Assembly: GCF_004010195.1 (NCBI RefSeq)
Contig: NC_057759.1
Coordinates: 5,609,725-5,673,724 of the forward strand
Reading direction: 5' to 3'
DNA: 64,000 nucleotides
DNA from: Chiloscyllium plagiosum
Taxonomy: Eukaryota
A model generated the notes under the pieces. It made no database searches. It was not told the DNA's origin and saw only the letters and a list, made by a program, of their open reading frames with translations. Shown here in pieces: positions 1 to 64,000 of the stretch (the stretch's first letter is position 1; each line of letters starts with the position of its first letter). Made by a program: the position numbers and the translations under genes.

Positions 1-572
1 GTCAGGTATAGACAGGATAGATCGAGTGAATCCTGAGAAGAGTATAAAGGAAGTAGGAGACTACTTAAGAGGGAAAGAGACCTAAGGGACAACTTTTTCA
101 CACAGAGGGTGGTACGGGTATGGAATGAGCTGCCAGAGGAAGTGGTGGAGGCTGGTACAATTGCAACATTTAAGAGGCGTTTGGACGGGTATATGAATAA
201 GAAGGGTTTGGAGAAATATGGGCAGGGTGCTGGCAGTGGGACTAGATTGGGTTGGGATATCTGGTCGGCATGGACTGGTTGGAGCAAAGGGTCTGTTTCC
301 ATGTTGTACATCTCTATGACTCAATGAGACATATGGGGAGTTTTATTTTTAAACAAAGAGAGTGGTGGAAGTGGAACACACTGCCAGGGGTGGAGATGGA
401 GGAAGATAAAATAAGGGTATTGAAAGGACTTTTAGGTAAGCAAATGAATATGTCAGAAATGGAGGGTTATGGACTAAGGCCAGGCAGAAGGGATTAATTG
501 CATTTTGGCGGCATGTTCGGCACAACATGGTGGGCTGAAGGACCCATTCCTGTCCTGTACCGTTCGATGTTC
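1..572 (+). mobile_element. CR1-clade LINE fragments (ORF2 piece plus two 3' ends)
   Basis: Translates as VWNELPEEVVEAGTIATFKRRLDGYM, the CR1 ORF2 C-terminus, and ends in the CTCTATGACTC tail shared with other copies in the window. Confidence 0.85.
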
Positions 573-799
573 AGACTTTAATACAGTGTATATTTTGGAA
601 GAGAATTCATTCAAGTTGATTGAAACTGGGTAGGATGCATTTAGAGTATAGATTAAAAAATATAAACTTCCGTTTCCTCAGTGGTGTTTGATTCTTGTTT
701 TGAACATATCTCTCTGGGAATGGAGCTCAAAGCGAGTCTGACTCAATCCACTCTGTGACTGTGGAAAGCATGTTCTTCGCTCTGACAGCAGTAACATAC

Positions 800-881
800 C
801 CGCTGTTTGTTTGAAGCAGCTGGTCACACTTGCCTCAGTACCGAGGGAATATTACATTGTCTTGGTCCTTTGAGTACTTGC
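800..881 (-). other. 82-nt exon-like cassette, unit 1 copy b (in-frame TGA in the otherwise open frame)
   Basis: Minus strand reads tcttctgtctttctccAG|GCAAGTAC...AACAGCGG|GTATGT; paralogous to five other 82-nt copies. Confidence 0.55.
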
Positions 882-1299
882 CTGGAGAAAGACAGAAGAG
901 ATACCTCCTGTAATTCAACATCAGCTGTGATTGGCAACATCAATGTAACATTCAGATCCTCATCATTAAAGTTTTTTTTATTTAAAGCCAGCAATTTAAA
1001 CAGAACCATGGGTCTGATTCCACTCCTGCCCTGAGCTGTTTCTTGTCCATTTTTTCTTAAAATTTTAAGCCCAAAGGAATGAGATCCAGAAACGAAACAA
1101 CACCCATACAGCTCCATAAATGGGGCCTACCTGATGCAAGTGGGTATGTGGATATGTGAGTTTAGGTATTGATGTATACCTGTCAGTTCCTGCTTGGACA
1201 ATGTGTAAGTGTAGTTATCAAACTGTAACATTCATTATATGGTCAATATATTTCCATACTCACACTGCAAAGACTGGCAGGGTCCAATTGATAACTGTT

Positions 1300-2525
1300 G
1301 AATCATAAAAATAATACAACACAGAGGGGGCTATTCAGCCCATCTTGTCCATGCCAACCCAAAGACCCCAGATGCCGTTTCTCATCCCATCTTCTTGCCA
1401 CAGCCCATAGCTTTGCATTTAACGGAACTTGAGGTGCAGTTCAAGGAATTTTTGTTTAAAAGAGTTTATGGTCTTTGCCTGTACCACCAAATCAGGCAGC
1501 GAATTCCAGATACCCACCACTCTATGCATAAAAAAACATTTTCCTCACATATCATGTAATCCTACACCACTTCGTTTGAATCAATGATCCCTGGTGTTTG
1601 AACTCTCTGCCAAAGGAAACAGGTTCCTCCTGTGTACTCTAATCACTCCCTCTCACTATTTCGTGAAAAATCACACAACACCAGGTTATAGTTCAACAGG
1701 TATATTTGGAAGCACAAGCTTTCGGAGTTCTGCTCCTTCATTAGTAGCTCACTATTTAATATCCACTATTTAATATTCCTTAATCATGGCACCTCTGTTC
1801 CAAAGAATATAACCCCAACCTCTCCAATTCTCTCCCGATAGCTACAATTCACCAGCCCTGGCAACATTCCAGTAAATCTCCTCTGCACTCTCTATCCAGA
1901 GCAATGACATCCTTCCCGTGATGTGGTGACCTGACTGCACGCAATACTCCAGTTATAGCCTCACCAGTGCCTTATACAGTTTCATTGTTATATCCCTACT
2001 TTTGAATTCCATCCCTCTACCCATGAAGGAGAGCATTCCACGTGCCTTCTTTACAACCCCATCTACCTTTAGGGACCCATGCACTTACACACCAAGATCT
2101 CTCACTTACCCTGCCCCCTCAGTATATTCCCATTTATTGTCTATTGCCATTTACTGATTGATTTCCCAAAATGCATTCCCTCACAGTTCTCAGAGCTGAA
2201 CTCCATCTGCCACTTTCCTGCCCACTCCACCAAACCATCTATAATACTTTTCAAGATGACAGCTATCCTCTACACTATCCATTAAATGGCCAATTTTTGG
2301 GTCATCTGCAAATTTCACAAATCTGCCCACCACATTCAAGTCCAAATCCTTAATGTATAAAACTAAGAGCAGAGGTCTCAACACTGAGCCATGCAGAGCA
2401 CCACTTGAAACAACTTTCCATTCACAAGAGCAGCCATCAACCATTACCATTTGTTTCCTGTTACGAAGCCAACTTTGCGTCCAATTCACCACACTACCCT
2501 GTATCCCACAGCTTTTACTTTTTGA
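1300..2525 (-). mobile_element. Old degenerate CR1-clade LINE (RT region to 3' end)
   Basis: ORF 2190-2492 reads SWLRNRKQMVMVDG...GSVLRPLLLVLYIKDL...KFADD, which are RT motifs. Confidence 0.8.
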
Positions 2526-2721
2526 ACGAGTCTGCAGTGATGATGATGCTCCTTTAACAAGCCTGTAAAAAACACAGGCTCCGAAAAGTCTGACTTGATG
2601 GGTTTTAGGGACATTTTAATTATAGCTAACAGATAATGCCTCAGGCAAAAGGCTTCCACATTTTTAAAAAGAATACAAGGGGAGTGGCCCAGTTTTCCCA
2701 GCTCAGTTTTTCTCTGGTTTG

Positions 2722-2951
2722 AAGTTTGTGAGAAGACTTGTAGCTCGGGTGCTCGTTGTTGTGGTTTTGTTCGCCGAGCTGGGAATTTGTGTTGCAGACG
2801 TTTCGTCCCCTGTCTAGGTGACATCCTCAGTACTTGGGAGCCTCCTGTGAAGTGCTTCTGTGATCTTTGTTCTGGCATTTGTAGTGGTTTGAATCTGCTG
2901 CTTCCAGTTGTCAGTTCCAGCTGTCCGGTGCAGTGGTCGGTATATTGGGTC
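2722..2951 (-). mobile_element. Penelope-like element 3' terminal fragment with hammerhead motif
   Basis: Near-identical to 56947-57180, which is attached to a GIY-YIG C-terminal ORF; truncated by a gap. Confidence 0.75.
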
Positions 2952-3034
2952 NNNNNNNNNNNNNNNNNNNNNNNNNNNNNNNNNNNNNNNNNNNNNNNNN
3001 NNNNNNNNNNNNNNNNNNNNNNNNNNNNNNNNNN

Positions 3035-3197
3035 GTACAATTGCAACATTTAAGAGACATTTGGATGGGTATATGAATAGGAAGGGTTTGGAGGGATATG
3101 GGCCGGGTGTTGGCAGGTGGGACGAGATTGGGTTGGGATATCTGGTCGGCATGGACAGGTTGGACCGAAGGGTCTGTTTTCATCTCTATGACTCTAT
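3035..3197 (+). mobile_element. CR1 LINE 3' end
   Basis: TIATFKRHLDGYMNRKGLEGYG followed by the CTCTATGACTCTATG tail. Confidence 0.85.
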
Positions 3198-3480
3198 GTA
3201 GGGATTTATAGCATTTCTCAGTGTTACGCGAATACCTGTTAACCAGCAACTGTTAGCATGCTATATATGTGTCACTTTAACTTTGTATCTGTCATGTCCT
3301 TATTTGCACATTTTGCATTAACTCAACATCTGTCCATTCAGACTCTGCTCCTCTGTGTAATAGTCAATTAGCGTTACTTCAAGAGAGGTTTTATTCTGTA
3401 TCCATCAAGCACTGATGTAAGCAGTAATATGTTACGCTATTTGCCAGCCACTTAGAAATATTCCTGCAATCTGTGTCCCT

Positions 3481-3625
3481 AGGAGAAGTGAGGACTACAG
3501 ATGCTGAGGATGAGAGGGTTTATGCCTGAAACATCGAGATGAAGGGCTTATGCCCGATACATTGATTCTCCTGCTTCCCGGATGCTGGCTGACCTGGTGT
3601 GCTTTTCCAGCACCGCACTCTCGAC
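3481..3625. mobile_element. Penelope-like terminal repeat fragment with two tandem degenerate hammerhead cores
   Basis: Similar to 13140-13270 and 15264-15395; GATGA..GGG.TTATGCC.GA.ACAT occurs twice. Confidence 0.6.
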
Positions 3626-3876
3626 ACCAATCTGTGCCCGTCTGTTTCTGGGATGTAAAGCATTTTTGTAAACCCTATTTTACAGTCTTTACATGTCAGT
3701 ATGTTACTGGACTATAACTCAAACCTTTTTAAGTGTAACTTGTTTTACTCGGTAATTTTCATCCATTGACATAAGAATGTGTTTCATGTAGTGTCTACAA
3801 CTTTGAATGTACCAGATACCACTTTGGACAGACACAGGTAGGACTCACTACCCTTCACTCCTATACCCTATGAATA

Positions 3877-3958
3877 TCAGCTTCTGCACACAGACAGCCA
3901 CCCAAGGCTAGAATCGAACCTGGGACCCTGTTGCTGTGAGGCTGCAGTGCTAACCACT
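3877..3958 (-). mobile_element. HE1-like tRNA-derived V-SINE, partial (runs into gap)
   Basis: Reverse complement reads AGTGGTTAGCACTGCAGCCTCACAGC..., matching the SINE at 24751. Confidence 0.75.
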
Positions 3959-4479
3959 NNNNNNNNNNNNNNNNNNNNNNNNNNNNNNNNNNNNNNNNNN
4001 NNNNNNNNNNNNNNNNNNNNNNNNNNNNNNNNNNNNNNNNNNNNNNNNNNNNNNNNNNNNNNNNNNNNNNNNNNNNNNNNNNNNNNNNNNNNNNNNNNNN
4101 NNNNNNNNNNNNNNNNNNNNNNNNNNNNNNNNNNNNNNNNNNNNNNNNNNNNNNNNNNNNNNNNNNNNNNNNNNNNNNNNNNNNNNNNNNNNNNNNNNNN
4201 NNNNNNNNNNNNNNNNNNNNNNNNNNNNNNNNNNNNNNNNNNNNNNNNNNNNNNNNNNNNNNNNNNNNNNNNNNNNNNNNNNNNNNNNNNNNNNNNNNNN
4301 NNNNNNNNNNNNNNNNNNNNNNNNNNNNNNNNNNNNNNNNNNNNNNNNNNNNNNNNNNNNNNNNNNNNNNNNNNNNNNNNNNNNNNNNNNNNNNNNNNNN
4401 NNNNNNNNNNNNNNNNNNNNNNNNNNNNNNNNNNNNNNNNNNNNNNNNNNNNNNNNNNTTGAGAGAGTCGATACCAACC

Positions 4480-4980
4480 TGTCCCTGTCAGTTTCTTCCC
4501 TGTCAATATGTGAATACAGTTCTTGATCAGTCCTCATCAACTTCTGCTCTATGAATATGGGTGTATTAATCAAACTGTAGCTGTCAGTTTCAGCGATGTG
4601 AATGTGGGAGTACAGTTATCATTCTCTACCTGTCAATTTCTTCTTTGTCAAAGTGAGTGTAATTCAATCTGTACCTTTCAGACTCTGCTGCGTGAATACA
4701 TAAATATAGTTATCAATCTGCAGCTGTCAGTTTCTGCTTGGCGAATACGTTTAAGTAATTGTCAATCTATCCCTGCTATGTGAATGTGAGAGCTGAATTT
4801 TCATCTGTTGCTATCAACTTCTGCTTTGTGAACGTGAGAGTTGAGTGATCAATCTTTCCCTGTCAGGCTCTGTAATTCCAGTGTTTTGAGTGTATTTACT
4901 CATCTTTTCCTGTCAGTTTGTGTGACTGTAGTTTTCAGCCTGTACCCCTCAGATTCTGCTATATGAACATAAGACTGCAG
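4480..4980 (+). repeat. Degenerate 47-49 bp tandem repeat (unit 1 array; continues at about 6170-6430 and 7210-7520)
   Basis: Recurring TATCAATCTGTACCTGTCAGTTTCTGCT.TGTGAA units. Confidence 0.75.
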
Positions 4981-4999
4981 TTATTCATTTAATTTGATC

Positions 5000-5530
5000 A
5001 TTGTTACCACATGTCCGGAGATAAATTGAAAAGTATTGTTTTGTGCACCTTACAGGGAGATCATCTCATCCAAGGTCCATCAAGGTAATAGAACAGAATC
5101 CAGAATACAGTGTTAAAGCTGCAGAGAAGCTGCAGAGATTAGCATCAAAATGTAAGGTCCATTCAAAAGTCTAATAGTAGCGGAGAAGCAGTTGTTGAAT
5201 CTGTTGGATGGTGTATTCAAACTTCTGTATTTTCTACCTGACAGACCAGGGTGGAGGAGCGTATAACTGGGGTCGGATGGGTCTTTCATGTTGTTGGTTG
5301 CTTTCCCGAGACAGGGGGAAGTAGAAATGAAGCCTTTGGATGGAAGGCTGCTTTCAGTGATGGACTGGGCTGAGTCACAACTCTCTGGTAGTTTCTTGTG
5401 GTCTTGGGCAGAACAGGAGCCATACTACACTGTGACACATCCAAATAGGATGCTTTCTGTGGTGCATCTATAAAAATTTGCAAGAGTCTTTATGGACATG
5501 CTGAATTCCCTTAGCCATCCGAGGAAGTCT
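5000..5530 (-). mobile_element. Rex1/Babar-like non-LTR retrotransposon 3' fragment (paralog about 60500-61020, plus)
   Basis: Minus-strand frame gives RxLRxFSMS...FYRCTTESILxGCxTxWYG...QDxKKLxRV, typical of the Rex1-type RT C-terminal region. Confidence 0.65.
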
Positions 5531-5544
5531 GCTTAGTGAATGTC

Positions 5545-6165
5545 ACAGAGTCATAGTCATAGAGATGTACAGCACGGAAACAGACCCTTCGGTCCAACTT
5601 GTCCATGGCAACTAGATATCCCAATCCAATCCAGTCCCACCTGCCAGCACCCAGCCCATATCTCTCCAAATACTTCCTATTCATATACACATCTAGATGC
5701 CTTTTAAATGCTGCAATTGTACCAGCCTCCACCACTTTCTCCTGGCAGGTCATTCCATACAAGTACCACCCTCTGCATGAAAACGTGCCCCTTAGGTCTC
5801 TTTTATATCGTTCCCCTCTCACCCTAAACCTATGCCCTCTAGTTCTAGACTCCCCCACTCCAGGGAAAAGACTTTGTCTATTTATCCTATCCATGTCCCT
5901 CATGATTTTATAAACGTATATAATGTCACCCCCCAGCCTCCAATGCTCCAGGGAAAATTCAACCTCAAGCCAATTCAACCTCTCCTGATAGCTCAAATCC
6001 TCCAAACCTGGCAACATCCTTGTAAATTGTTTCTGAACCCTTTTAAGATTCACAATATCATTCCTATAGGAAGGAGACCAGAATTGCATGCAATATTCCA
6101 ACAGTGGCCTAACCAATGTCCTGTACAGCTGCAAGGTGACCTCCCTACAACTGTACTCAATACTG
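5545..6165 (-). mobile_element. CR1 LINE, 5'-truncated
   Basis: ORF LYRTLVRPLLEYCMQFWSP...; absent from the paralogous arm. Confidence 0.9.
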
Positions 6166-6434
6166 AATGTGTTTGGGTAATTGTCAATCTAAGTCTGCCA
6201 GGTACTGCTATGTGAATATGAGAACTTACTTTTTAACAGTCTGTCAGTTTTTGCTTCATGAATGTTTTGTTTAGTTCAGAACCCTTCCCGGTCAGGCTCT
6301 GTAATGTAAACATGAGTGCATTTATCAATGTTTGCCTGACAGAATTTCTTTTGTGAACATGTGAATGTGGTTATCAATTTTCCCTGGTAGTTTCTGCTCT
6401 GTGAATATGAAAATGTAGTTATTAATCTCTAAAT

Positions 6435-7210
6435 GAAAACCAAAAGAACTGCAGATGCTGGAAATCAGAAACTAAAACAAATTGCTGGAAGATCTCAGCA
6501 GGTCTGACAGAGTCTGTGGACAGAAATTAGAGTTAAAATTTCTAGTCTAGTAACCCTTCCTGTGAAGAGATGGTAGCCAGGAAAATATTAGATTTTCTGC
6601 AGAAGATAGGGTGTGTTGAAGGGTAAGGGAGTAAATGGTGGATGGATATAGAATCCAAAGAGCGGAAAGAACAGTTGAACAGATAAACTAGTGGATCACA
6701 GTCAGACGAGGATGGTAATAGCTATTAATAGAGACTGTTAGTGAGTTTTGGTGTACAATAGAAGACCCTATGATAACACTGTGTGGTGAGAGGGGTTTTG
6801 GGTAATGATACGGGAGAGCTCTAGCTCTAAAGTTGTAGAATTCAATATTGAGTCCAGAAGGCTGTCGAGTTCCCAAGTAGAAAATGAGGTGCTGTTCTTC
6901 CAGCTTGTAGTGAACTTTGCTGGAGCACTGCAGCAAGCCTGAGACAGAGATGTTGGCCAGGGTACAGGGTGGTGTGTTGAAGTGGCATGCAACTAGAAGC
7001 TCAGGGACATTTTTTTTCTGAACAGAATGTAGGTGTTCTGCACAGTGGACACCCAATCTACACTCAGTTTCCCCAGCATAGAGAAGACCAAATGGTAGCT
7101 AGGAAAATGCACATTATCAGTTCTGAGGAGGGGTCACTAGACCTCAAATGTTAAGTCGGATTTCCCTCCATAAATGCTGCCAAACCTGTGGATTTTTCAG
7201 GCAATTTTTG
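6435..7210 (-). mobile_element. Penelope-like element fragment (GIY-YIG C-terminus); paralog about 59490-60210
   Basis: VACHFNT...LEEQHLIFYLGTRQPSGLNIEF, with degenerate hammerhead-like terminal repeats on both sides. Confidence 0.8.
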
Positions 7211-7564
7211 TTATTAATTTCTACCTGTCAGTTTCTGTGCTGCAAACATGAGTGTCATTATCATACTGTAATGTCAATTTACGCAATTTGAAACAGGGAG
7301 TGTTATTAATCTGTTCCAATAAATTTTGATGATGCGAATGGAGCTATCAATCTTCCTCTGAAATGTCTTGCCATGTGCACATGTGTATGATTGACCAATC
7401 TGTCCGTGTTATATTCTGCTCTGTGTAACATAAGAGTTTTGGAATTGATCTATACTTGTCAGTTTCTGCTGTGTGACTGTGAGAGTCAAGTACTCAATCA
7501 GTGCCAACTATTTTCAACTCTTTTATGTATGAAAGTTGCTTAATTCTCTAGCAGCCAATAATAT

Positions 7565-7775
7565 TCTAAGAGTCCAATCATCACCAGGAAATTATGGTTG
7601 ATTGTCAGGAAAACCCATCTGGTTCACGAATGTCCTGTAAGGAAACTGCCATCCTTGTGTCTCCAGATCCGCAACAATGTGGTTGACTCATAACTACCCC
7701 CTGAGCAGTTAGGGATGGGCAATAAATACTGGCTTAGCCAGTGATGCCCTCATCCCATGAATGAATTTAGGAAAA
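7565..7775 (+). mobile_element. SINE/LINE 3'-tail repeat (paralog about 58710-58930; related tails at about 12340-12590 and 52270-52410)
   Basis: GGGCAATAAAT.CTGGC.TAGCCAG.GA.GCC..CATCCC tail recurs in the window; family not assigned. Confidence 0.55.
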
Positions 7776-8937
7776 AGAATCCTCTGTGACTGAGATTCAT
7801 TCTGTGATAGTAGATTTTAAGGGTTTTGTTATTGGGCCTTAAACTCGTCTGCATTTTGTGATTTATGACAGAGCCACAGAATTGATACAGCCATTCAGCC
7901 CATTGTGTCTGCACTGGAACACTCTGTTGTTCATCTGTTCTCCATACTAATTTCCACTAACTGTTGGGCATCTGAACTTCATCCACTCACTACCAGTATC
8001 TCAAGGTAAATGCTAACGTGAGATTAGTTCTGCAGTATTCTGCCATTGAATAACTATAGTGTCAGTTTGGTTTTGTATGCAACAGCATCAGGTGGAGTTT
8101 GAGAATCTCATTCTCTTTACACGTTGAGTTGTATTTGTTTGGTCTGAGTGTTGGATAAACTCGATCAATATTCACTAACACTGAAGGATTAATGTTGGTT
8201 CTATGTTTACCTTTTGCCACGAATCTGAATGTTATTGTTTTCTGACTTTTTAACATTTTGTGTATGCAGGAGCCTTTACCAGTTGCTGCTGGACACTGTA
8301 AAATGTAACATCTAACACTAACTGAAGTAATTAATAGTTTGGTGAGTCAATTTATAACTGTCCATATTTGGAAATACCTGGGCCTAAATTTCATTCTTTT
8401 TTCCCCTTTCACCATTATCTGGCTGAGTGCGAGTGAGTTTCCTGTTGTGCTTCCAATCTGTATCACTTGAAAGGAGCGGTATTGGTCTATACCACACTGA
8501 CATTTTCTGTCTGTCTATCTCCTTACGTTTCCAGTTCTGCATGTCATGATCTGATACACGGATGTAGGTTTAATGCCTTATAAATCAGTGTTTCATCCAT
8601 TAAGATGTATGGAAATGCTTCTGCATTACTCAGGCCCTCAACCAGAATTGGGAGTGTGGATAAAGTGTCTTTGCACCAGGCTGAGTGTTAGAACTGAATT
8701 CAATCGATCAATCTCTGATCCTTGATAACAATGTGGTCCTTATTCTTGGTTATTGTATTTCACAGTGGTTCAGTGTCGTCTAAATTGAAACATGTCACTT
8801 TTAGTAACTGCAAGCACAATTAATGGTTTAAATTTCTGCTACCTGACATGAATGAGGTTTTATCCATTGCCACTGGAGTCAGCTCCCATCAGTGAAAGTG
8901 GATGTGTTTCTATATCTGCTAATATTTGACCTCGTAC

Positions 8938-9147
8938 ATAGAGTCATAGAGATGTACAACATGGAAGCAGACCCTTCAGTCCAACCTGTCCATGCCGACC
9001 AGATATCCCAACCCTATCTAGTCCCACCTGCCAGCACCCAGCCCATATCCCTCCAAACCCTTCCTATTCATATACCCATCCAAATGCCTCTTAAATGTTG
9101 CAATTGTACCAGCCTCCACCACTTCCTTTGGCAGCTCATTCCATACG
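8938..9147 (-). mobile_element. CR1 LINE 3' end
   Basis: VWNELPKEVVEAGTIATFKRHLDG; absent from the paralogous arm. Confidence 0.85.
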
Positions 9148-10825
9148 TAGTTGGATAATGTCCAGAGTCTATGTTCTTTAGTTTTAGAGTCCATGGATCC
9201 TATAGGCAGGTGAACATGCAACATATTACAGCAGCAAAGCATCTGTGCTTTTCTTCAGAATCAAGGGGAGAAAAGCAATAGACTTTTGTAATTCCTATAG
9301 TGCAGAGTCTAACCAGGAACAGTCTGGTTTTCAGGATGCTATCAGTTTTTGCATTGTGACATATTTTACCAATGAATTAATGATCAGTATTAACCGAATC
9401 AATTTGCAACTAAGTGAACACTTCAACTGCATTGCAGCTGACTTAAGACAACGTTCCTTGTGCCGAGAAGAGAATTGGTCAGTTCTATTTTATTTAATAA
9501 TCTGGAAAGGATCTGGTGCAAGCCATTAGCAGTATTCTTGTTGCTCTCTGGTAGGGCAGGGGAAAACAAAAGGTCTTTTATCTTCCACTATCGGTGAAGA
9601 ATATTTAAACAGTCAAATTCAATTTATTGAACAATCAACTCTTGGTGGTTAAAATAAAGGAGCAGCTTGACAAACCTATTAATTTTAGCTTTATCTTTCT
9701 TTCTGCACTGCTTTAAATAGTAATAATCTGATTCCATTGATCCCTTGATAAAACTATATCCTGATTCTTGATGTTTTTTTTAGGTTAATGAAGAGACAGT
9801 CAAGAGGAATTCTTCAAAGATTTCTTGAAACAAATTTTGAAAGACACAATAATAATAAAAACTTTCTTTTTGGACTGAAAAAAAATCCTACAAAATGATG
9901 AAATGGAGAATGGCATTATGACACAGATGGGGATGACAACTTCTCTGCTCCCATGAAAAATCTATGGAAATGGAATACTCATTGAGTTAACAATTTTAAT
10001 CCCTTTCAATCAGCTGTGTTGTTATAGACTGTTTTTGATCAGTGCAGACTTAATAATTTGAATAGATGTATTCTGTGCTGTAGATCTCTTTGACTAGAGA
10101 TCTGAGGAGAAATCAGTTTGATAAATGTTTTCTGCTAGTTGTGGTGTATATGGATCTTCATCACTGTTAGATGTTGTAATGTGTATTTCAGGATGGTGTA
10201 TGAATTTGCAACTATTGTTAATCAGTCAGTAGCTCTGTGGGAGATAGAATGCTGTGCGCACGCGCAAGCACACTTATGGGGGTGGGATGGAGATGGTGGT
10301 TGTGGGCACTCTCTCGACATCAGGCTTTGGCCCACAGGTTCATTCGGAATTTACATAGTTTAATTGTTGTGTCTTTTCCAGGACAATGATTTATCAAAAA
10401 TGTAATTTTGACTTTCTCAGTTACTGAAAATATCAAAGTTTCTTTCTGCATCTGCACCCAATATCTTCTTCATATATCCTTGTTGTAACAATGTAACAGC
10501 ATGACTTGTTTGTTCACCTTGATTGTAACTTTAAACTTGCCTTTACTACATGTGGATTAATGTAATTCCTGAAAGTATATTTCATATGAGGTTACAGTCT
10601 ATCCCTCTTCTGATGTTGCAAATGATATCTGGCTATGCATAATGGAATTTATTGAAACTGAGCTGTTGTGCATTGGTATAAAGAGAAATTTTAAAAAATA
10701 TTTCATTAGTTGTGCCTGACTCTTGGATTGAATGCATACTTCTGGAAATTGAGCTCAATGTGTATCTGACTCAATCCACTCTGACTGTGGAAAGGATGTT
10801 CTCCAATCTGACAACTGTAACATAC

Positions 10826-10907
10826 CTGCTGGTTGGTAGAAGCAGATGATCATACTTAGCTTTGTACTGAGGAAATATTACATCATCTTGGTCCATCAAA
10901 CATTTGC
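10826..10907 (-). other. 82-nt exon-like cassette, unit 1 copy a
   Basis: ctcttttcttcctctAG|GCAAATGT...ACCAGCAG|GTATGT. Confidence 0.55.
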
Positions 10908-11487
10908 CTAGAGGAAGAAAAGAGTGATATCATCATTTCTGAGTAGAAAGACATCAACTGATCAACGCAACATTCAGGTCATGATCATGATACTTCTGTT
11001 TTTAAACAGAGCAAAGTCTGGTTCCAAAGCAATACTGATCTCCTCCCAATCTTTTGCTGTTTGCGAAATACTGAAACAGTTTACTCAGATGAAAGAAAAC
11101 TAACCAACATATGCACAGCTCCAAAACTAGAATGATTACACAGTTCAATGTTCAGCTCCCAAAAATAAACACGAACTGTTGAAGGAAGAACAGCTGTCAC
11201 TATCACATTTAGATACACTGCCCTTTATTTCCCAATAATTCAAAGTCTATTCGCAACAAACAGCGGGAAACAGAAGCCAAACAATGAATTCCCACCAGTG
11301 TTTAGGGGATTGCAAACCCCAAGAATGTCCCACAGCAGCTTCTTCCCGCTCTGCCTCCCTCAGCAGGCCCACACACAGCCCGAGAAAGGCCTCTCTCTTC
11401 CCCCCAGCCCGCTCACTCCAAGTTCCGGGACCAGTTCCTGCTCCGCTCGGCCTCTTACAAACAGCCCCCGGTTCCCCCTGAACTCAC

Positions 11488-11725
11488 CCCGAATCAATCC
11501 CGGTCTCCCATCCCGATGTGCTGCTGGAAGGAGCCTGCTGTTCCCTCGCTTCCCTGGGCGCTGATCTCTCCATTGCGGTCTGTTTCAAACAAACCTCTTG
11601 CACTCACTGAGTAAATGCCCCTCAATGGCAGCGCTGGGGGAGGGTCTCACGCATGCGCTCCTCTGGACAGGAACAATCAGCTTTGGGGGAGGCGAGCGTG
11701 CGATGAGGCATTGCGCATGCGATGT
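11488..11725 (-). promoter_or_regulatory. CpG-rich promoter with NRF1-type motifs plus putative first exon ending at a GG|GTGAGT donor (unit 1)
   Basis: CGCATGCGC at 11650-11658 and TGCGCATGCG at 11712-11721; donor at 11482-11487; conserved in three copies. Confidence 0.6.
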
Positions 11726-12767
11726 TTTCCCAAAAATTCCCAGAAACAAACATCAATTGGTCATTTCTCCCAATTCCCTTTTCTCCCAGTTTGACCAAAG
11801 GAACTGGGGCTGTGGGGGAAAGGGCAGAGAAGGTTTCAAGCTGGGACATTGCCCCTTTATGAAGCTCCAATGGAGCTCATTCCCGGGTCACGTTAATAAC
11901 TCCTCCCTCCGGCTCTCTCACAATCTGATCAGGGGGCGGGGAAGCTGGCGGCCACTCGGCCCATCTCCTGTGCCCACCATTCAATAACATCTCGTCTGAT
12001 CGAATGTTAACTGGGGTATGTAATCCTGCTGACCCCTCATCCACAAATATTAATTCCTTTAAGAAAGTAACATAAGTGGAAAATAGTAGCACATATGAAA
12101 TAAGTGGAACACTCTTACTAAGGCAGAATGTAACTGTTGGAGCGAGTCTTGCATCACAGTGTTAGTCCCTGTTTCTGGTTCAGGAGGCGTGTGCAAAAAT
12201 CAAACCTGGAGCAGGGGTGTGCAATAACGTCTCTGGGCCTCGATTTAGTGTATAGTGGACAACAGATGTTAGTGTCAGGTATGCTGCAGACAGAAACCTT
12301 GTGATGTATGCCACAACGAGAGACCCCAGGTATTTTTGTTTATTCACTCTAGGAATGTGGACGTCGCTGGCTGAGTTTCGCCTTTATTCCCCTTTGAGAA
12401 GGCGGTGGTGAGCCATCTTCTGGAACAGCTGTTGTCCATGTGCTGCCCACAATGCCATGAGCAGGGAATTCCAGGGTCTTGATCAAGCGACAGTGAAGGA
12501 AAGGGCATATATTTCCAAGTGATTATGGTGTGCGGCTTAGAGAGAAACTTGCCCTCTATCAAGCTGATGTCTCCCTATATCAACTGCATTTAACTTTTCT
12601 GATGGAGGTAGCCCTGAATTTGGAAAGTTTTACAATTTTACAAAGCTTTAGTATTACTTTTGTAAACTTAACAAAATGTTAGGGCTCTGTGAGATAATAT
12701 TTGATCCCAAAAATTGGGAAGAAAATAAACAGATAAACATAAAGCCTGGGAACAATTTAGAATTCAG

Positions 12768-13271
12768 GGCAGAGGAGATGACCTGGGGGTTGCAGTGAGA
12801 GAGAAACTCAGTGAGATCTTTGTAGAGAGATGGGGAGAACTTCTTCAAGGTAGCATCCTTACAAGACAATTCGCAGTAAGTTTCGAATCAACTTCATGGA
12901 CTTCACCAGTTTCCTTGTTTCCCCTCCCCCCACCTTACACCAGTTCCAACCTGCCAGCTCAGCAGCATCCTCATGACCTGTCCTACCTGCCAATCTTCCT
13001 TCACATCTATTCGCTCCACCCTCCTCTCTGACCCATCACCTTCATCCCCACGTCCAACCATCTATTACACTCCTCGCTACCTTCTCCCCAGCCCCACCCC
13101 GCTCCCATTTATCTCTCCATCCTGGAGGCTCCCAGCCTCATTCCTGACGAAAAGCTTTTGCCTGAAACATCAATTTTCCTGCGACTCGGATGCTGCCTGA
13201 CCTGCTGCGCTTTTCCAGCACCACTCTAATCTTGACTCTGATTTCCAACATCTGCAGTCCTCACTTTCGCC
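12768..13271 (+). mobile_element. Penelope-like element insertion with 16-bp target-site duplication
   Basis: ACAATTTAGAATTCAG at 12752-12767 and 13272-13287; 3' part is the reverse complement of 15264-15600. Confidence 0.8.
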
Positions 13272-13289
13272 ACAATTTAGAATTCAGCA

Positions 13290-14250
13290 AACGATGAGAT
13301 AAAGGGCTTAAGAAAGAGAAAATGAGGACTGGAGTAAGCTTGCAGATGTTTTGAAAAAGAAACTAACTATTAAAGTACTGATAAATGTGTAAAGGGGAAA
13401 TGAAAAAAAAACATGGGTTGGTGAACACAAAGATAGGTCTCTTACGATCAAAAAGAGGCAGTCCATATTAGGGAAGAAAAATGACTATCAATCCAAATAT
13501 GTAACTGTTGTTCTTTGATCACAAAGGACGACACAAATGATGCACCAGGAATGTTGGAGAACACAAAGTTCAGTGAGAGGAAAAAACTGAAACAAATCAG
13601 TATTGTTTGGAAAATTGTGTTGGGACAATGGATAGGATTGAAGCTGGGAAACAGCAGGGCCTGGTCATCCACATCCCAGAGTACTTAACATAGTGGTCAC
13701 AGAAATAGACAATGGTCATGTTCCAAGATTCCATAGACATTGCAATATTTTCCACAGATTGTGAGTTAGCTAATGTGACCAATCTATTTGAAAAGCAAGT
13801 TAGACATAATCTGGAAATTATAGGCCACTCAGCCTGCAGTAAAAAAAACTTGCAGAGTGTCTGCAGGAAAAAAAAGATTGAGACCAAACAAAGTCAGCAT
13901 GGATTCGAAATGCCTGTTCCTGTGTCATAATGTTCTATGTTCTCAGCTTGGCAAATCTGCTGGAGTAGAGGTGATAAGCAGATGGTGTCATTTGTATGTT
14001 TCCTTTGACAAAATTCCACAAAAAAACAAAATAAAGAACATGGTGTTGAGATGGATTTTAAAAAACTGCTTGACTGAAAGAAAACACGTAGAGGGAATAA
14101 ATGGATCATTTTTTCGATGGCAGGCAATGACTAGGAGTCATGGCAAGAATCATGATTAGAATCCTACTCTTCACAATATAGTCACAATGATTTAGAAGAG
14201 GAAACTAAATATAATATCTCCAGATTGACAGAAGACATAAAACTGGGTTT
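13290..14250 (+). mobile_element. Highly decayed CR1-clade LINE (ORF2 region)
   Basis: Remnants resembling GPxxIHPRVL, ANVTxLFxK, FDKxP and WIxNxL, with many frameshifts. Confidence 0.55.
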
Positions 14251-14482
14251 TTTAGATTAGATTCCCTACAACGTGGAAACAGGCCTTTCAGCCCAACTAG
14301 TCCACACCGACCCATTTCCCTCTGATTAATGCATCTAACACTATGGGTAATTTACTATGGCCAATTCACCTGACCTGCAGGTCTTTGGAATGTGGGAGGA
14401 AACCAGAGCACAGAGGCTGGAATTGAACCTGGGACCCTGGTGCTGTGAGGCATCAGTGCTAACCACCGAGCCACCATGCCAC
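14250..14482 (-). mobile_element. HE1-like SINE, internally deleted
   Basis: Reverse complement has the tRNA-like head and GGTGAATTGGCCAT core. Confidence 0.7.
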
Positions 14483-14897
14483 TCTATGGTAAGCTGTGAA
14501 ACAAGATGCATTGTGATTGTGTTGAGGAGAAGTCAATGGGCAAAAGCAATATATTGTGGATAAATGTATGGTTTTTAGTAAGGACAGTCAGAGTTGATAA
14601 AAATGAAACTGGAAAAGCGCAGCATCAGAGGAGCAGCAAAGTCAATGTTTTATTAGCAAATAGAAATAAATCATATATTAGACATAGACAACTGGGGTGA
14701 AAAGCATCTCGAACATTATGCAAATAGTAAGGGCATTCTTGAGAGGGAGATTAGGAAATCAAAGAGCGGGATACCAGATAGTCTTGGCAGATAAGGTTAA
14801 GCATAATTCAACGAGATTCTACTAGATCGTTCAAAGCAAGTTAACAATGAGAGAGAGAAAGAGAGTAGGGCACCTTAAAGATCAAAGAGGTAGTTGT

Positions 14898-16109
14898 TGT
14901 TGTCAGAGACTTTTCCCCCTGAAAGGGAATGCAAACTCAGCAGGCAGGCAGAACTCAGGCAAGTGGAGGTTTATTCATGCAAAACCCAGTTAAAGCAGGG
15001 ACAAAGGATCCTCTCCAGAGACCAGCCCTGAAAGGGAGATCATGACACACACTAAATTTATAACATAAAGCAGTATTTTTATAAATTTGCTGATAACAAT
15101 CACATACAACTTGATCACTTTGATCCTCCCTCATACTTCATAAACCCAATCCTATAAGACACCGAATCAATGACAGGCATTCCTTTAACAGGCCTCGGCT
15201 TCCCATGACCTCATGGCATTGAACAGACACTATAATCACTCATCTTTGCCATCTTTCTATGCAGGAGAAAGTGAGGATTGCAGATGCTGGAGATCAGAGC
15301 TGAAAATGTGTTGCTGGAAAAGCGCAGCAGGTCAGGCAGCATCCAAGGAGCAGGAGAATCGACGTTTTGGGCATGAGCCCTTCTTCAGGAATGAGGAAAG
15401 TGTGTCCAGCAGGCTAAGATAAAAGGTAGGGAGGAGGGACTTGGGGGAGGGGCGTTGGAAATGCAATAGGTGGAAGGAGGTCAAGGTGAGGGTGATAGGC
15501 CGGAGTGGGGGTGGGGGCAGAGAGGTCAGGAAGAAGATTGCAGGTTAGGAAGGCGGGGCTGAGTTCGAGGGATTTGACTGAGACACGGTGGGGGGAGGGG
15601 AAATGAGGAAACTGGAGAAATCTGAGTTCATCCCTTGTGGTTGGAGGGTTCCTAGGCGGACGATGAGGTGCTCTTCCTCCAACCGTCGTGTTGTTATGGT
15701 CTGGCGATGGAGGAGTCCAAGGACCTGCATGTCCTTGGTGGAGTGGGAGGGGGAATTGAAGTTTTGAGCCACAGGGTGGTTGGGTTGGTTGGTCCGGGTG
15801 TCCCAGAGGTGTTCTCTGAAACGTTCCGCAAGTAGGCGGCCTGTCTCCCCAATATAGAGGAGGCCACATCGGGTGCAGTAAATGATGTGCGTGGAGATGC
15901 AGGTGAATTTGTGGCATCTTTCTATGCATCCTCTTCATTCACATTCCAAAGTTCAATGCTAGACTCCTTCAGGCCTCTCAGACTGACTTTATCTGAGTCA
16001 GTTTGAATTCTGTTATTCATTGTATCTCATGTGCTTTCTTTATGAAATTCTGTTTTTCCTCTTATATTTCCCATTGTCCTAATTATGTGTGTTAAAAATA
16101 CCAACTACA
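14898..16109 (-). mobile_element. Possible solo LTR (interrupted by the Penelope insertion), itself inside a CR1
   Basis: Minus strand TGTAG...ACAACA ends, TATAAA at about 15080 and AATAAA at about 14972 in U3-R-U5 order; no TSD found. Confidence 0.35.
15264..15914 (-). mobile_element. Penelope-like element 3' part (GIY-YIG endonuclease) with 14-bp TSD
   Basis: YIGETGR..ERFREH...VAQNFNSPSHS...LEEEHLIVRLGTLQPQGMN; CATCTTTCTATGCA at 15250-15263 and 15915-15928. Confidence 0.9.
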
Positions 16110-16409
16110 TTTAGTTTTAACTAGTTGCTATAAGATTTGTAAGAATGCTTTCTGTTCTGGTTAGTTAGGTTTAGGTCTGTTTTGAAAGACTTCCAGCAGA
16201 GATACATGGAACCAAAACATTTATGCCTATGTGTGAAAGTTAGTAAGTTTTCAGAAGTACCTTCATTTGCCCTGGACAAAACAGATTACTCAGCCATTAA
16301 TGACAATGTACTAAGGGCAGACATTTGTCAGCCATTTTGTAGGAGCAGACATGGGCCATTTTGTTACCAGCAGCTCCAGTTCACCTCTGCAGTTCTGTTT
16401 AAATTTCAG

Positions 16410-18555
16410 AAGATGCGAGAGGCAGAAAATGAATTTTAACATCAGTTTTTACTGGGAAGCAGGCAAACTCATGAAAATGAATATTGATGTTTTGAAAAAA
16501 GTTCACATTACAGAAGAGGAAATGCTGGAGGTCTTTGAAAACAAAGTTGAATAATCTCCGAGACCTGATCTAGTGTATCCCAGGACATTGTGGGAAGTTA
16601 AGGAGGATATTGTGGCACCCCTTACAGAAATATTTGTATCATCTGTAACTATGGTGAGGTGCTGGATGATCGGTTATTGGGTAATATTTTGCCATTATTT
16701 TAAGAAGGGATGTAAGGAGAAACCTGGGAAGTATAGACCTGTAAGTCTAACTTGTGTGATGGGTACATTGTTTGAGGTGATTCTGAAAGATAGGATTCAA
16801 ATGTATGGTTTGGGGAGGAGAAGGAAATTATATTTCCCAAAGTTGATTGAGATTGTTGAGGGGGTATCCAAGAAGATTGAGGGCACATAGGTAAACATTA
16901 TTGACTTAAAGTTTGGTAAAGCCTTTTACAAGTTTCTGCATGGTAGAGTAAATAGCAAGGTTAGATTACATGGGATTCAGGTTGAGCGTGCCAATTGAAT
17001 ATAAAATTGGCATAACAGCAGGAGATAGAGAGGAGGTGGACAGTTGCTTATTAGACTGGATGCAAGTTACCAATGATGTTCCACCCCAATCACTGCTGGG
17101 TCCACTTGTTTGTTTTTTATGTAAATGATTTTGATGAAAATACAAAAGACATGGTTAGTAATTTTGCAGATGTCATCAAAATTGGTGGTATAGTGGACTG
17201 TGAAAGCTATCTCAGATTAGAAGCAAAGTTTGATTAAATCAGTCAAAGGCGTGAGGAATGGCAGATGGAGTTATTGAGGCATTGCATATTTACAAAACAA
17301 ACAAGGGTAGGCCTTATACAATTACAAGCAGGGCCTTGGGTCGTGCTGCTGAACAGAGAGACCTAGTTGGCCAGCTGCATATTTTTGAAGTTTGCTTCAC
17401 ATGTATACAATGTGAAGAAAACATCTAGCGTGCTTGCCTTCATTGCTCAGACCTTTGAGTACAGGAGTTGAAAGGTCATATTGAGGTTGTATAGGATGTT
17501 GATGAGTCCTCTTCTGGATTATCGTATCAAGTTCTGGTCACCCTGTTATCAAAAGTATACTGTTGAGCTGGAAAGGATTCAGGAAAGCTTTACTAGGATG
17601 TTGATGGGAATGAAAGATTCCATTACAAGAATAGGCTGAGACTTCTGTTCTCTGGAGCCGAAGATCTTGATGGGTGATAGAGTTTTGAAAATCATGAGGG
17701 CTAAAGGTAAGGGGCATGGTAGGGATCGTTTTCTATGGTAAGAGACTGCAAGACGATGAGACACATTTTTAAGGTAATCTTGATTGAATCAGTCAATAGT
17801 GTGAGGAATGGCAGATGGAGTTACGGAGACAAGGGTAGGCCTTATACAATTACAAGCAGGGCCTTGGGTAGTGCTGCTGAACAGAGAGACCTAGTTAGCC
17901 AGCTGCATATTTTTGAAGTTTGCTTCACATGTAGACAATGTGGTGAAAAAAACATTTAGCATGCTTGCCTTCATTGCTCAGACCTTGGAGTACAGGAGTT
18001 GGAAGGTCGTATTGAGGTTGTATAGGATGTTGATGAGTCCTCTTCTGGATTATCGTATCAAGTTCTGGTCACCCTGTTATCAAAAGTATACTGTTGAGCT
18101 GGAAAGGATTCAGGAAAGCTTTACTAGGATGTTGATGGGAATGAAAGATTCCATTACAAGAATAGGCTGAGACTTCTGTTCTCTGGAGCCGAAGATCTTG
18201 ATGGGTGATAGAGTTTTGAAAATCATGAGGGCTAAAGGTAAGGGGCATGGTAGGGATCGTTTTCTATGGTAAGAGACTGCAAGACGATGAGACACATTTT
18301 TAAGGTAAAAGGAAAAAGATTTTAAAAGTAAGTTTTTTTTAAAAAGAACAGTACAGATTGTGTGGAATTAACTTCGAAAGGGGGTGATGCATATGGACAC
18401 AGTCACAATGTTGAAAAGACATTTGGGTAAGTATATCATTGTTAAGATTTTGGAGGGTTATGGGCCAAGAACAGGCAGGTGGGACTTGTCTAGTTGGAGA
18501 TTATATTGGGTAAATACTGGTTGGACAGAAGAATCTGTTTCTGTGCTATTTGACT
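16410..18555 (+). mobile_element. Old CR1 LINE ORF2 to 3' end, with an internal ~531-bp tandem duplication
   Basis: YPRTLWEV..., YRPVSLT, LRLYRMLMSPLLDY; identical ORFs at 17579 and 18110. Confidence 0.85.
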
Positions 18556-18744
18556 GACCCTTGCCGTGAGGCAACTGTTCTGGTTTGATGTCAGTTCATT
18601 TTGAAAGCTTCTAAATGACAGCAGAAAGTCTCATTCAGAGCACTGTGCAATCAGACAACATCCTCAGTGTACGAAAATTTAACTGTAAAATGAATCTATC
18701 CATGGAATTCAAAGATAGGGCAATTCTGTTTGGCAGAGGTGGGT

Positions 18745-19062
18745 ATTGCGGATGCTGGAGATTAGAGTGGTGCTTGAAAAGCAAAACAGTTCAGGCAGCA
18801 TCTGAGAAGCAGGAAAATTGATGTTTCGGGCAAAAGCCTTTCCTGCTGCGCTTTTCCAGCACCACCCTAATAGAGTCATAGAGATGTATAGCATGGAAAC
18901 AGACCCTTCGGTCCAACCCATCCATGCCAACCAGATATCCCAACCCAATTTAGTCCCACCTGCCAGCACCCGGCCCATATTCCTCCAAACCCTTCCCATT
19001 CATATACCCATCTAAATGCCTCTTAAATATTGCAATTGTACCAGCCTCCACCACATCCTCTT
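18745..19062 (-). mobile_element. Penelope terminal fragment plus CR1 3' end
   Basis: Similarity to 15264-15395 and to the CR1 tails. Confidence 0.7.
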
Positions 19063-20399
19063 GTTTACCGTGGCGAATGATTTTAAAATTGCAAGTATTT
19101 TTACAGTGTAGATAAGAGGCTATTCGGCCAATCGATAATTACTGTTGTGCAACCTGGTTATTCCATCTAAAGAATAACATCGTAACTTTGTAATAGTAGG
19201 ATGTAGCAGCAGCATGAGGCCATTCTGCCCGTCCAGCTTGTTCTGCTATTCCATCATGGCTGATATTTCTCAAATTTCCCGTAACCTTCGATCCTTATTT
19301 TCGTGAATACCTGTCCATCTCAGGAATGATATCATTGTGTACTTGGCTGTCCATGCCATAAATGATAATTTGTTTTTATTTATTGTGGAACCCAGACGTT
19401 AATGTTCCATATTAGAGTATTTATATTTCCCAGGCATAACACTCAGCTCAGTTTTGTTACTGGGAGCCTGCAGATGTGTTATGTGGCGCGTTCTTCCCAC
19501 CTGCCCGCTCAGGCAGCGATAACAAATTGTCTTCGGGCAAGTAATAATTTGGATGAAATAAAAATTATTGATAGTGTGGTTCTGTAATTTTACCGGTGTA
19601 CACTATTTTGGTTTTTAAGATGTTTACATCGGCGGTTTTTCGATTGATTCACGGCGGATACAAGTTCGGTTGCTCATCCAGGGAGCGCAGGAAGCGATAG
19701 GGGACATTAGTACAGTATTTCTCTTGGAATTCAGTTAAAGACAAAAGGCAGCGGCAGTGAATTTGCAACTAATGAGATCTTCATTCAGAGATTGCGGAAA
19801 TATAGTAATTAGATGAGTGATGTTCACATCAAATTTTGGTATTGGGTTAGATATTTCAGGAAAAAACCCATCTCCTCATTGACTGACTCCCTTTGCGTTA
19901 ACATGGCTTGTGGTGAGGTGGAGGCAGGAGAGAAAAGGGAAAAAATTGCGCCAAGAGATCAACGGCTTATTTTCAAATTTGAAAATGCCCACCATCACTT
20001 TATCGCATTCCCTCCTTTTACAGCTGAAACATGACTGACTGCTTTTGAACACGCTCTTTCGAGGCCGGCGGAAAAAAAGTGGATATGAACCGAGCAGAGA
20101 ATATATTGCAGAGGTATATGCTACAGAGACAGTGGGAGGATTCAGCTCTTACTGATGCAGTTAAAGGAAATGTGAAGCCAAACCCGATCGGGAACACCCG
20201 TGACACTATTCTAAACTCATAGAACATTGGTCACTCAGGCAGTGACCGTGTAATGAGATATAATGTATGTCCGGACACCGTTAGAATCGTATTCTAGGAA
20301 ATAATCTTCCTCTGCTGCCACAGGCAGTAAAAATATCCAATAAAAATGAGATAGATATGTAGCGATGTTAAGTACTTGTCAGATTCAAGGATGGTCTCT

Positions 20400-20849
<450 letters not shown>

Positions 20850-21039
20850 TTATACATTCGGGCGGAATGGTGGGGCGGCCGTTTCTGATTGGTCCCATTG
20901 TCCAGCCCCGCCTAATGTTGTTTCAATTCCCAATCAGATATCTGCCTCATTCCCCAATCCGGAGAGGGCACGGGGAGAAGGGCGGAAAACACCGGCGCCA
21001 AATCATCAACCGCTTTTTTTACAATTTGAAAAGCCCGCC
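20850..21039 (-). promoter_or_regulatory. H2A promoter: TATAA, GC box, CCAAT boxes, E2F/CHR-like module
   Basis: TATAA 20850-20854, CCAAT near 20888 and 20931, GGCGCCAA at 20994, TTTGAAAAGCCCGCC 21025-21039. Confidence 0.7.
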
Positions 21040-21860
21040 AATGTCTACCGAAAAGTAGGCAGTTTAAACACAGAAGAATGCACGAATACTCGAGATAATT
21101 TACTTCTCCATTGAAAGTGTGCTCTTTACATTAACTGTCTACCTCATTCCCTAGCCTACTGGAACCTGCCCATTTCTGATCTTTAATTGGGATTTTCCAA
21201 AGGTTAAACAAAAAATAAGGCGCCAAACACTGCACTCTGCAACTGATTATTTATTTCACATTCAACAGCACCCCGATATACTGATACAACATGAGATTAC
21301 GTTCTCCCAAGAAAGCGCATTAATAGTGAAGACGATCCTTCGAGAATATTGTGAAGTTACCCTCCCTATTGCACACGATCATAGATCGATAAAAACTCCA
21401 CATTTACTCTGCCACTTCTGCAGCTGTTCCAGTTTTATTTAGGTGCATTTGGCATGACTCTGCATCCGGACAATACCCGTGCGTAGATTTGGCAATTAAA
21501 AATAAATAAAGTAAAATCGGACTCAGAGGGAAACCTTTTCTTGTTTGCTTGCCGGCGGGTGCTGGGGACATTTGGTTTGATGGGGATGAAACTCAGGGCT
21601 CATAGCTCCTGAACTGATCGAATAACCAAGAGCAACAAGGACATACAATCAGCTGAAAAATGACACAGTGGCGTTTAACATGATCTCTCTCCGCAGGCAG
21701 GGACTACAGGATACACATTAACGTATCAGAGAATAAGGCGCGGACGGGGTCAGCGATCACACAATACTTGACAGAACGTTTATTAAACACAAGTCTCGTA
21801 GATATATTTATTTAAAATACATAAACATAACGATTCAGCTGTTTCAGGGAAGTTGTAGGT

Positions 21861-21876
21861 GGCTCTTAAAAGAGCC
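21861..21876 (-). terminator. Histone 3' stem-loop of H2B
   Basis: GGCTCT-TTTA-AGAGCC followed by ACC and the purine-rich HDE-like GAAACAGCTG. Confidence 0.95.
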
Positions 21877-21913
21877 TTTGGGTTGTGGGTGTGTTTCAGT
21901 GCAATGCGGTCCT

Positions 21914-22291
21914 TCACTTGGAGCTGGTGTACTTGGTCACCGCCTTTGTACCCTCCGACACGGCGTGCTTGGCCAGCTCCCCGGGCAGCAGCAGCCGCAC
22001 GGCGGTCTGGATCTCCCGGGAGCTGATGGTGCTGCGCTTGTTGTAATGGGCCAGGCGGGAAGCCTCCCCCGCGATGCGCTCGAAAATATCTTTGACGAAC
22101 GAGTTCATGATGTTCATGGCCTTGGAGGAGATGCCGGTGTCGGGGTGAACCTGCTTCATCACTTTGTAGATGTAGATGGCGTAACTTTCTTTCCTGGACC
22201 GCCTCCTCTTCTTGCCACCCTTCGCTGGCGCCCTCTTCACCGCTTTCTTCGCGCCCTTCTTGGCAACTTGACCCTTCTTTTCCTCAGCCAT
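21914..22291 (-). CDS. H2B: Histone H2B (125 aa, intronless)
   Basis: [27 protein letters not shown]...[16 protein letters not shown]; ATG at 22291. Confidence 0.97.
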
Positions 22292-22346
22292 AGCGCCGCT
22301 CACTCTCAGATGCAGAATAAGGGAAAGCGGACTCGGAGCTCGCACG

Positions 22347-22443
22347 TTATAGACTGACGGCGTCATTCATGCTAATGAGGGATGGAGGAACGCCTGTCTT
22401 CTGATTGGCTACTTTGGAGGCATGGTAACCTCACTCTGATTGG
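22347..22443 (-). promoter_or_regulatory. H2B promoter: TATAA, octamer variant ATTAGCAT, two CCAAT boxes
   Basis: TATAA 22347-22351; ATTAGCAT 22369-22376, one mismatch to the H2B octamer ATTTGCAT; CCAAT near 22404 and 22439. Confidence 0.75.
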
Positions 22444-23339
22444 TTAGTCTGGGAATCAATGTGGATCTGTCAGGATCTGCAATATCATCGGAAACACAAA
22501 CCGAAATTTTGTGAAGGGATCAAATTCCAAGCTTGTTCTAAAGTGTGAGATTCTAATTGTAACGTATTCTGCATCTTTTGATAATGGTTTTCTTTTCCAT
22601 TTTAAAATGGCATCACAGTTATTGTCAAGTGAGAAAATGCACTGCAATCCGACAGGGAGTGTGTTTTACTCCTGGAAATGATGGAACTAATCGACAATTG
22701 CATCGTGATGGAGGAAAATGGGAGTTAAAGAATGTTCTCTTTTGCTTGTTTCTTGCTCTACACTCTCTGAAAATGAAGGACATCCTACCATCATCTACTC
22801 TATAAACTCCCTTCAGTTATCTATTCGCCGATTCTTCTTCAAATCTCCAATGAGTATCAGCCAAAGTATCCATACGTTACTCAGAATAGCTGTCAATTCC
22901 AATCTGATTACCTCAACGACTAAAGGGAACTGATGTGCCTTTTGCTTTCTGCTGACAAAATGAATTTTACTCTCTGTCTGTTCAGCTCCTCAATCAGTGT
23001 CAGCAGTGTCCTGCCAATATTTCAGTTCCTGAAATCTTACTTTGCACTACATTAGAATACATATTATTTGGTGCATTTCAGTTTCTAGCAGGAGTTTTTT
23101 TCATTATAAACTTTGCTATGTGGATTTTCTCTGAATTTTATTTGGTTACAAGTCATTTGTACTCATTCTGAACTGGTCACTGTTATTTAAGGATTGTTTT
23201 GAACATGGTACTTGTGTGAATTTTAATTGTGACAATCTCATGTTATTTGTTTTATCACTGTGATTCTCTGATTACACTGTGAATGATATTGTGTTCTTCA
23301 GAATTTCAGGTTGGTTAAGGGTTAGTTTACCGCTCGTTA

Positions 23340-24108
23340 GTGGCTGTGCGGTTTTTGATCTCCCATGTGAGCTTTCAGGAGGAGAATGATTATTACTCTC
23401 TCACAATCTATCCCTGTCAGTTTCTGCTATCTCAACGTGTGAGTGTAGTAATCAGTCTGTATCTGTCAGTGATTACGTTCATACAATTATCACTCAATCC
23501 CACTTTGGCCCAACAAGTCCACACCGACCCACCGGTGATAGATTGTGAGAGAGTAATAATAAGCTTCATCGAAACAGTCTGTAATTTTTGTTCTTAAATT
23601 TCTCCAAAAACAATAAATGCAAGGTTTTCTTCTCAAACATGAAGTATTTCTGTTGATGAGTCTTCGGTTTTCTGTAAAGATACCCAATAGGCCTCAAACT
23701 GTTTGCTCTAGTAGTCTCTGCCTTAAAATTGCTCTTCAAGAACAAAAGGACAAAATAAACCTCTTCAAGCCATTATCTCACCACACAGTGTCCATCTCTC
23801 ACTTCCTGTATTGTGAATATGAAAATTAATTTATCGACCTGTACCTGTCCATTCTGGCCAAATGAACATGTAAATGTTGTCATTAATTGTCCTTGTCAGT
23901 TATTGCAATTCAAGCGTGTGACTGTCATTATAAATCTACCCCCTCAGTTTCTGCTGTGTGAATGTGAGTTTAGTTATCAATCTGTATCTGTCAGTTTCTG
24001 CTAGGTGTAAAAAGTGTGTGTGTCAATATATGGCTGTCAGATTTTGTTCTGTGAATAGTTATCAAAGTGTACCTGTCAGTTCATGTTCTGTGAAATGTGA
24101 GTGTTATC
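23340..24108 (+). repeat. 47-49 bp tandem repeat (resumes at 27118-27690 after the CR1 insertion)
   Basis: Same TATCAATCTGTACCTGTCAGTTTCTG unit. Confidence 0.7.
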
Positions 24109-27100
24109 AAAGGAAGGACAGAAAGGGAGGCAAGAGAGGAGGGGGAGTGGTATTTTTGATAAGGGATAGCATTTCAGCCGTGCTGAGGGAGGATATTTCT
24201 GGAAATACATCCAGGTATGTTATTTGGGTGGAACTGAGAAATAAGAAAGGGATGATCACCTTATTGGGATTGTATTATAGACCACCTAATAGTCAGAGGG
24301 AAATTGAGAAACAAACTTGTAAGGATATCTCAACTATCTGTAAGAATAATAGAGTGATTATGGTAGGGGATTTTAACTTTCTGAACATAGGCTGGGACTG
24401 CCATAGTTTAAGGATTGAGATGGAGAGGAATTTGTGAAGAGTGTACAAGACAATTTTCTGATTCAGTATGTGGATGTACCTACTAGAGAAGGTGCAAAGC
24501 TTGACCTACTCTTGGGAAATAAGGCAGGGCAGGTGACTGAGGTGTCAGTTAGAGAGCAATTTGGGGCCAGCGACCATAATTCTATTAGATTTAAAATAGT
24601 GATGGAAAAGGATAGACCAGATCTAAAAGTTGAAGTTCTAAATTGGAAAAAGGCCAATTTTGATTGTATCAGGCAAGAATTTTCAAAAGCTGATTGGGCG
24701 CAGATGTTTGCAGGTAAAGGGAGAGCTGGAAAATGGGAATCCTTCAGAATGGGCGGCACGGTGGCACAGTGGTTAGCACTGCTGCCTCACAGCGCCAGAG
24801 ACCCGGGTTCAATTCCCGCCTCAGGCGACTGACTGTGTGGAGTTTGCACGTTCTCCCCGTGTCTGCGTGGGTTTCCTCCGGGTGCTCCGGTTTCCTCCCA
24901 CAGTCCAAAGATGTGCAGGTCAGGTGAATTGGCCATGCTAAATTGCCCGTAGTGTTAGGTAAGGGGTAAATGTAGGGGTATGGGTGGGTTGCGCTTCGGC
25001 GGGTCAGTGTGGACTTGTTGGGCCGAAGGGCCTGTTTCCACACTGTATGTAATCTAATCTAATCTATGTAATCTAATCTAATCTAATGAGATACCAAGAG
25101 TCCAGAGAAAGTATATTCCTGTTAAGGTGAAAGGAAAGGCTGGTAGGTATAGGGGATGCTGGATGACGAAAGAAATTGAGGGTTTGGTTAAGAAAAAGAA
25201 GGAAGCATATGTAAGGACAGATCGAATGAATCCTTAGAACAGTATAAAGGCAGTAGGAGTATACTTATGAGGGAAATCAGGAGGGCAAAAAGGGGACATC
25301 AGATAGCTTTAGGAAGTAGGAGTAAGGAGAATCCAAAGGGTTTTTACAAATACATTAAGGACAAAAGGGTAACTAGGGAGAGAATAGGGCCCCTCAAAGA
25401 TCTGCAAGGCGGCTTTTGTGTGGAGCCGCAGAAAATGGGGGAGATACAAAATTAGTATTTTGCATCAGTATTTACTGTGGAAAAGGACATGGAAGATATA
25501 AAATGTAGGGAAATAGATGGTGATATCTTGAAAAATGTCCACATTACAGAGGAGGAAGTGCTGGGTATCTTGAAACGCATAAAAGTGGATAAATCCCCAG
25601 GACCTGATCAGGTGTACCCTAGAACTCTGTGGGAAGCTAGAGAAATGATTGCTGGGCCTCTTGCTGAGATATTTGTATCATCCATAGTCACAAGTTTGGT
25701 GCAGGAAGACGAGAGGTTGGCAAACGTGGTGCCACTGTTAACAAGGGTGGTAAGGACAAGTCAGGGAACTATAGACCAGTTAGCCTGACGTTGGTGGTGG
25801 GCAAGTTGTTGAAGGGAATCCTGAGGGACAGAGGTATATGTATTTGGAGAGACAAGGACTGATTAGGGATACTCAGCATGGCTTTGTGTGTAGGAAATCA
25901 TGTCTCACAAACTTGATTGAGTTTTTTGAAGAAGTAACAAAGAGGCCTGATGAGGGCAGAGTAGTAGATATGGACTTCAGTAAAGCATTCAACAAGGTTC
26001 CCCATGGGAGATTGGTTAGCAAGGTTAGATCTCATGGAATACAGGGAGAACTAGCTGTGTGGATACAGAACTGGCTCAAAAGGTAGAAGATAGAGGGTGT
26101 TGGTAGAGAGTTGTTTTTCAGACTGGAGGCCTGTGACCAGCGGAGTGCCACAAGGATCGATGCTGGGTCCACTACTTTTTGTCATTTACATAAATGATTT
26201 GGATTTCAGCATAAGAGGTACAGTTAGTAAGCTTGCAGATGACACCAAAATTGGAGGTGTAGTGGACAGTGAAGAAGGTTACCTCAGATAACAACAGGAC
26301 CTTGACCAGATGGGCCAATGGGCTGAGAAGTGGCAGGTGGTGTATAATTCAGATAAATGGGAGGTACTGCATTTTGGGAAAGCAAATCTTATACACTTAG
26401 TGGTAAGGTCCAAGGGAGTGTTGCTGAACCAAGAGACCTTGGAGCGCCGGTTCATAGCTCCTTGAAAGTGGAGTCGCAGGTAGATAGGATAGTGAAGAAG
26501 GTGTTTGGTATGCTCTCTTTTATTGGTCAGAGTATTGAGTACAGGAGTTGGGAGGTCATGTTGCAGCTGCACAGGACATTGGTTAGGCCATTCCTAGAAT
26601 ATTGCGTGCAATTGTGGTCTCCTTCCTATCGGAAAAATGTTTTGAAACTTGAAAGGGTTCAGAAAAGATTTACAAGAATGTTGCCAGGGTTGGAGAATTT
26701 AAGCTATAGGGAGAGGCTGAACAGGCTGGGGATGTTTTCCCTGGAACGTCAGAGGTTGAGGAGTGACCTTATAGAGGTTTACAAAATCATGAGGGGCATG
26801 GATACGATATATAGATAAAATCTTTTCCCTGGGGCCGGGAGTCCAGAACCAGAGGGCATAGGTTTAGGGCGAGAGGGTAAAGATATAAGAGAGACCTAAG
26901 GGGCGACATTTTCACACATGTATGGAATGAGCTGCCAGAGGAAGCGGTGGAGGCTGATACAATTGCAACATTTAAAAGGCATTTGGATGGGTATATAAAT
27001 AGGAAGGATTTGGAGGGATATTGGCTGGGTGCTGGCAGGTGGGTTGGGATATCTGGTCGGCATGGACGGGGTCTGACCGAAGGGTCTGTTTCCATGCTGT

Positions 27101-27117
27101 ACACCTCTATGACTCTA
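24109..27117 (+). mobile_element. CR1 LINE, most of ORF2 (APE endonuclease plus RT), disrupted
   Basis: GLYYRPP, MVGDFNF, SDHNSI, SPGPD, QHGF, DFSKAF, GVPQGS, KLADD, CR1 3' tail; multiple stops and frameshifts. Confidence 0.95.
24751..25085 (+). mobile_element. Full-length HE1-like V-SINE nested in CR1
   Basis: tRNA-like A/B boxes (TGGCACAGTGG; GGTTCAATTCC), V-domain CTCCGGTTTCCTCCCAC, (AATCT)n tail. Confidence 0.9.
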
Positions 27118-27758
27118 ATTTGTTCCTTTCAGTTTCTTCATTGCGAACATGACAGTGCACTTATTAATCTTTCTAGGACAGTTCCTATTGTGTAAAAGTG
27201 AATGTGTGTTTACCAATCTGTCAGTGTCAATTTCTGACATCTGAATGTAATTTTAGTGATCGTTATGTACTTGTCAGATTTTCTTTTATCTCTGCGAATG
27301 AAAGTGTCAACTTCGGTCTCTACCTGACAGTAGTTGAGTTTGATTATTGATCTGAAATATCAGTTTCTAACTGAATGAAAATTTGAACACAATTATGCAT
27401 CTGTGTCTGATACTTTCTGATATCTGAATATGGAAGTATAGTTGTCAAACCATTCCTATTGGTATGTGCAATGAAAATAAGAGCCTGTGTGTCACTTTCT
27501 GTCACGTGAACATCGGAGTGTCATGAATCTATCCATGTCACTGCCCGCAAGGTGGAGGGGATGTGTGTGATTTTGTGTGTGTAGGTAACTGCCCTGTCAA
27601 TTGTGTGTTGTCATCAATGTCATTTTGCCTGTCTCTGCAATGCCAACGAGTGAACAAACGTATCAATGTTTGCTTGTCAGTTTCTGTTTGTCAAAGGGAC
27701 GTAACTCTCTGGCAGCTACTAATATTCTCTGTGAAGATGTGATTCGTTATGGGATACT

Positions 27759-29093
27759 TGTTACGAGGGTGATTTTGAGAAAGTGCATAGCCTTCAAACT
27801 TGACGTTAAACATTTAGACTAAAATGTAATGCTGAGTTATAGAACACATTTACTGCACTAGAAAATAGACAGGCAGGAAAGCTCAGAAAAAGGGGGGAAC
27901 TTAAAGATAGAGAAACCTGAGCTCACCAAGTGATAACAGGATGTTGTAAGGCAATTAAGAACATTTGCCTTAGCATCGGTGAATCTGTGTGAACAGGACA
28001 CCAAGTGATAACATTCACAACCGTTCCCTTGTGAAATTAATGACAGTGTTTGATTCTGACCCTGAAACGAAACTCAGTATGATCAAAAGCTTTGTAATTA
28101 ACGATTAGATGCTGCCAACTTTAATGGATTCTTCTTACCTCCTTGCAAGCAGGACAGACACAGAGAAAAAAAAACTTTGCTGACTTGAGAGTTCAAAAGA
28201 ACACGATTTTAGTATTGAGGCTACGGGAGACTGTAGAAAATTAACTCTTTGTGCTTATCTGCAATGGATTGATTTTAATTGCACTTTGGGACTTTATGAT
28301 GATATTGAGTAGCCAATACCAGTTACTAAATACAAACTCTGTAAAAGGTAATATTGATGAAGCCCTAACTTACTTGCTATTCTTGCAGACCACTCTACAG
28401 ACCTTACAGACTGCCCCACTGTCAATTCTAACTAGTCAGATCTTATGTCTTATTTGAATTTGAATCACAAACTTGCAAAGAAGGCATGTTTAACTTGAGA
28501 TTAATTAATCATTTTAGATACAACCTTGCAGTAACATTTCAGCCTGAGGTACAGAATGGTTCTGTGCTTAAGATAAAAAGCAGGAATCTGCTCCCAGCTT
28601 AAAATTGTTTTAAACCTAACATTGAAGAGACTCTGACACAATATGTCAGGAAGCCATTTTATGATCAAGAGTTTGCCCTCCTTTCTAAGAAGCCACTTCA
28701 TAAAACAATTGTATCAGATATGTGAGCTGTGCAAGGTTACCTTATGGACTCTCCAATTACTCGGACTGGTATATTTTTATGATAGGAGCTTATCTCGCTA
28801 GCAGGCTGGGTATGTTTTTCCCACCTGATGAATGGCTTAAGGCCTATAAGAGTGATTAGTCAAGCGTACACAGACCTGTCAATTAACTTTTCTTCCTTAC
28901 AAATTATTGTCTTTCACTTATCTGTCTAATTAAGCTCATGCAATGTTTTTGTAAACTTTTGTATAAAGGAGGCCACTTTGTATCAGTACATCGGAGTAGC
29001 CTGCTGGGGCATTTGAAGAGCTGGTACTCTACTCTCCTAGGTTATTCGAACCTAGTTAGTTTAGCTTATAGGTATCAGGGTTATGTTGTAACA
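27759..29093. mobile_element. Possible LTR-like sequence
   Basis: TGTTAC...GTAACA inverted termini and TATA-like sites; no TSD and no coding remnant. Confidence 0.3.
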
Positions 29094-29531
29094 GTGATGC
29101 TATTAGTGAATAAAGGGGATGACTAAAATTAAACTAATCTGTCTGTAAGAAGTTTTTATTCCCGACTTCCAAAGAGTACGATCTCCAGGACAAACCAAAA
29201 GAGAAGAGGCTTTATAGGTCTGAGTCCACAAGGGATTCCCTGGCCCATCTCAAATCTGTACTTTAACAATTTGAGGCAAATTTGTTTCAGTTCTTGAGTG
29301 TATATTTTGGACAAGAGTTCAGACTTTCCAGTTTGAAAATTGTGCAAATTGTGCAAAATTGAGCTGTGAATGGTGACATTTGTTCAAATGGACACATGTG
29401 CATTTGTGAGAGAAAAAAAAAACATATTTTCTCTGTTGTTTGAACATCTCTCTCTCTCTCTCAAATTGAGCTCAATCCAATCTGCTCTGAATGTGGAAAG
29501 GATGTTTGTCGCTCTGACAACGGTAACATAC

Positions 29532-29613
29532 CTGCTGTTTGTTAGAAGCAGCTGGTCATACTTGGCTTTGTACAGAGGGAATATTACATTGTCTTGACCC
29601 TTCCAGTATTTGC
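29532..29613 (-). other. 82-nt exon-like cassette, unit 2 copy b
   Basis: ctgttctgtcttcctccAG|GCAAATAC...AACAGCAG|GTATGT. Confidence 0.55.
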
Positions 29614-30139
29614 CTGGAGGAAGACAGAACAGAAATCTCCTGTAAATCACCATCAGCCAAGTTTGACCATCTTTAGCTGTTAATAATCATTAGGATATTG
29701 TTTTTAAAGACAGGAATCCAAACAGAACAACATGTCTGATTCTACCCTTGCTCCATGTCTGGTGATTTTTCTTTTTGTTAACTCAATACCAATTGAGTGA
29801 GGTCCAGAAACTAACCAATAACTGTACAGCTCCATGAATGGGGCTATCCAATGCAAGCAGGGCTGGGAATCAGTTTCATTTTTGACCTATTCACGTCAAT
29901 TCCTACTTTGTCAATGACAACCACACTCTCACATTTTGCCCTTCTAAGCCTTTCTGAAATTACTTATGTATTCACATAGCAGTGACTCACAGGGACAGAT
30001 TAACATAGAACTATAGATTCATTGAAATGACATTGCACATATTGTCCATTCCAACCCAAAGACACCAGATGGCCATTCTAATTCCACCTTCCTGCACCCA
30101 GCCCATAACCCTGCAGCTGAGAGCACTGTCCATTTGGGA

Positions 30140-33100
30140 AACCTGAATGTATTTCTCAATTTGTTCATGTCAGCCTCTGTTTCGTAGATATGTAAATGTA
30201 TTTATCAATTTGTACTGGTCAATTTCTTCTGTATGAATATTTGAATGGAGTTATCCATCTCTACTTGTAAATATCAAAGTACAGCTATTAATATATGTCA
30301 GTCTCCACAATGTGAATGTGTGAGTTTATTGACCATCCTATCCCTGTCGGTTTTTGCTTTGTTATTCCGAGAATGTCAGTAATAACCTGTCCCTGTGAGG
30401 TTGTGGTTGTGAATGCATTTATCAACATATACCTGTCAGTTTCAGTCCATGTGTGTTATCAATCTGTGCCTATCAGATTCTGCTGTGTGAATATGACCGT
30501 CATTTTCAGTCTCTACCTGTCAGTTTTGTGAAATGAGCAAGTGATTGTCAATCAATTTGTTTCTGTCAGTTGTTGCAATGAGAATGTGTGACTGTAGTTA
30601 TCAATCTGGCCATGTCACTTTCTGCTTTGTCCATGCATGTGTGTAGTTATCAATCTGCACCGTTCAGTTTCTGCTCTGTATCTGTGGCTTATTTATCAAT
30701 CTATTGTTGTCTGTCTTTGCAATGTGAAAGTGAATTGATCAACCTTTCCTTATTAGTTTCTATTCTCTGAATCAGAGTGTTTAGTTATTAATCTGTGACT
30801 GTCACCTTTGGATTTGTGAATGTGTAAATGCATTAATCATTCTGTATCTGTCATATTCTACTTTGAGTCTTCCTGAGGGTTTAGTTTTGATATATCCCTG
30901 TCAAAATGTATGTGTATCTGTAAATGTAGTTACCAATCCATACCTGTCAGTTTTTCTGGCTGAATAGGTGTGTGAAATTGTCAGTCTATACCTGACCAAT
31001 TCTGCTGTGTGAATATGAGCAATTCGGAAGCAGCTCTTCCTGTCAGTCTCTGCAATGTGAATATGAGTGGATTTATCAATATTTCCCTGTCAGTTTCTGC
31101 TCGGTGAGACAGTGTTGGGATCAATATATTATGCCCTATGAATATTTGAGCGTCTTTATCAAATTATACCTGTCAGAAAATTTTCTCTGCATATACGGAA
31201 ATTTAACAGTCAGTTTCATCAATGTGAATATGTGAGCATAGGTTTGAATCTATGCCTATCTGTTTCTGCCAAGTCAATATGAGTCATATTGAGATAGAGT
31301 TTTCAATCTCTACCTGACAGATTCTGTGTGAAATAGAGTGTACTTTTCAAACTGTATCTGAGAGTTTATGTTAAGTGAAAGTGTTGTATCAAATTGTAAC
31401 CGTGATTTTCTGTTATGTGACTAGAAGAGTGTAATCTGTCCCTGTCAGTGTCTCCTCCATATATCCGAGGAAGTAATTAAACTATTCCTGCCAGTTTTTG
31501 CTATGTGAATGAGAGTGTACATATCAACCAATATCTGGCAGTACAAGCTATGAGAATGAGAGTGTTGCTATCAATCTGTACCTTTCAGTTCCTGTTATTT
31601 CAACACATGAGTTTAGTTCTCAATCTGTACCAGTCAGTTTCTTTTTGGTGAATATGTGAGTGCGTATATCAATCATTCTTTGTCAATATCTGTGTTGTGA
31701 CTATGTGAATGAGGTTATCAATTTGTAAACCTGTCAGTTTCAACTATGTGCATATGGAAATATTGTTATTAATCTCTACCTGTCAGATTCTCTTCTGTGG
31801 ATATAGTGCAGTTATTGATCTGTCTTTGCTTTATGAACATCCAAATATAGTCATCAATATGGACTTGTCAGTTTCCACTATGTGAATGTGTATGTGTATT
31901 TTCCAACCTATCCCTGTGAGTTTCTGCTGTCTGTATGTGAGAGTGCTGATATGAACATTTAGCTGTAAGTTTCTGGTTTGGTAATGTCCAAATGCCTTTA
32001 TCAAAATGTATATCAGTTTCTGTAATGTAAATGTGTGTGTCCAGTTATCAATTTATGACTGCAACATTCTGCTCTGTGAATATGTAAGTGGTGGTTATCA
32101 TCTGTACCTATTAGTTTCTGCTACATGGATAAATGAGGATAGTTGTCAACCTGTTCCTGTCAGTTTGTGCTGTGAATGTGTCAGTGCAGTTATCAGTCTG
32201 CATCTGTCAATTTCTGCTAGGTGAATGAGAGAGAGTAGTTCCCAATACGTACCTGTGAGATTCTAATCAGATATTTTTGAGTATCGTTATCAAACTGTAC
32301 ATGACAATGTGTTTTCCCCTCTGTGAACATGAAATTGTAGTTATAAATCTTTACCTGTTTGGTTATGGTATGGGAAAGATCTTGTCAGTTTCCGGTATGT
32401 GAGTGTAGTTATCCATCTGTGCCTGTCAGTGTCTGTTATCTGAATGTATGAGTGCAAGTATCAAACTGTGGGTCTCAGTTTCTGCTATGCCAATTAGCGA
32501 GTTTAATTTTTGATCTGTACCTGTCAGTTTCAGATATGTGAATATATGAATGCAGTAATTAATATGAATGTTTCTGCTTGTAAAAATGCAAATATATTCA
32601 TTAAATCATACCTGTCATTTTCTGTAATGTGAATATGAAAATGTAGTTATCAATCTGTAACTGTCATGTTCTGTTCTGTGAATATACAAGTTGTGATCAA
32701 TTTGCACCAGTCAGTTTCTGCGGTGTGAATATTCTTGTATAATGTGGCACATTATACGGCACAGTGGCTCAGTGGTTGGCTCAGTTGCCTCACAGCACCA
32801 GGGACCTGGAGTCGATTTCAGCCTCGGGCGACTGTCTATGTGGAGTTTGCACATTCTACCTGTGTCTGTGTGGGTTTCCTCTGAGTGCCCCGGTTTCCTC
32901 CCACAGTCCAAAGAAGTGGTTAGGTGAATTGGCCATGCTAAATTGCCCATCGTGTTCAGGGATGTGTGGGTTAGGTGCATTAATCAGGGGTAAATGTAGA
33001 GTGATAAGGGAGTGGTTCTGGTTGAGATAATCTTCTGAGGATTGGTGTGGACTTGCTGGGCTGAAGGTCCTGTTTCAAAACTGTATGGCTTCTAATTCTA

Positions 33101-34500
33101 ACCAAAAGACTCTTCCTGAAAGTTTCTGCTAGATGAGTTATTAAATGTAAATAGATTAGTTATTAATCTCTCCCCATCAGTTTCTGAGCTGACAATGTAT
33201 GAATGCATTTATCAATCTGAATCTGCCATTCTTTGTAATATGAATGTGTGAGTACAGTTATTGTTCTATGCCTGGAGACATAGGTGTGGAGGCTAGGAAA
33301 CTTGGGGAAATAAATGTTGACATCTTGAAAACAGCCCACACACCAACAGACGGGGTGCTAGAGATGGTATAAAAAACATAATGGTGTATCAAACTCTCGG
33401 ACCTGATCAAGTATATCCCATGATAGTGTAGGAAGCTGTATTGATAATTTGAATAAATGATATTGTTTTCTTACTTTTTTTAGAATATCTCATAGGGCAG
33501 GTCATTCTATCCCTATCAATTATTGCAATATGAATGTGTGACTGTGGTTATCAAATCTGTACCTGTCAGTTTCTGTGTGAATATATGGGTGCAGTTATCA
33601 ATCTCAGTTTCTGCAATGTGATTGACAGTATAATTATCAGTCTCTCGCTGTCAGCTTCTCCAACACCTATATGTGATTTTAGTTATCAAGCTGAACCTCT
33701 GTTAGTTTCTGTCATATGAATATGTGAGTGTCATCATCAATCTGTCCCAGTCAGTTACTGCAATGTGAATGGGTGAGAGTAGATATCAAGTTGTAACTGT
33801 TTCTGCCATGTGAATATGCATTGAATGTGAGAGTGTAGTTGTCAGTTTTTGCTTGTCAAACTGAGTATTGTTATTGATCTATACTTGTCAGATTCTGCTG
33901 TGTGAAACTGGGAGATTCGTTATCAAAAGTTAGTTTCATATTGCATAAACTAACAAGTGAGTGTTATTCTCAATCTGTTCCTGTCAGTTTCTGCTTCATG
34001 GATATGATACATTTGGTATCAAACTTTGTCAGTAACTACAATGTGAACGGCAGGGTGTATTTACTAATTTGTTCCGATCAGTTTCAGCTCTGTGTATTTA
34101 AGTGTGCTGTTATTAATCTGTAACTGTTAGTGTCTGCCATGTGAATGTGAGTGCATTTATCAATCTTACCCTATCAGCTTTTGTATTGTGAATATGTGAA
34201 AGTACTTTTGTACCTGCCAGTTCTAATATGTAAATATTGTCCTCAATTTCTCCTTGTCAATTTTTGCTATATGTGTTACAGCATGCAGTTAGCAATCTGT
34301 ACATGAATGTTTCTGCAATGTGAACATCAGAATATAGTTACCAATCTGACTGCTCTGTAAATGTAGAAGTACAGTCATCAAACTGTACATGCCAGCTTCT
34401 GCTTTGTGACTCTGAATTTAGGTATTAATCTATGCCTGTCAATTTCAGCCATGTGAATGTGTGAGTGCACTTATCGATCTGTACCTGTCAGTTTCTGCTT
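30140..34500 (+). repeat. Large degenerate tandem array, 47-49 bp unit
   Basis: TCAATC recurs at 31571, 31620 and 31669; approximate consensus TATCAATCTGTACCTGTCAGTTTCTGCTATGTGAATATGTGAGTGTAGT. Confidence 0.9.
32757..33100 (+). mobile_element. HE1-like SINE inserted in the tandem array
   Basis: Diverged copy of 24751-25085. Confidence 0.85.
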
Positions 34501-35858
34501 AGTGCATTTGCTTTGTGTCATGGATTGTGTATTGGAAAATTAAAGGGTTTTCCAATTCCTGTAGTGCAGACTCGAACTGGGAAGAATGATACTATGGGCT
34601 GTTCTTCAGGATGCCATCAATTTTTCCTCAGCGCATAGCTAGATACTTTTGTGAATAATGCTGCGAAATGGATAGGTGTTACATTCCTTTGTTAGTGTTG
34701 AAAGGAAAGGGGAACGAACAAATAAAGTGTATTGTAGCCGACTGACCACAATGTTCCTGCTACAGGAAAGAGAATTGACTAGTTCACTTCATTATTCTAT
34801 TGTGAGTGTTACATAATCCTGCTCTGTGGTGTGATGGTGCAAGCCATTAGCAGTACTCTCCTGATGCTCTATGGTGGCGATGAGGAAAGTGAAAAGACTT
34901 GTATTTTTGTCATATAGTGGAGAAGATTTCAATCATGCAGACAAATTTATTGAACATGGTTGAACTCTTCCTGCAAAAAGAATGAGAATTTTCAAATTAC
35001 AAGATTTGGCTAAATTCCTTTGTTGAATTAAAGGGTGATTATTTGATTATATTATGAAATTGATGATATGACACTATTTTCTTGCTTTTTTGTGATATTT
35101 CAAAGGGTGGGACATTTGGGATTCTTTGTAGAAGATTCAAGTGAATTTGGAGACCAAGTTACACATTTTTTAATAAAAATAAATTAATACTGGGTAGTGT
35201 GAAAATTTAATTTCTATCCCTGCAAGGTGAATATGTTGAGAATGATGTTGAGATCAAGGTGGGCTTGGCAGCTCCTTTGCTGCCATGGCACACTCATTGA
35301 AATGGAATGCTGGCTGAATGAGATTAGTTGCTTGTTTTCGTGTAAACATTTGTATATATTCATTTCTGTTTCCTACAGTGTAAATGTATGTACATCGCTG
35401 TTAGTCTCTGTATCTTGTGTGTTGATATGGTGAGTGTAGTGGGGACTCAGTCTGAATCAGTCAGGACCTTTGTGTATGTGTGCTCAGTAATGATTCACTT
35501 TTGGTCACATATGGCTGTTGAAACTATGTAAAAGCATGATGTCGTTGTTTATCTGGTTTGTGACATTTAAAATGCCCTTTTAAAATGTAAACTTGACTTG
35601 GACACTAACTGCCTACTTTAGGCAACCAGTCAGCTTTAAACATGCTGTGAATGTTCATGGCCTGTGAATCATATTAATTGAAACTGGGAAGATGTCGATG
35701 GAGAATGCAGAGAAAAAAAGAAACTGGTCTTTCCACAGTTGAGTCTGACTGTTTGCTTATTTGGATAGATCTCTGGAAATTGAGCTCAAACGAAGTCTGA
35801 TCCAATCTGCTCTGTGCCTGGGGAAAGGATGTTCTCTGCTTTGACAGGGGTAACAAAC

Positions 35859-35940
35859 CTGCTGTTTGTTCGAAGCAGCTGGTCACACTTGGCATTGTAC
35901 TGTGGAAATATGACATTGTCTTCATCATTCAAATATTTGC
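35859..35940 (-). other. 82-nt exon-like cassette, unit 2 copy a (acceptor AG>AA, donor GTTTGT)
   Basis: Ungapped alignment to the other five copies. Confidence 0.45.
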
Positions 35941-36430
35941 TTGGCAGAAGATTTTTCAGCTGTAAATCAACAAAAGCCTAAAGTTAGGCAAGATTAAACT
36001 GATCAGTGTGGCAGTCAGTTAATAATCATTAAGGTATTTTCAAACCTAGCAATTCGAACAGAACCAGGTTTCGATTCCACTCTTTCCCTCAGTTGCTCCT
36101 GGTCTCCGTTTCTTTTATTTGCAACTTTGTGACAATTGGGTGAGATCCAGAACTAATATCTGTTCACCTCCATGAATGGGAATTCCTGAAGCAGCTGCAA
36201 TGCATCAACAGCAAGCTGAGAATGCAGTAAATGTTGAAGGAAAGAACAAGGGACGCTATGTCTAAAGCTTTCCTCGAAACTTCAAATCTGTTCACTCTAA
36301 TACGTGTCCTTTATAGGACTGTCACAAAATTGTGGTCTGTGCTTCCATTATTCACCGCCCAATATCAACAAACAGCGTGAAACAGAAGCCAAACAATGAA
36401 TTCCCATCAGTGTTTAGGGGATTGCAAACC

Positions 36431-36622
36431 ACGGTGGCACAGTGGTTAGCACTGCTGCCTCACAGCGCCTGAGTCCCGGGTTCAATTCCCGCCTCAGGCG
36501 ACTGACTGTGTGGAGTTTGCACGTNNNNNNNNNNNNNNNNNNNNNNCTGCCTGACCTGCTGTGCTGTTCCAGCAATAAAGTTTCAACTTTGATCTCCAGC
36601 ATCTGCAGACCTCACTTTCTCC
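36431..36622 (+). mobile_element. HE1 SINE 5' part, gap, then Penelope terminal fragment
   Basis: Matches 24757-24850 and 13195-13270. Confidence 0.75.
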
Positions 36623-36657
36623 TCTTACAAACAGCCCCCGGTTCTCCCTGAACTCAC

Positions 36658-36880
36658 CCCGAATCAATCCCGGTCTCGGAGCCCCCTCTGTGTCCCAGGC
36701 TCCCATCCCGATGTGCTGCTGGAAGGAGCCTGCTGTTCCCTCGCTTCCCTGGGCGCTGATCTCTCCATTGCGGTCTGTTTCAAACAAACCTCTTGCACTC
36801 ACTGAGTAAATGCTCCTCAACGGCAGCGCTGGGGGAGGGCCTCACGCATGCGCTCCTCTGGACAGGAACAGTCAGCGCTG
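36658..36880 (-). promoter_or_regulatory. NRF1-motif promoter and putative first exon (unit 2)
   Basis: Near-identical to 11488-11680; CGCATGCGC 36845-36853; donor 36652-36657. Confidence 0.6.
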
Positions 36881-37671
36881 CTTTAGAATGCAGGAATAAA
36901 TAATTCACATTAAACTGACAGTGACAGCAGCAGCGCTAAACTTAGGCCCAGTATGGGGAAATTAGGATCAAAGCAGAAATATTACTTCCATAAAGGGAGA
37001 GATTAAATAAGCTTGGAGTGTTTTCTCTAGAGCAGAGATAACTGAAGTGGGGCCACATGTTTGTGGTGTAAAAGATTATGAGGCATATGGAACAGTGAAT
37101 AAACAGAAGCTGCTTCACTTGTTTGAGTGATCAATCACAAGTGGTGTTTGGGTTAGGATATGGTAAGGGACTCTCACCATGGTGTAGGGTAAGGGGTAAA
37201 TATATTGAGGGAATTTCAGAAATAATCTTACTCACTCAGCAAGAGGTGGAAATCTGGAACATACTGCCTGGGAAGACAGTGGAGGTCAGTAACCTTGACC
37301 TGGAAAAAATATTTGGATGAGCACTTGAAATGTCATACTATTTAAGGATATGGGACAAGTGCAGGAAATCAGCAAACCTTATTTTGGTTGCAGACACGAT
37401 GCCTGAAGGGCTTTTCTGTGCTGTATGAGTATATCCATGTCAGCTTTTGCTCTGTGTATCACAGGGTGCTGTTATTAATTTGTACCTGTCAGCCTCTGAT
37501 TTATGACTATTTAATTGCATTTATCATATGCCATCTGTCAAGTTTTTGCTGTTTATATATGAGAGTCTAGTTATCAACCTGTAACTTTCAGGTTGTAGAG
37601 TCATACAGCCTTTGATCCAACTAGTCCATACTGACAGATACCCTAAACTAGTCAAATCTCATTTGCTAGAA

Positions 37672-39610
37672 TGGAGTAATAGAGGTGTATAGCATGGAAA
37701 CAGACTCTTCAGTACAACCCATCCATGCAGGCCAGATATCCCAACCCAATCTAGTCCCACCTGCCAGCACCCGGCCCAAATCCCTCCAAACCCTTCCTAT
37801 TCATGTACCCATCCAAATAGCTTTTGAATGTTGCAATACCAGCCTCCACCACTTCCTCTGGTGGCTCATTCCATACACCTACGACCCTTTGTGTGAAAAA
37901 GTTGCCCCTTAAGTCTCTTTTACGTCTTTCTCCTCTTACCCTAAACCTGTGCCCTCTAGTTCTGGACTCCCTGATGCTCCATGCCCCTTATGATTTTATA
38001 AACCTCTATAAGGTCAACCCTCAACCTCTGACGCTCCAGGGAAAACAGCAATAGCTTGTTCAGCCTCACCCTATAGCTCAAATCCTCCAACCCTGGCAAC
38101 ACCCTTGTAAATCTTTTCTGAACCCTTTCAAGTTTCACAACATCTTTCCGATAGGAAGGAGACCAGAGTTGTACACAATATTCCAACAGCGACCTGACCA
38201 ATGTCCTGTACAGCCACAAAATGCCCTCCCAACTCCTGTACTCAATACTCTGACCAATAAAGGAAAGCATACCAAAAACCTTCTTTACTATCCTATCTAC
38301 CTGCGACTCCACTCTCAAGGAGCTATGAACCTACACTCCAAGGTCTTTGTTCAGCAAAACTCTTGAAGACCTTACCATTAAGTGTATAAGTCCTGCTAAG
38401 ATTTGCTTTCCCAAAATGCAGCACCTCGCATTTATCTGAATTAAACGCCACTTCTCAGGCCATCTGGTCAAGATCCAGCTGTAATCTGAGGTAACCTTCT
38501 TCGCTGTCCACTACAGCTCCAATTTTGGTGTCGTCTGCAAACTTACCAACTGTATCTCTTATGCTCACATCCAAATCATTTATGTAAATGACAAAATGTA
38601 GAGGACCCAGCACTAATGCTTGTGGCACGCCACTGGTCACAGGCCTCCAGTCTGAAAAACAACCCTCCACCACCATCTGATTTCTGTATCCAAATGGCTA
38701 GTTCTCCCTGTATTCCAAGAGATCTAACCTTGGTAACCAGTCTTCCATGGGGAACCTTGTCAAACGCCTTACTGAAGTCCATATAGATCATATATAGATC
38801 AGACTTCATTCTGCCTTCAAAAAACTCAATCAAGTTTGTGAGACATCATTTCCCACACACAAAGCCACGTTGACTATCCATCCTTCCTTTCCAAATACAT
38901 GTAAATCCAGCCCCTCAGGATTACCTTCAGTAACTTGCCCACCTCAGGCTCACCCTTCTTAAACAGTGGCACCATGTTAGCCAAACTCCAGTCTTCCAGC
39001 ACCTCACCTGTGACTATCGATGACACAAATATCTCAACAAGACATCCAGCAATCAATTCCCTAGTTTCCCATAGAGTTCTACGGTGCACCTGATCAGTTC
39101 CTGGGGATTTATCCACCTTTATGCGTTTCAAGACATCCAGCACTTCCTCCTCTGTAATATGGGTATTTTTCAAGATGTCACCATCTATTTCCCTACAATC
39201 TATATCTTCTGTGTCCTTTTCCACACTAAATATTAATGCAAAATACTCGATTAGTATCTCCACCATTTTTGGCAGCTCCACACAAAGGTCGCCTTGCTGA
39301 TCTTTGAGGGGCCCCTATTCTCTCCCTAGTTACACTTTTGTCTTTAATGTATTTGTAAAACCCTTTTGATTCTCCTTAATTCTATTTGCCAAAGCTTTCT
39401 CATGTCCCCTTTGTGCCCTCCTGATGTCCCTCTTCAGTATACCCCTACTGCCTTTATACTCTTCTAAGGATTCACTCGATCGAGCCTGTCTATACCTTAC
39501 ATATGCTTCCTTCTTTTTCTTAACCAAGCCTTTAATATCTGTAGTCATCCAGCATTCCCTATACCTACCAGCCTTTCCTTTCACCCTAACAGGAATGTAC
39601 CTTCTCTGGA
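37672..39610 (-). mobile_element. CR1 LINE ORF2 (RT) to 3' end, disrupted
   Basis: SPGTD, YMDFSKAFDKVPH, GVPQ, KFADD, LYRTLVR. Confidence 0.93.
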
Positions 39611-41094
39611 TTCTAAATTTGGCACAAATCCTTCCTGTTCATTTACTGCTCCGGGCTCCTTTTAAATGTTATAATTGTTCCCACCTTCATCACTTCGTCT
39701 GGAAGCTCATTCCATATGCACATCACCCTGTGCATGAAAAAGTTGTTCCTCGGGTTATTTTTTAAATCGTTGCCCCCTCACCTTAAACCTATGCCCTCTA
39801 TGTTCCCCCACCCAAGGAAAAAGACCATGGCTTTTCATCCCATCAACGCCCCTCAGGATTTCACAAGCAGCTGTAAAAATCACCCCTCAGCTTCCGATGC
39901 TCAAGGGAAAAAAGTCCCATCCTATTCAGCCTCTCCTGAATTAACAAGTACCGATGGATCCTCCTCTGAACAACGTCCTCTTTTTCAATGCAAAACATAC
40001 TCTGTTGCTTGCAAATCGGCGGGCTTTTCAAATGGGAAAGTTGTTGATGATTGGCGCTGGCTGCAAGAGAAGGGAACGTGCCCTCTCTACTCCCTGCCTC
40101 TTGGGAGCATATTAACCACCGGTGATTTTTTTTCTCTCTCTGTTTGCTGCTATTTGCTCAAGTTACTCTCTAATATTTGATTATTCCAGGAGCTGCAAGT
40201 CCCGGTTGGGATGTTAGCCCTGAGTGTCACCACTGGGAAACAAAAGAAGTGCCCCTTTTCTTACAGACCCACGGGGTAGATACATTACACTGATTTTTTT
40301 TCCAATTTCCAAAACTCCGTGCGGGTTCTGTCGGGTGGGAATGATGATTGAATGATGTAAATGAGGTTTTCTGCTGTCGGCTAGAAGCTTTCAAAATGAA
40401 CCGAGATCAAACCAGAACACTTGGCGGACTGGAATTGTTCATGTGGTGCTTTTGCGATAAGGGACCACGATATTAAAATAATATCTAAAGGTGGTGTTCG
40501 TTAGTAATGTGCTCACGGCCAAAAACGGTCATGAAATCTTGACAAGACTGAATGAGGGCATTCGGCCCATCGCGTCTGAACCTTCCCTCCGAAGAGAATC
40601 TCAAATCCTTTAAAAAGCTTCTGGACTCATTACCAGAAAGAAAGATCGTGTGAATTGTATTTTTAAAAACGAAAAGCAAATTAATGAGTAAGTACGAATG
40701 CGGTGTTTTCTGTAAAACGACCCTCTCTGATCTACATCGTGGCGGGATTTTCAAATTTGAAAGAAAACGGTTGATGACTTGGCGCCATTTTTTCCCGCCT
40801 GTTTTCTCAGCAATGATCTTGTTACAGCTAGTGGGAAGACCAAGGGAGACAATGAGGAGAAAGGAGATTTCATCTGGAACTAACACTTCCCTACCTAATA
40901 TATTGTGTAAAAATTACATCGCAATGTTCTAATCACTGCCGCTGAAAGCCGAGTGTTTTCCAACTACCTCCCCCGGCTAGGTTAGATTCAAAGTATATTT
41001 AAATAACAACAGAATTGACTTAGTTCGGCAAGAGCAAATTACTGTTATGTTCTCAGGTCCACTATCGATTCCCGCTCTCTCTGGATGGTTTAGT

Positions 41095-41110
41095 GGCTCT
41101 GAAAAGAGCC
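41095..41110 (-). terminator. Histone 3' stem-loop of H3
   Basis: GGCTCT-TTTC-AGAGCC; downstream AGAGAGCGG is HDE-like. Confidence 0.95.
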
Positions 41111-41162
41111 GTTGTGTTTCTCTTTCTCGGGGTGAATATGTGCAGGGCCGGCCAGGCTCCGT

Positions 41163-41501
<339 letters not shown>

Positions 41502-42325
41502 NNNNNNNNNNNNNNNNNNNNACAGAAAAGGCAGGAAAAGAATTGTTGGAGGCTGATTGGGTAACGTGAAATGACAGTTGGTCAGTTTGAAAATGCCCGC
41601 CGAACTCACTCTGACAAACCCTGAGATTAAATTAAACATTCAAACGCAAAACACCATCCGTCTACAACTAAAATAAAATTTAATATTTTATAGTAACTAT
41701 TTAAAACCGAGTTAGCTGTCAGCGCGGACAGGAGGCGGGATCATTGCCTGATCTGTCTGTAACAGGCGGGAGGAAAGGCGGGGTTAAAACAGCCCAGACA
41801 AACTGAACAACCGAACTTGTACCGACCGTGAATCAATCTAAACAACCCCGCCAATTTAAACACCTTAAAAACTAATGCAGTGTACACCGATAAAAGGACA
41901 GAATCTCACTTTATCTGTTATTTTTTATTACCCCCAGATTGTAAATAGCCCGAAGACAATGTGGAATTGCTGCGTGAACTGTCTGTAACAGGCAGATGGA
42001 AGGAACACGCCATGAAAACATGCGCAGCGTCCCAGAATCAAAACTGAACAAAGTAACATTCCTGAACTGGTCAATGAAATACAAACACTACAATGTGTCA
42101 TATTCTTGACTCGGTAGGGTTATAAGTCGCGAAGTGAAATAACAAGATGGAGATCAATAAACCCTCCCTGTGTGATACCTTCCCCATTCACAGGTCTCCA
42201 CTTTAGTAAACCATGGCATGAGTGTGTATTCGAGTTATTCAGATCAATTAATATCTAAGGTAGGTCTGCGCTCGGCGCCGGGAAACATTGGATCCGGGCT
42301 CAGCTCTTTCCTGAGAGATGTGGGT

Positions 42326-42341
42326 GGCTCTGATAAGAGCC
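42326..42341 (-). terminator. Histone 3' stem-loop of H1 (loop TATC) with HDE AAAGAGCTG at 42301-42309
   Basis: GGCTCT-TATC-AGAGCC-ACCCA. Confidence 0.9.
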
Positions 42342-42369
42342 TTTGGGTTCAGATGTTACACCGACTGGT

Positions 42370-43015
42370 TCATTTCTTTGTTGCTGTCTTGGTCACTTTC
42401 GCTTTGGGCTTGGCCTTGCCTTTAGCCGGTTTGCTGAGGGGTTTGGGGGCTTTAGGGCCCTTGGCCTTTTTCACCTTCTTCACGGGAGTCCGTTTCTTTG
42501 GCGCTGCTTTGCTCACCGCTTTCTTTGGCGGTGCCGGCTTCTTACCGCTGGCTTTCTTGGCTGGAGATTTCTTGACTGTCGCTTTCTTGGCCTTAGATTT
42601 CTTCGCTGTCACCTTCTTGGCCGGTGATTTCTTCACGGCCGGTTTCTTGGCGGATGTTCCCGCCTTCTTTCCCGCTTTTGCCTTGACTGGATTCTTAGGG
42701 AGTTTGAAGGAGCCGGAGACGCCCTGGCCCTTGACCAGAACAAGGGAGCCGTTCGCCAGGCACCTCCTGATACTCATCTTGATCTGTGCCTTTCGCTTTC
42801 CCACATCGATCCCGCTTCTCTCCAGCCCCTTCTTTACAGCGGACAGAGACGCCCCTTTGCGATCCTTGATATCTCCGACAACCTTCAGAATCAGCTCTCC
42901 CAATCCAGGACCGGGTGTTTTTTTTCCTGGGAGCCGCCGCCTTCTTCTTGGGAGCCTTGGCTTTGGTGGGAGCGGAGGCTGGAGGAGCCGTTTCGGCGGC
43001 TGCACTGTCGCTCAT
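42370..43015 (-). pseudogene. H1: Histone H1 with +1 frameshift in an A8 run (pseudogene or assembly error)
   Basis: N-terminus MSDSAAAETAPPASAPTKAKAPKKK in one frame; globular domain (ELILKVV..RKGASLSAVKK..KGQGVSGSFKL) and K/A/P tail in another; shift at 42918-42925. Confidence 0.85.
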
Positions 43016-43978
43016 GTTGAGAACTCTGCGCTGAATCTCTCTCTGGGTCAGTCTGAACTGGGTCAGCACTGAAGAGTTTGCAAAGGGTTAGGAATCACGT
43101 GCAGAGTGGATAAGGGGGTCAGATTTCACTCCTTTAAGGACCATCGCAGGCAGGAACAGGAGAAGGCCATTCGGCCTCTCAAGCCTTCTCATCCATTCAA
43201 TAGCATCGTGGCTAATGCACCATTCCTCATGCTCACTTTCCTGCACGTAACATGTAACCCTCAATTCCCTGACTGATCAAGAATCTATGTATCTATTTCA
43301 GCCTTAAACCTGCTCCTGTCCCCACACACAGCTCTCTGTGGCAAGGAATTCCAAGGACACTCAACCCTCTGAGAGAAGAAATTCCTCCTCACCTCAATCT
43401 TCAATTTTGAACCAGATGATTGTTTGTTCCTGACAACAGTCACCAACTCCAGATCTGTTTCTGTTTAAAATCGCACTTCAAATCCACCACCTGCCACAGC
43501 AAGATTCACATTCACATCTGCAGGGCAAACCCTGGGGAGCTGAAAACATAAGATTTTGTTTCCCCATTATTTCAGAAACTGAAAGTGAATCTCATCAAAA
43601 TTGAGACCAGAATAAATTGCCCCACCATTGAGCTAAACATTGATGTCGACAGAATCCATACAGTGTGGAAAGAGACCATTCAGCCCATCCAGTCTGTCCC
43701 AAGCCAGTGAAGATAATCCCACCCAGTCCTGACCCTACCCTCTGTAACCCTGCATTACCCATGGCCTATCCCCCTAACCTGCACATCATTGTATCCTACA
43801 GCGTGGAAGCAGGCCTTTTGGCCTATCACATCCATATATTGATCCTCTGGCCCAGACCCACCACCTCTCCAATCCCTGTAACCCTGCATTTCCCATCACT
43901 AAACCTCCCAGCGTGCATAACTGTCACACACTGGGCAACTTAGCAAGGCCAATCCATCTGAACTGCACATCTTTCGAC

Positions 43979-46900
43979 TGTGGGAGGAAACCGGAGCACC
44001 CATGCAGAGAAGGGGAGAATGTGCAAACTCCCAATAAACAGTCACCCGTGACTGGAATTGTTCCTGGATTCCTGGCGCTGTGTGGCAGCAATGCTAACCA
44101 CTGAGCCACTGTGCCACCCAATGTTTTTGCCACTGGCCATGCCGGGGTTGGTTAGCTCAGTTGATTCTATAGTAGGCTTACAATGTACAGTCACATTGAC
44201 AGCATGCGTTCAATTGCTGCTCTGGTTGAGATTGCTGTGAGTGATCATTCCCTGTGCTTTAGATGTGGTGTCCCTCAGGTTAAACCATAAAACAGCTGTT
44301 TGCTTTTTCTCCTCCACACCTCTTTCTCCCTCTCTCTAATGAGACAATGGTGACTTTACATTAACCGCCTGCTAAAAACATAACTTTGCTGATTAAAAAT
44401 TAACTGCCCTCTTTTTCACTGCAAAATAACTTGTATGTTTCCTCCCTGATGCACTATTGGAGTGAGCTGTAAATAAAAGAAAAGACACTTTACCAACGGT
44501 ACATATCTAAATGAAGTGGGAGAGGGTGCACGGGGAGAATTACCAGTATATTGCCTTGGGGCTGGAGAGTTTCAGTGATTGAGAGAGGTTGGACAGGCTG
44601 GGATTGTTGTCCCTACAGCCAGGTAGATTGAAAGAGGGATGTATAAAATGATGAGGGATGAAGACAGGGGAGGCAGGAAGAAACTTTCCTCGCTTGATGG
44701 AGGTGGGGGAGGGGTATAGATTGAAGGTAAGGGTCAGGAGGTTTTGAAGGGATGTGAGGAAAATCTTGTTCACCCAGAGGGTGGTGTGCAATCTGGAAGT
44801 CACTGCCTGTAAGGGTGGGAGACGCAGAAACTCTCATCACATTGAAGGAGGATTTAAATGTGCACTCATGACGCCAAGGCTATGGAGCCAAGTGCTGGGG
44901 AAATGGGATAAGAGAATATCAAGGTGGTTGTTTCTGACCAGCACAGACTCGGGCCATTTTCAGGGCTGCAGACTTCTCAGAAATTATGACTAACTCACTT
45001 TGAGATGTATAAACTACATCCAAGATACCATCTAGCGTGATTTTGTACATTTCATGTTCTGAGATGAGGGGCTTGTCATCGAAAGAGAGATTCAGCAGTT
45101 AAGGCCAATATGCTCTGGAGTTTAGAGAAATAAGGGAGATCCAACTGAGGGATATAGGGTGGTAAAGGAGGTGGGATTGACAAAGGAGACAGAGAGGATG
45201 TTTCCTCAGTTGTGACAATTTCGAACGAGAGGGTCATTGTTTCAGGAGAAGGGGATGGGACAGATTGAAATGAGAGATGTTAAGAAATGGCTTCTCCCCA
45301 AGGAAGGGGGGGATGGGAATCTCTGGGAAATCACTTCCCAGTATGTGCGTGCATGTCGGGACACTGAATAAATTGAAGGAGGGGGCACACAGATTGTTAA
45401 TCAGTGAGGGGTTAAAGGGAGGGGGGCAGGAAACTGCAGTGAGGCTGGGATGAGATCAGCTGCAGCTGTATAGAATGGGGGAAGCAGGGTCCCGTGGGCT
45501 CCTAGCCTTTATGTTGTGTTGACCGTCCAGCTGCCTGAACACATTTTAGTGTGGCTGGCTCATAGAACATGCTCAGAAAGCTCTGAATCGGAGGACCTAA
45601 ACTGTGTGGTGCATCACAGTCTATGAATGGGCGGAATGGTGGTTAGCAGAGATTCCCACCCCCTCTGCCTTGGAGAGAAGCCATTTCTCAACATCTCTCA
45701 TTTCAATCTGTTCCACCCCCTTCTCCTGAAACAATGACCCTCGTTCGAAATTGTCACACCTGAGGAAACATCCTCCATGTCTCTTTTGTCAATCCCACAT
45801 CGTTTACCACCCTATATCCCTCAGTTGGATCTCCCTTATTCCTCTAAACTCCAGAGCATTTTGGCCTTAACTGCTGAATCTCTCTTTCAATGACAAACAC
45901 CCCATCTCTGAACATGAAATGTACAAAATCATACTAGATGGTATCTACCATCTCAATTCACATCTCAAAGTGAATTTGTCATAATCTCTGAGAAGTCTGC
46001 AGCCCAGAAAATGGCCCGAGTCTGTGCTGGTCAGAAACAACCACCTCGATATTCTATTATCCCATTTCCCCAGCACTTGGCTCCATAGCCTTGGCGTCAC
46101 GAGTGCACAATGAAATCCTCCTTCAATGTGATGAGAGTTTCTGCGACTCCCATCCTTATAGGCAGTGACTTGCAGATTGCACACCACCCTCTGGGTGAAC
46201 AAGGTTTTCCTCACATCCCTTCAAAACCTCCTGGCCCTTACCTTCAATCTATACCCCCTCCCCCCCACCTCTGTTAAGCGGGGAAAGTTTCTTCCTGCCT
46301 CCCCTATCTTCATCCCTCATCATTTTATACATTCCTCTCTTTCAATCTACCCGGCTGTAGGGACAACAAACCCAGTCTGTCCAACCTCTCTCAATCACTG
46401 AAACTCTCCAGCCCCAAGGCAATATGCTGGTAAATCTCCCTGTGCACCCTCTCCCACTTCATTTAGATATGTACCATTGGTAAAGTGTCTTTTCTTTTAC
46501 TTATAGCTCACTCCAGTAGTGCATCAGGGAGGAAACATACAAGTTATTTTGCAGTGAAAAAGAGGGCAGTTAATTTTTAATCAGCAAAGTTAACCCAAAC
46601 TTCCTTCCAACGCTTCCAGAGATTTGTTTTTGTTGATCTTCCCAATCAGACAAATACCAGCATGAACGCTGACCAATACGTGATGATGTAGGATCAGCAA
46701 GTTATTTTGCAGTGAAAAAGAGGGCAGTTAATTTTTAATCAACAAAGTTATGTTTTTAGCAGACGGTTAATGTAAAGTCACCATTGTGTCATTAGAGAGA
46801 GGGAGAAAGGGGTGTGGGGGAGAAAAAGCAAACAGCTGTTTTATGGTTTAACCTGAGGGGCAACACATCGAAGACACAGGGAATGATCATTCACAGCAAT

Positions 46901-47441
46901 CTCAACCAGAGCAGCAATTGAACGCATGCTGTCAATGTGACTGTACATTGTAAGCCTACTATAGAATCATGATTCGGACCTTCAACATAATTTCTAGCTA
47001 TCACCATTGTTAACAGCTAACCCAAGAATGCAACTTTAAAAAAAAGGGTTTAGTGATTTACACATGAAAGAAGTGAAACTATCACTGTATTCTAACAGAT
47101 GAAAGGCTTAACAGACAATCAATTCTTCAATGTATAATTTCAGTTACATCACACTGTAAATTTTTGCTATAAATTATCTCAACCAGAGCAGCAATTGAAC
47201 GCATGCTGTCAATGTGACTGTACATTGTAAGCCTACTATAGAATCAACTGAGCTAACCAACCCCGGCATGGCCAGTGGCAAAAACATTGGGTGGCACAGT
47301 GGCTCAGTGGTTAGCATTGCTGCCTCACAGCACCAGGGACCCAGGAACAATTCCTGCCACGGGTGACTGTTTATTGGGAGTTTGCACATTCTCCCCTTCC
47401 CTGCATGGGTTTTCTCCGGGTGCTCCGGTTTCCTCCCACAG
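43979..47441. repeat. Inverted repeat: arms about 43979-45326 and 45647-47441, spacer about 320 bp
   Basis: Continuous reverse-complement match, e.g. ORFs 44754-44993(+) and 45945-46214(-) are near-identical; arms are made of SINE and CR1 fragments. Confidence 0.92.
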
Positions 47442-47864
47442 GGAAGACAGGGTATAGAAATTGAAAGCGTTTCTACTGGTTGGGGATCCTTTAACGAGGG
47501 AGGGCATAGCTGGAGAATTAGGGCCAGGAGAGATGTTCGGAAGTACTACTACCCACAAAGGCTGGGAGAGGTTTGGGACTCTCTTCCACAAACAGCAGCA
47601 TTGCTGGATCAGTTGTTAGTTTTAAATCTGACAGATTTTTTTTTGTTGTTCAGCAAAGTTGTTCAAGGGGATAGGGGCCAGAGGCAGGTTTATTGAGTCA
47701 GGTCACAGATCTGCCATTGAATGGTGGAACAGTATCAAGGGGCTGAATGGCTTCCTCCTGCTCCTTTATACGAATATTCCAGCTAAATAAATCATGGAAT
47801 CCCCGGCAGTTATAAAGTGGCATTTCCACACACCGGAGCAATTAGTGATTTCAAACAGAAACTG

Positions 47865-47902
47865 GAGAATCGACGTTTCGGGCATGAGCCCTTCTTCAGG
47901 AA
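47865..47902 (-). ncRNA. Minimal hammerhead ribozyme motif (Penelope-derived)
   Basis: CTGAAGA-A-GGGC-TCAT-GCCC-GAAA-CGTC-GA: complete core with stem II. Confidence 0.65.
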
Positions 47903-48129
47903 TTCCACACACCAGAGCAATTAATGGTTTCAAATAGAAACTGAAAGCCGAAATATTTTACTTTCACATGTTCCAGATTCCCACCATCCTCTGGGTGAAA
48001 CAGTCCTCAAATCCCTCTCTCAACCTCTTTCCCTTCACTTTAAAAATGATGACCCCCTTGTTACTGACCCTTTGACTAAGGGAAACAGCTGCTTCCTGTC
48101 CCCCTGTCCATGTCCCTCATAATAGCATC

Positions 48130-48690
48130 GTAGAGTCATAGAGCAAGGAAACAGACCCTTCAGTCCAACTATTCCATGCCGTCCATAATCTCAACCTAAA
48201 CTAGTGCCACTTGTTTGCACTTGGCCCATATCTCTCCAAACCTTTCCTGTTCTTGTACTTATTGATGCCCCCCACCCTAGTGAAAAGACATTCACCTCAT
48301 CTATGCCCACCATGATTTCATAAAACTCTATACCCCTCAAACTTCTACTCTCCAGTGATAATAGTCCCAGCCCATCCAGCCTGTCCTTATAACTCAAATG
48401 CTCCATTCCCAACAACATACTGATATATCTTTTCTGAACCCTCTCCAGCTTAATAATGTCCTTTCTCTAACAGGGCAACCAGAACTGGACACAATACACC
48501 AGAACAGGCTTCACCAATGTCCTGTACAACCACAACATGGTGTCCGAACTCCAACACTCAATGGTCTGAGCAATGAAGGCAAGTGTTCTAAACACCTTCT
48601 CAAACACCCTGTCTACCTGTGACACAAACCCCAAAGAATTATGTACCTGAACCCTTAGGTCTCTCTGCTGTACAACACTACCGATCTTAC
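48130..48690 (-). mobile_element. CR1 LINE 3' fragment
   Basis: LYRTLVKPVLVYCVQFW. Confidence 0.8.
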
Positions 48691-49789
48691 AGACCTCTAT
48701 CATGACCCCTCCACCATCAACCTTCTCTGTTGTTCAGGAAATAACCCAAACTTCCTTCCAACGCTTCCAGAGATTTGTTTTTGTTGATCTTCCCAATCAG
48801 ACGAATACCAGCATGAACGCTGACCAATACGTGATGATGTAGGATCAGCAGCTCACAGATTCACACTCACCATTCAAAAGACTTGACACGATTGCTGCAT
48901 ATTCGAAATTTTTTGCTGGTCTGTCCTCACTCATGCCCTCAGCTCGATTTCCCATCATCTCCCTTGGAATGAAATAGTTCCAGACCATTACCCAACCAAG
49001 TCCCAATCCCACTCATGACAACTATTTGTTGCTGTTCGCGAGTAAAAATCCCTGGCAACAAGGTCACTGAGCCAAGGTCCCAAGGAATGACCTCCTGGAA
49101 TTGTCCGGAATCTGGTTCAGAACTTCTATGTTCATAGAATCATAGAATTTTACTGTACAGAAGGAGGCCATTTGTGTCTATACCAGTTCCGGAAAGAGCT
49201 ACCCAGCTAGTCCCACTCTCCAGCCCTGTCTCTATAGCCATCTAACGTCATCCCTTTCAGCTCTCTCTGTAGCTCTCTTTTCGAACCTCCTATGGAATCC
49301 GCCTCCCAAGGAGCACATTCCAAACTCAACAACCCAATAAGTTTCTCCTCATCTCACTCTCTCACTGACAATCTTAAAATTCTAGCTAGCCAGTTACTAA
49401 TAAACCAATGAGTGGGATACAATAACTTGCTTTCGTGTCAGAATTGTTCAAATTTTCAACACCTCAATAAGGTCACCACTTCATCTAAAAATCCCTCATC
49501 GTTGGTATCATTCTCATACATCTCCTTCACACTGTCTCCAAAGTTTGAACAGCCTTCCTTAAATAAGGTGTCCAGAACAGAACAAAACCAGCCTGGGTAA
49601 CAGAGTGCCAACTCCCTTTGTCAAATGTATTTCTAAATTCAGCTTCTGTTGCCTGTGACGGTAAGGGGTTATACACTTACAAAGAAATACCCAACAGATC
49701 AAAGGCTTATCTCCAATATGATCTACTATTCTCCATTCAATACCTGTGCTGTCACCGGAGTTAATTTCTTTTCTGCCCTCTGCTTTGTG

Positions 49790-50000
49790 TTGGGTGTTGG
49801 TTTAGCTCATTTGGCTGGATGGCTGCTTTGAAATATGGAGTAAGATTGACGCGTGGGTTTCAATCTCTCACTGGCTGAGGTTACCATGAAGGATTCACCT
49901 TCTCCATCTCTCCCCTTGTGTGTGGCATGGTAACCCTCAGGTTAAAGGACCACCTATCAGTCATCAGTCTCTTCCCCTCTTTCTCTCGCTCCCTCTCTCT
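49790..50000 (+). mobile_element. tRNA-derived SINE of a second family (also at about 44130-44360 and its inverted copy)
   Basis: TTAGCTCA A-box-like head and shared CCCTCAGGTTAAA core; family assignment uncertain. Confidence 0.5.
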
Positions 50001-50689
50001 CTGACACTCCAGCTGAGTTCCACCAGTGTGTTGTACATTTTCAACATCACTTCCTTGTTCTCAATCTCTATGCCCCTATTAATAAAGCTGAGGATGCTGT
50101 GTGTTTTATTAACTGCTCTCCTCTTATTATGCCTCCTTCACTGATCAAACGGATTACCAGCATTACCTGCTGGAGTGTCTCACCCACCTTGTTTCCTGTT
50201 CCAGAGTTGAATGGGAAGCAATGTGATGAGAGAAAGGGCCAGAAACTGTGGGATAATGAGTGCTGCCATCTCAGCGCTGTATTCCTGTGTTGGATTCAGA
50301 GAGGGATTTCCTGTCAATAACAGTATCCCTTCAGCAAACACCAACCCCAGTGTTTCCTGTTCCCTGTTGCCCTTACCCCTTGCCAACACCCGTCTATTTG
50401 GATGGAAACCCTTGTATCTATGAAATTCACTCCCAACCCGACATCACTGGTTCTGTGCAGCCATGCCCATTAACAACATCCCACCAATCCAATCCAGACT
50501 ATTTGATGCTAAACTCAAAAGATCACTCTGCACCCACTCTCTAGAAATTACTGTCCCTCATTTTCATGGGGGACAGTATATATCGAGGCAAAAACTTCCC
50601 TCTGTCCTCCACCTGTCAGCGGCAATTGGGCCATTCACAGAGAAATATTGAAAATATCATCAGGAGGAGGCCATTTGGCCCCTCTGTAA

Positions 50690-52230
50690 CCAACCTGTTA
50701 TTCTTACAGATAACTGAGATCTCCTTACAAATTGTTTCTCAATTTCCCTCTGATTATTAGGGGGTCGATTATACAATCCCAATAAGGTGATCATCCCTTT
50801 CTTATTTCTCAGCTGCACCCAAGTAACTTCCCTGGATGTATTTCCGGGAATATCTTCCCTCCGTACCGCTGTAATGCTATCCCTTATCAAAAACGCCACC
50901 CCACTTCCTTCCTTTCTATTCTTCATGTAGTGTTCGTATCCTGGAACGTTAAGCTGCCAGTCCTGTCCATCCCTGAGCCACGTTTCTGTAATTGCTATGA
51001 TATCCCAGTTCCATGTTCCTAAACATGACCTGAGTTCATCTGCATTCCTTGTTAGGCCTCTTGCATTGAAGTAAATGCAGTTTAATTTATCAATCCTACC
51101 TTGTTCTCTGCTTTGTCCCTGCCTGCCCTGACTCTTTGACTCGCCTTTGTTCTCAACTGTACCAGTCTCGGATTGAAATATTTCCTCACTATCTCCCTGG
51201 GTTCTACACCCCAACCTTACTAGTTTATATCCTCCCAAACAGTTCTAACAAATCTCCCTGCCAGTGTATTAATCCCCTTCCAATTTAGGTGCAATCTGTC
51301 CTTCTTATACAGGTCACTTCTACCCCAAAATAGCTTCCAATGATCCAAAAATGTGAATCCTCTCCTATATACCAGCTCCTCAGTCATGCATTCATCTGCT
51401 CTATCCCCCTATTCCTGCCCTCACTAGCACGTAGCACTGGGAGTAATCTAGATTTACTACTCTCAAGGACCTCCTTTTTAAATTCCTGCCGAACTCTCTG
51501 TAATTATCCTTCAGAATCTCATCCTTTTCCCTTCCTATATCATTAGTTCCAATGTGTACAATGACCTCCTGCTGGCCCCTCTCCCTCTTGAGAACTTTCT
51601 GTCCCCTCTCTGAGACACCCTTGATGGGAAGCAACACGCCATTCTGATTTTTCGCTGCTGGCCACAAAAACATCTATCTATGACTCAGACTAGAGAGTCC
51701 CTTAATACAATCTATCGCTTGGAACCTGACGTACTTCTCATTACATTCGAGCCAGTCTAAATACCTGAAATGTGCTGTTCATGCTACATTCCCCTGAGAA
51801 TCCATCATCCCTTACGTTTTCCAAAACAGCATACTTGTTTGAAATGGGGATAGCCACAGAAGAGTCCTGCACTACCTTTCCTGGAGTTAACCAATCTATG
51901 TGACTGTATCTGAGACTTTCCCTCCTTCCTATAACTGCCATCCATCGCAACCCTTTGCTCTTGTAATTTCCTCATTGCCCCTCACTGCCTCTCCAACCAT
52001 TCAATATGATAGGATTCGCAACCAATGGCATTTATTGCAGATACAATTCTCAGTAACTCGTAAACTCTCCCTAAACTCCCACATCCAACAAGAAGAACAT
52101 ATCACTCCACTAAGGGCCATTTTTGCTTCTTTCAATCTACAGCCCCAAGAAAATAGCACTGTCTTATTCTTCTACAAAACACTGCTCCAGGTTAAATTAA
52201 TACTTATGGCTTATATTTTAAGGTTAAACA
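50690..52230 (-). mobile_element. CR1 LINE 5' part: ORF1 SGNH-esterase remnant and ORF2 APE N-terminus
   Basis: VIVHIGTNDI (ORF1); LNCIYFNARGL, IIAITETWL, GLYNRPP (APE). Confidence 0.9.
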
Positions 52231-53020
52231 AGAGACATAGCTCAATAAAACATATAACCAAGATTTTAACGGCATTATGGGCAGCACATGGCCTACAGCT
52301 GTTCCAGAAGTTGGCTCACCATGACCTTCTCAAGGGGGCAACAGGAGACAGACAATAAATGCTGGACCCAGTCAGCGGCGTTCTTATCCCAGGATTGAAT
52401 AAACAAAAACAGCTTGGGAATATCATTGCGATTCCCCAGTCACCACAAGGTTTTTAACCTGCCACATGACTGAGAGTAAAATCATTCATTTACTATAAAC
52501 TGGTATTTGCATCCAGTTGCAGATACCACTTTAGCCCGGCCCCCTGACCAGAGATAGGGACACCACCACTGCTTCGCCAGAATCCCTCCAATAGTTGCAT
52601 GTCCCATTAATTCCAACTCTCTGCATGTTTATTTCGACAAAGCGTTAATACTAATATTTATAAGTTTGTCATGGATGGGGTTCCTGGAGCTTGTGGTGAT
52701 GTCATTGGCTGTAATACTAATGGCTGGGAGGATCTGAATACTCAGACCTGATGTTATTGAAGAGGTGAAGCACAGGGGATGGGCCGAGTGGCCTCCAGCT
52801 TCCCCGCTCCCTGATCAGATTGTGAGAGAGCCGGAGGGAGGAGTTATTAACGTGACCCGGGAATGAGCTCCATTGGAGCTTCCTAAAGGGACAATGTCCC
52901 AGCTTGAAACCTTCTCTACCCTTTCCCCGACAGCCCCAGTTCCTTTGGTCAAACTGGGAGAAAAGGGAATTGGGGAAATGACCAATTGATGTTTATTTCT
53001 GGGAATCGTTGGGACAAGCG

Positions 53021-54678
53021 GCGCATGCGCGATGCTGCCCCTCCCCTAACACTGATTGTTCCTGACCAGAGGAGCGCATGCGTGAGGCCCTCCCCCAGCG
53101 CTGCCATTGAGGAGCATTTAGACAATAGACAACAGGTGCAGGAGTAGGCTATTCAGCCCTTTGAGCCTGCACCGCCATTCAATATAATCATGGCTGATCA
53201 TTCCTAATCAGTATCCTGTTCCTGCCTTATCTCCATAACCCTTGATTCCACTATCTTTGAGAGCTCTTTCTTAAATGAATCCAGAAAGTGGGCCTCCACT
53301 GCCCTCTGGGGCAGAGCATTCCACACAGCCACCACTCTCTGGGTGAAGAAGTTTCTCCTGAGCTCTGTCCTAAATGGTCTAACCCGTATTTTTAAGCTGT
53401 GTCCTCTGGTTCGGCACTCACCCATCAGTGGAAAATGTTTCCTACTGCCAGAATGTCCAATCCTTTCATAATCTTATACGTCCCAGTCAGATCCCCTCTC
53501 AATCTTCGAATCTCAAGGGTATACAAGCCCAGTCGNNNNNNNNNNNNNNNNNNNNNNNNNNNNNNNNNNNNNNNNNNNNNNNNNNNNNNNNNNNNNNNNN
53601 NNNNNNNNNNNNNNNNNNNNNNNNNNNNNNNNNNNNNNNNNNNNNNNNNNNNNNNNNNNNNNNNNNNNNNNNNNNNNNNNNNNNNNNNNNNNNNNNNNNN
53701 NNNNNNNNNNNNNNNNNNNNNNNNNNNNNNNNNNNNNNNNNNNNNNNNNNNNNNNNNNNNNNNNNNNNNNNNNNNNNNNNNNNNNNNNNNNNNNNNNNNN
53801 NNNNNNNNNNNNNNNNNNNNNNNNNNNNNNNNNNNNNNNNNNNNNNNNNNNNNNNNNNNNNNNNNNNNNNNNNNNNNNNNNNNNNNNNNNNNNNNNNNNN
53901 NNNNNNNNNNNNNNNNNNNNNNNNNNNNNNNNNNNNNNNNNNNNNNNNNNNNNNNNNNNNNNNNNNNNNNNNNNNNNNNNNNNNNNNNNNNNNNNNNNNN
54001 NNNNNNNNNNNNNNNNNNNNNNNNNNNNNNNNNNNNNNNNNNNNNNNNNNNNNNNNNNNNNNNNNNNNNNNNNNNNNNNNNNNNNNNNNNNNNNNNNNNN
54101 NNNNNNNNNNNNNNNNNNNNNNNNNNNNNNNNNNNNNNNNNNNNNNNNNNNNNNNNNNNNNNNNNNNNNNNNNNNNNNNNNNNNNNNNNNNNNNNNNNNN
54201 NNNNNNNNNNNNNNNNNNNNNNNNNNNNNNNNNNNNNNNNNNNNNNNNNNNNNNNNGCAGGAACTGATCCTGAATCTATCGAACTCTGGAAAATAATCAC
54301 CAAGGCATCCACGATTTCCCGAGCCACCTCCTTCAGTATCCTGGGATGCAGACCATCAGGCCCCGGAGGCTTATCAACCTTCAGACCTAACAGTCTCTCC
54401 AACACCAAATCCTGGCAAATATAAATTCCCTTAAGTTCAGGTCCTTCAGCCACTGTTACCTCAGGGAGATAGCTTGTGTCTTCCCCAGTGAACACAGATC
54501 TGAAGTACCCATTTAATTCAATTCATTTACTCAGTGAGTACAAGAGGTTTGTTTGAAACAGACCACAATGGAGAGATCAGCGCCCAGGGAAACGAGGGAA
54601 CAGCAGGCTCCTTCCAGCAGCACAACGGGATGGGAGCCTGGGACACAGAGGGGGCTCCGAGACCGGGATTGGTTCGGG
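53021..54678 (+). promoter_or_regulatory. Unit 3 NRF1-motif promoter and first exon, split by a LINE
   Basis: GCGCATGCG at 53021 and 53074; exon resumes at 54530; donor GTGAGT at 54679. Confidence 0.55.
53121..54523 (-). mobile_element. CR1-clade LINE (partly gap) with CATTTA TSD
   Basis: PGPDGLHPRILKE, RLRGDL, FFTQRVVAVWNALP; CATTTA at 53115-53120 and 54524-54529. Confidence 0.88.
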
Positions 54679-55275
54679 GTGAGTTCAGGGAGAACTGGGG
54701 GCTGTTTGTAAGAGGCCGAGTGGAGCAGGAACTGGGCCCGGAACTTGGAGTGAGCGGGCTGGGGGGGAAGAGAGAGGCCTTTCTCGGGCTGTGTGTAAGG
54801 GCCTGTACTGCGCTGTATTCTTCTATGTTCTATGTTCTATTCTTGTGGTTTGCAATCCCGAAACACTGGTGGGAGTTCATTGTTTGCCTTCTGTTTCACG
54901 CTGCTTGTTCTGAATAGACATTTAATTGTTGGAAAATAAAGGGCCGTTATCTAAATATGATAATAGTGCCCGTTGTTCTTCCTTCAATAGTTAGTGTGCT
55001 GCGAACTGGACATTGAACTGTGTAACCATTCCATTTGTGGAGCTGTGCTGATGTTGGTTAGCTTTTGCATGTTTGTAATTCTTAAAGAATTTTTAGCAGA
55101 TAAAGTCTGGGAGAGTTCAGGGCTACAATATAACCAGACCTTGCCCTGTTCACCTTGCCCTGTTTAAAAACAAAGAATCATCATGATCATGACCTGAATG
55201 TTGCATTGGTCAGTTGATGTCTTTCTATTCAGCTGATGGTGCTTTACAGGAGATATCGCTCTTGTCTTCCTCCAG

Positions 55276-55357
55276 GCAAATGCCTGATGGACCAAGATAA
55301 TGTTAGACTTCCTCAGTACAAAAACAAGTGTGACCAACTCCTTCTAACAGATAGCAG
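55276..55357 (+). other. 82-nt exon-like cassette, unit 3 copy a (donor GT>CT)
   Basis: tcttgtcttcctccAG|GCAAATGC...ATAGCAG|CTGTGT. Confidence 0.45.
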
Positions 55358-56946
55358 CTGTGTTACTGTTGTCAGATTGGAGAACATTCTTTCCAGTCAA
55401 GAGTGGATTGAGTGAGACTCACATGGACTTCTGGAAACTGAGCTCAAAGAGCCAAACACAACCGATGAAACGTTTTAAAAAATTTCTCCCTATATTCAAT
55501 GCATAACAGCTCGGTTCCAATAAATGCCATTATGCATAGTCAGTTATCATTTGCAACATCAGAAGAGGGATAGATTGTATCCTCATGTGAAATATACATT
55601 CAGGAACTGCATTAATTCCACATGTAGTAAAGGCAATTTTAAAGTTACAATCAACATGAACAAACAAATCATGCTCTGACTGATTTACAATAGTTGCAAA
55701 TATATACACCATCCTGGAATACACATTACAGCATTTAACTGTAATGAAGATCCATATACACTGCAACTATCACATTAATACAGCAAGGATTTATGAAGGA
55801 GGTATTGAATGCAGATATAGAAGGAAACTTTGGCATTCTGAGTAACTGAGAAGGACAAAATTAATCTTTTGATAAATAGAAATCCTATGCAAAGGCACAA
55901 TAATTAAACTGTTTAAATTCCAAATGAACCTCTGAGCCAAAGCCTGACGTTGAGAGAATGCTTACTGCATGTGCATACACATGCACAAAACCCCCACCAT
56001 CTCCACCCCCACCCTCGTGTGTACTTGCATGCATATGCACGCACACACCATTCTCTCACGCGGTTACTGACTGATTTACAATAGTTGCAAATATATACAC
56101 CATCCTGGAATACACATTACAGCATTTAACTGTAATGAAGATCCATATACACTGCAACTATCAGAAAACATTACATCAAATTGATTTCTACTCACAGATG
56201 TCAAATCAAAGATCTACAGCACAGAATAAGTTTCTTCAAATTATTAAGTCTGCACTGATCAAAAACACAGTCTGTAACAACATAACAGTTGACTGATCCT
56301 TTTAACTAGCATTCCATTTCCATGCAAATATCAAGGCAGCAGAGAAGCTATCATACCCATCTGTATCGGAAGATCATTCTCTATTTCATCATTTTTTCTA
56401 TTATCCCATTTGTATTTCAAAATTTGTTCTGATTTTTTATGAAAAGCCCTGCATTCCTCTTGACCCTTCCCTCGGTATGTTAGAAAAAAGCAAGGAATCA
56501 GTATATAGTTTTGTCAAGAAGTCCATGTAATTGGATCGTTACTATTTAAAGCAGTGCAGAAAGAAAGAAAAAGCCAAAATTGGTAGGTTTGTCAAGCTGC
56601 TCAATTGACAGTTCAAATATTCTTCACTGAATGGTGGAAAAGAAAAGTCCTTTTGCTTTCCTATTCCCTACCGTTGAGCAGCACTTCAGTACTGCACTAG
56701 ATCCTGTCCAGATTGGTAAATAAAATAGAATTGGCCAATTCTCTTTCTTGTACAAGGAACACTGGTCGGTCAGCTGCAATGCAGTTGCAGTGTTCACTTA
56801 TTTGCAAATGGGTTCGGTTAATATTGACCATTACTTCATTGGTAAAATATGTCACTGTGCAAAAATTGATAGCATCCTGAAAACCAAACCTTGATATCAC
56901 TATTCCCAGTTACACTCCACACTATAAGAGTTACAAAGGTCCTCAA

Positions 56947-57362
56947 AGTTTGTGAGAAGATTTGTAGCTCGGGTGCTTGTTGCTGTGGTTCTGTTCGCCG
57001 AGCTGGAAGTTTTTGTTGCAAACGTTTCGTCCCCTGTCTAGGTGACATCCTCAGTGCTTGGGAGCCTCCTGTGAAGTGCTTCTGTGGTGTTTCCTCCGGC
57101 ATTTATAGTGGCCTGTCCCTGCCGCTTCCGGTTGTCAGTTTCAGCTGTCCGCTGTAGTGGCCGGTATATTGGGTCCAGGTCTATGTGTTTGTTGATGGAG
57201 TTTGTGGATGAGTGCCAAGCTTCTAGGAATTCCCTGGCTGTTCTTTGTTTCGCATGCCCTATAATGGTAGTGTTGTCCCAGTCAAATTCACGTTGCTTGT
57301 CGTCTGCGTGTGTGGCTACTAGGGATAGTTGGTCGTGTCGTTTCGTGGCTAGTTGATGTCCA
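56947..57362 (-). mobile_element. Penelope-like element 3' end (GIY-YIG C-terminus) with hammerhead motif
   Basis: HQLATKRHD..FDWDNTTII..REFLEAWHS..INKHIDL; absent from the left arm. Confidence 0.85.
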
Positions 57363-60300
57363 TTGCTTTTCTCCCCTTGATTCTGAAGAAAAGCACAGTT
57401 TCTTTTCTGCTGCAATGCGTTGCATTTTCACTTTTCCATGGATCCTATAGGCACTAAAATTAAAGAACATTGGCTGTGGACATTATCGAACTACATGTGC
57501 AGTCCCAGAGATTAACAGATATACAAACACATCCACTTTCACTGACAGGAGCTGACTCCAGTGGCAATGGATAATACCTCATTCATGTCAAATAGCAGAA
57601 GTTTGAACAATGAATTATACTTGCAGTTACTAAAAGTGACATGTTTCAATTTAGATGGCACCGAAGAACTGTGAAACACAATAACCAAGAATAAGGAGCT
57701 CATTGATATCTAGTATCAGAGAGCGAATGAATCCCATTCCCACACTGAGCCTGGTGCTGATGAACACACACTTTCTCCACACTCACTTTCTGGTTGAAGG
57801 CCTGAGTAATGCAGAAGCATTTCTGTATTTTTTTAATGTATAAAACACTGATTTATAAGGCATTAAATTCACCTCCTAATGTGTATCAGATCATGACATG
57901 CAAAATTGGAAACACAAGGAGACATACAGAATATGTCAGTGTGATATAGATCAGTGCGACTCCTTTCAAGTGATACAGATTGGCAGCACAACAGAAAACT
58001 CACTCTACCTCAAGCAGTTAATGGGTGACAGGAAAGAAAATGAAATTTAGGCCCAGGTATTTCCAAATATGGACAACTATAAATTGACTCACCAAACCAT
58101 TAATTGCTTCAGTTAGTGTGAGATGTTATATCTTACAGAACCATTAATTGCTTCAGTTAGTGTGAGATGTTATATCTTACAGTGTCCAGCAGCAACTGAT
58201 AAAGACTATTGTGTACACAAAACGTTAAAAAACAGTCTGAACGCAATAAAATTCAGATTCATGGCAAGGATAACTATTGAACCAACATTCTTCCCTCAAT
58301 CACAAATGGTTAGTGAATATTGATCGAGTTTATCCTACACTCAGACCAAACAAATACAGCTGAACATGGAAAGAGAATGAGATCCACATACTCTATCTGA
58401 CACTGTTGCCCACAGAACAAAACTGACTCTATAGTTATTCAAAGACAGATAACAGCAGAAATAATCTCAGATTAGCATTTACGTAGAGATACTGGCAGTG
58501 AGTGGATAAAGTTCAGAATCCCAACAGTTAGTGGAAACTAGTATGGAGAACAGGTGAAGAACAGAATGTCCCAGTGTGGACACAATGGGCTGAATAGCCA
58601 ATTCTGTGACTCTCATAAATCACAAAATGCAGAAGACATTCAGGCCCAATCACCACATCCGAAAATCTACTATCGCAGAATCAATCACAGTCACAGAGAA
58701 TTCTTCTTTCGAAATTTATTCACGGGATGACGGCATCACTGGCTAGGCTAGCATTTATTGCCCATTCCTAACTGCCCAGGGGGTAGTTATGTGTCAGCCA
58801 CATTGTTGTGGATCTGGAGATACACGTAGGCCAGACCAGTTAAGGATGATAGTTTCCTTCCTTAAAGGACATTAGTGAACCAGTTGGGGTTTTCGACAAA
58901 CAACAATAGATTCGTTGTCATTATTCAACTCTAAGAATATTATTGGTTGCCAGCGAATTACGCAACTTTGATACATAAGAGTCGAAAGTGACTGGTACTG
59001 ATTGAGAGCAGTCACACAGCAGAAACTGACAAGGTTAGATCAATTCCTGAACTCTCAAGTGGACACCACAGAAACTGACAGGCATAGATTGATAGTTGCT
59101 CTCGCATATTCACTCTGCAGAAGCTGAAAGGGAGAACATGATACTTAAACTTACACCCCAAACCACACACACACACACCTCAAACACTGGCAGGTACAGT
59201 CTGATAAATGTATTTGCACAATTGTAAACCAGACGCTGACATATACAGATTCATAACTACATCCTGAGATATACAGAGCAGAATATAACAGGGACAGATT
59301 GGTTAATCACACTCGTGCACATGACAGGACATTTCAGAGGAAAACTGATAACTACATTCTCATTCACAAGTAGAAACTGACAGGAACAAATTGATAAAAT
59401 TCACTGTTTCAAATCACTTAAATTGACATGTACAGCTTGAAAATGACACACATTCACAGGAGAAACTGACAGGTAGAGATTAATAACAAGAGAAATCACA
59501 GTTACATTTGAGGTCTGGTGACCCTTCCTCAGAACTGATTGTGTGCATTTTCCTAGCTGCTATGTGGTCTTCTCTATTCTGAGGAAACTGAGTGTAGATT
59601 GGGTGTCCACTTTGCCGTAAACTTACATTCTGTCCAGAAAAAAAGTACCTGAGCTTCCAGTTGCCTGCCACTTCAACACACCATCCTGTTCCCTGGCCAA
59701 CATCTCTGTCTTAGGCTTGCTGCAGTGCTCCAGTGAAGCTCAGTGTAAGCTGGAAGAACAGCACCTCATTTTCTGCTTGGGAACTTGACAGCCTTCTGGA
59801 CTCAATATTGTGTTCTACAACTTTAGGGCAACAGCTCTCCCGTGTCATTACCTGAAAGCTCACACACCAGCCCTTGTTATCACTTAGTATGCTATTATAC
59901 ACCAACAGTCATTGACAATCTCTATTAACAGCTATTCATCCTCCTCATCTGACCGTGACCCACTCGTTTGTCTGTACAACTGTTCTCCCCTCTCTTTGGA
60001 TTCTATCTCCATATGTCATTTACTCCTTACCCTTCAACACACACTGTCTTCTGCAGAAAAGGAATAATTTCCTGGCTACAGTCCTCAGGAAGGGTTATTG
60101 TACTGGAAATTTTAACTCTGATCAAACTCCACAGACTCTGTCAGACCTGCTAAGCTTTTCCAGCAATTTATTTTTGTATTTGATTTGCAGCACTTGCAGT
60201 TCTTTTGATTTTTATTTAGAGATCAATAACTATATTATCATATTCACAGAGCAGAAACTGCCAGGGATAATTGGTAACCACATTCACATGCTCACAAAAG

Positions 60301-61517
60301 AAATTCTGTCATGCAAACATTGATAAATACACTCAGATTTACATTACAGAGCCTAACTGGGAAGGATTCTTAACTAAACTTAACTAAACCTTCACAAAGC
60401 AAAATCTGACAGGGACTGTTAGGAACTAAATTCTCACTTTCACATAGCAGAAACTGGCAGGTTTAGATTGACAATTACCTAAACACATTCACCAAGCAGA
60501 TTTCTTCAGGAGGCTAAGGAAATTCAGCATGTCCACAAAGACACTTCCAACTTTTTATAGATGCACCACAGAAAGCATCGTATCTGGATGTATCACAGCA
60601 TGGTATGGCTACTGTGCTGCCCAAGACTGCAAGGAACTACAGAGAGTTTGAACACAGCTCTGTCCATCACAGAAATCAACCATCCAATGACCACATTTAC
60701 ACCTTCCCCCATCTTGGAAAAGTAGCCGACATAATCAAAAACCCATCCGACCCCGGTTATATTTTCCTCCACCCTCTTCTGTCAGGGAGAAGTTTGAATA
60801 CACCATCCAACTGGTTCAAGAACAGCTTCCCACCTGTCATCAGACTTTTGAATGGACCACTCAAATTTGAATGTTCATGTCTCTCTTTCTGCAGCATTAA
60901 CACTGTATTCCGAATTCTGTTCTATTACCCTGATGCACTTTGTATGATATGATCTGCCTGTAAAGCGCACAGAACATACTTTTCATTACAACTCGTGCAT
61001 GTGACAATAACAAATCAGATCAAGTCAAATAGCCTCATTCACAAAGCAGAATCTGAGAGTTGATAACTACAGTCACACAAACTGACAGGAAAAGATGAAT
61101 AAATACACTCAAACACTGACATTACAGAGCCTGACAAGGAAAGATTGAAAACTGAGCTCTCACATTCACAAGACTGAAACTGATAGTGACAGATGAGAAC
61201 TTAGCTCACACATCCACATTGCAGGGATAGATTGACAATTACACAAAACTATTCGGCGAGCAGAAACTGACAGCTACAGATTGGTAACTATATTTAGTCT
61301 GAAAGGTACAGATTGACAATTACACTCTTTCTTTGACAAGGCAGGAACCGACAGGTAGAGAATAATAACTGTACTCCCACATTCACATCGCTGAAACTGA
61401 TGGATTGATTGATACACCCATATTCACAGAGCATAATCTGATGTGTACTGATTATTAACTGTATTTGCATACTGACAGGGTCAGATTCATACCTGCACTC
61501 TCACATTAACATATTAG

Positions 61518-62220
61518 TATTACGACATGGTGGTAAATCTCTCTGCTAATTAAACCAAACACACGGAAAAGCTCACCTCGCCTAATAATCTGTTAAAATA
61601 TTAGTGACAGAGAACTACCCAAATTCCACTATTTAACACCGAAAGTGAACATTAACAACAATTATTTGCAACTCGAAGCTTCCTTTCGCTTGAAGACTTG
61701 TTATCTACCTCCCACTCTTTAACAATATGCTGATCCAATAAAGTCCCTATTAAATTTACAGCAACTTCATTTTCAAAACCAGACAGTGGCTGTCATCCCC
61801 AGTATCGATCTTCCTCTATTTGTAGATCTCCCTGGGGCAACTTCGGTCTTCTGCTGCAAAGATGTTTCATATGAAAATGGTACCTTTGATCGAGGATGTT
61901 GTGAAGAGCAGTCTTTCAAAGGCAGTTCATTTTTTTTTGGCCAATTGTCCAAAATGCCTGATTTTTTTTCTAATACCTGAAGCATTTTGATGATGTCAAA
62001 ACAGTAAAATACAAATTCAATTCGATTTTAGTAGCTTGAGGCATAATTTAAGTGGATTGGTTAAATACGAACTGTTATGGAAACAACTAAGGTATCTTGG
62101 TAACAGCCAAATGTTACATCTTTCAATATTCCAGCACACTCTGACTGCTAGTCAGTCATATGGTAGGTACTTGCCAGCTTTCAGTCTCTCTTAAAGGTAC
62201 AGTACTTCAACTTCATAACA
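61518..62220. mobile_element. Probable solo LTR
   Basis: TATTAC...ATAACA near-inverted termini with near-matching 4-bp flanks TTAG/ATAG; non-coding; interrupts the tandem-repeat region. Confidence 0.45.
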
Positions 62221-62715
62221 ATAGAAACAGATTATTTGATACCAGAGTATCATGATCAGCAAAACCTGGCAGCAGTGTTTGGTATTTGCACTCTGATATT
62301 GATATAGCTAAAACTGACAGGTACAGTCAATATATACATTCACATAGAAGGAACTGAAGGTTTCAAATAATGATTGCATTTTTATAGTCAGACAGCCGGA
62401 ACTGACAGGTATAGATAGATAAGTAAACTCTCAAATCCAGACATGCACTTGCATCATGTAGTCCCATTTGTGGCACTGTAGAGGTATTGGTTAGGATCAG
62501 GGTCTCAGTGAATTGGGTTCTGTTTTTTGTTACAATGACCAGGCAAAGAGCAGCTGAGGCCAAGTATAGAATCAGCTCTGTGGTTCTGTTGGAATTACTG
62601 GCTTGAAAGAAAAACAGCCTAATGATTATTAAATAAATATTACATTGAAAGGTTTGATACTGTCAAACTCAGGTAATGTTGAGTTATAGGAGATATCTCT
62701 TCTCTCTTCCTTCAG

Positions 62716-62797
62716 ACAAGTACTTGAAGGACCAAGAGAATGTAATATTATCTCGGTATGAAGCCAAGTGTGATCAGTTCCTTCTGACAAACAGCAG
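62716..62797 (+). other. 82-nt exon-like cassette, unit 3 copy b
   Basis: tctcttctctcttccttcAG|ACAAGTAC...AACAGCAG|GTAAGT (consensus donor). Confidence 0.55.
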
Positions 62798-62906
62798 GTA
62801 AGTTACCATTCTCCAACTGAAGAGTAGCCTTTCCGTAGTCACAGAGCAGATTGAATTGAGCTCATTTTCCAGAGAGGAATTTTCAAACCAAGAATCAAAT
62901 ACTACC

Positions 62907-63195
62907 ACGGCGGCACAGTGGTTAGCACTGCTGCCTCACAACGCCAGAGACCCGGGTTCAATTGCTACCTCAGGCGACTGACTGTGCGGAGTTTGCACAT
63001 TCTCCCAGGTCTGCGTGGGTTTCCTCCGGGTGCTCTGGTTTCCTCCCACAGTCCAAAAATGTGCAGGTTAGGTGAATTGGCCATGCTAAATTGCCCGTAG
63101 TGTTAGGTGCAGGGGTAAACGTAGGGGAGTAGGTCTGGGTGGGAGCGCTTCGGCGGGGCTGTTTCCACACTGTAAGTAATCTAATCTAATCTAAA
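62907..63195 (+). mobile_element. HE1-like SINE
   Basis: Matches 24751-25085; (AATCT)n tail. Confidence 0.88.
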
Positions 63196-63284
63196 ACTAC
63201 CAAGCAATTACAATTTTTTTAAATCTCTCTCTCTATTCTCAATGCACATCACCCCAATTCCAATAAATTTTATCATTCACAGCC

Positions 63285-64000
63285 AGAGTCACAGATGTTC
63301 AACACAGAAACAGACCCTTCAGTCCGAATTATCTATGCCAACCAGATATCCTAAACTAACCTGGTCCCATTTGCCAGCACTTGGCCCATATCCCTCTAAA
63401 CCCATCCTATTCAAATGCCCATCTAGATGCCTTTTAAATTTTGTAATTAACCCAGCCTCCACCACTTCCGCTGGCAGCTCATTCCATACACACACCAGCT
63501 TACATATGAAAAGGTTGCCCCTTCGCCACCCTCCAGTCTTCCAGCACCTCACCCGTTCCTATCGATGATACAAATATCTCAGCAAGGGGCCCAGCAATCA
63601 CTTCCCTAGCTTTCCACAGAATTCTTGGATGCACCTGAACAGGTCCTGGGGAGTTACCACGCTTGCCTTTTAAGATATCCCACACCAACACCTCAGTAAT
63701 ATGGACATTTCTCAAGATGTCACCATCCATTTCCCCACATTCTGTATTCTCCATGTGCTTCTCCACAATAAACACTGATGTAAGATAGTCATCTTGTATC
63801 TTTCTCATCTTCTGTGGTTCCACAGAAAGGCTATCTTGCAAATCTTTGAGGGGCCCTATTTTCATCCTAGTTATCCTTTTGCCCTTAATGTATTTCTAGA
63901 ATTCCTTTGGATTCTTCTTATCCCTATTTGCCAAAGATATCTCATGACCCCTTTTTGCCTTCTTGATTTCCCTCTTAAGGATACGCCAGCTGCCTTTATA
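63285..64000 (-). mobile_element. CR1 LINE with internal deletion
   Basis: IGPLKD, SPGP..HPRILW joined directly to VWNELP and the 3' tail. Confidence 0.85.

Follow-up and report, generated by a model that had tools for sequence, protein, structure and literature searches.

A family of 82-nucleotide exons in duplicated units of a carpet shark histone cluster is spliced and shows a modest frame-specific signal of constraint

Introduction

Replication-dependent histone genes lack introns and carry a terminal stem-loop, and primate histone cluster 2 contains an inverted repeat with the pseudogenes H2BC19P and H2BC20P (PMC9526256). Large clusters of H1, H2A, H2B and H3 genes are reported from a stingray in an elasmobranch genome preprint (10.1101/2025.06.08.657570). 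The locus described here, in the carpet shark Chiloscyllium plagiosum, resembles primate cluster 2, as PMC9526256 presents it, in that direct and inverted duplication within a replication-dependent histone cluster was followed by independent decay. Unlike in the primate cluster, the duplicated element is an intron-containing unit rather than a histone gene, and no parent protein gene was found for it.

Multi-exon lncRNAs offer a second comparison. As far as the available part of PMC4338330 describes them, they share with the shark family a spliced, polyadenylated isoform, exons that are more conserved than introns and the lack of a conserved long ORF; the shark family differs in being multi-copy, in its tandem duplicates of one exon and in a frame-specific omega (dN/dS) below 1.

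In the databases, the same exon peptide occurs in gene models of C. plagiosum (XP_043539785.1, XP_043539783.1 and XP_043539670.1, 'late histone H2B.L4-like'), Chiloscyllium punctatum (XP_072422816.1 and chiPu hypothetical proteins) and Stegostoma tigrinum (XP_059498353.1 and relatives). Several of these models have the same first exon and some contain two or three exon copies. All are automatic predictions, named as uncharacterized, hypothetical or H2B-like, and they disagree on everything outside the exon. No description of the exon family was found in a search of the open-access literature.

In how it works, the shark family resembles a multi-exon lncRNA, or a transcribed fragment of a gene, whose copies were spread by segmental duplication among histone genes. 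New here are the layout of two exon copies per unit, the frame-specific omega, and an in-frame ATG together with an overlapping upstream ORF.

Results

Histone genes of the window

The window, meaning the whole stretch of 64,000 nucleotides that was analysed, is a replication-dependent histone cluster in which H2A, H2B, H3 and H1 lie on the minus strand among LINE and SINE fragments (Table 1). Stem-loops follow H2B, H3 and H1 at their 3' ends. For H2A, no Rfam histone stem-loop was found up to an E value of 1 (20300-20420, minus strand), and this gene may be a damaged or polyadenylated copy. All four genes share one strand between 20403 and 43011, with H2A and H2B in tandem and not divergent; an H4 motif was not found in the window with three short patterns. 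Nested young inverted duplications (44381-46592 and 43978-47441; 93-96% identity, up to 950 bp) adjoin H1. On the minus strand, a fragment at 15548-15934 resembles a Penelope-type element, with a weak GIY-YIG match (E 0.0016), and a second fragment at 57041-57427 is one that we take to resemble the same type of element.

Table 1. Positions of the exon copies, duplicated units and histone genes in the window.
Feature	Position	Strand	Remarks
Exon copy c1, second copy of unit 1	800..881	-	Splice signals intact; TGA at codon 15 of the proposed frame
~47-nt repeat array, unit 1	4484..7468	-	Homologous to the array of unit 2; orientation that of the unit
Candidate next exon of unit 1, 5' end only	9500..9547	-	Predicted; after pyrimidine tract and AG; resembles X12 contig continuations
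Exon copy c2, first copy of unit 1	10826..10907	-	Splice signals intact; peptide 26/26 identical to P0003 residues 22-47
Intron 1 of unit 1	10908..11487	-	580 nt, GT-AG, spliced in reads; AATAAA at 11229-11224
First exon of unit 1	11488..11665	-	Start ~11626-11665; donor GG/GTGAGT (slash, exon end); contig ends 11661/11664; 25-nt deletion
Histone H2A ORF	20403..20849	-	
Histone H2B gene, downstream of unit 2	21917..22290	-	3' stem-loop 21836-21881
Exon copy c3, second copy of unit 2	29532..29613	-	Splice signals intact; frame open
~47-nt degenerate repeat array, unit 2	30146..34497	-	Between the two exon copies
Exon copy c4, first copy of unit 2	35859..35940	-	Acceptor AG lost (CAA); 7-nt gap in pyrimidine tract; weak donor GTTTGT
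First exon of unit 2	36658..36860	-	34-codon ORF from ATG at 36768 overlaps a second ATG (36706) that shares the frame of the 82-nt exon
Histone H3 ORF	41166..41501	-	5' end at N gap
Histone H1 ORF	42373..43011	-	
Promoter and 5' part of first exon, unit 3	53021..53120	+	Full GCGCATGCGC motif at 53021
First exon of unit 3, 3' part	54524..54678	+	In-frame ATG 54630; upstream ATG 54568
Exon copy c5, first copy of unit 3	55276..55357	+	Donor GT lost (CTGTGT)
~47-nt repeat array, unit 3	59068..61477	+	Homologous to the array of unit 2; orientation that of the unit
Exon copy c6, second copy of unit 3	62716..62797	+	Splice signals intact; frame open

Six gap-free exon copies

Six paralogous cassettes of 82 nt, four on the minus and two on the plus strand, had been proposed in a preliminary description made from the letters alone, and all six were located. 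They align without a gap, at pairwise identities of 73-85% (mean 78%). Both a YAG acceptor, with 17-18 pyrimidines in the preceding 20 letters, and a GTA(T/A)GT donor are present in four of the six, as had been claimed, and when both strands of the whole window were scanned for an acceptor and donor spaced 82 nt apart, exactly these four sites were returned. The p-distance is 0.22 in the exon versus 0.25-0.40 in the flanks, with the exon lower in all 15 copy pairs. The proposed difference in indels was likewise borne out among the six window copies, where no gap event falls in the 82-nt exon versus 25 in 320 flank columns (Poisson P ~0.002, uncorrected for the post hoc choice of the block). 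The gap-free block is longer than the exon; it comprises 124 columns and extends 38 nt past the donor into the downstream intron.

These 38 nt (10787-10825 and homologues) are ~75% identical across all six copies and carry no coding signal; a splicing element of the intron, or a small RNA not yet described, may lie here. Rfam gave no match at any of the six cassettes, either at the gathering score or up to an E value of 1; snoRNA, miRNA and tRNA were considered and none was found at the cassettes, nor was a known small RNA present in the conserved intron flank. A division into two ancient exon subfamilies, corresponding to first and second copies, was also rejected, as the tree supports only c2 with c5 (100; other nodes 81 and 49), and 'first' and 'second' are used here as positional labels only.

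Three duplicated units

By self-comparison and exon searches, the six copies could be assigned to three duplicated units, each consisting of a common first exon, an 82-nt copy (c2, c4 or c5), a degenerate array of ~47-nt repeats and a second 82-nt copy (c1, c3 or c6). Units 1 and 3 are inverted duplicates of each other over ~7.5 kb. Further ~47-nt repeat stretches occur at 23405-24094 and 27191-27448 (minus strand), and the arrays follow the orientation of the transcription unit or of the histone genes. A CTGACAG-GTA motif, similar to splice signals placed end to end, is found in many of the repeat units. A mucin-like coding exon within the repeat was dismissed, there being no long Thr/Ser-rich ORF in it.

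Each unit bears its own damage: the deletion in exon 1 and the stop in c1 in unit 1, the lost acceptor of c4 in unit 2, and an insertion in exon 1 together with the lost donor of c5 in unit 3. The insertion, of ~1.4 kb, splits the first exon of unit 3 and is flanked by a 6-bp duplication at 53115-53120 and 54524-54529. Units 2 and 3 have changes in the acceptor that corresponds by homology to the one preceding the candidate exon at 9547. At the level of sequence, the comparison of the units demonstrates duplication of whole units, followed by independent loss of splice sites, deletion and insertion in exon 1, and acquisition of stops.

The first exons are 95-97% identical between units, versus 75-86% for the adjacent introns and 82-nt exons, which points to strong constraint on, or recent gene conversion of, the start region. 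The NRF1 consensus is GCGCATGCGC (PMC10810270), and NRF1-like sites matching 9 of 10 letters, as motif matches only, lie at 11658 and 11720 in the start region of unit 1. A CpG-island promoter was rejected, since the first exons failed a 500-bp CpG scan that only the histone genes passed.

RNA evidence for splicing

Seven public runs were aligned to unit 1, of which X14 and X15 are on record as RNA, whereas X1, X10, X12, X2 and X3 are not so recorded; X15 gave no aligned reads. The joint between the exon-1 donor (11488) and the 82-nt acceptor (10907) was observed in six of the seven runs and under three organism labels (A, B and C), and therefore the exon family is spliced. The joint appears as CT..AC on the plus strand, across the 580-nt GT-AG intron. 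Among raw poly(A) reads of X14 it was found in 2 of 3096 at 90% likeness and in 3 of 147 (2 starts) at 82%; it is also present in contigs of X1, X10 and X12 (organism A), X2 (organism B) and X3 (organism C). Reads at the joint are few, and its short side spans only 21-28 letters. First mates of X14 fall almost all on the plus strand, as expected for minus-strand RNA.

A direct joint from exon 1 to a c1-type acceptor could also be seen, in two X14 reads, one X1 contig and one X10 contig. In one X3 contig, the end of another copy is joined straight to the 82-nt acceptor, that is, by copy-to-copy splicing. On the donor side, where joints rest on contigs only, two X12 contigs have loose ends at 10826 and continue into letters resembling those from 9547 downwards.

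The transcript starts near 11626-11665. Deep contigs end at 11661-11664, and seven reads end at 11626 in adapter-like letters, presumably those of a template-switch adapter. A poly(A) stretch is seen in eight reads at ~11208, 15 nt downstream of the AATAAA of intron 1, which indicates a short unspliced isoform that ends in intron 1. Exon 1 and the 82-nt exon together exceed 220 nt and, being spliced in a poly(A) library, fit a spliced polyadenylated RNA of more than 200 nt.

At certain fixed positions, among them 833 and 10858, the letters of the reads are not those of c1 and c2, so that splicing is established for the family and is not assignable to these six loci. At 833, all 28 plus-mate reads differ from c1 and hence come from paralogs or another allele. 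Transcription, splicing of exon 1 to the 82-nt exon, joining of copy to copy and the polyadenylated intron-1 isoform are thus observed at the level of the family. At that level the cassette is a real exon, as had been proposed: joints fall exactly on the predicted acceptor, in the six runs named above, and loose ends fall on the predicted donor.

Codon tests in the proposed frame

The preliminary description had proposed one reading frame through the cassette, entered in phase 1. For codon tests of this frame, the six window copies (26 codons) were analysed with a 64-state codon model fitted by maximum likelihood (ML) and with a counting ratio. Omega was 0.40 in the proposed frame (LR 8.54, p=0.003; grid values of 0.3-0.6 lie within the interval) and 0.74-2.32 in the other five frames. 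The counting ratio was 0.54, a value reached in frame by 0.7-1.0% of 1500 neutral simulations (p 0.007-0.010); when the best of six frames was taken in the simulations, p was 0.027-0.033, with and without CpG hypermutability. Just outside the exon the ratio in the same frame was 1.26 upstream and 1.14 downstream. Pairwise pS (0.15-0.45) is near the flank divergence, and pN is 0.14-0.23.

Stops occur in one of six copies in the proposed frame and in all six in each of the other two sense frames. The count of five open copies given earlier was correct, but openness of this degree is itself no evidence, being expected in 32-38% of neutral simulations. Of the many third-position changes noted, an excess is present (21 of 49 changes) and is weak when taken alone (p=0.09). 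A longer relic ORF reaching into the intron was considered and set aside; the next 12 codons are open in five of six copies, but the ratio there is the 1.14 given above.

The 82-nt exon thus shows a frame-specific signal of protein-type constraint that is real but modest. Omega below 1 with pS near the flank divergence fits selection on protein, which may still act in some copies. The suggestion that the exon was 'possibly once coding' finds moderate support, with dN/dS across the six window copies at ~0.4-0.5 (0.40 by ML, 0.54 by counting) and not near 1, only in the proposed frame and only inside the exon.

Start codons and frame continuity

Two ATGs are present in exon 1, and each has a purine at -3 and a G at +4. 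In units 2 and 3, reading from the second leads into the 82-nt exon in phase 1, and the frame from this ATG to the exon end is open with c3 and c6. In unit 1 the 25-nt deletion leaves no ATG in the proposed frame. Entry in phase 1, as proposed, is therefore matched by the ATG and donor of exon 1 in two of three units and lost by deletion in the third. The first ATG, in an equally good context, opens an ORF that overlaps the second, in-frame one.

A TGA at exon codon 2 was read by hand in two X14 reads and one X3 contig joined to exon 1, and in one X2 contig; an early stop is therefore tolerated in spliced copies of three organism labels. As 82 is not a multiple of three, copy-to-copy splicing puts the next copy into a frame with stops in all six copies. 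Downstream of the exon no conservation of a reading frame was found, and the gene models diverge right after it. These observations speak against present-day coding by the 82-nt exon family.

Related gene models

Protein searches (5.8 billion sequences; 1.84 billion representatives) returned 19 entries, of which 18 are Chiloscyllium or Stegostoma models. The other, P0009, an 867-residue repeat protein, is unrelated and matches only the intron-derived part of the profile. Every family match that bears a name is a bamboo-shark or zebra-shark gene model. The peptide had gone unrecognised in the preliminary description, and databases of known families did not place it either: with a 26-residue profile, which has limited reach, Pfam gave no family to an E value of 1, the best PDB match was at E 1.6 and there was no usable Atlas match.

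In the gene models the exon peptide (26-27 residues) is 67-100% identical to the nearest window copy, and the c2 peptide agrees at 26 of 26 residues with a stretch of a C. plagiosum model. When 13 shark models besides P0005 were aligned, the exon peptide was the only common part, except in three models that read on into the intron. Two or three exon copies in successive frames are included in P0002, P0005 and P0018; the last, an automatic prediction, reads three successive copies in three different frames, and P0005 stays in frame only by way of an acceptor 26 nt upstream, whose AG is present in four of the six window copies. A frame-shifted second copy in P0004 (tblastn E 0.10) was absent on recheck and was not counted.

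Outside the exon, the exon-1 ATG in matching phase is kept in the C. punctatum models P0005, P0012 and P0019. The tails of P0004 and P0015 match LINE antisense sequence, and the zebra-shark models P0015-P0017 combine a different N-terminus with a LINE-antisense tail. No intact parent gene was found in searches among longer proteins, which gave four and three models with unrelated tails and are weak evidence on this point.

The H2B fusion model

One RefSeq model, P0003, joins sequence of the exon-1 region, the c2 peptide and H2B in one frame. Read at face value, and with unit 2 lying upstream of the H2B gene of the window in the same orientation, it would have the unit serve as an alternative promoter and leader located upstream of H2B, its spliced mRNA encoding the histone with an N-terminal extension. 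We consider this very improbable. The splice acceptor that P0003 requires is the AG at the end of a CCAAT box (22401), and the residues gained from there are read across the octamer-like and TATA elements of the H2B promoter. In the intact H2B of the window the same frame meets a stop before the H2B start codon, and it is open only in P0003. Fusion to H2B is seen in only one of the 18 family models. The H2B N-terminus of P0003 is degraded, and the model may therefore rescue a damaged H2B copy; P0003 is probably an annotation rescue of this kind.

Discussion

Taken together, the cassettes are somewhat more probably than otherwise an internal exon of a spliced shark transcript family that was duplicated with its first exon into three units, whose RNA is likely mostly non-coding now and retains remnants of a small ORF on which protein-type selection is likely to have acted in the past. 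The ancestral unit would have had an ORF of ~44 codons, running from the second ATG of exon 1 through the 82-nt exon. Amplification with the histone cluster would then have relaxed selection, and copies would have come to splice into whatever lies downstream, be it other copies, LINE fragments or the H2B promoter region. The products would be short or frame-shifted ORFs, presumably for the most part untranslated or degraded by nonsense-mediated decay. As no parent gene was found, the family is not classed as a pseudogene of a known gene, and because two defining tests of coding came out negative, it is not classed as a protein-coding gene.

How far coding persists is the main point on which explanations diverge. 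Some copies might still encode a functional carpet-shark micropeptide, with an N-terminal core of ~44 residues and variable tails, whose ATG ribosomes would find by leaky scanning beyond the upstream ORF; the broken copies would be the debris of birth and death. That omega of 0.40-0.54 is confined to the proposed frame and to the exon speaks for this, as do the donor phase of exon 1, which matches the predicted phase 1, and the open frames with c3 and c6 in units 2 and 3; the RefSeq model P0005 of C. punctatum has exactly this start, and P0005 and P0018 contain a two-residue gap that is in frame. Yet the C-terminus is not conserved, stop-bearing copies are spliced under three organism labels, the upstream ORF overlaps the in-frame ATG, and P0015-P0017 of the zebra shark have the other N-terminus and the LINE-antisense tail. 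Named matches are moreover limited to Chiloscyllium and Stegostoma, and Atlas recognition, at 1271, is below the 2300 typical of known families. We therefore hold persisting function in some copies to be possible but doubtful. The bolder proposal, that carpet-shark-specific translated micropeptides were co-amplified with the histone genes, with a core of ~44 residues under purifying selection and tails supplied by alternative splicing through frame-shifting arrays of the 82-nt exon, is speculative and, in our judgement, unlikely.

At the other extreme, the exon may never have coded at all and would be an ordinary multi-exon lncRNA or leader exon under splicing constraint, its low omega owed to splice-enhancer motifs or to chance in 26 codons. 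The corrected p of only ~0.03, the gap-free conserved block that reaches 38 nt into the intron and the open frame, expected neutrally about one-third of the time, are all compatible with this, and human lncRNA exons retain splice enhancers under purifying selection (PMC4338330). Against it, the constraint tracks one sense frame and ends at the exon borders, and synonymous sites are near flank divergence, a pattern that makes an exclusively non-coding history quite improbable. We know of no reason for enhancer selection to track a reading frame. An exon family now mostly non-coding, with the trace of a formerly selected ORF, is accordingly the account that we prefer.

For this shark, the finding means that the apparently empty spacers of the histone cluster are filled by an expressed, amplified gene family, and that the inconsistent 'uncharacterized' and 'H2B-like' models in the databases are explained as one 82-nt exon joined to different neighbours. 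Were the exon translated, the copies would encode micropeptides specific to this lineage, with selection that can be measured; otherwise the family would clearly illustrate how a small ORF decays to leave a multi-copy lncRNA.
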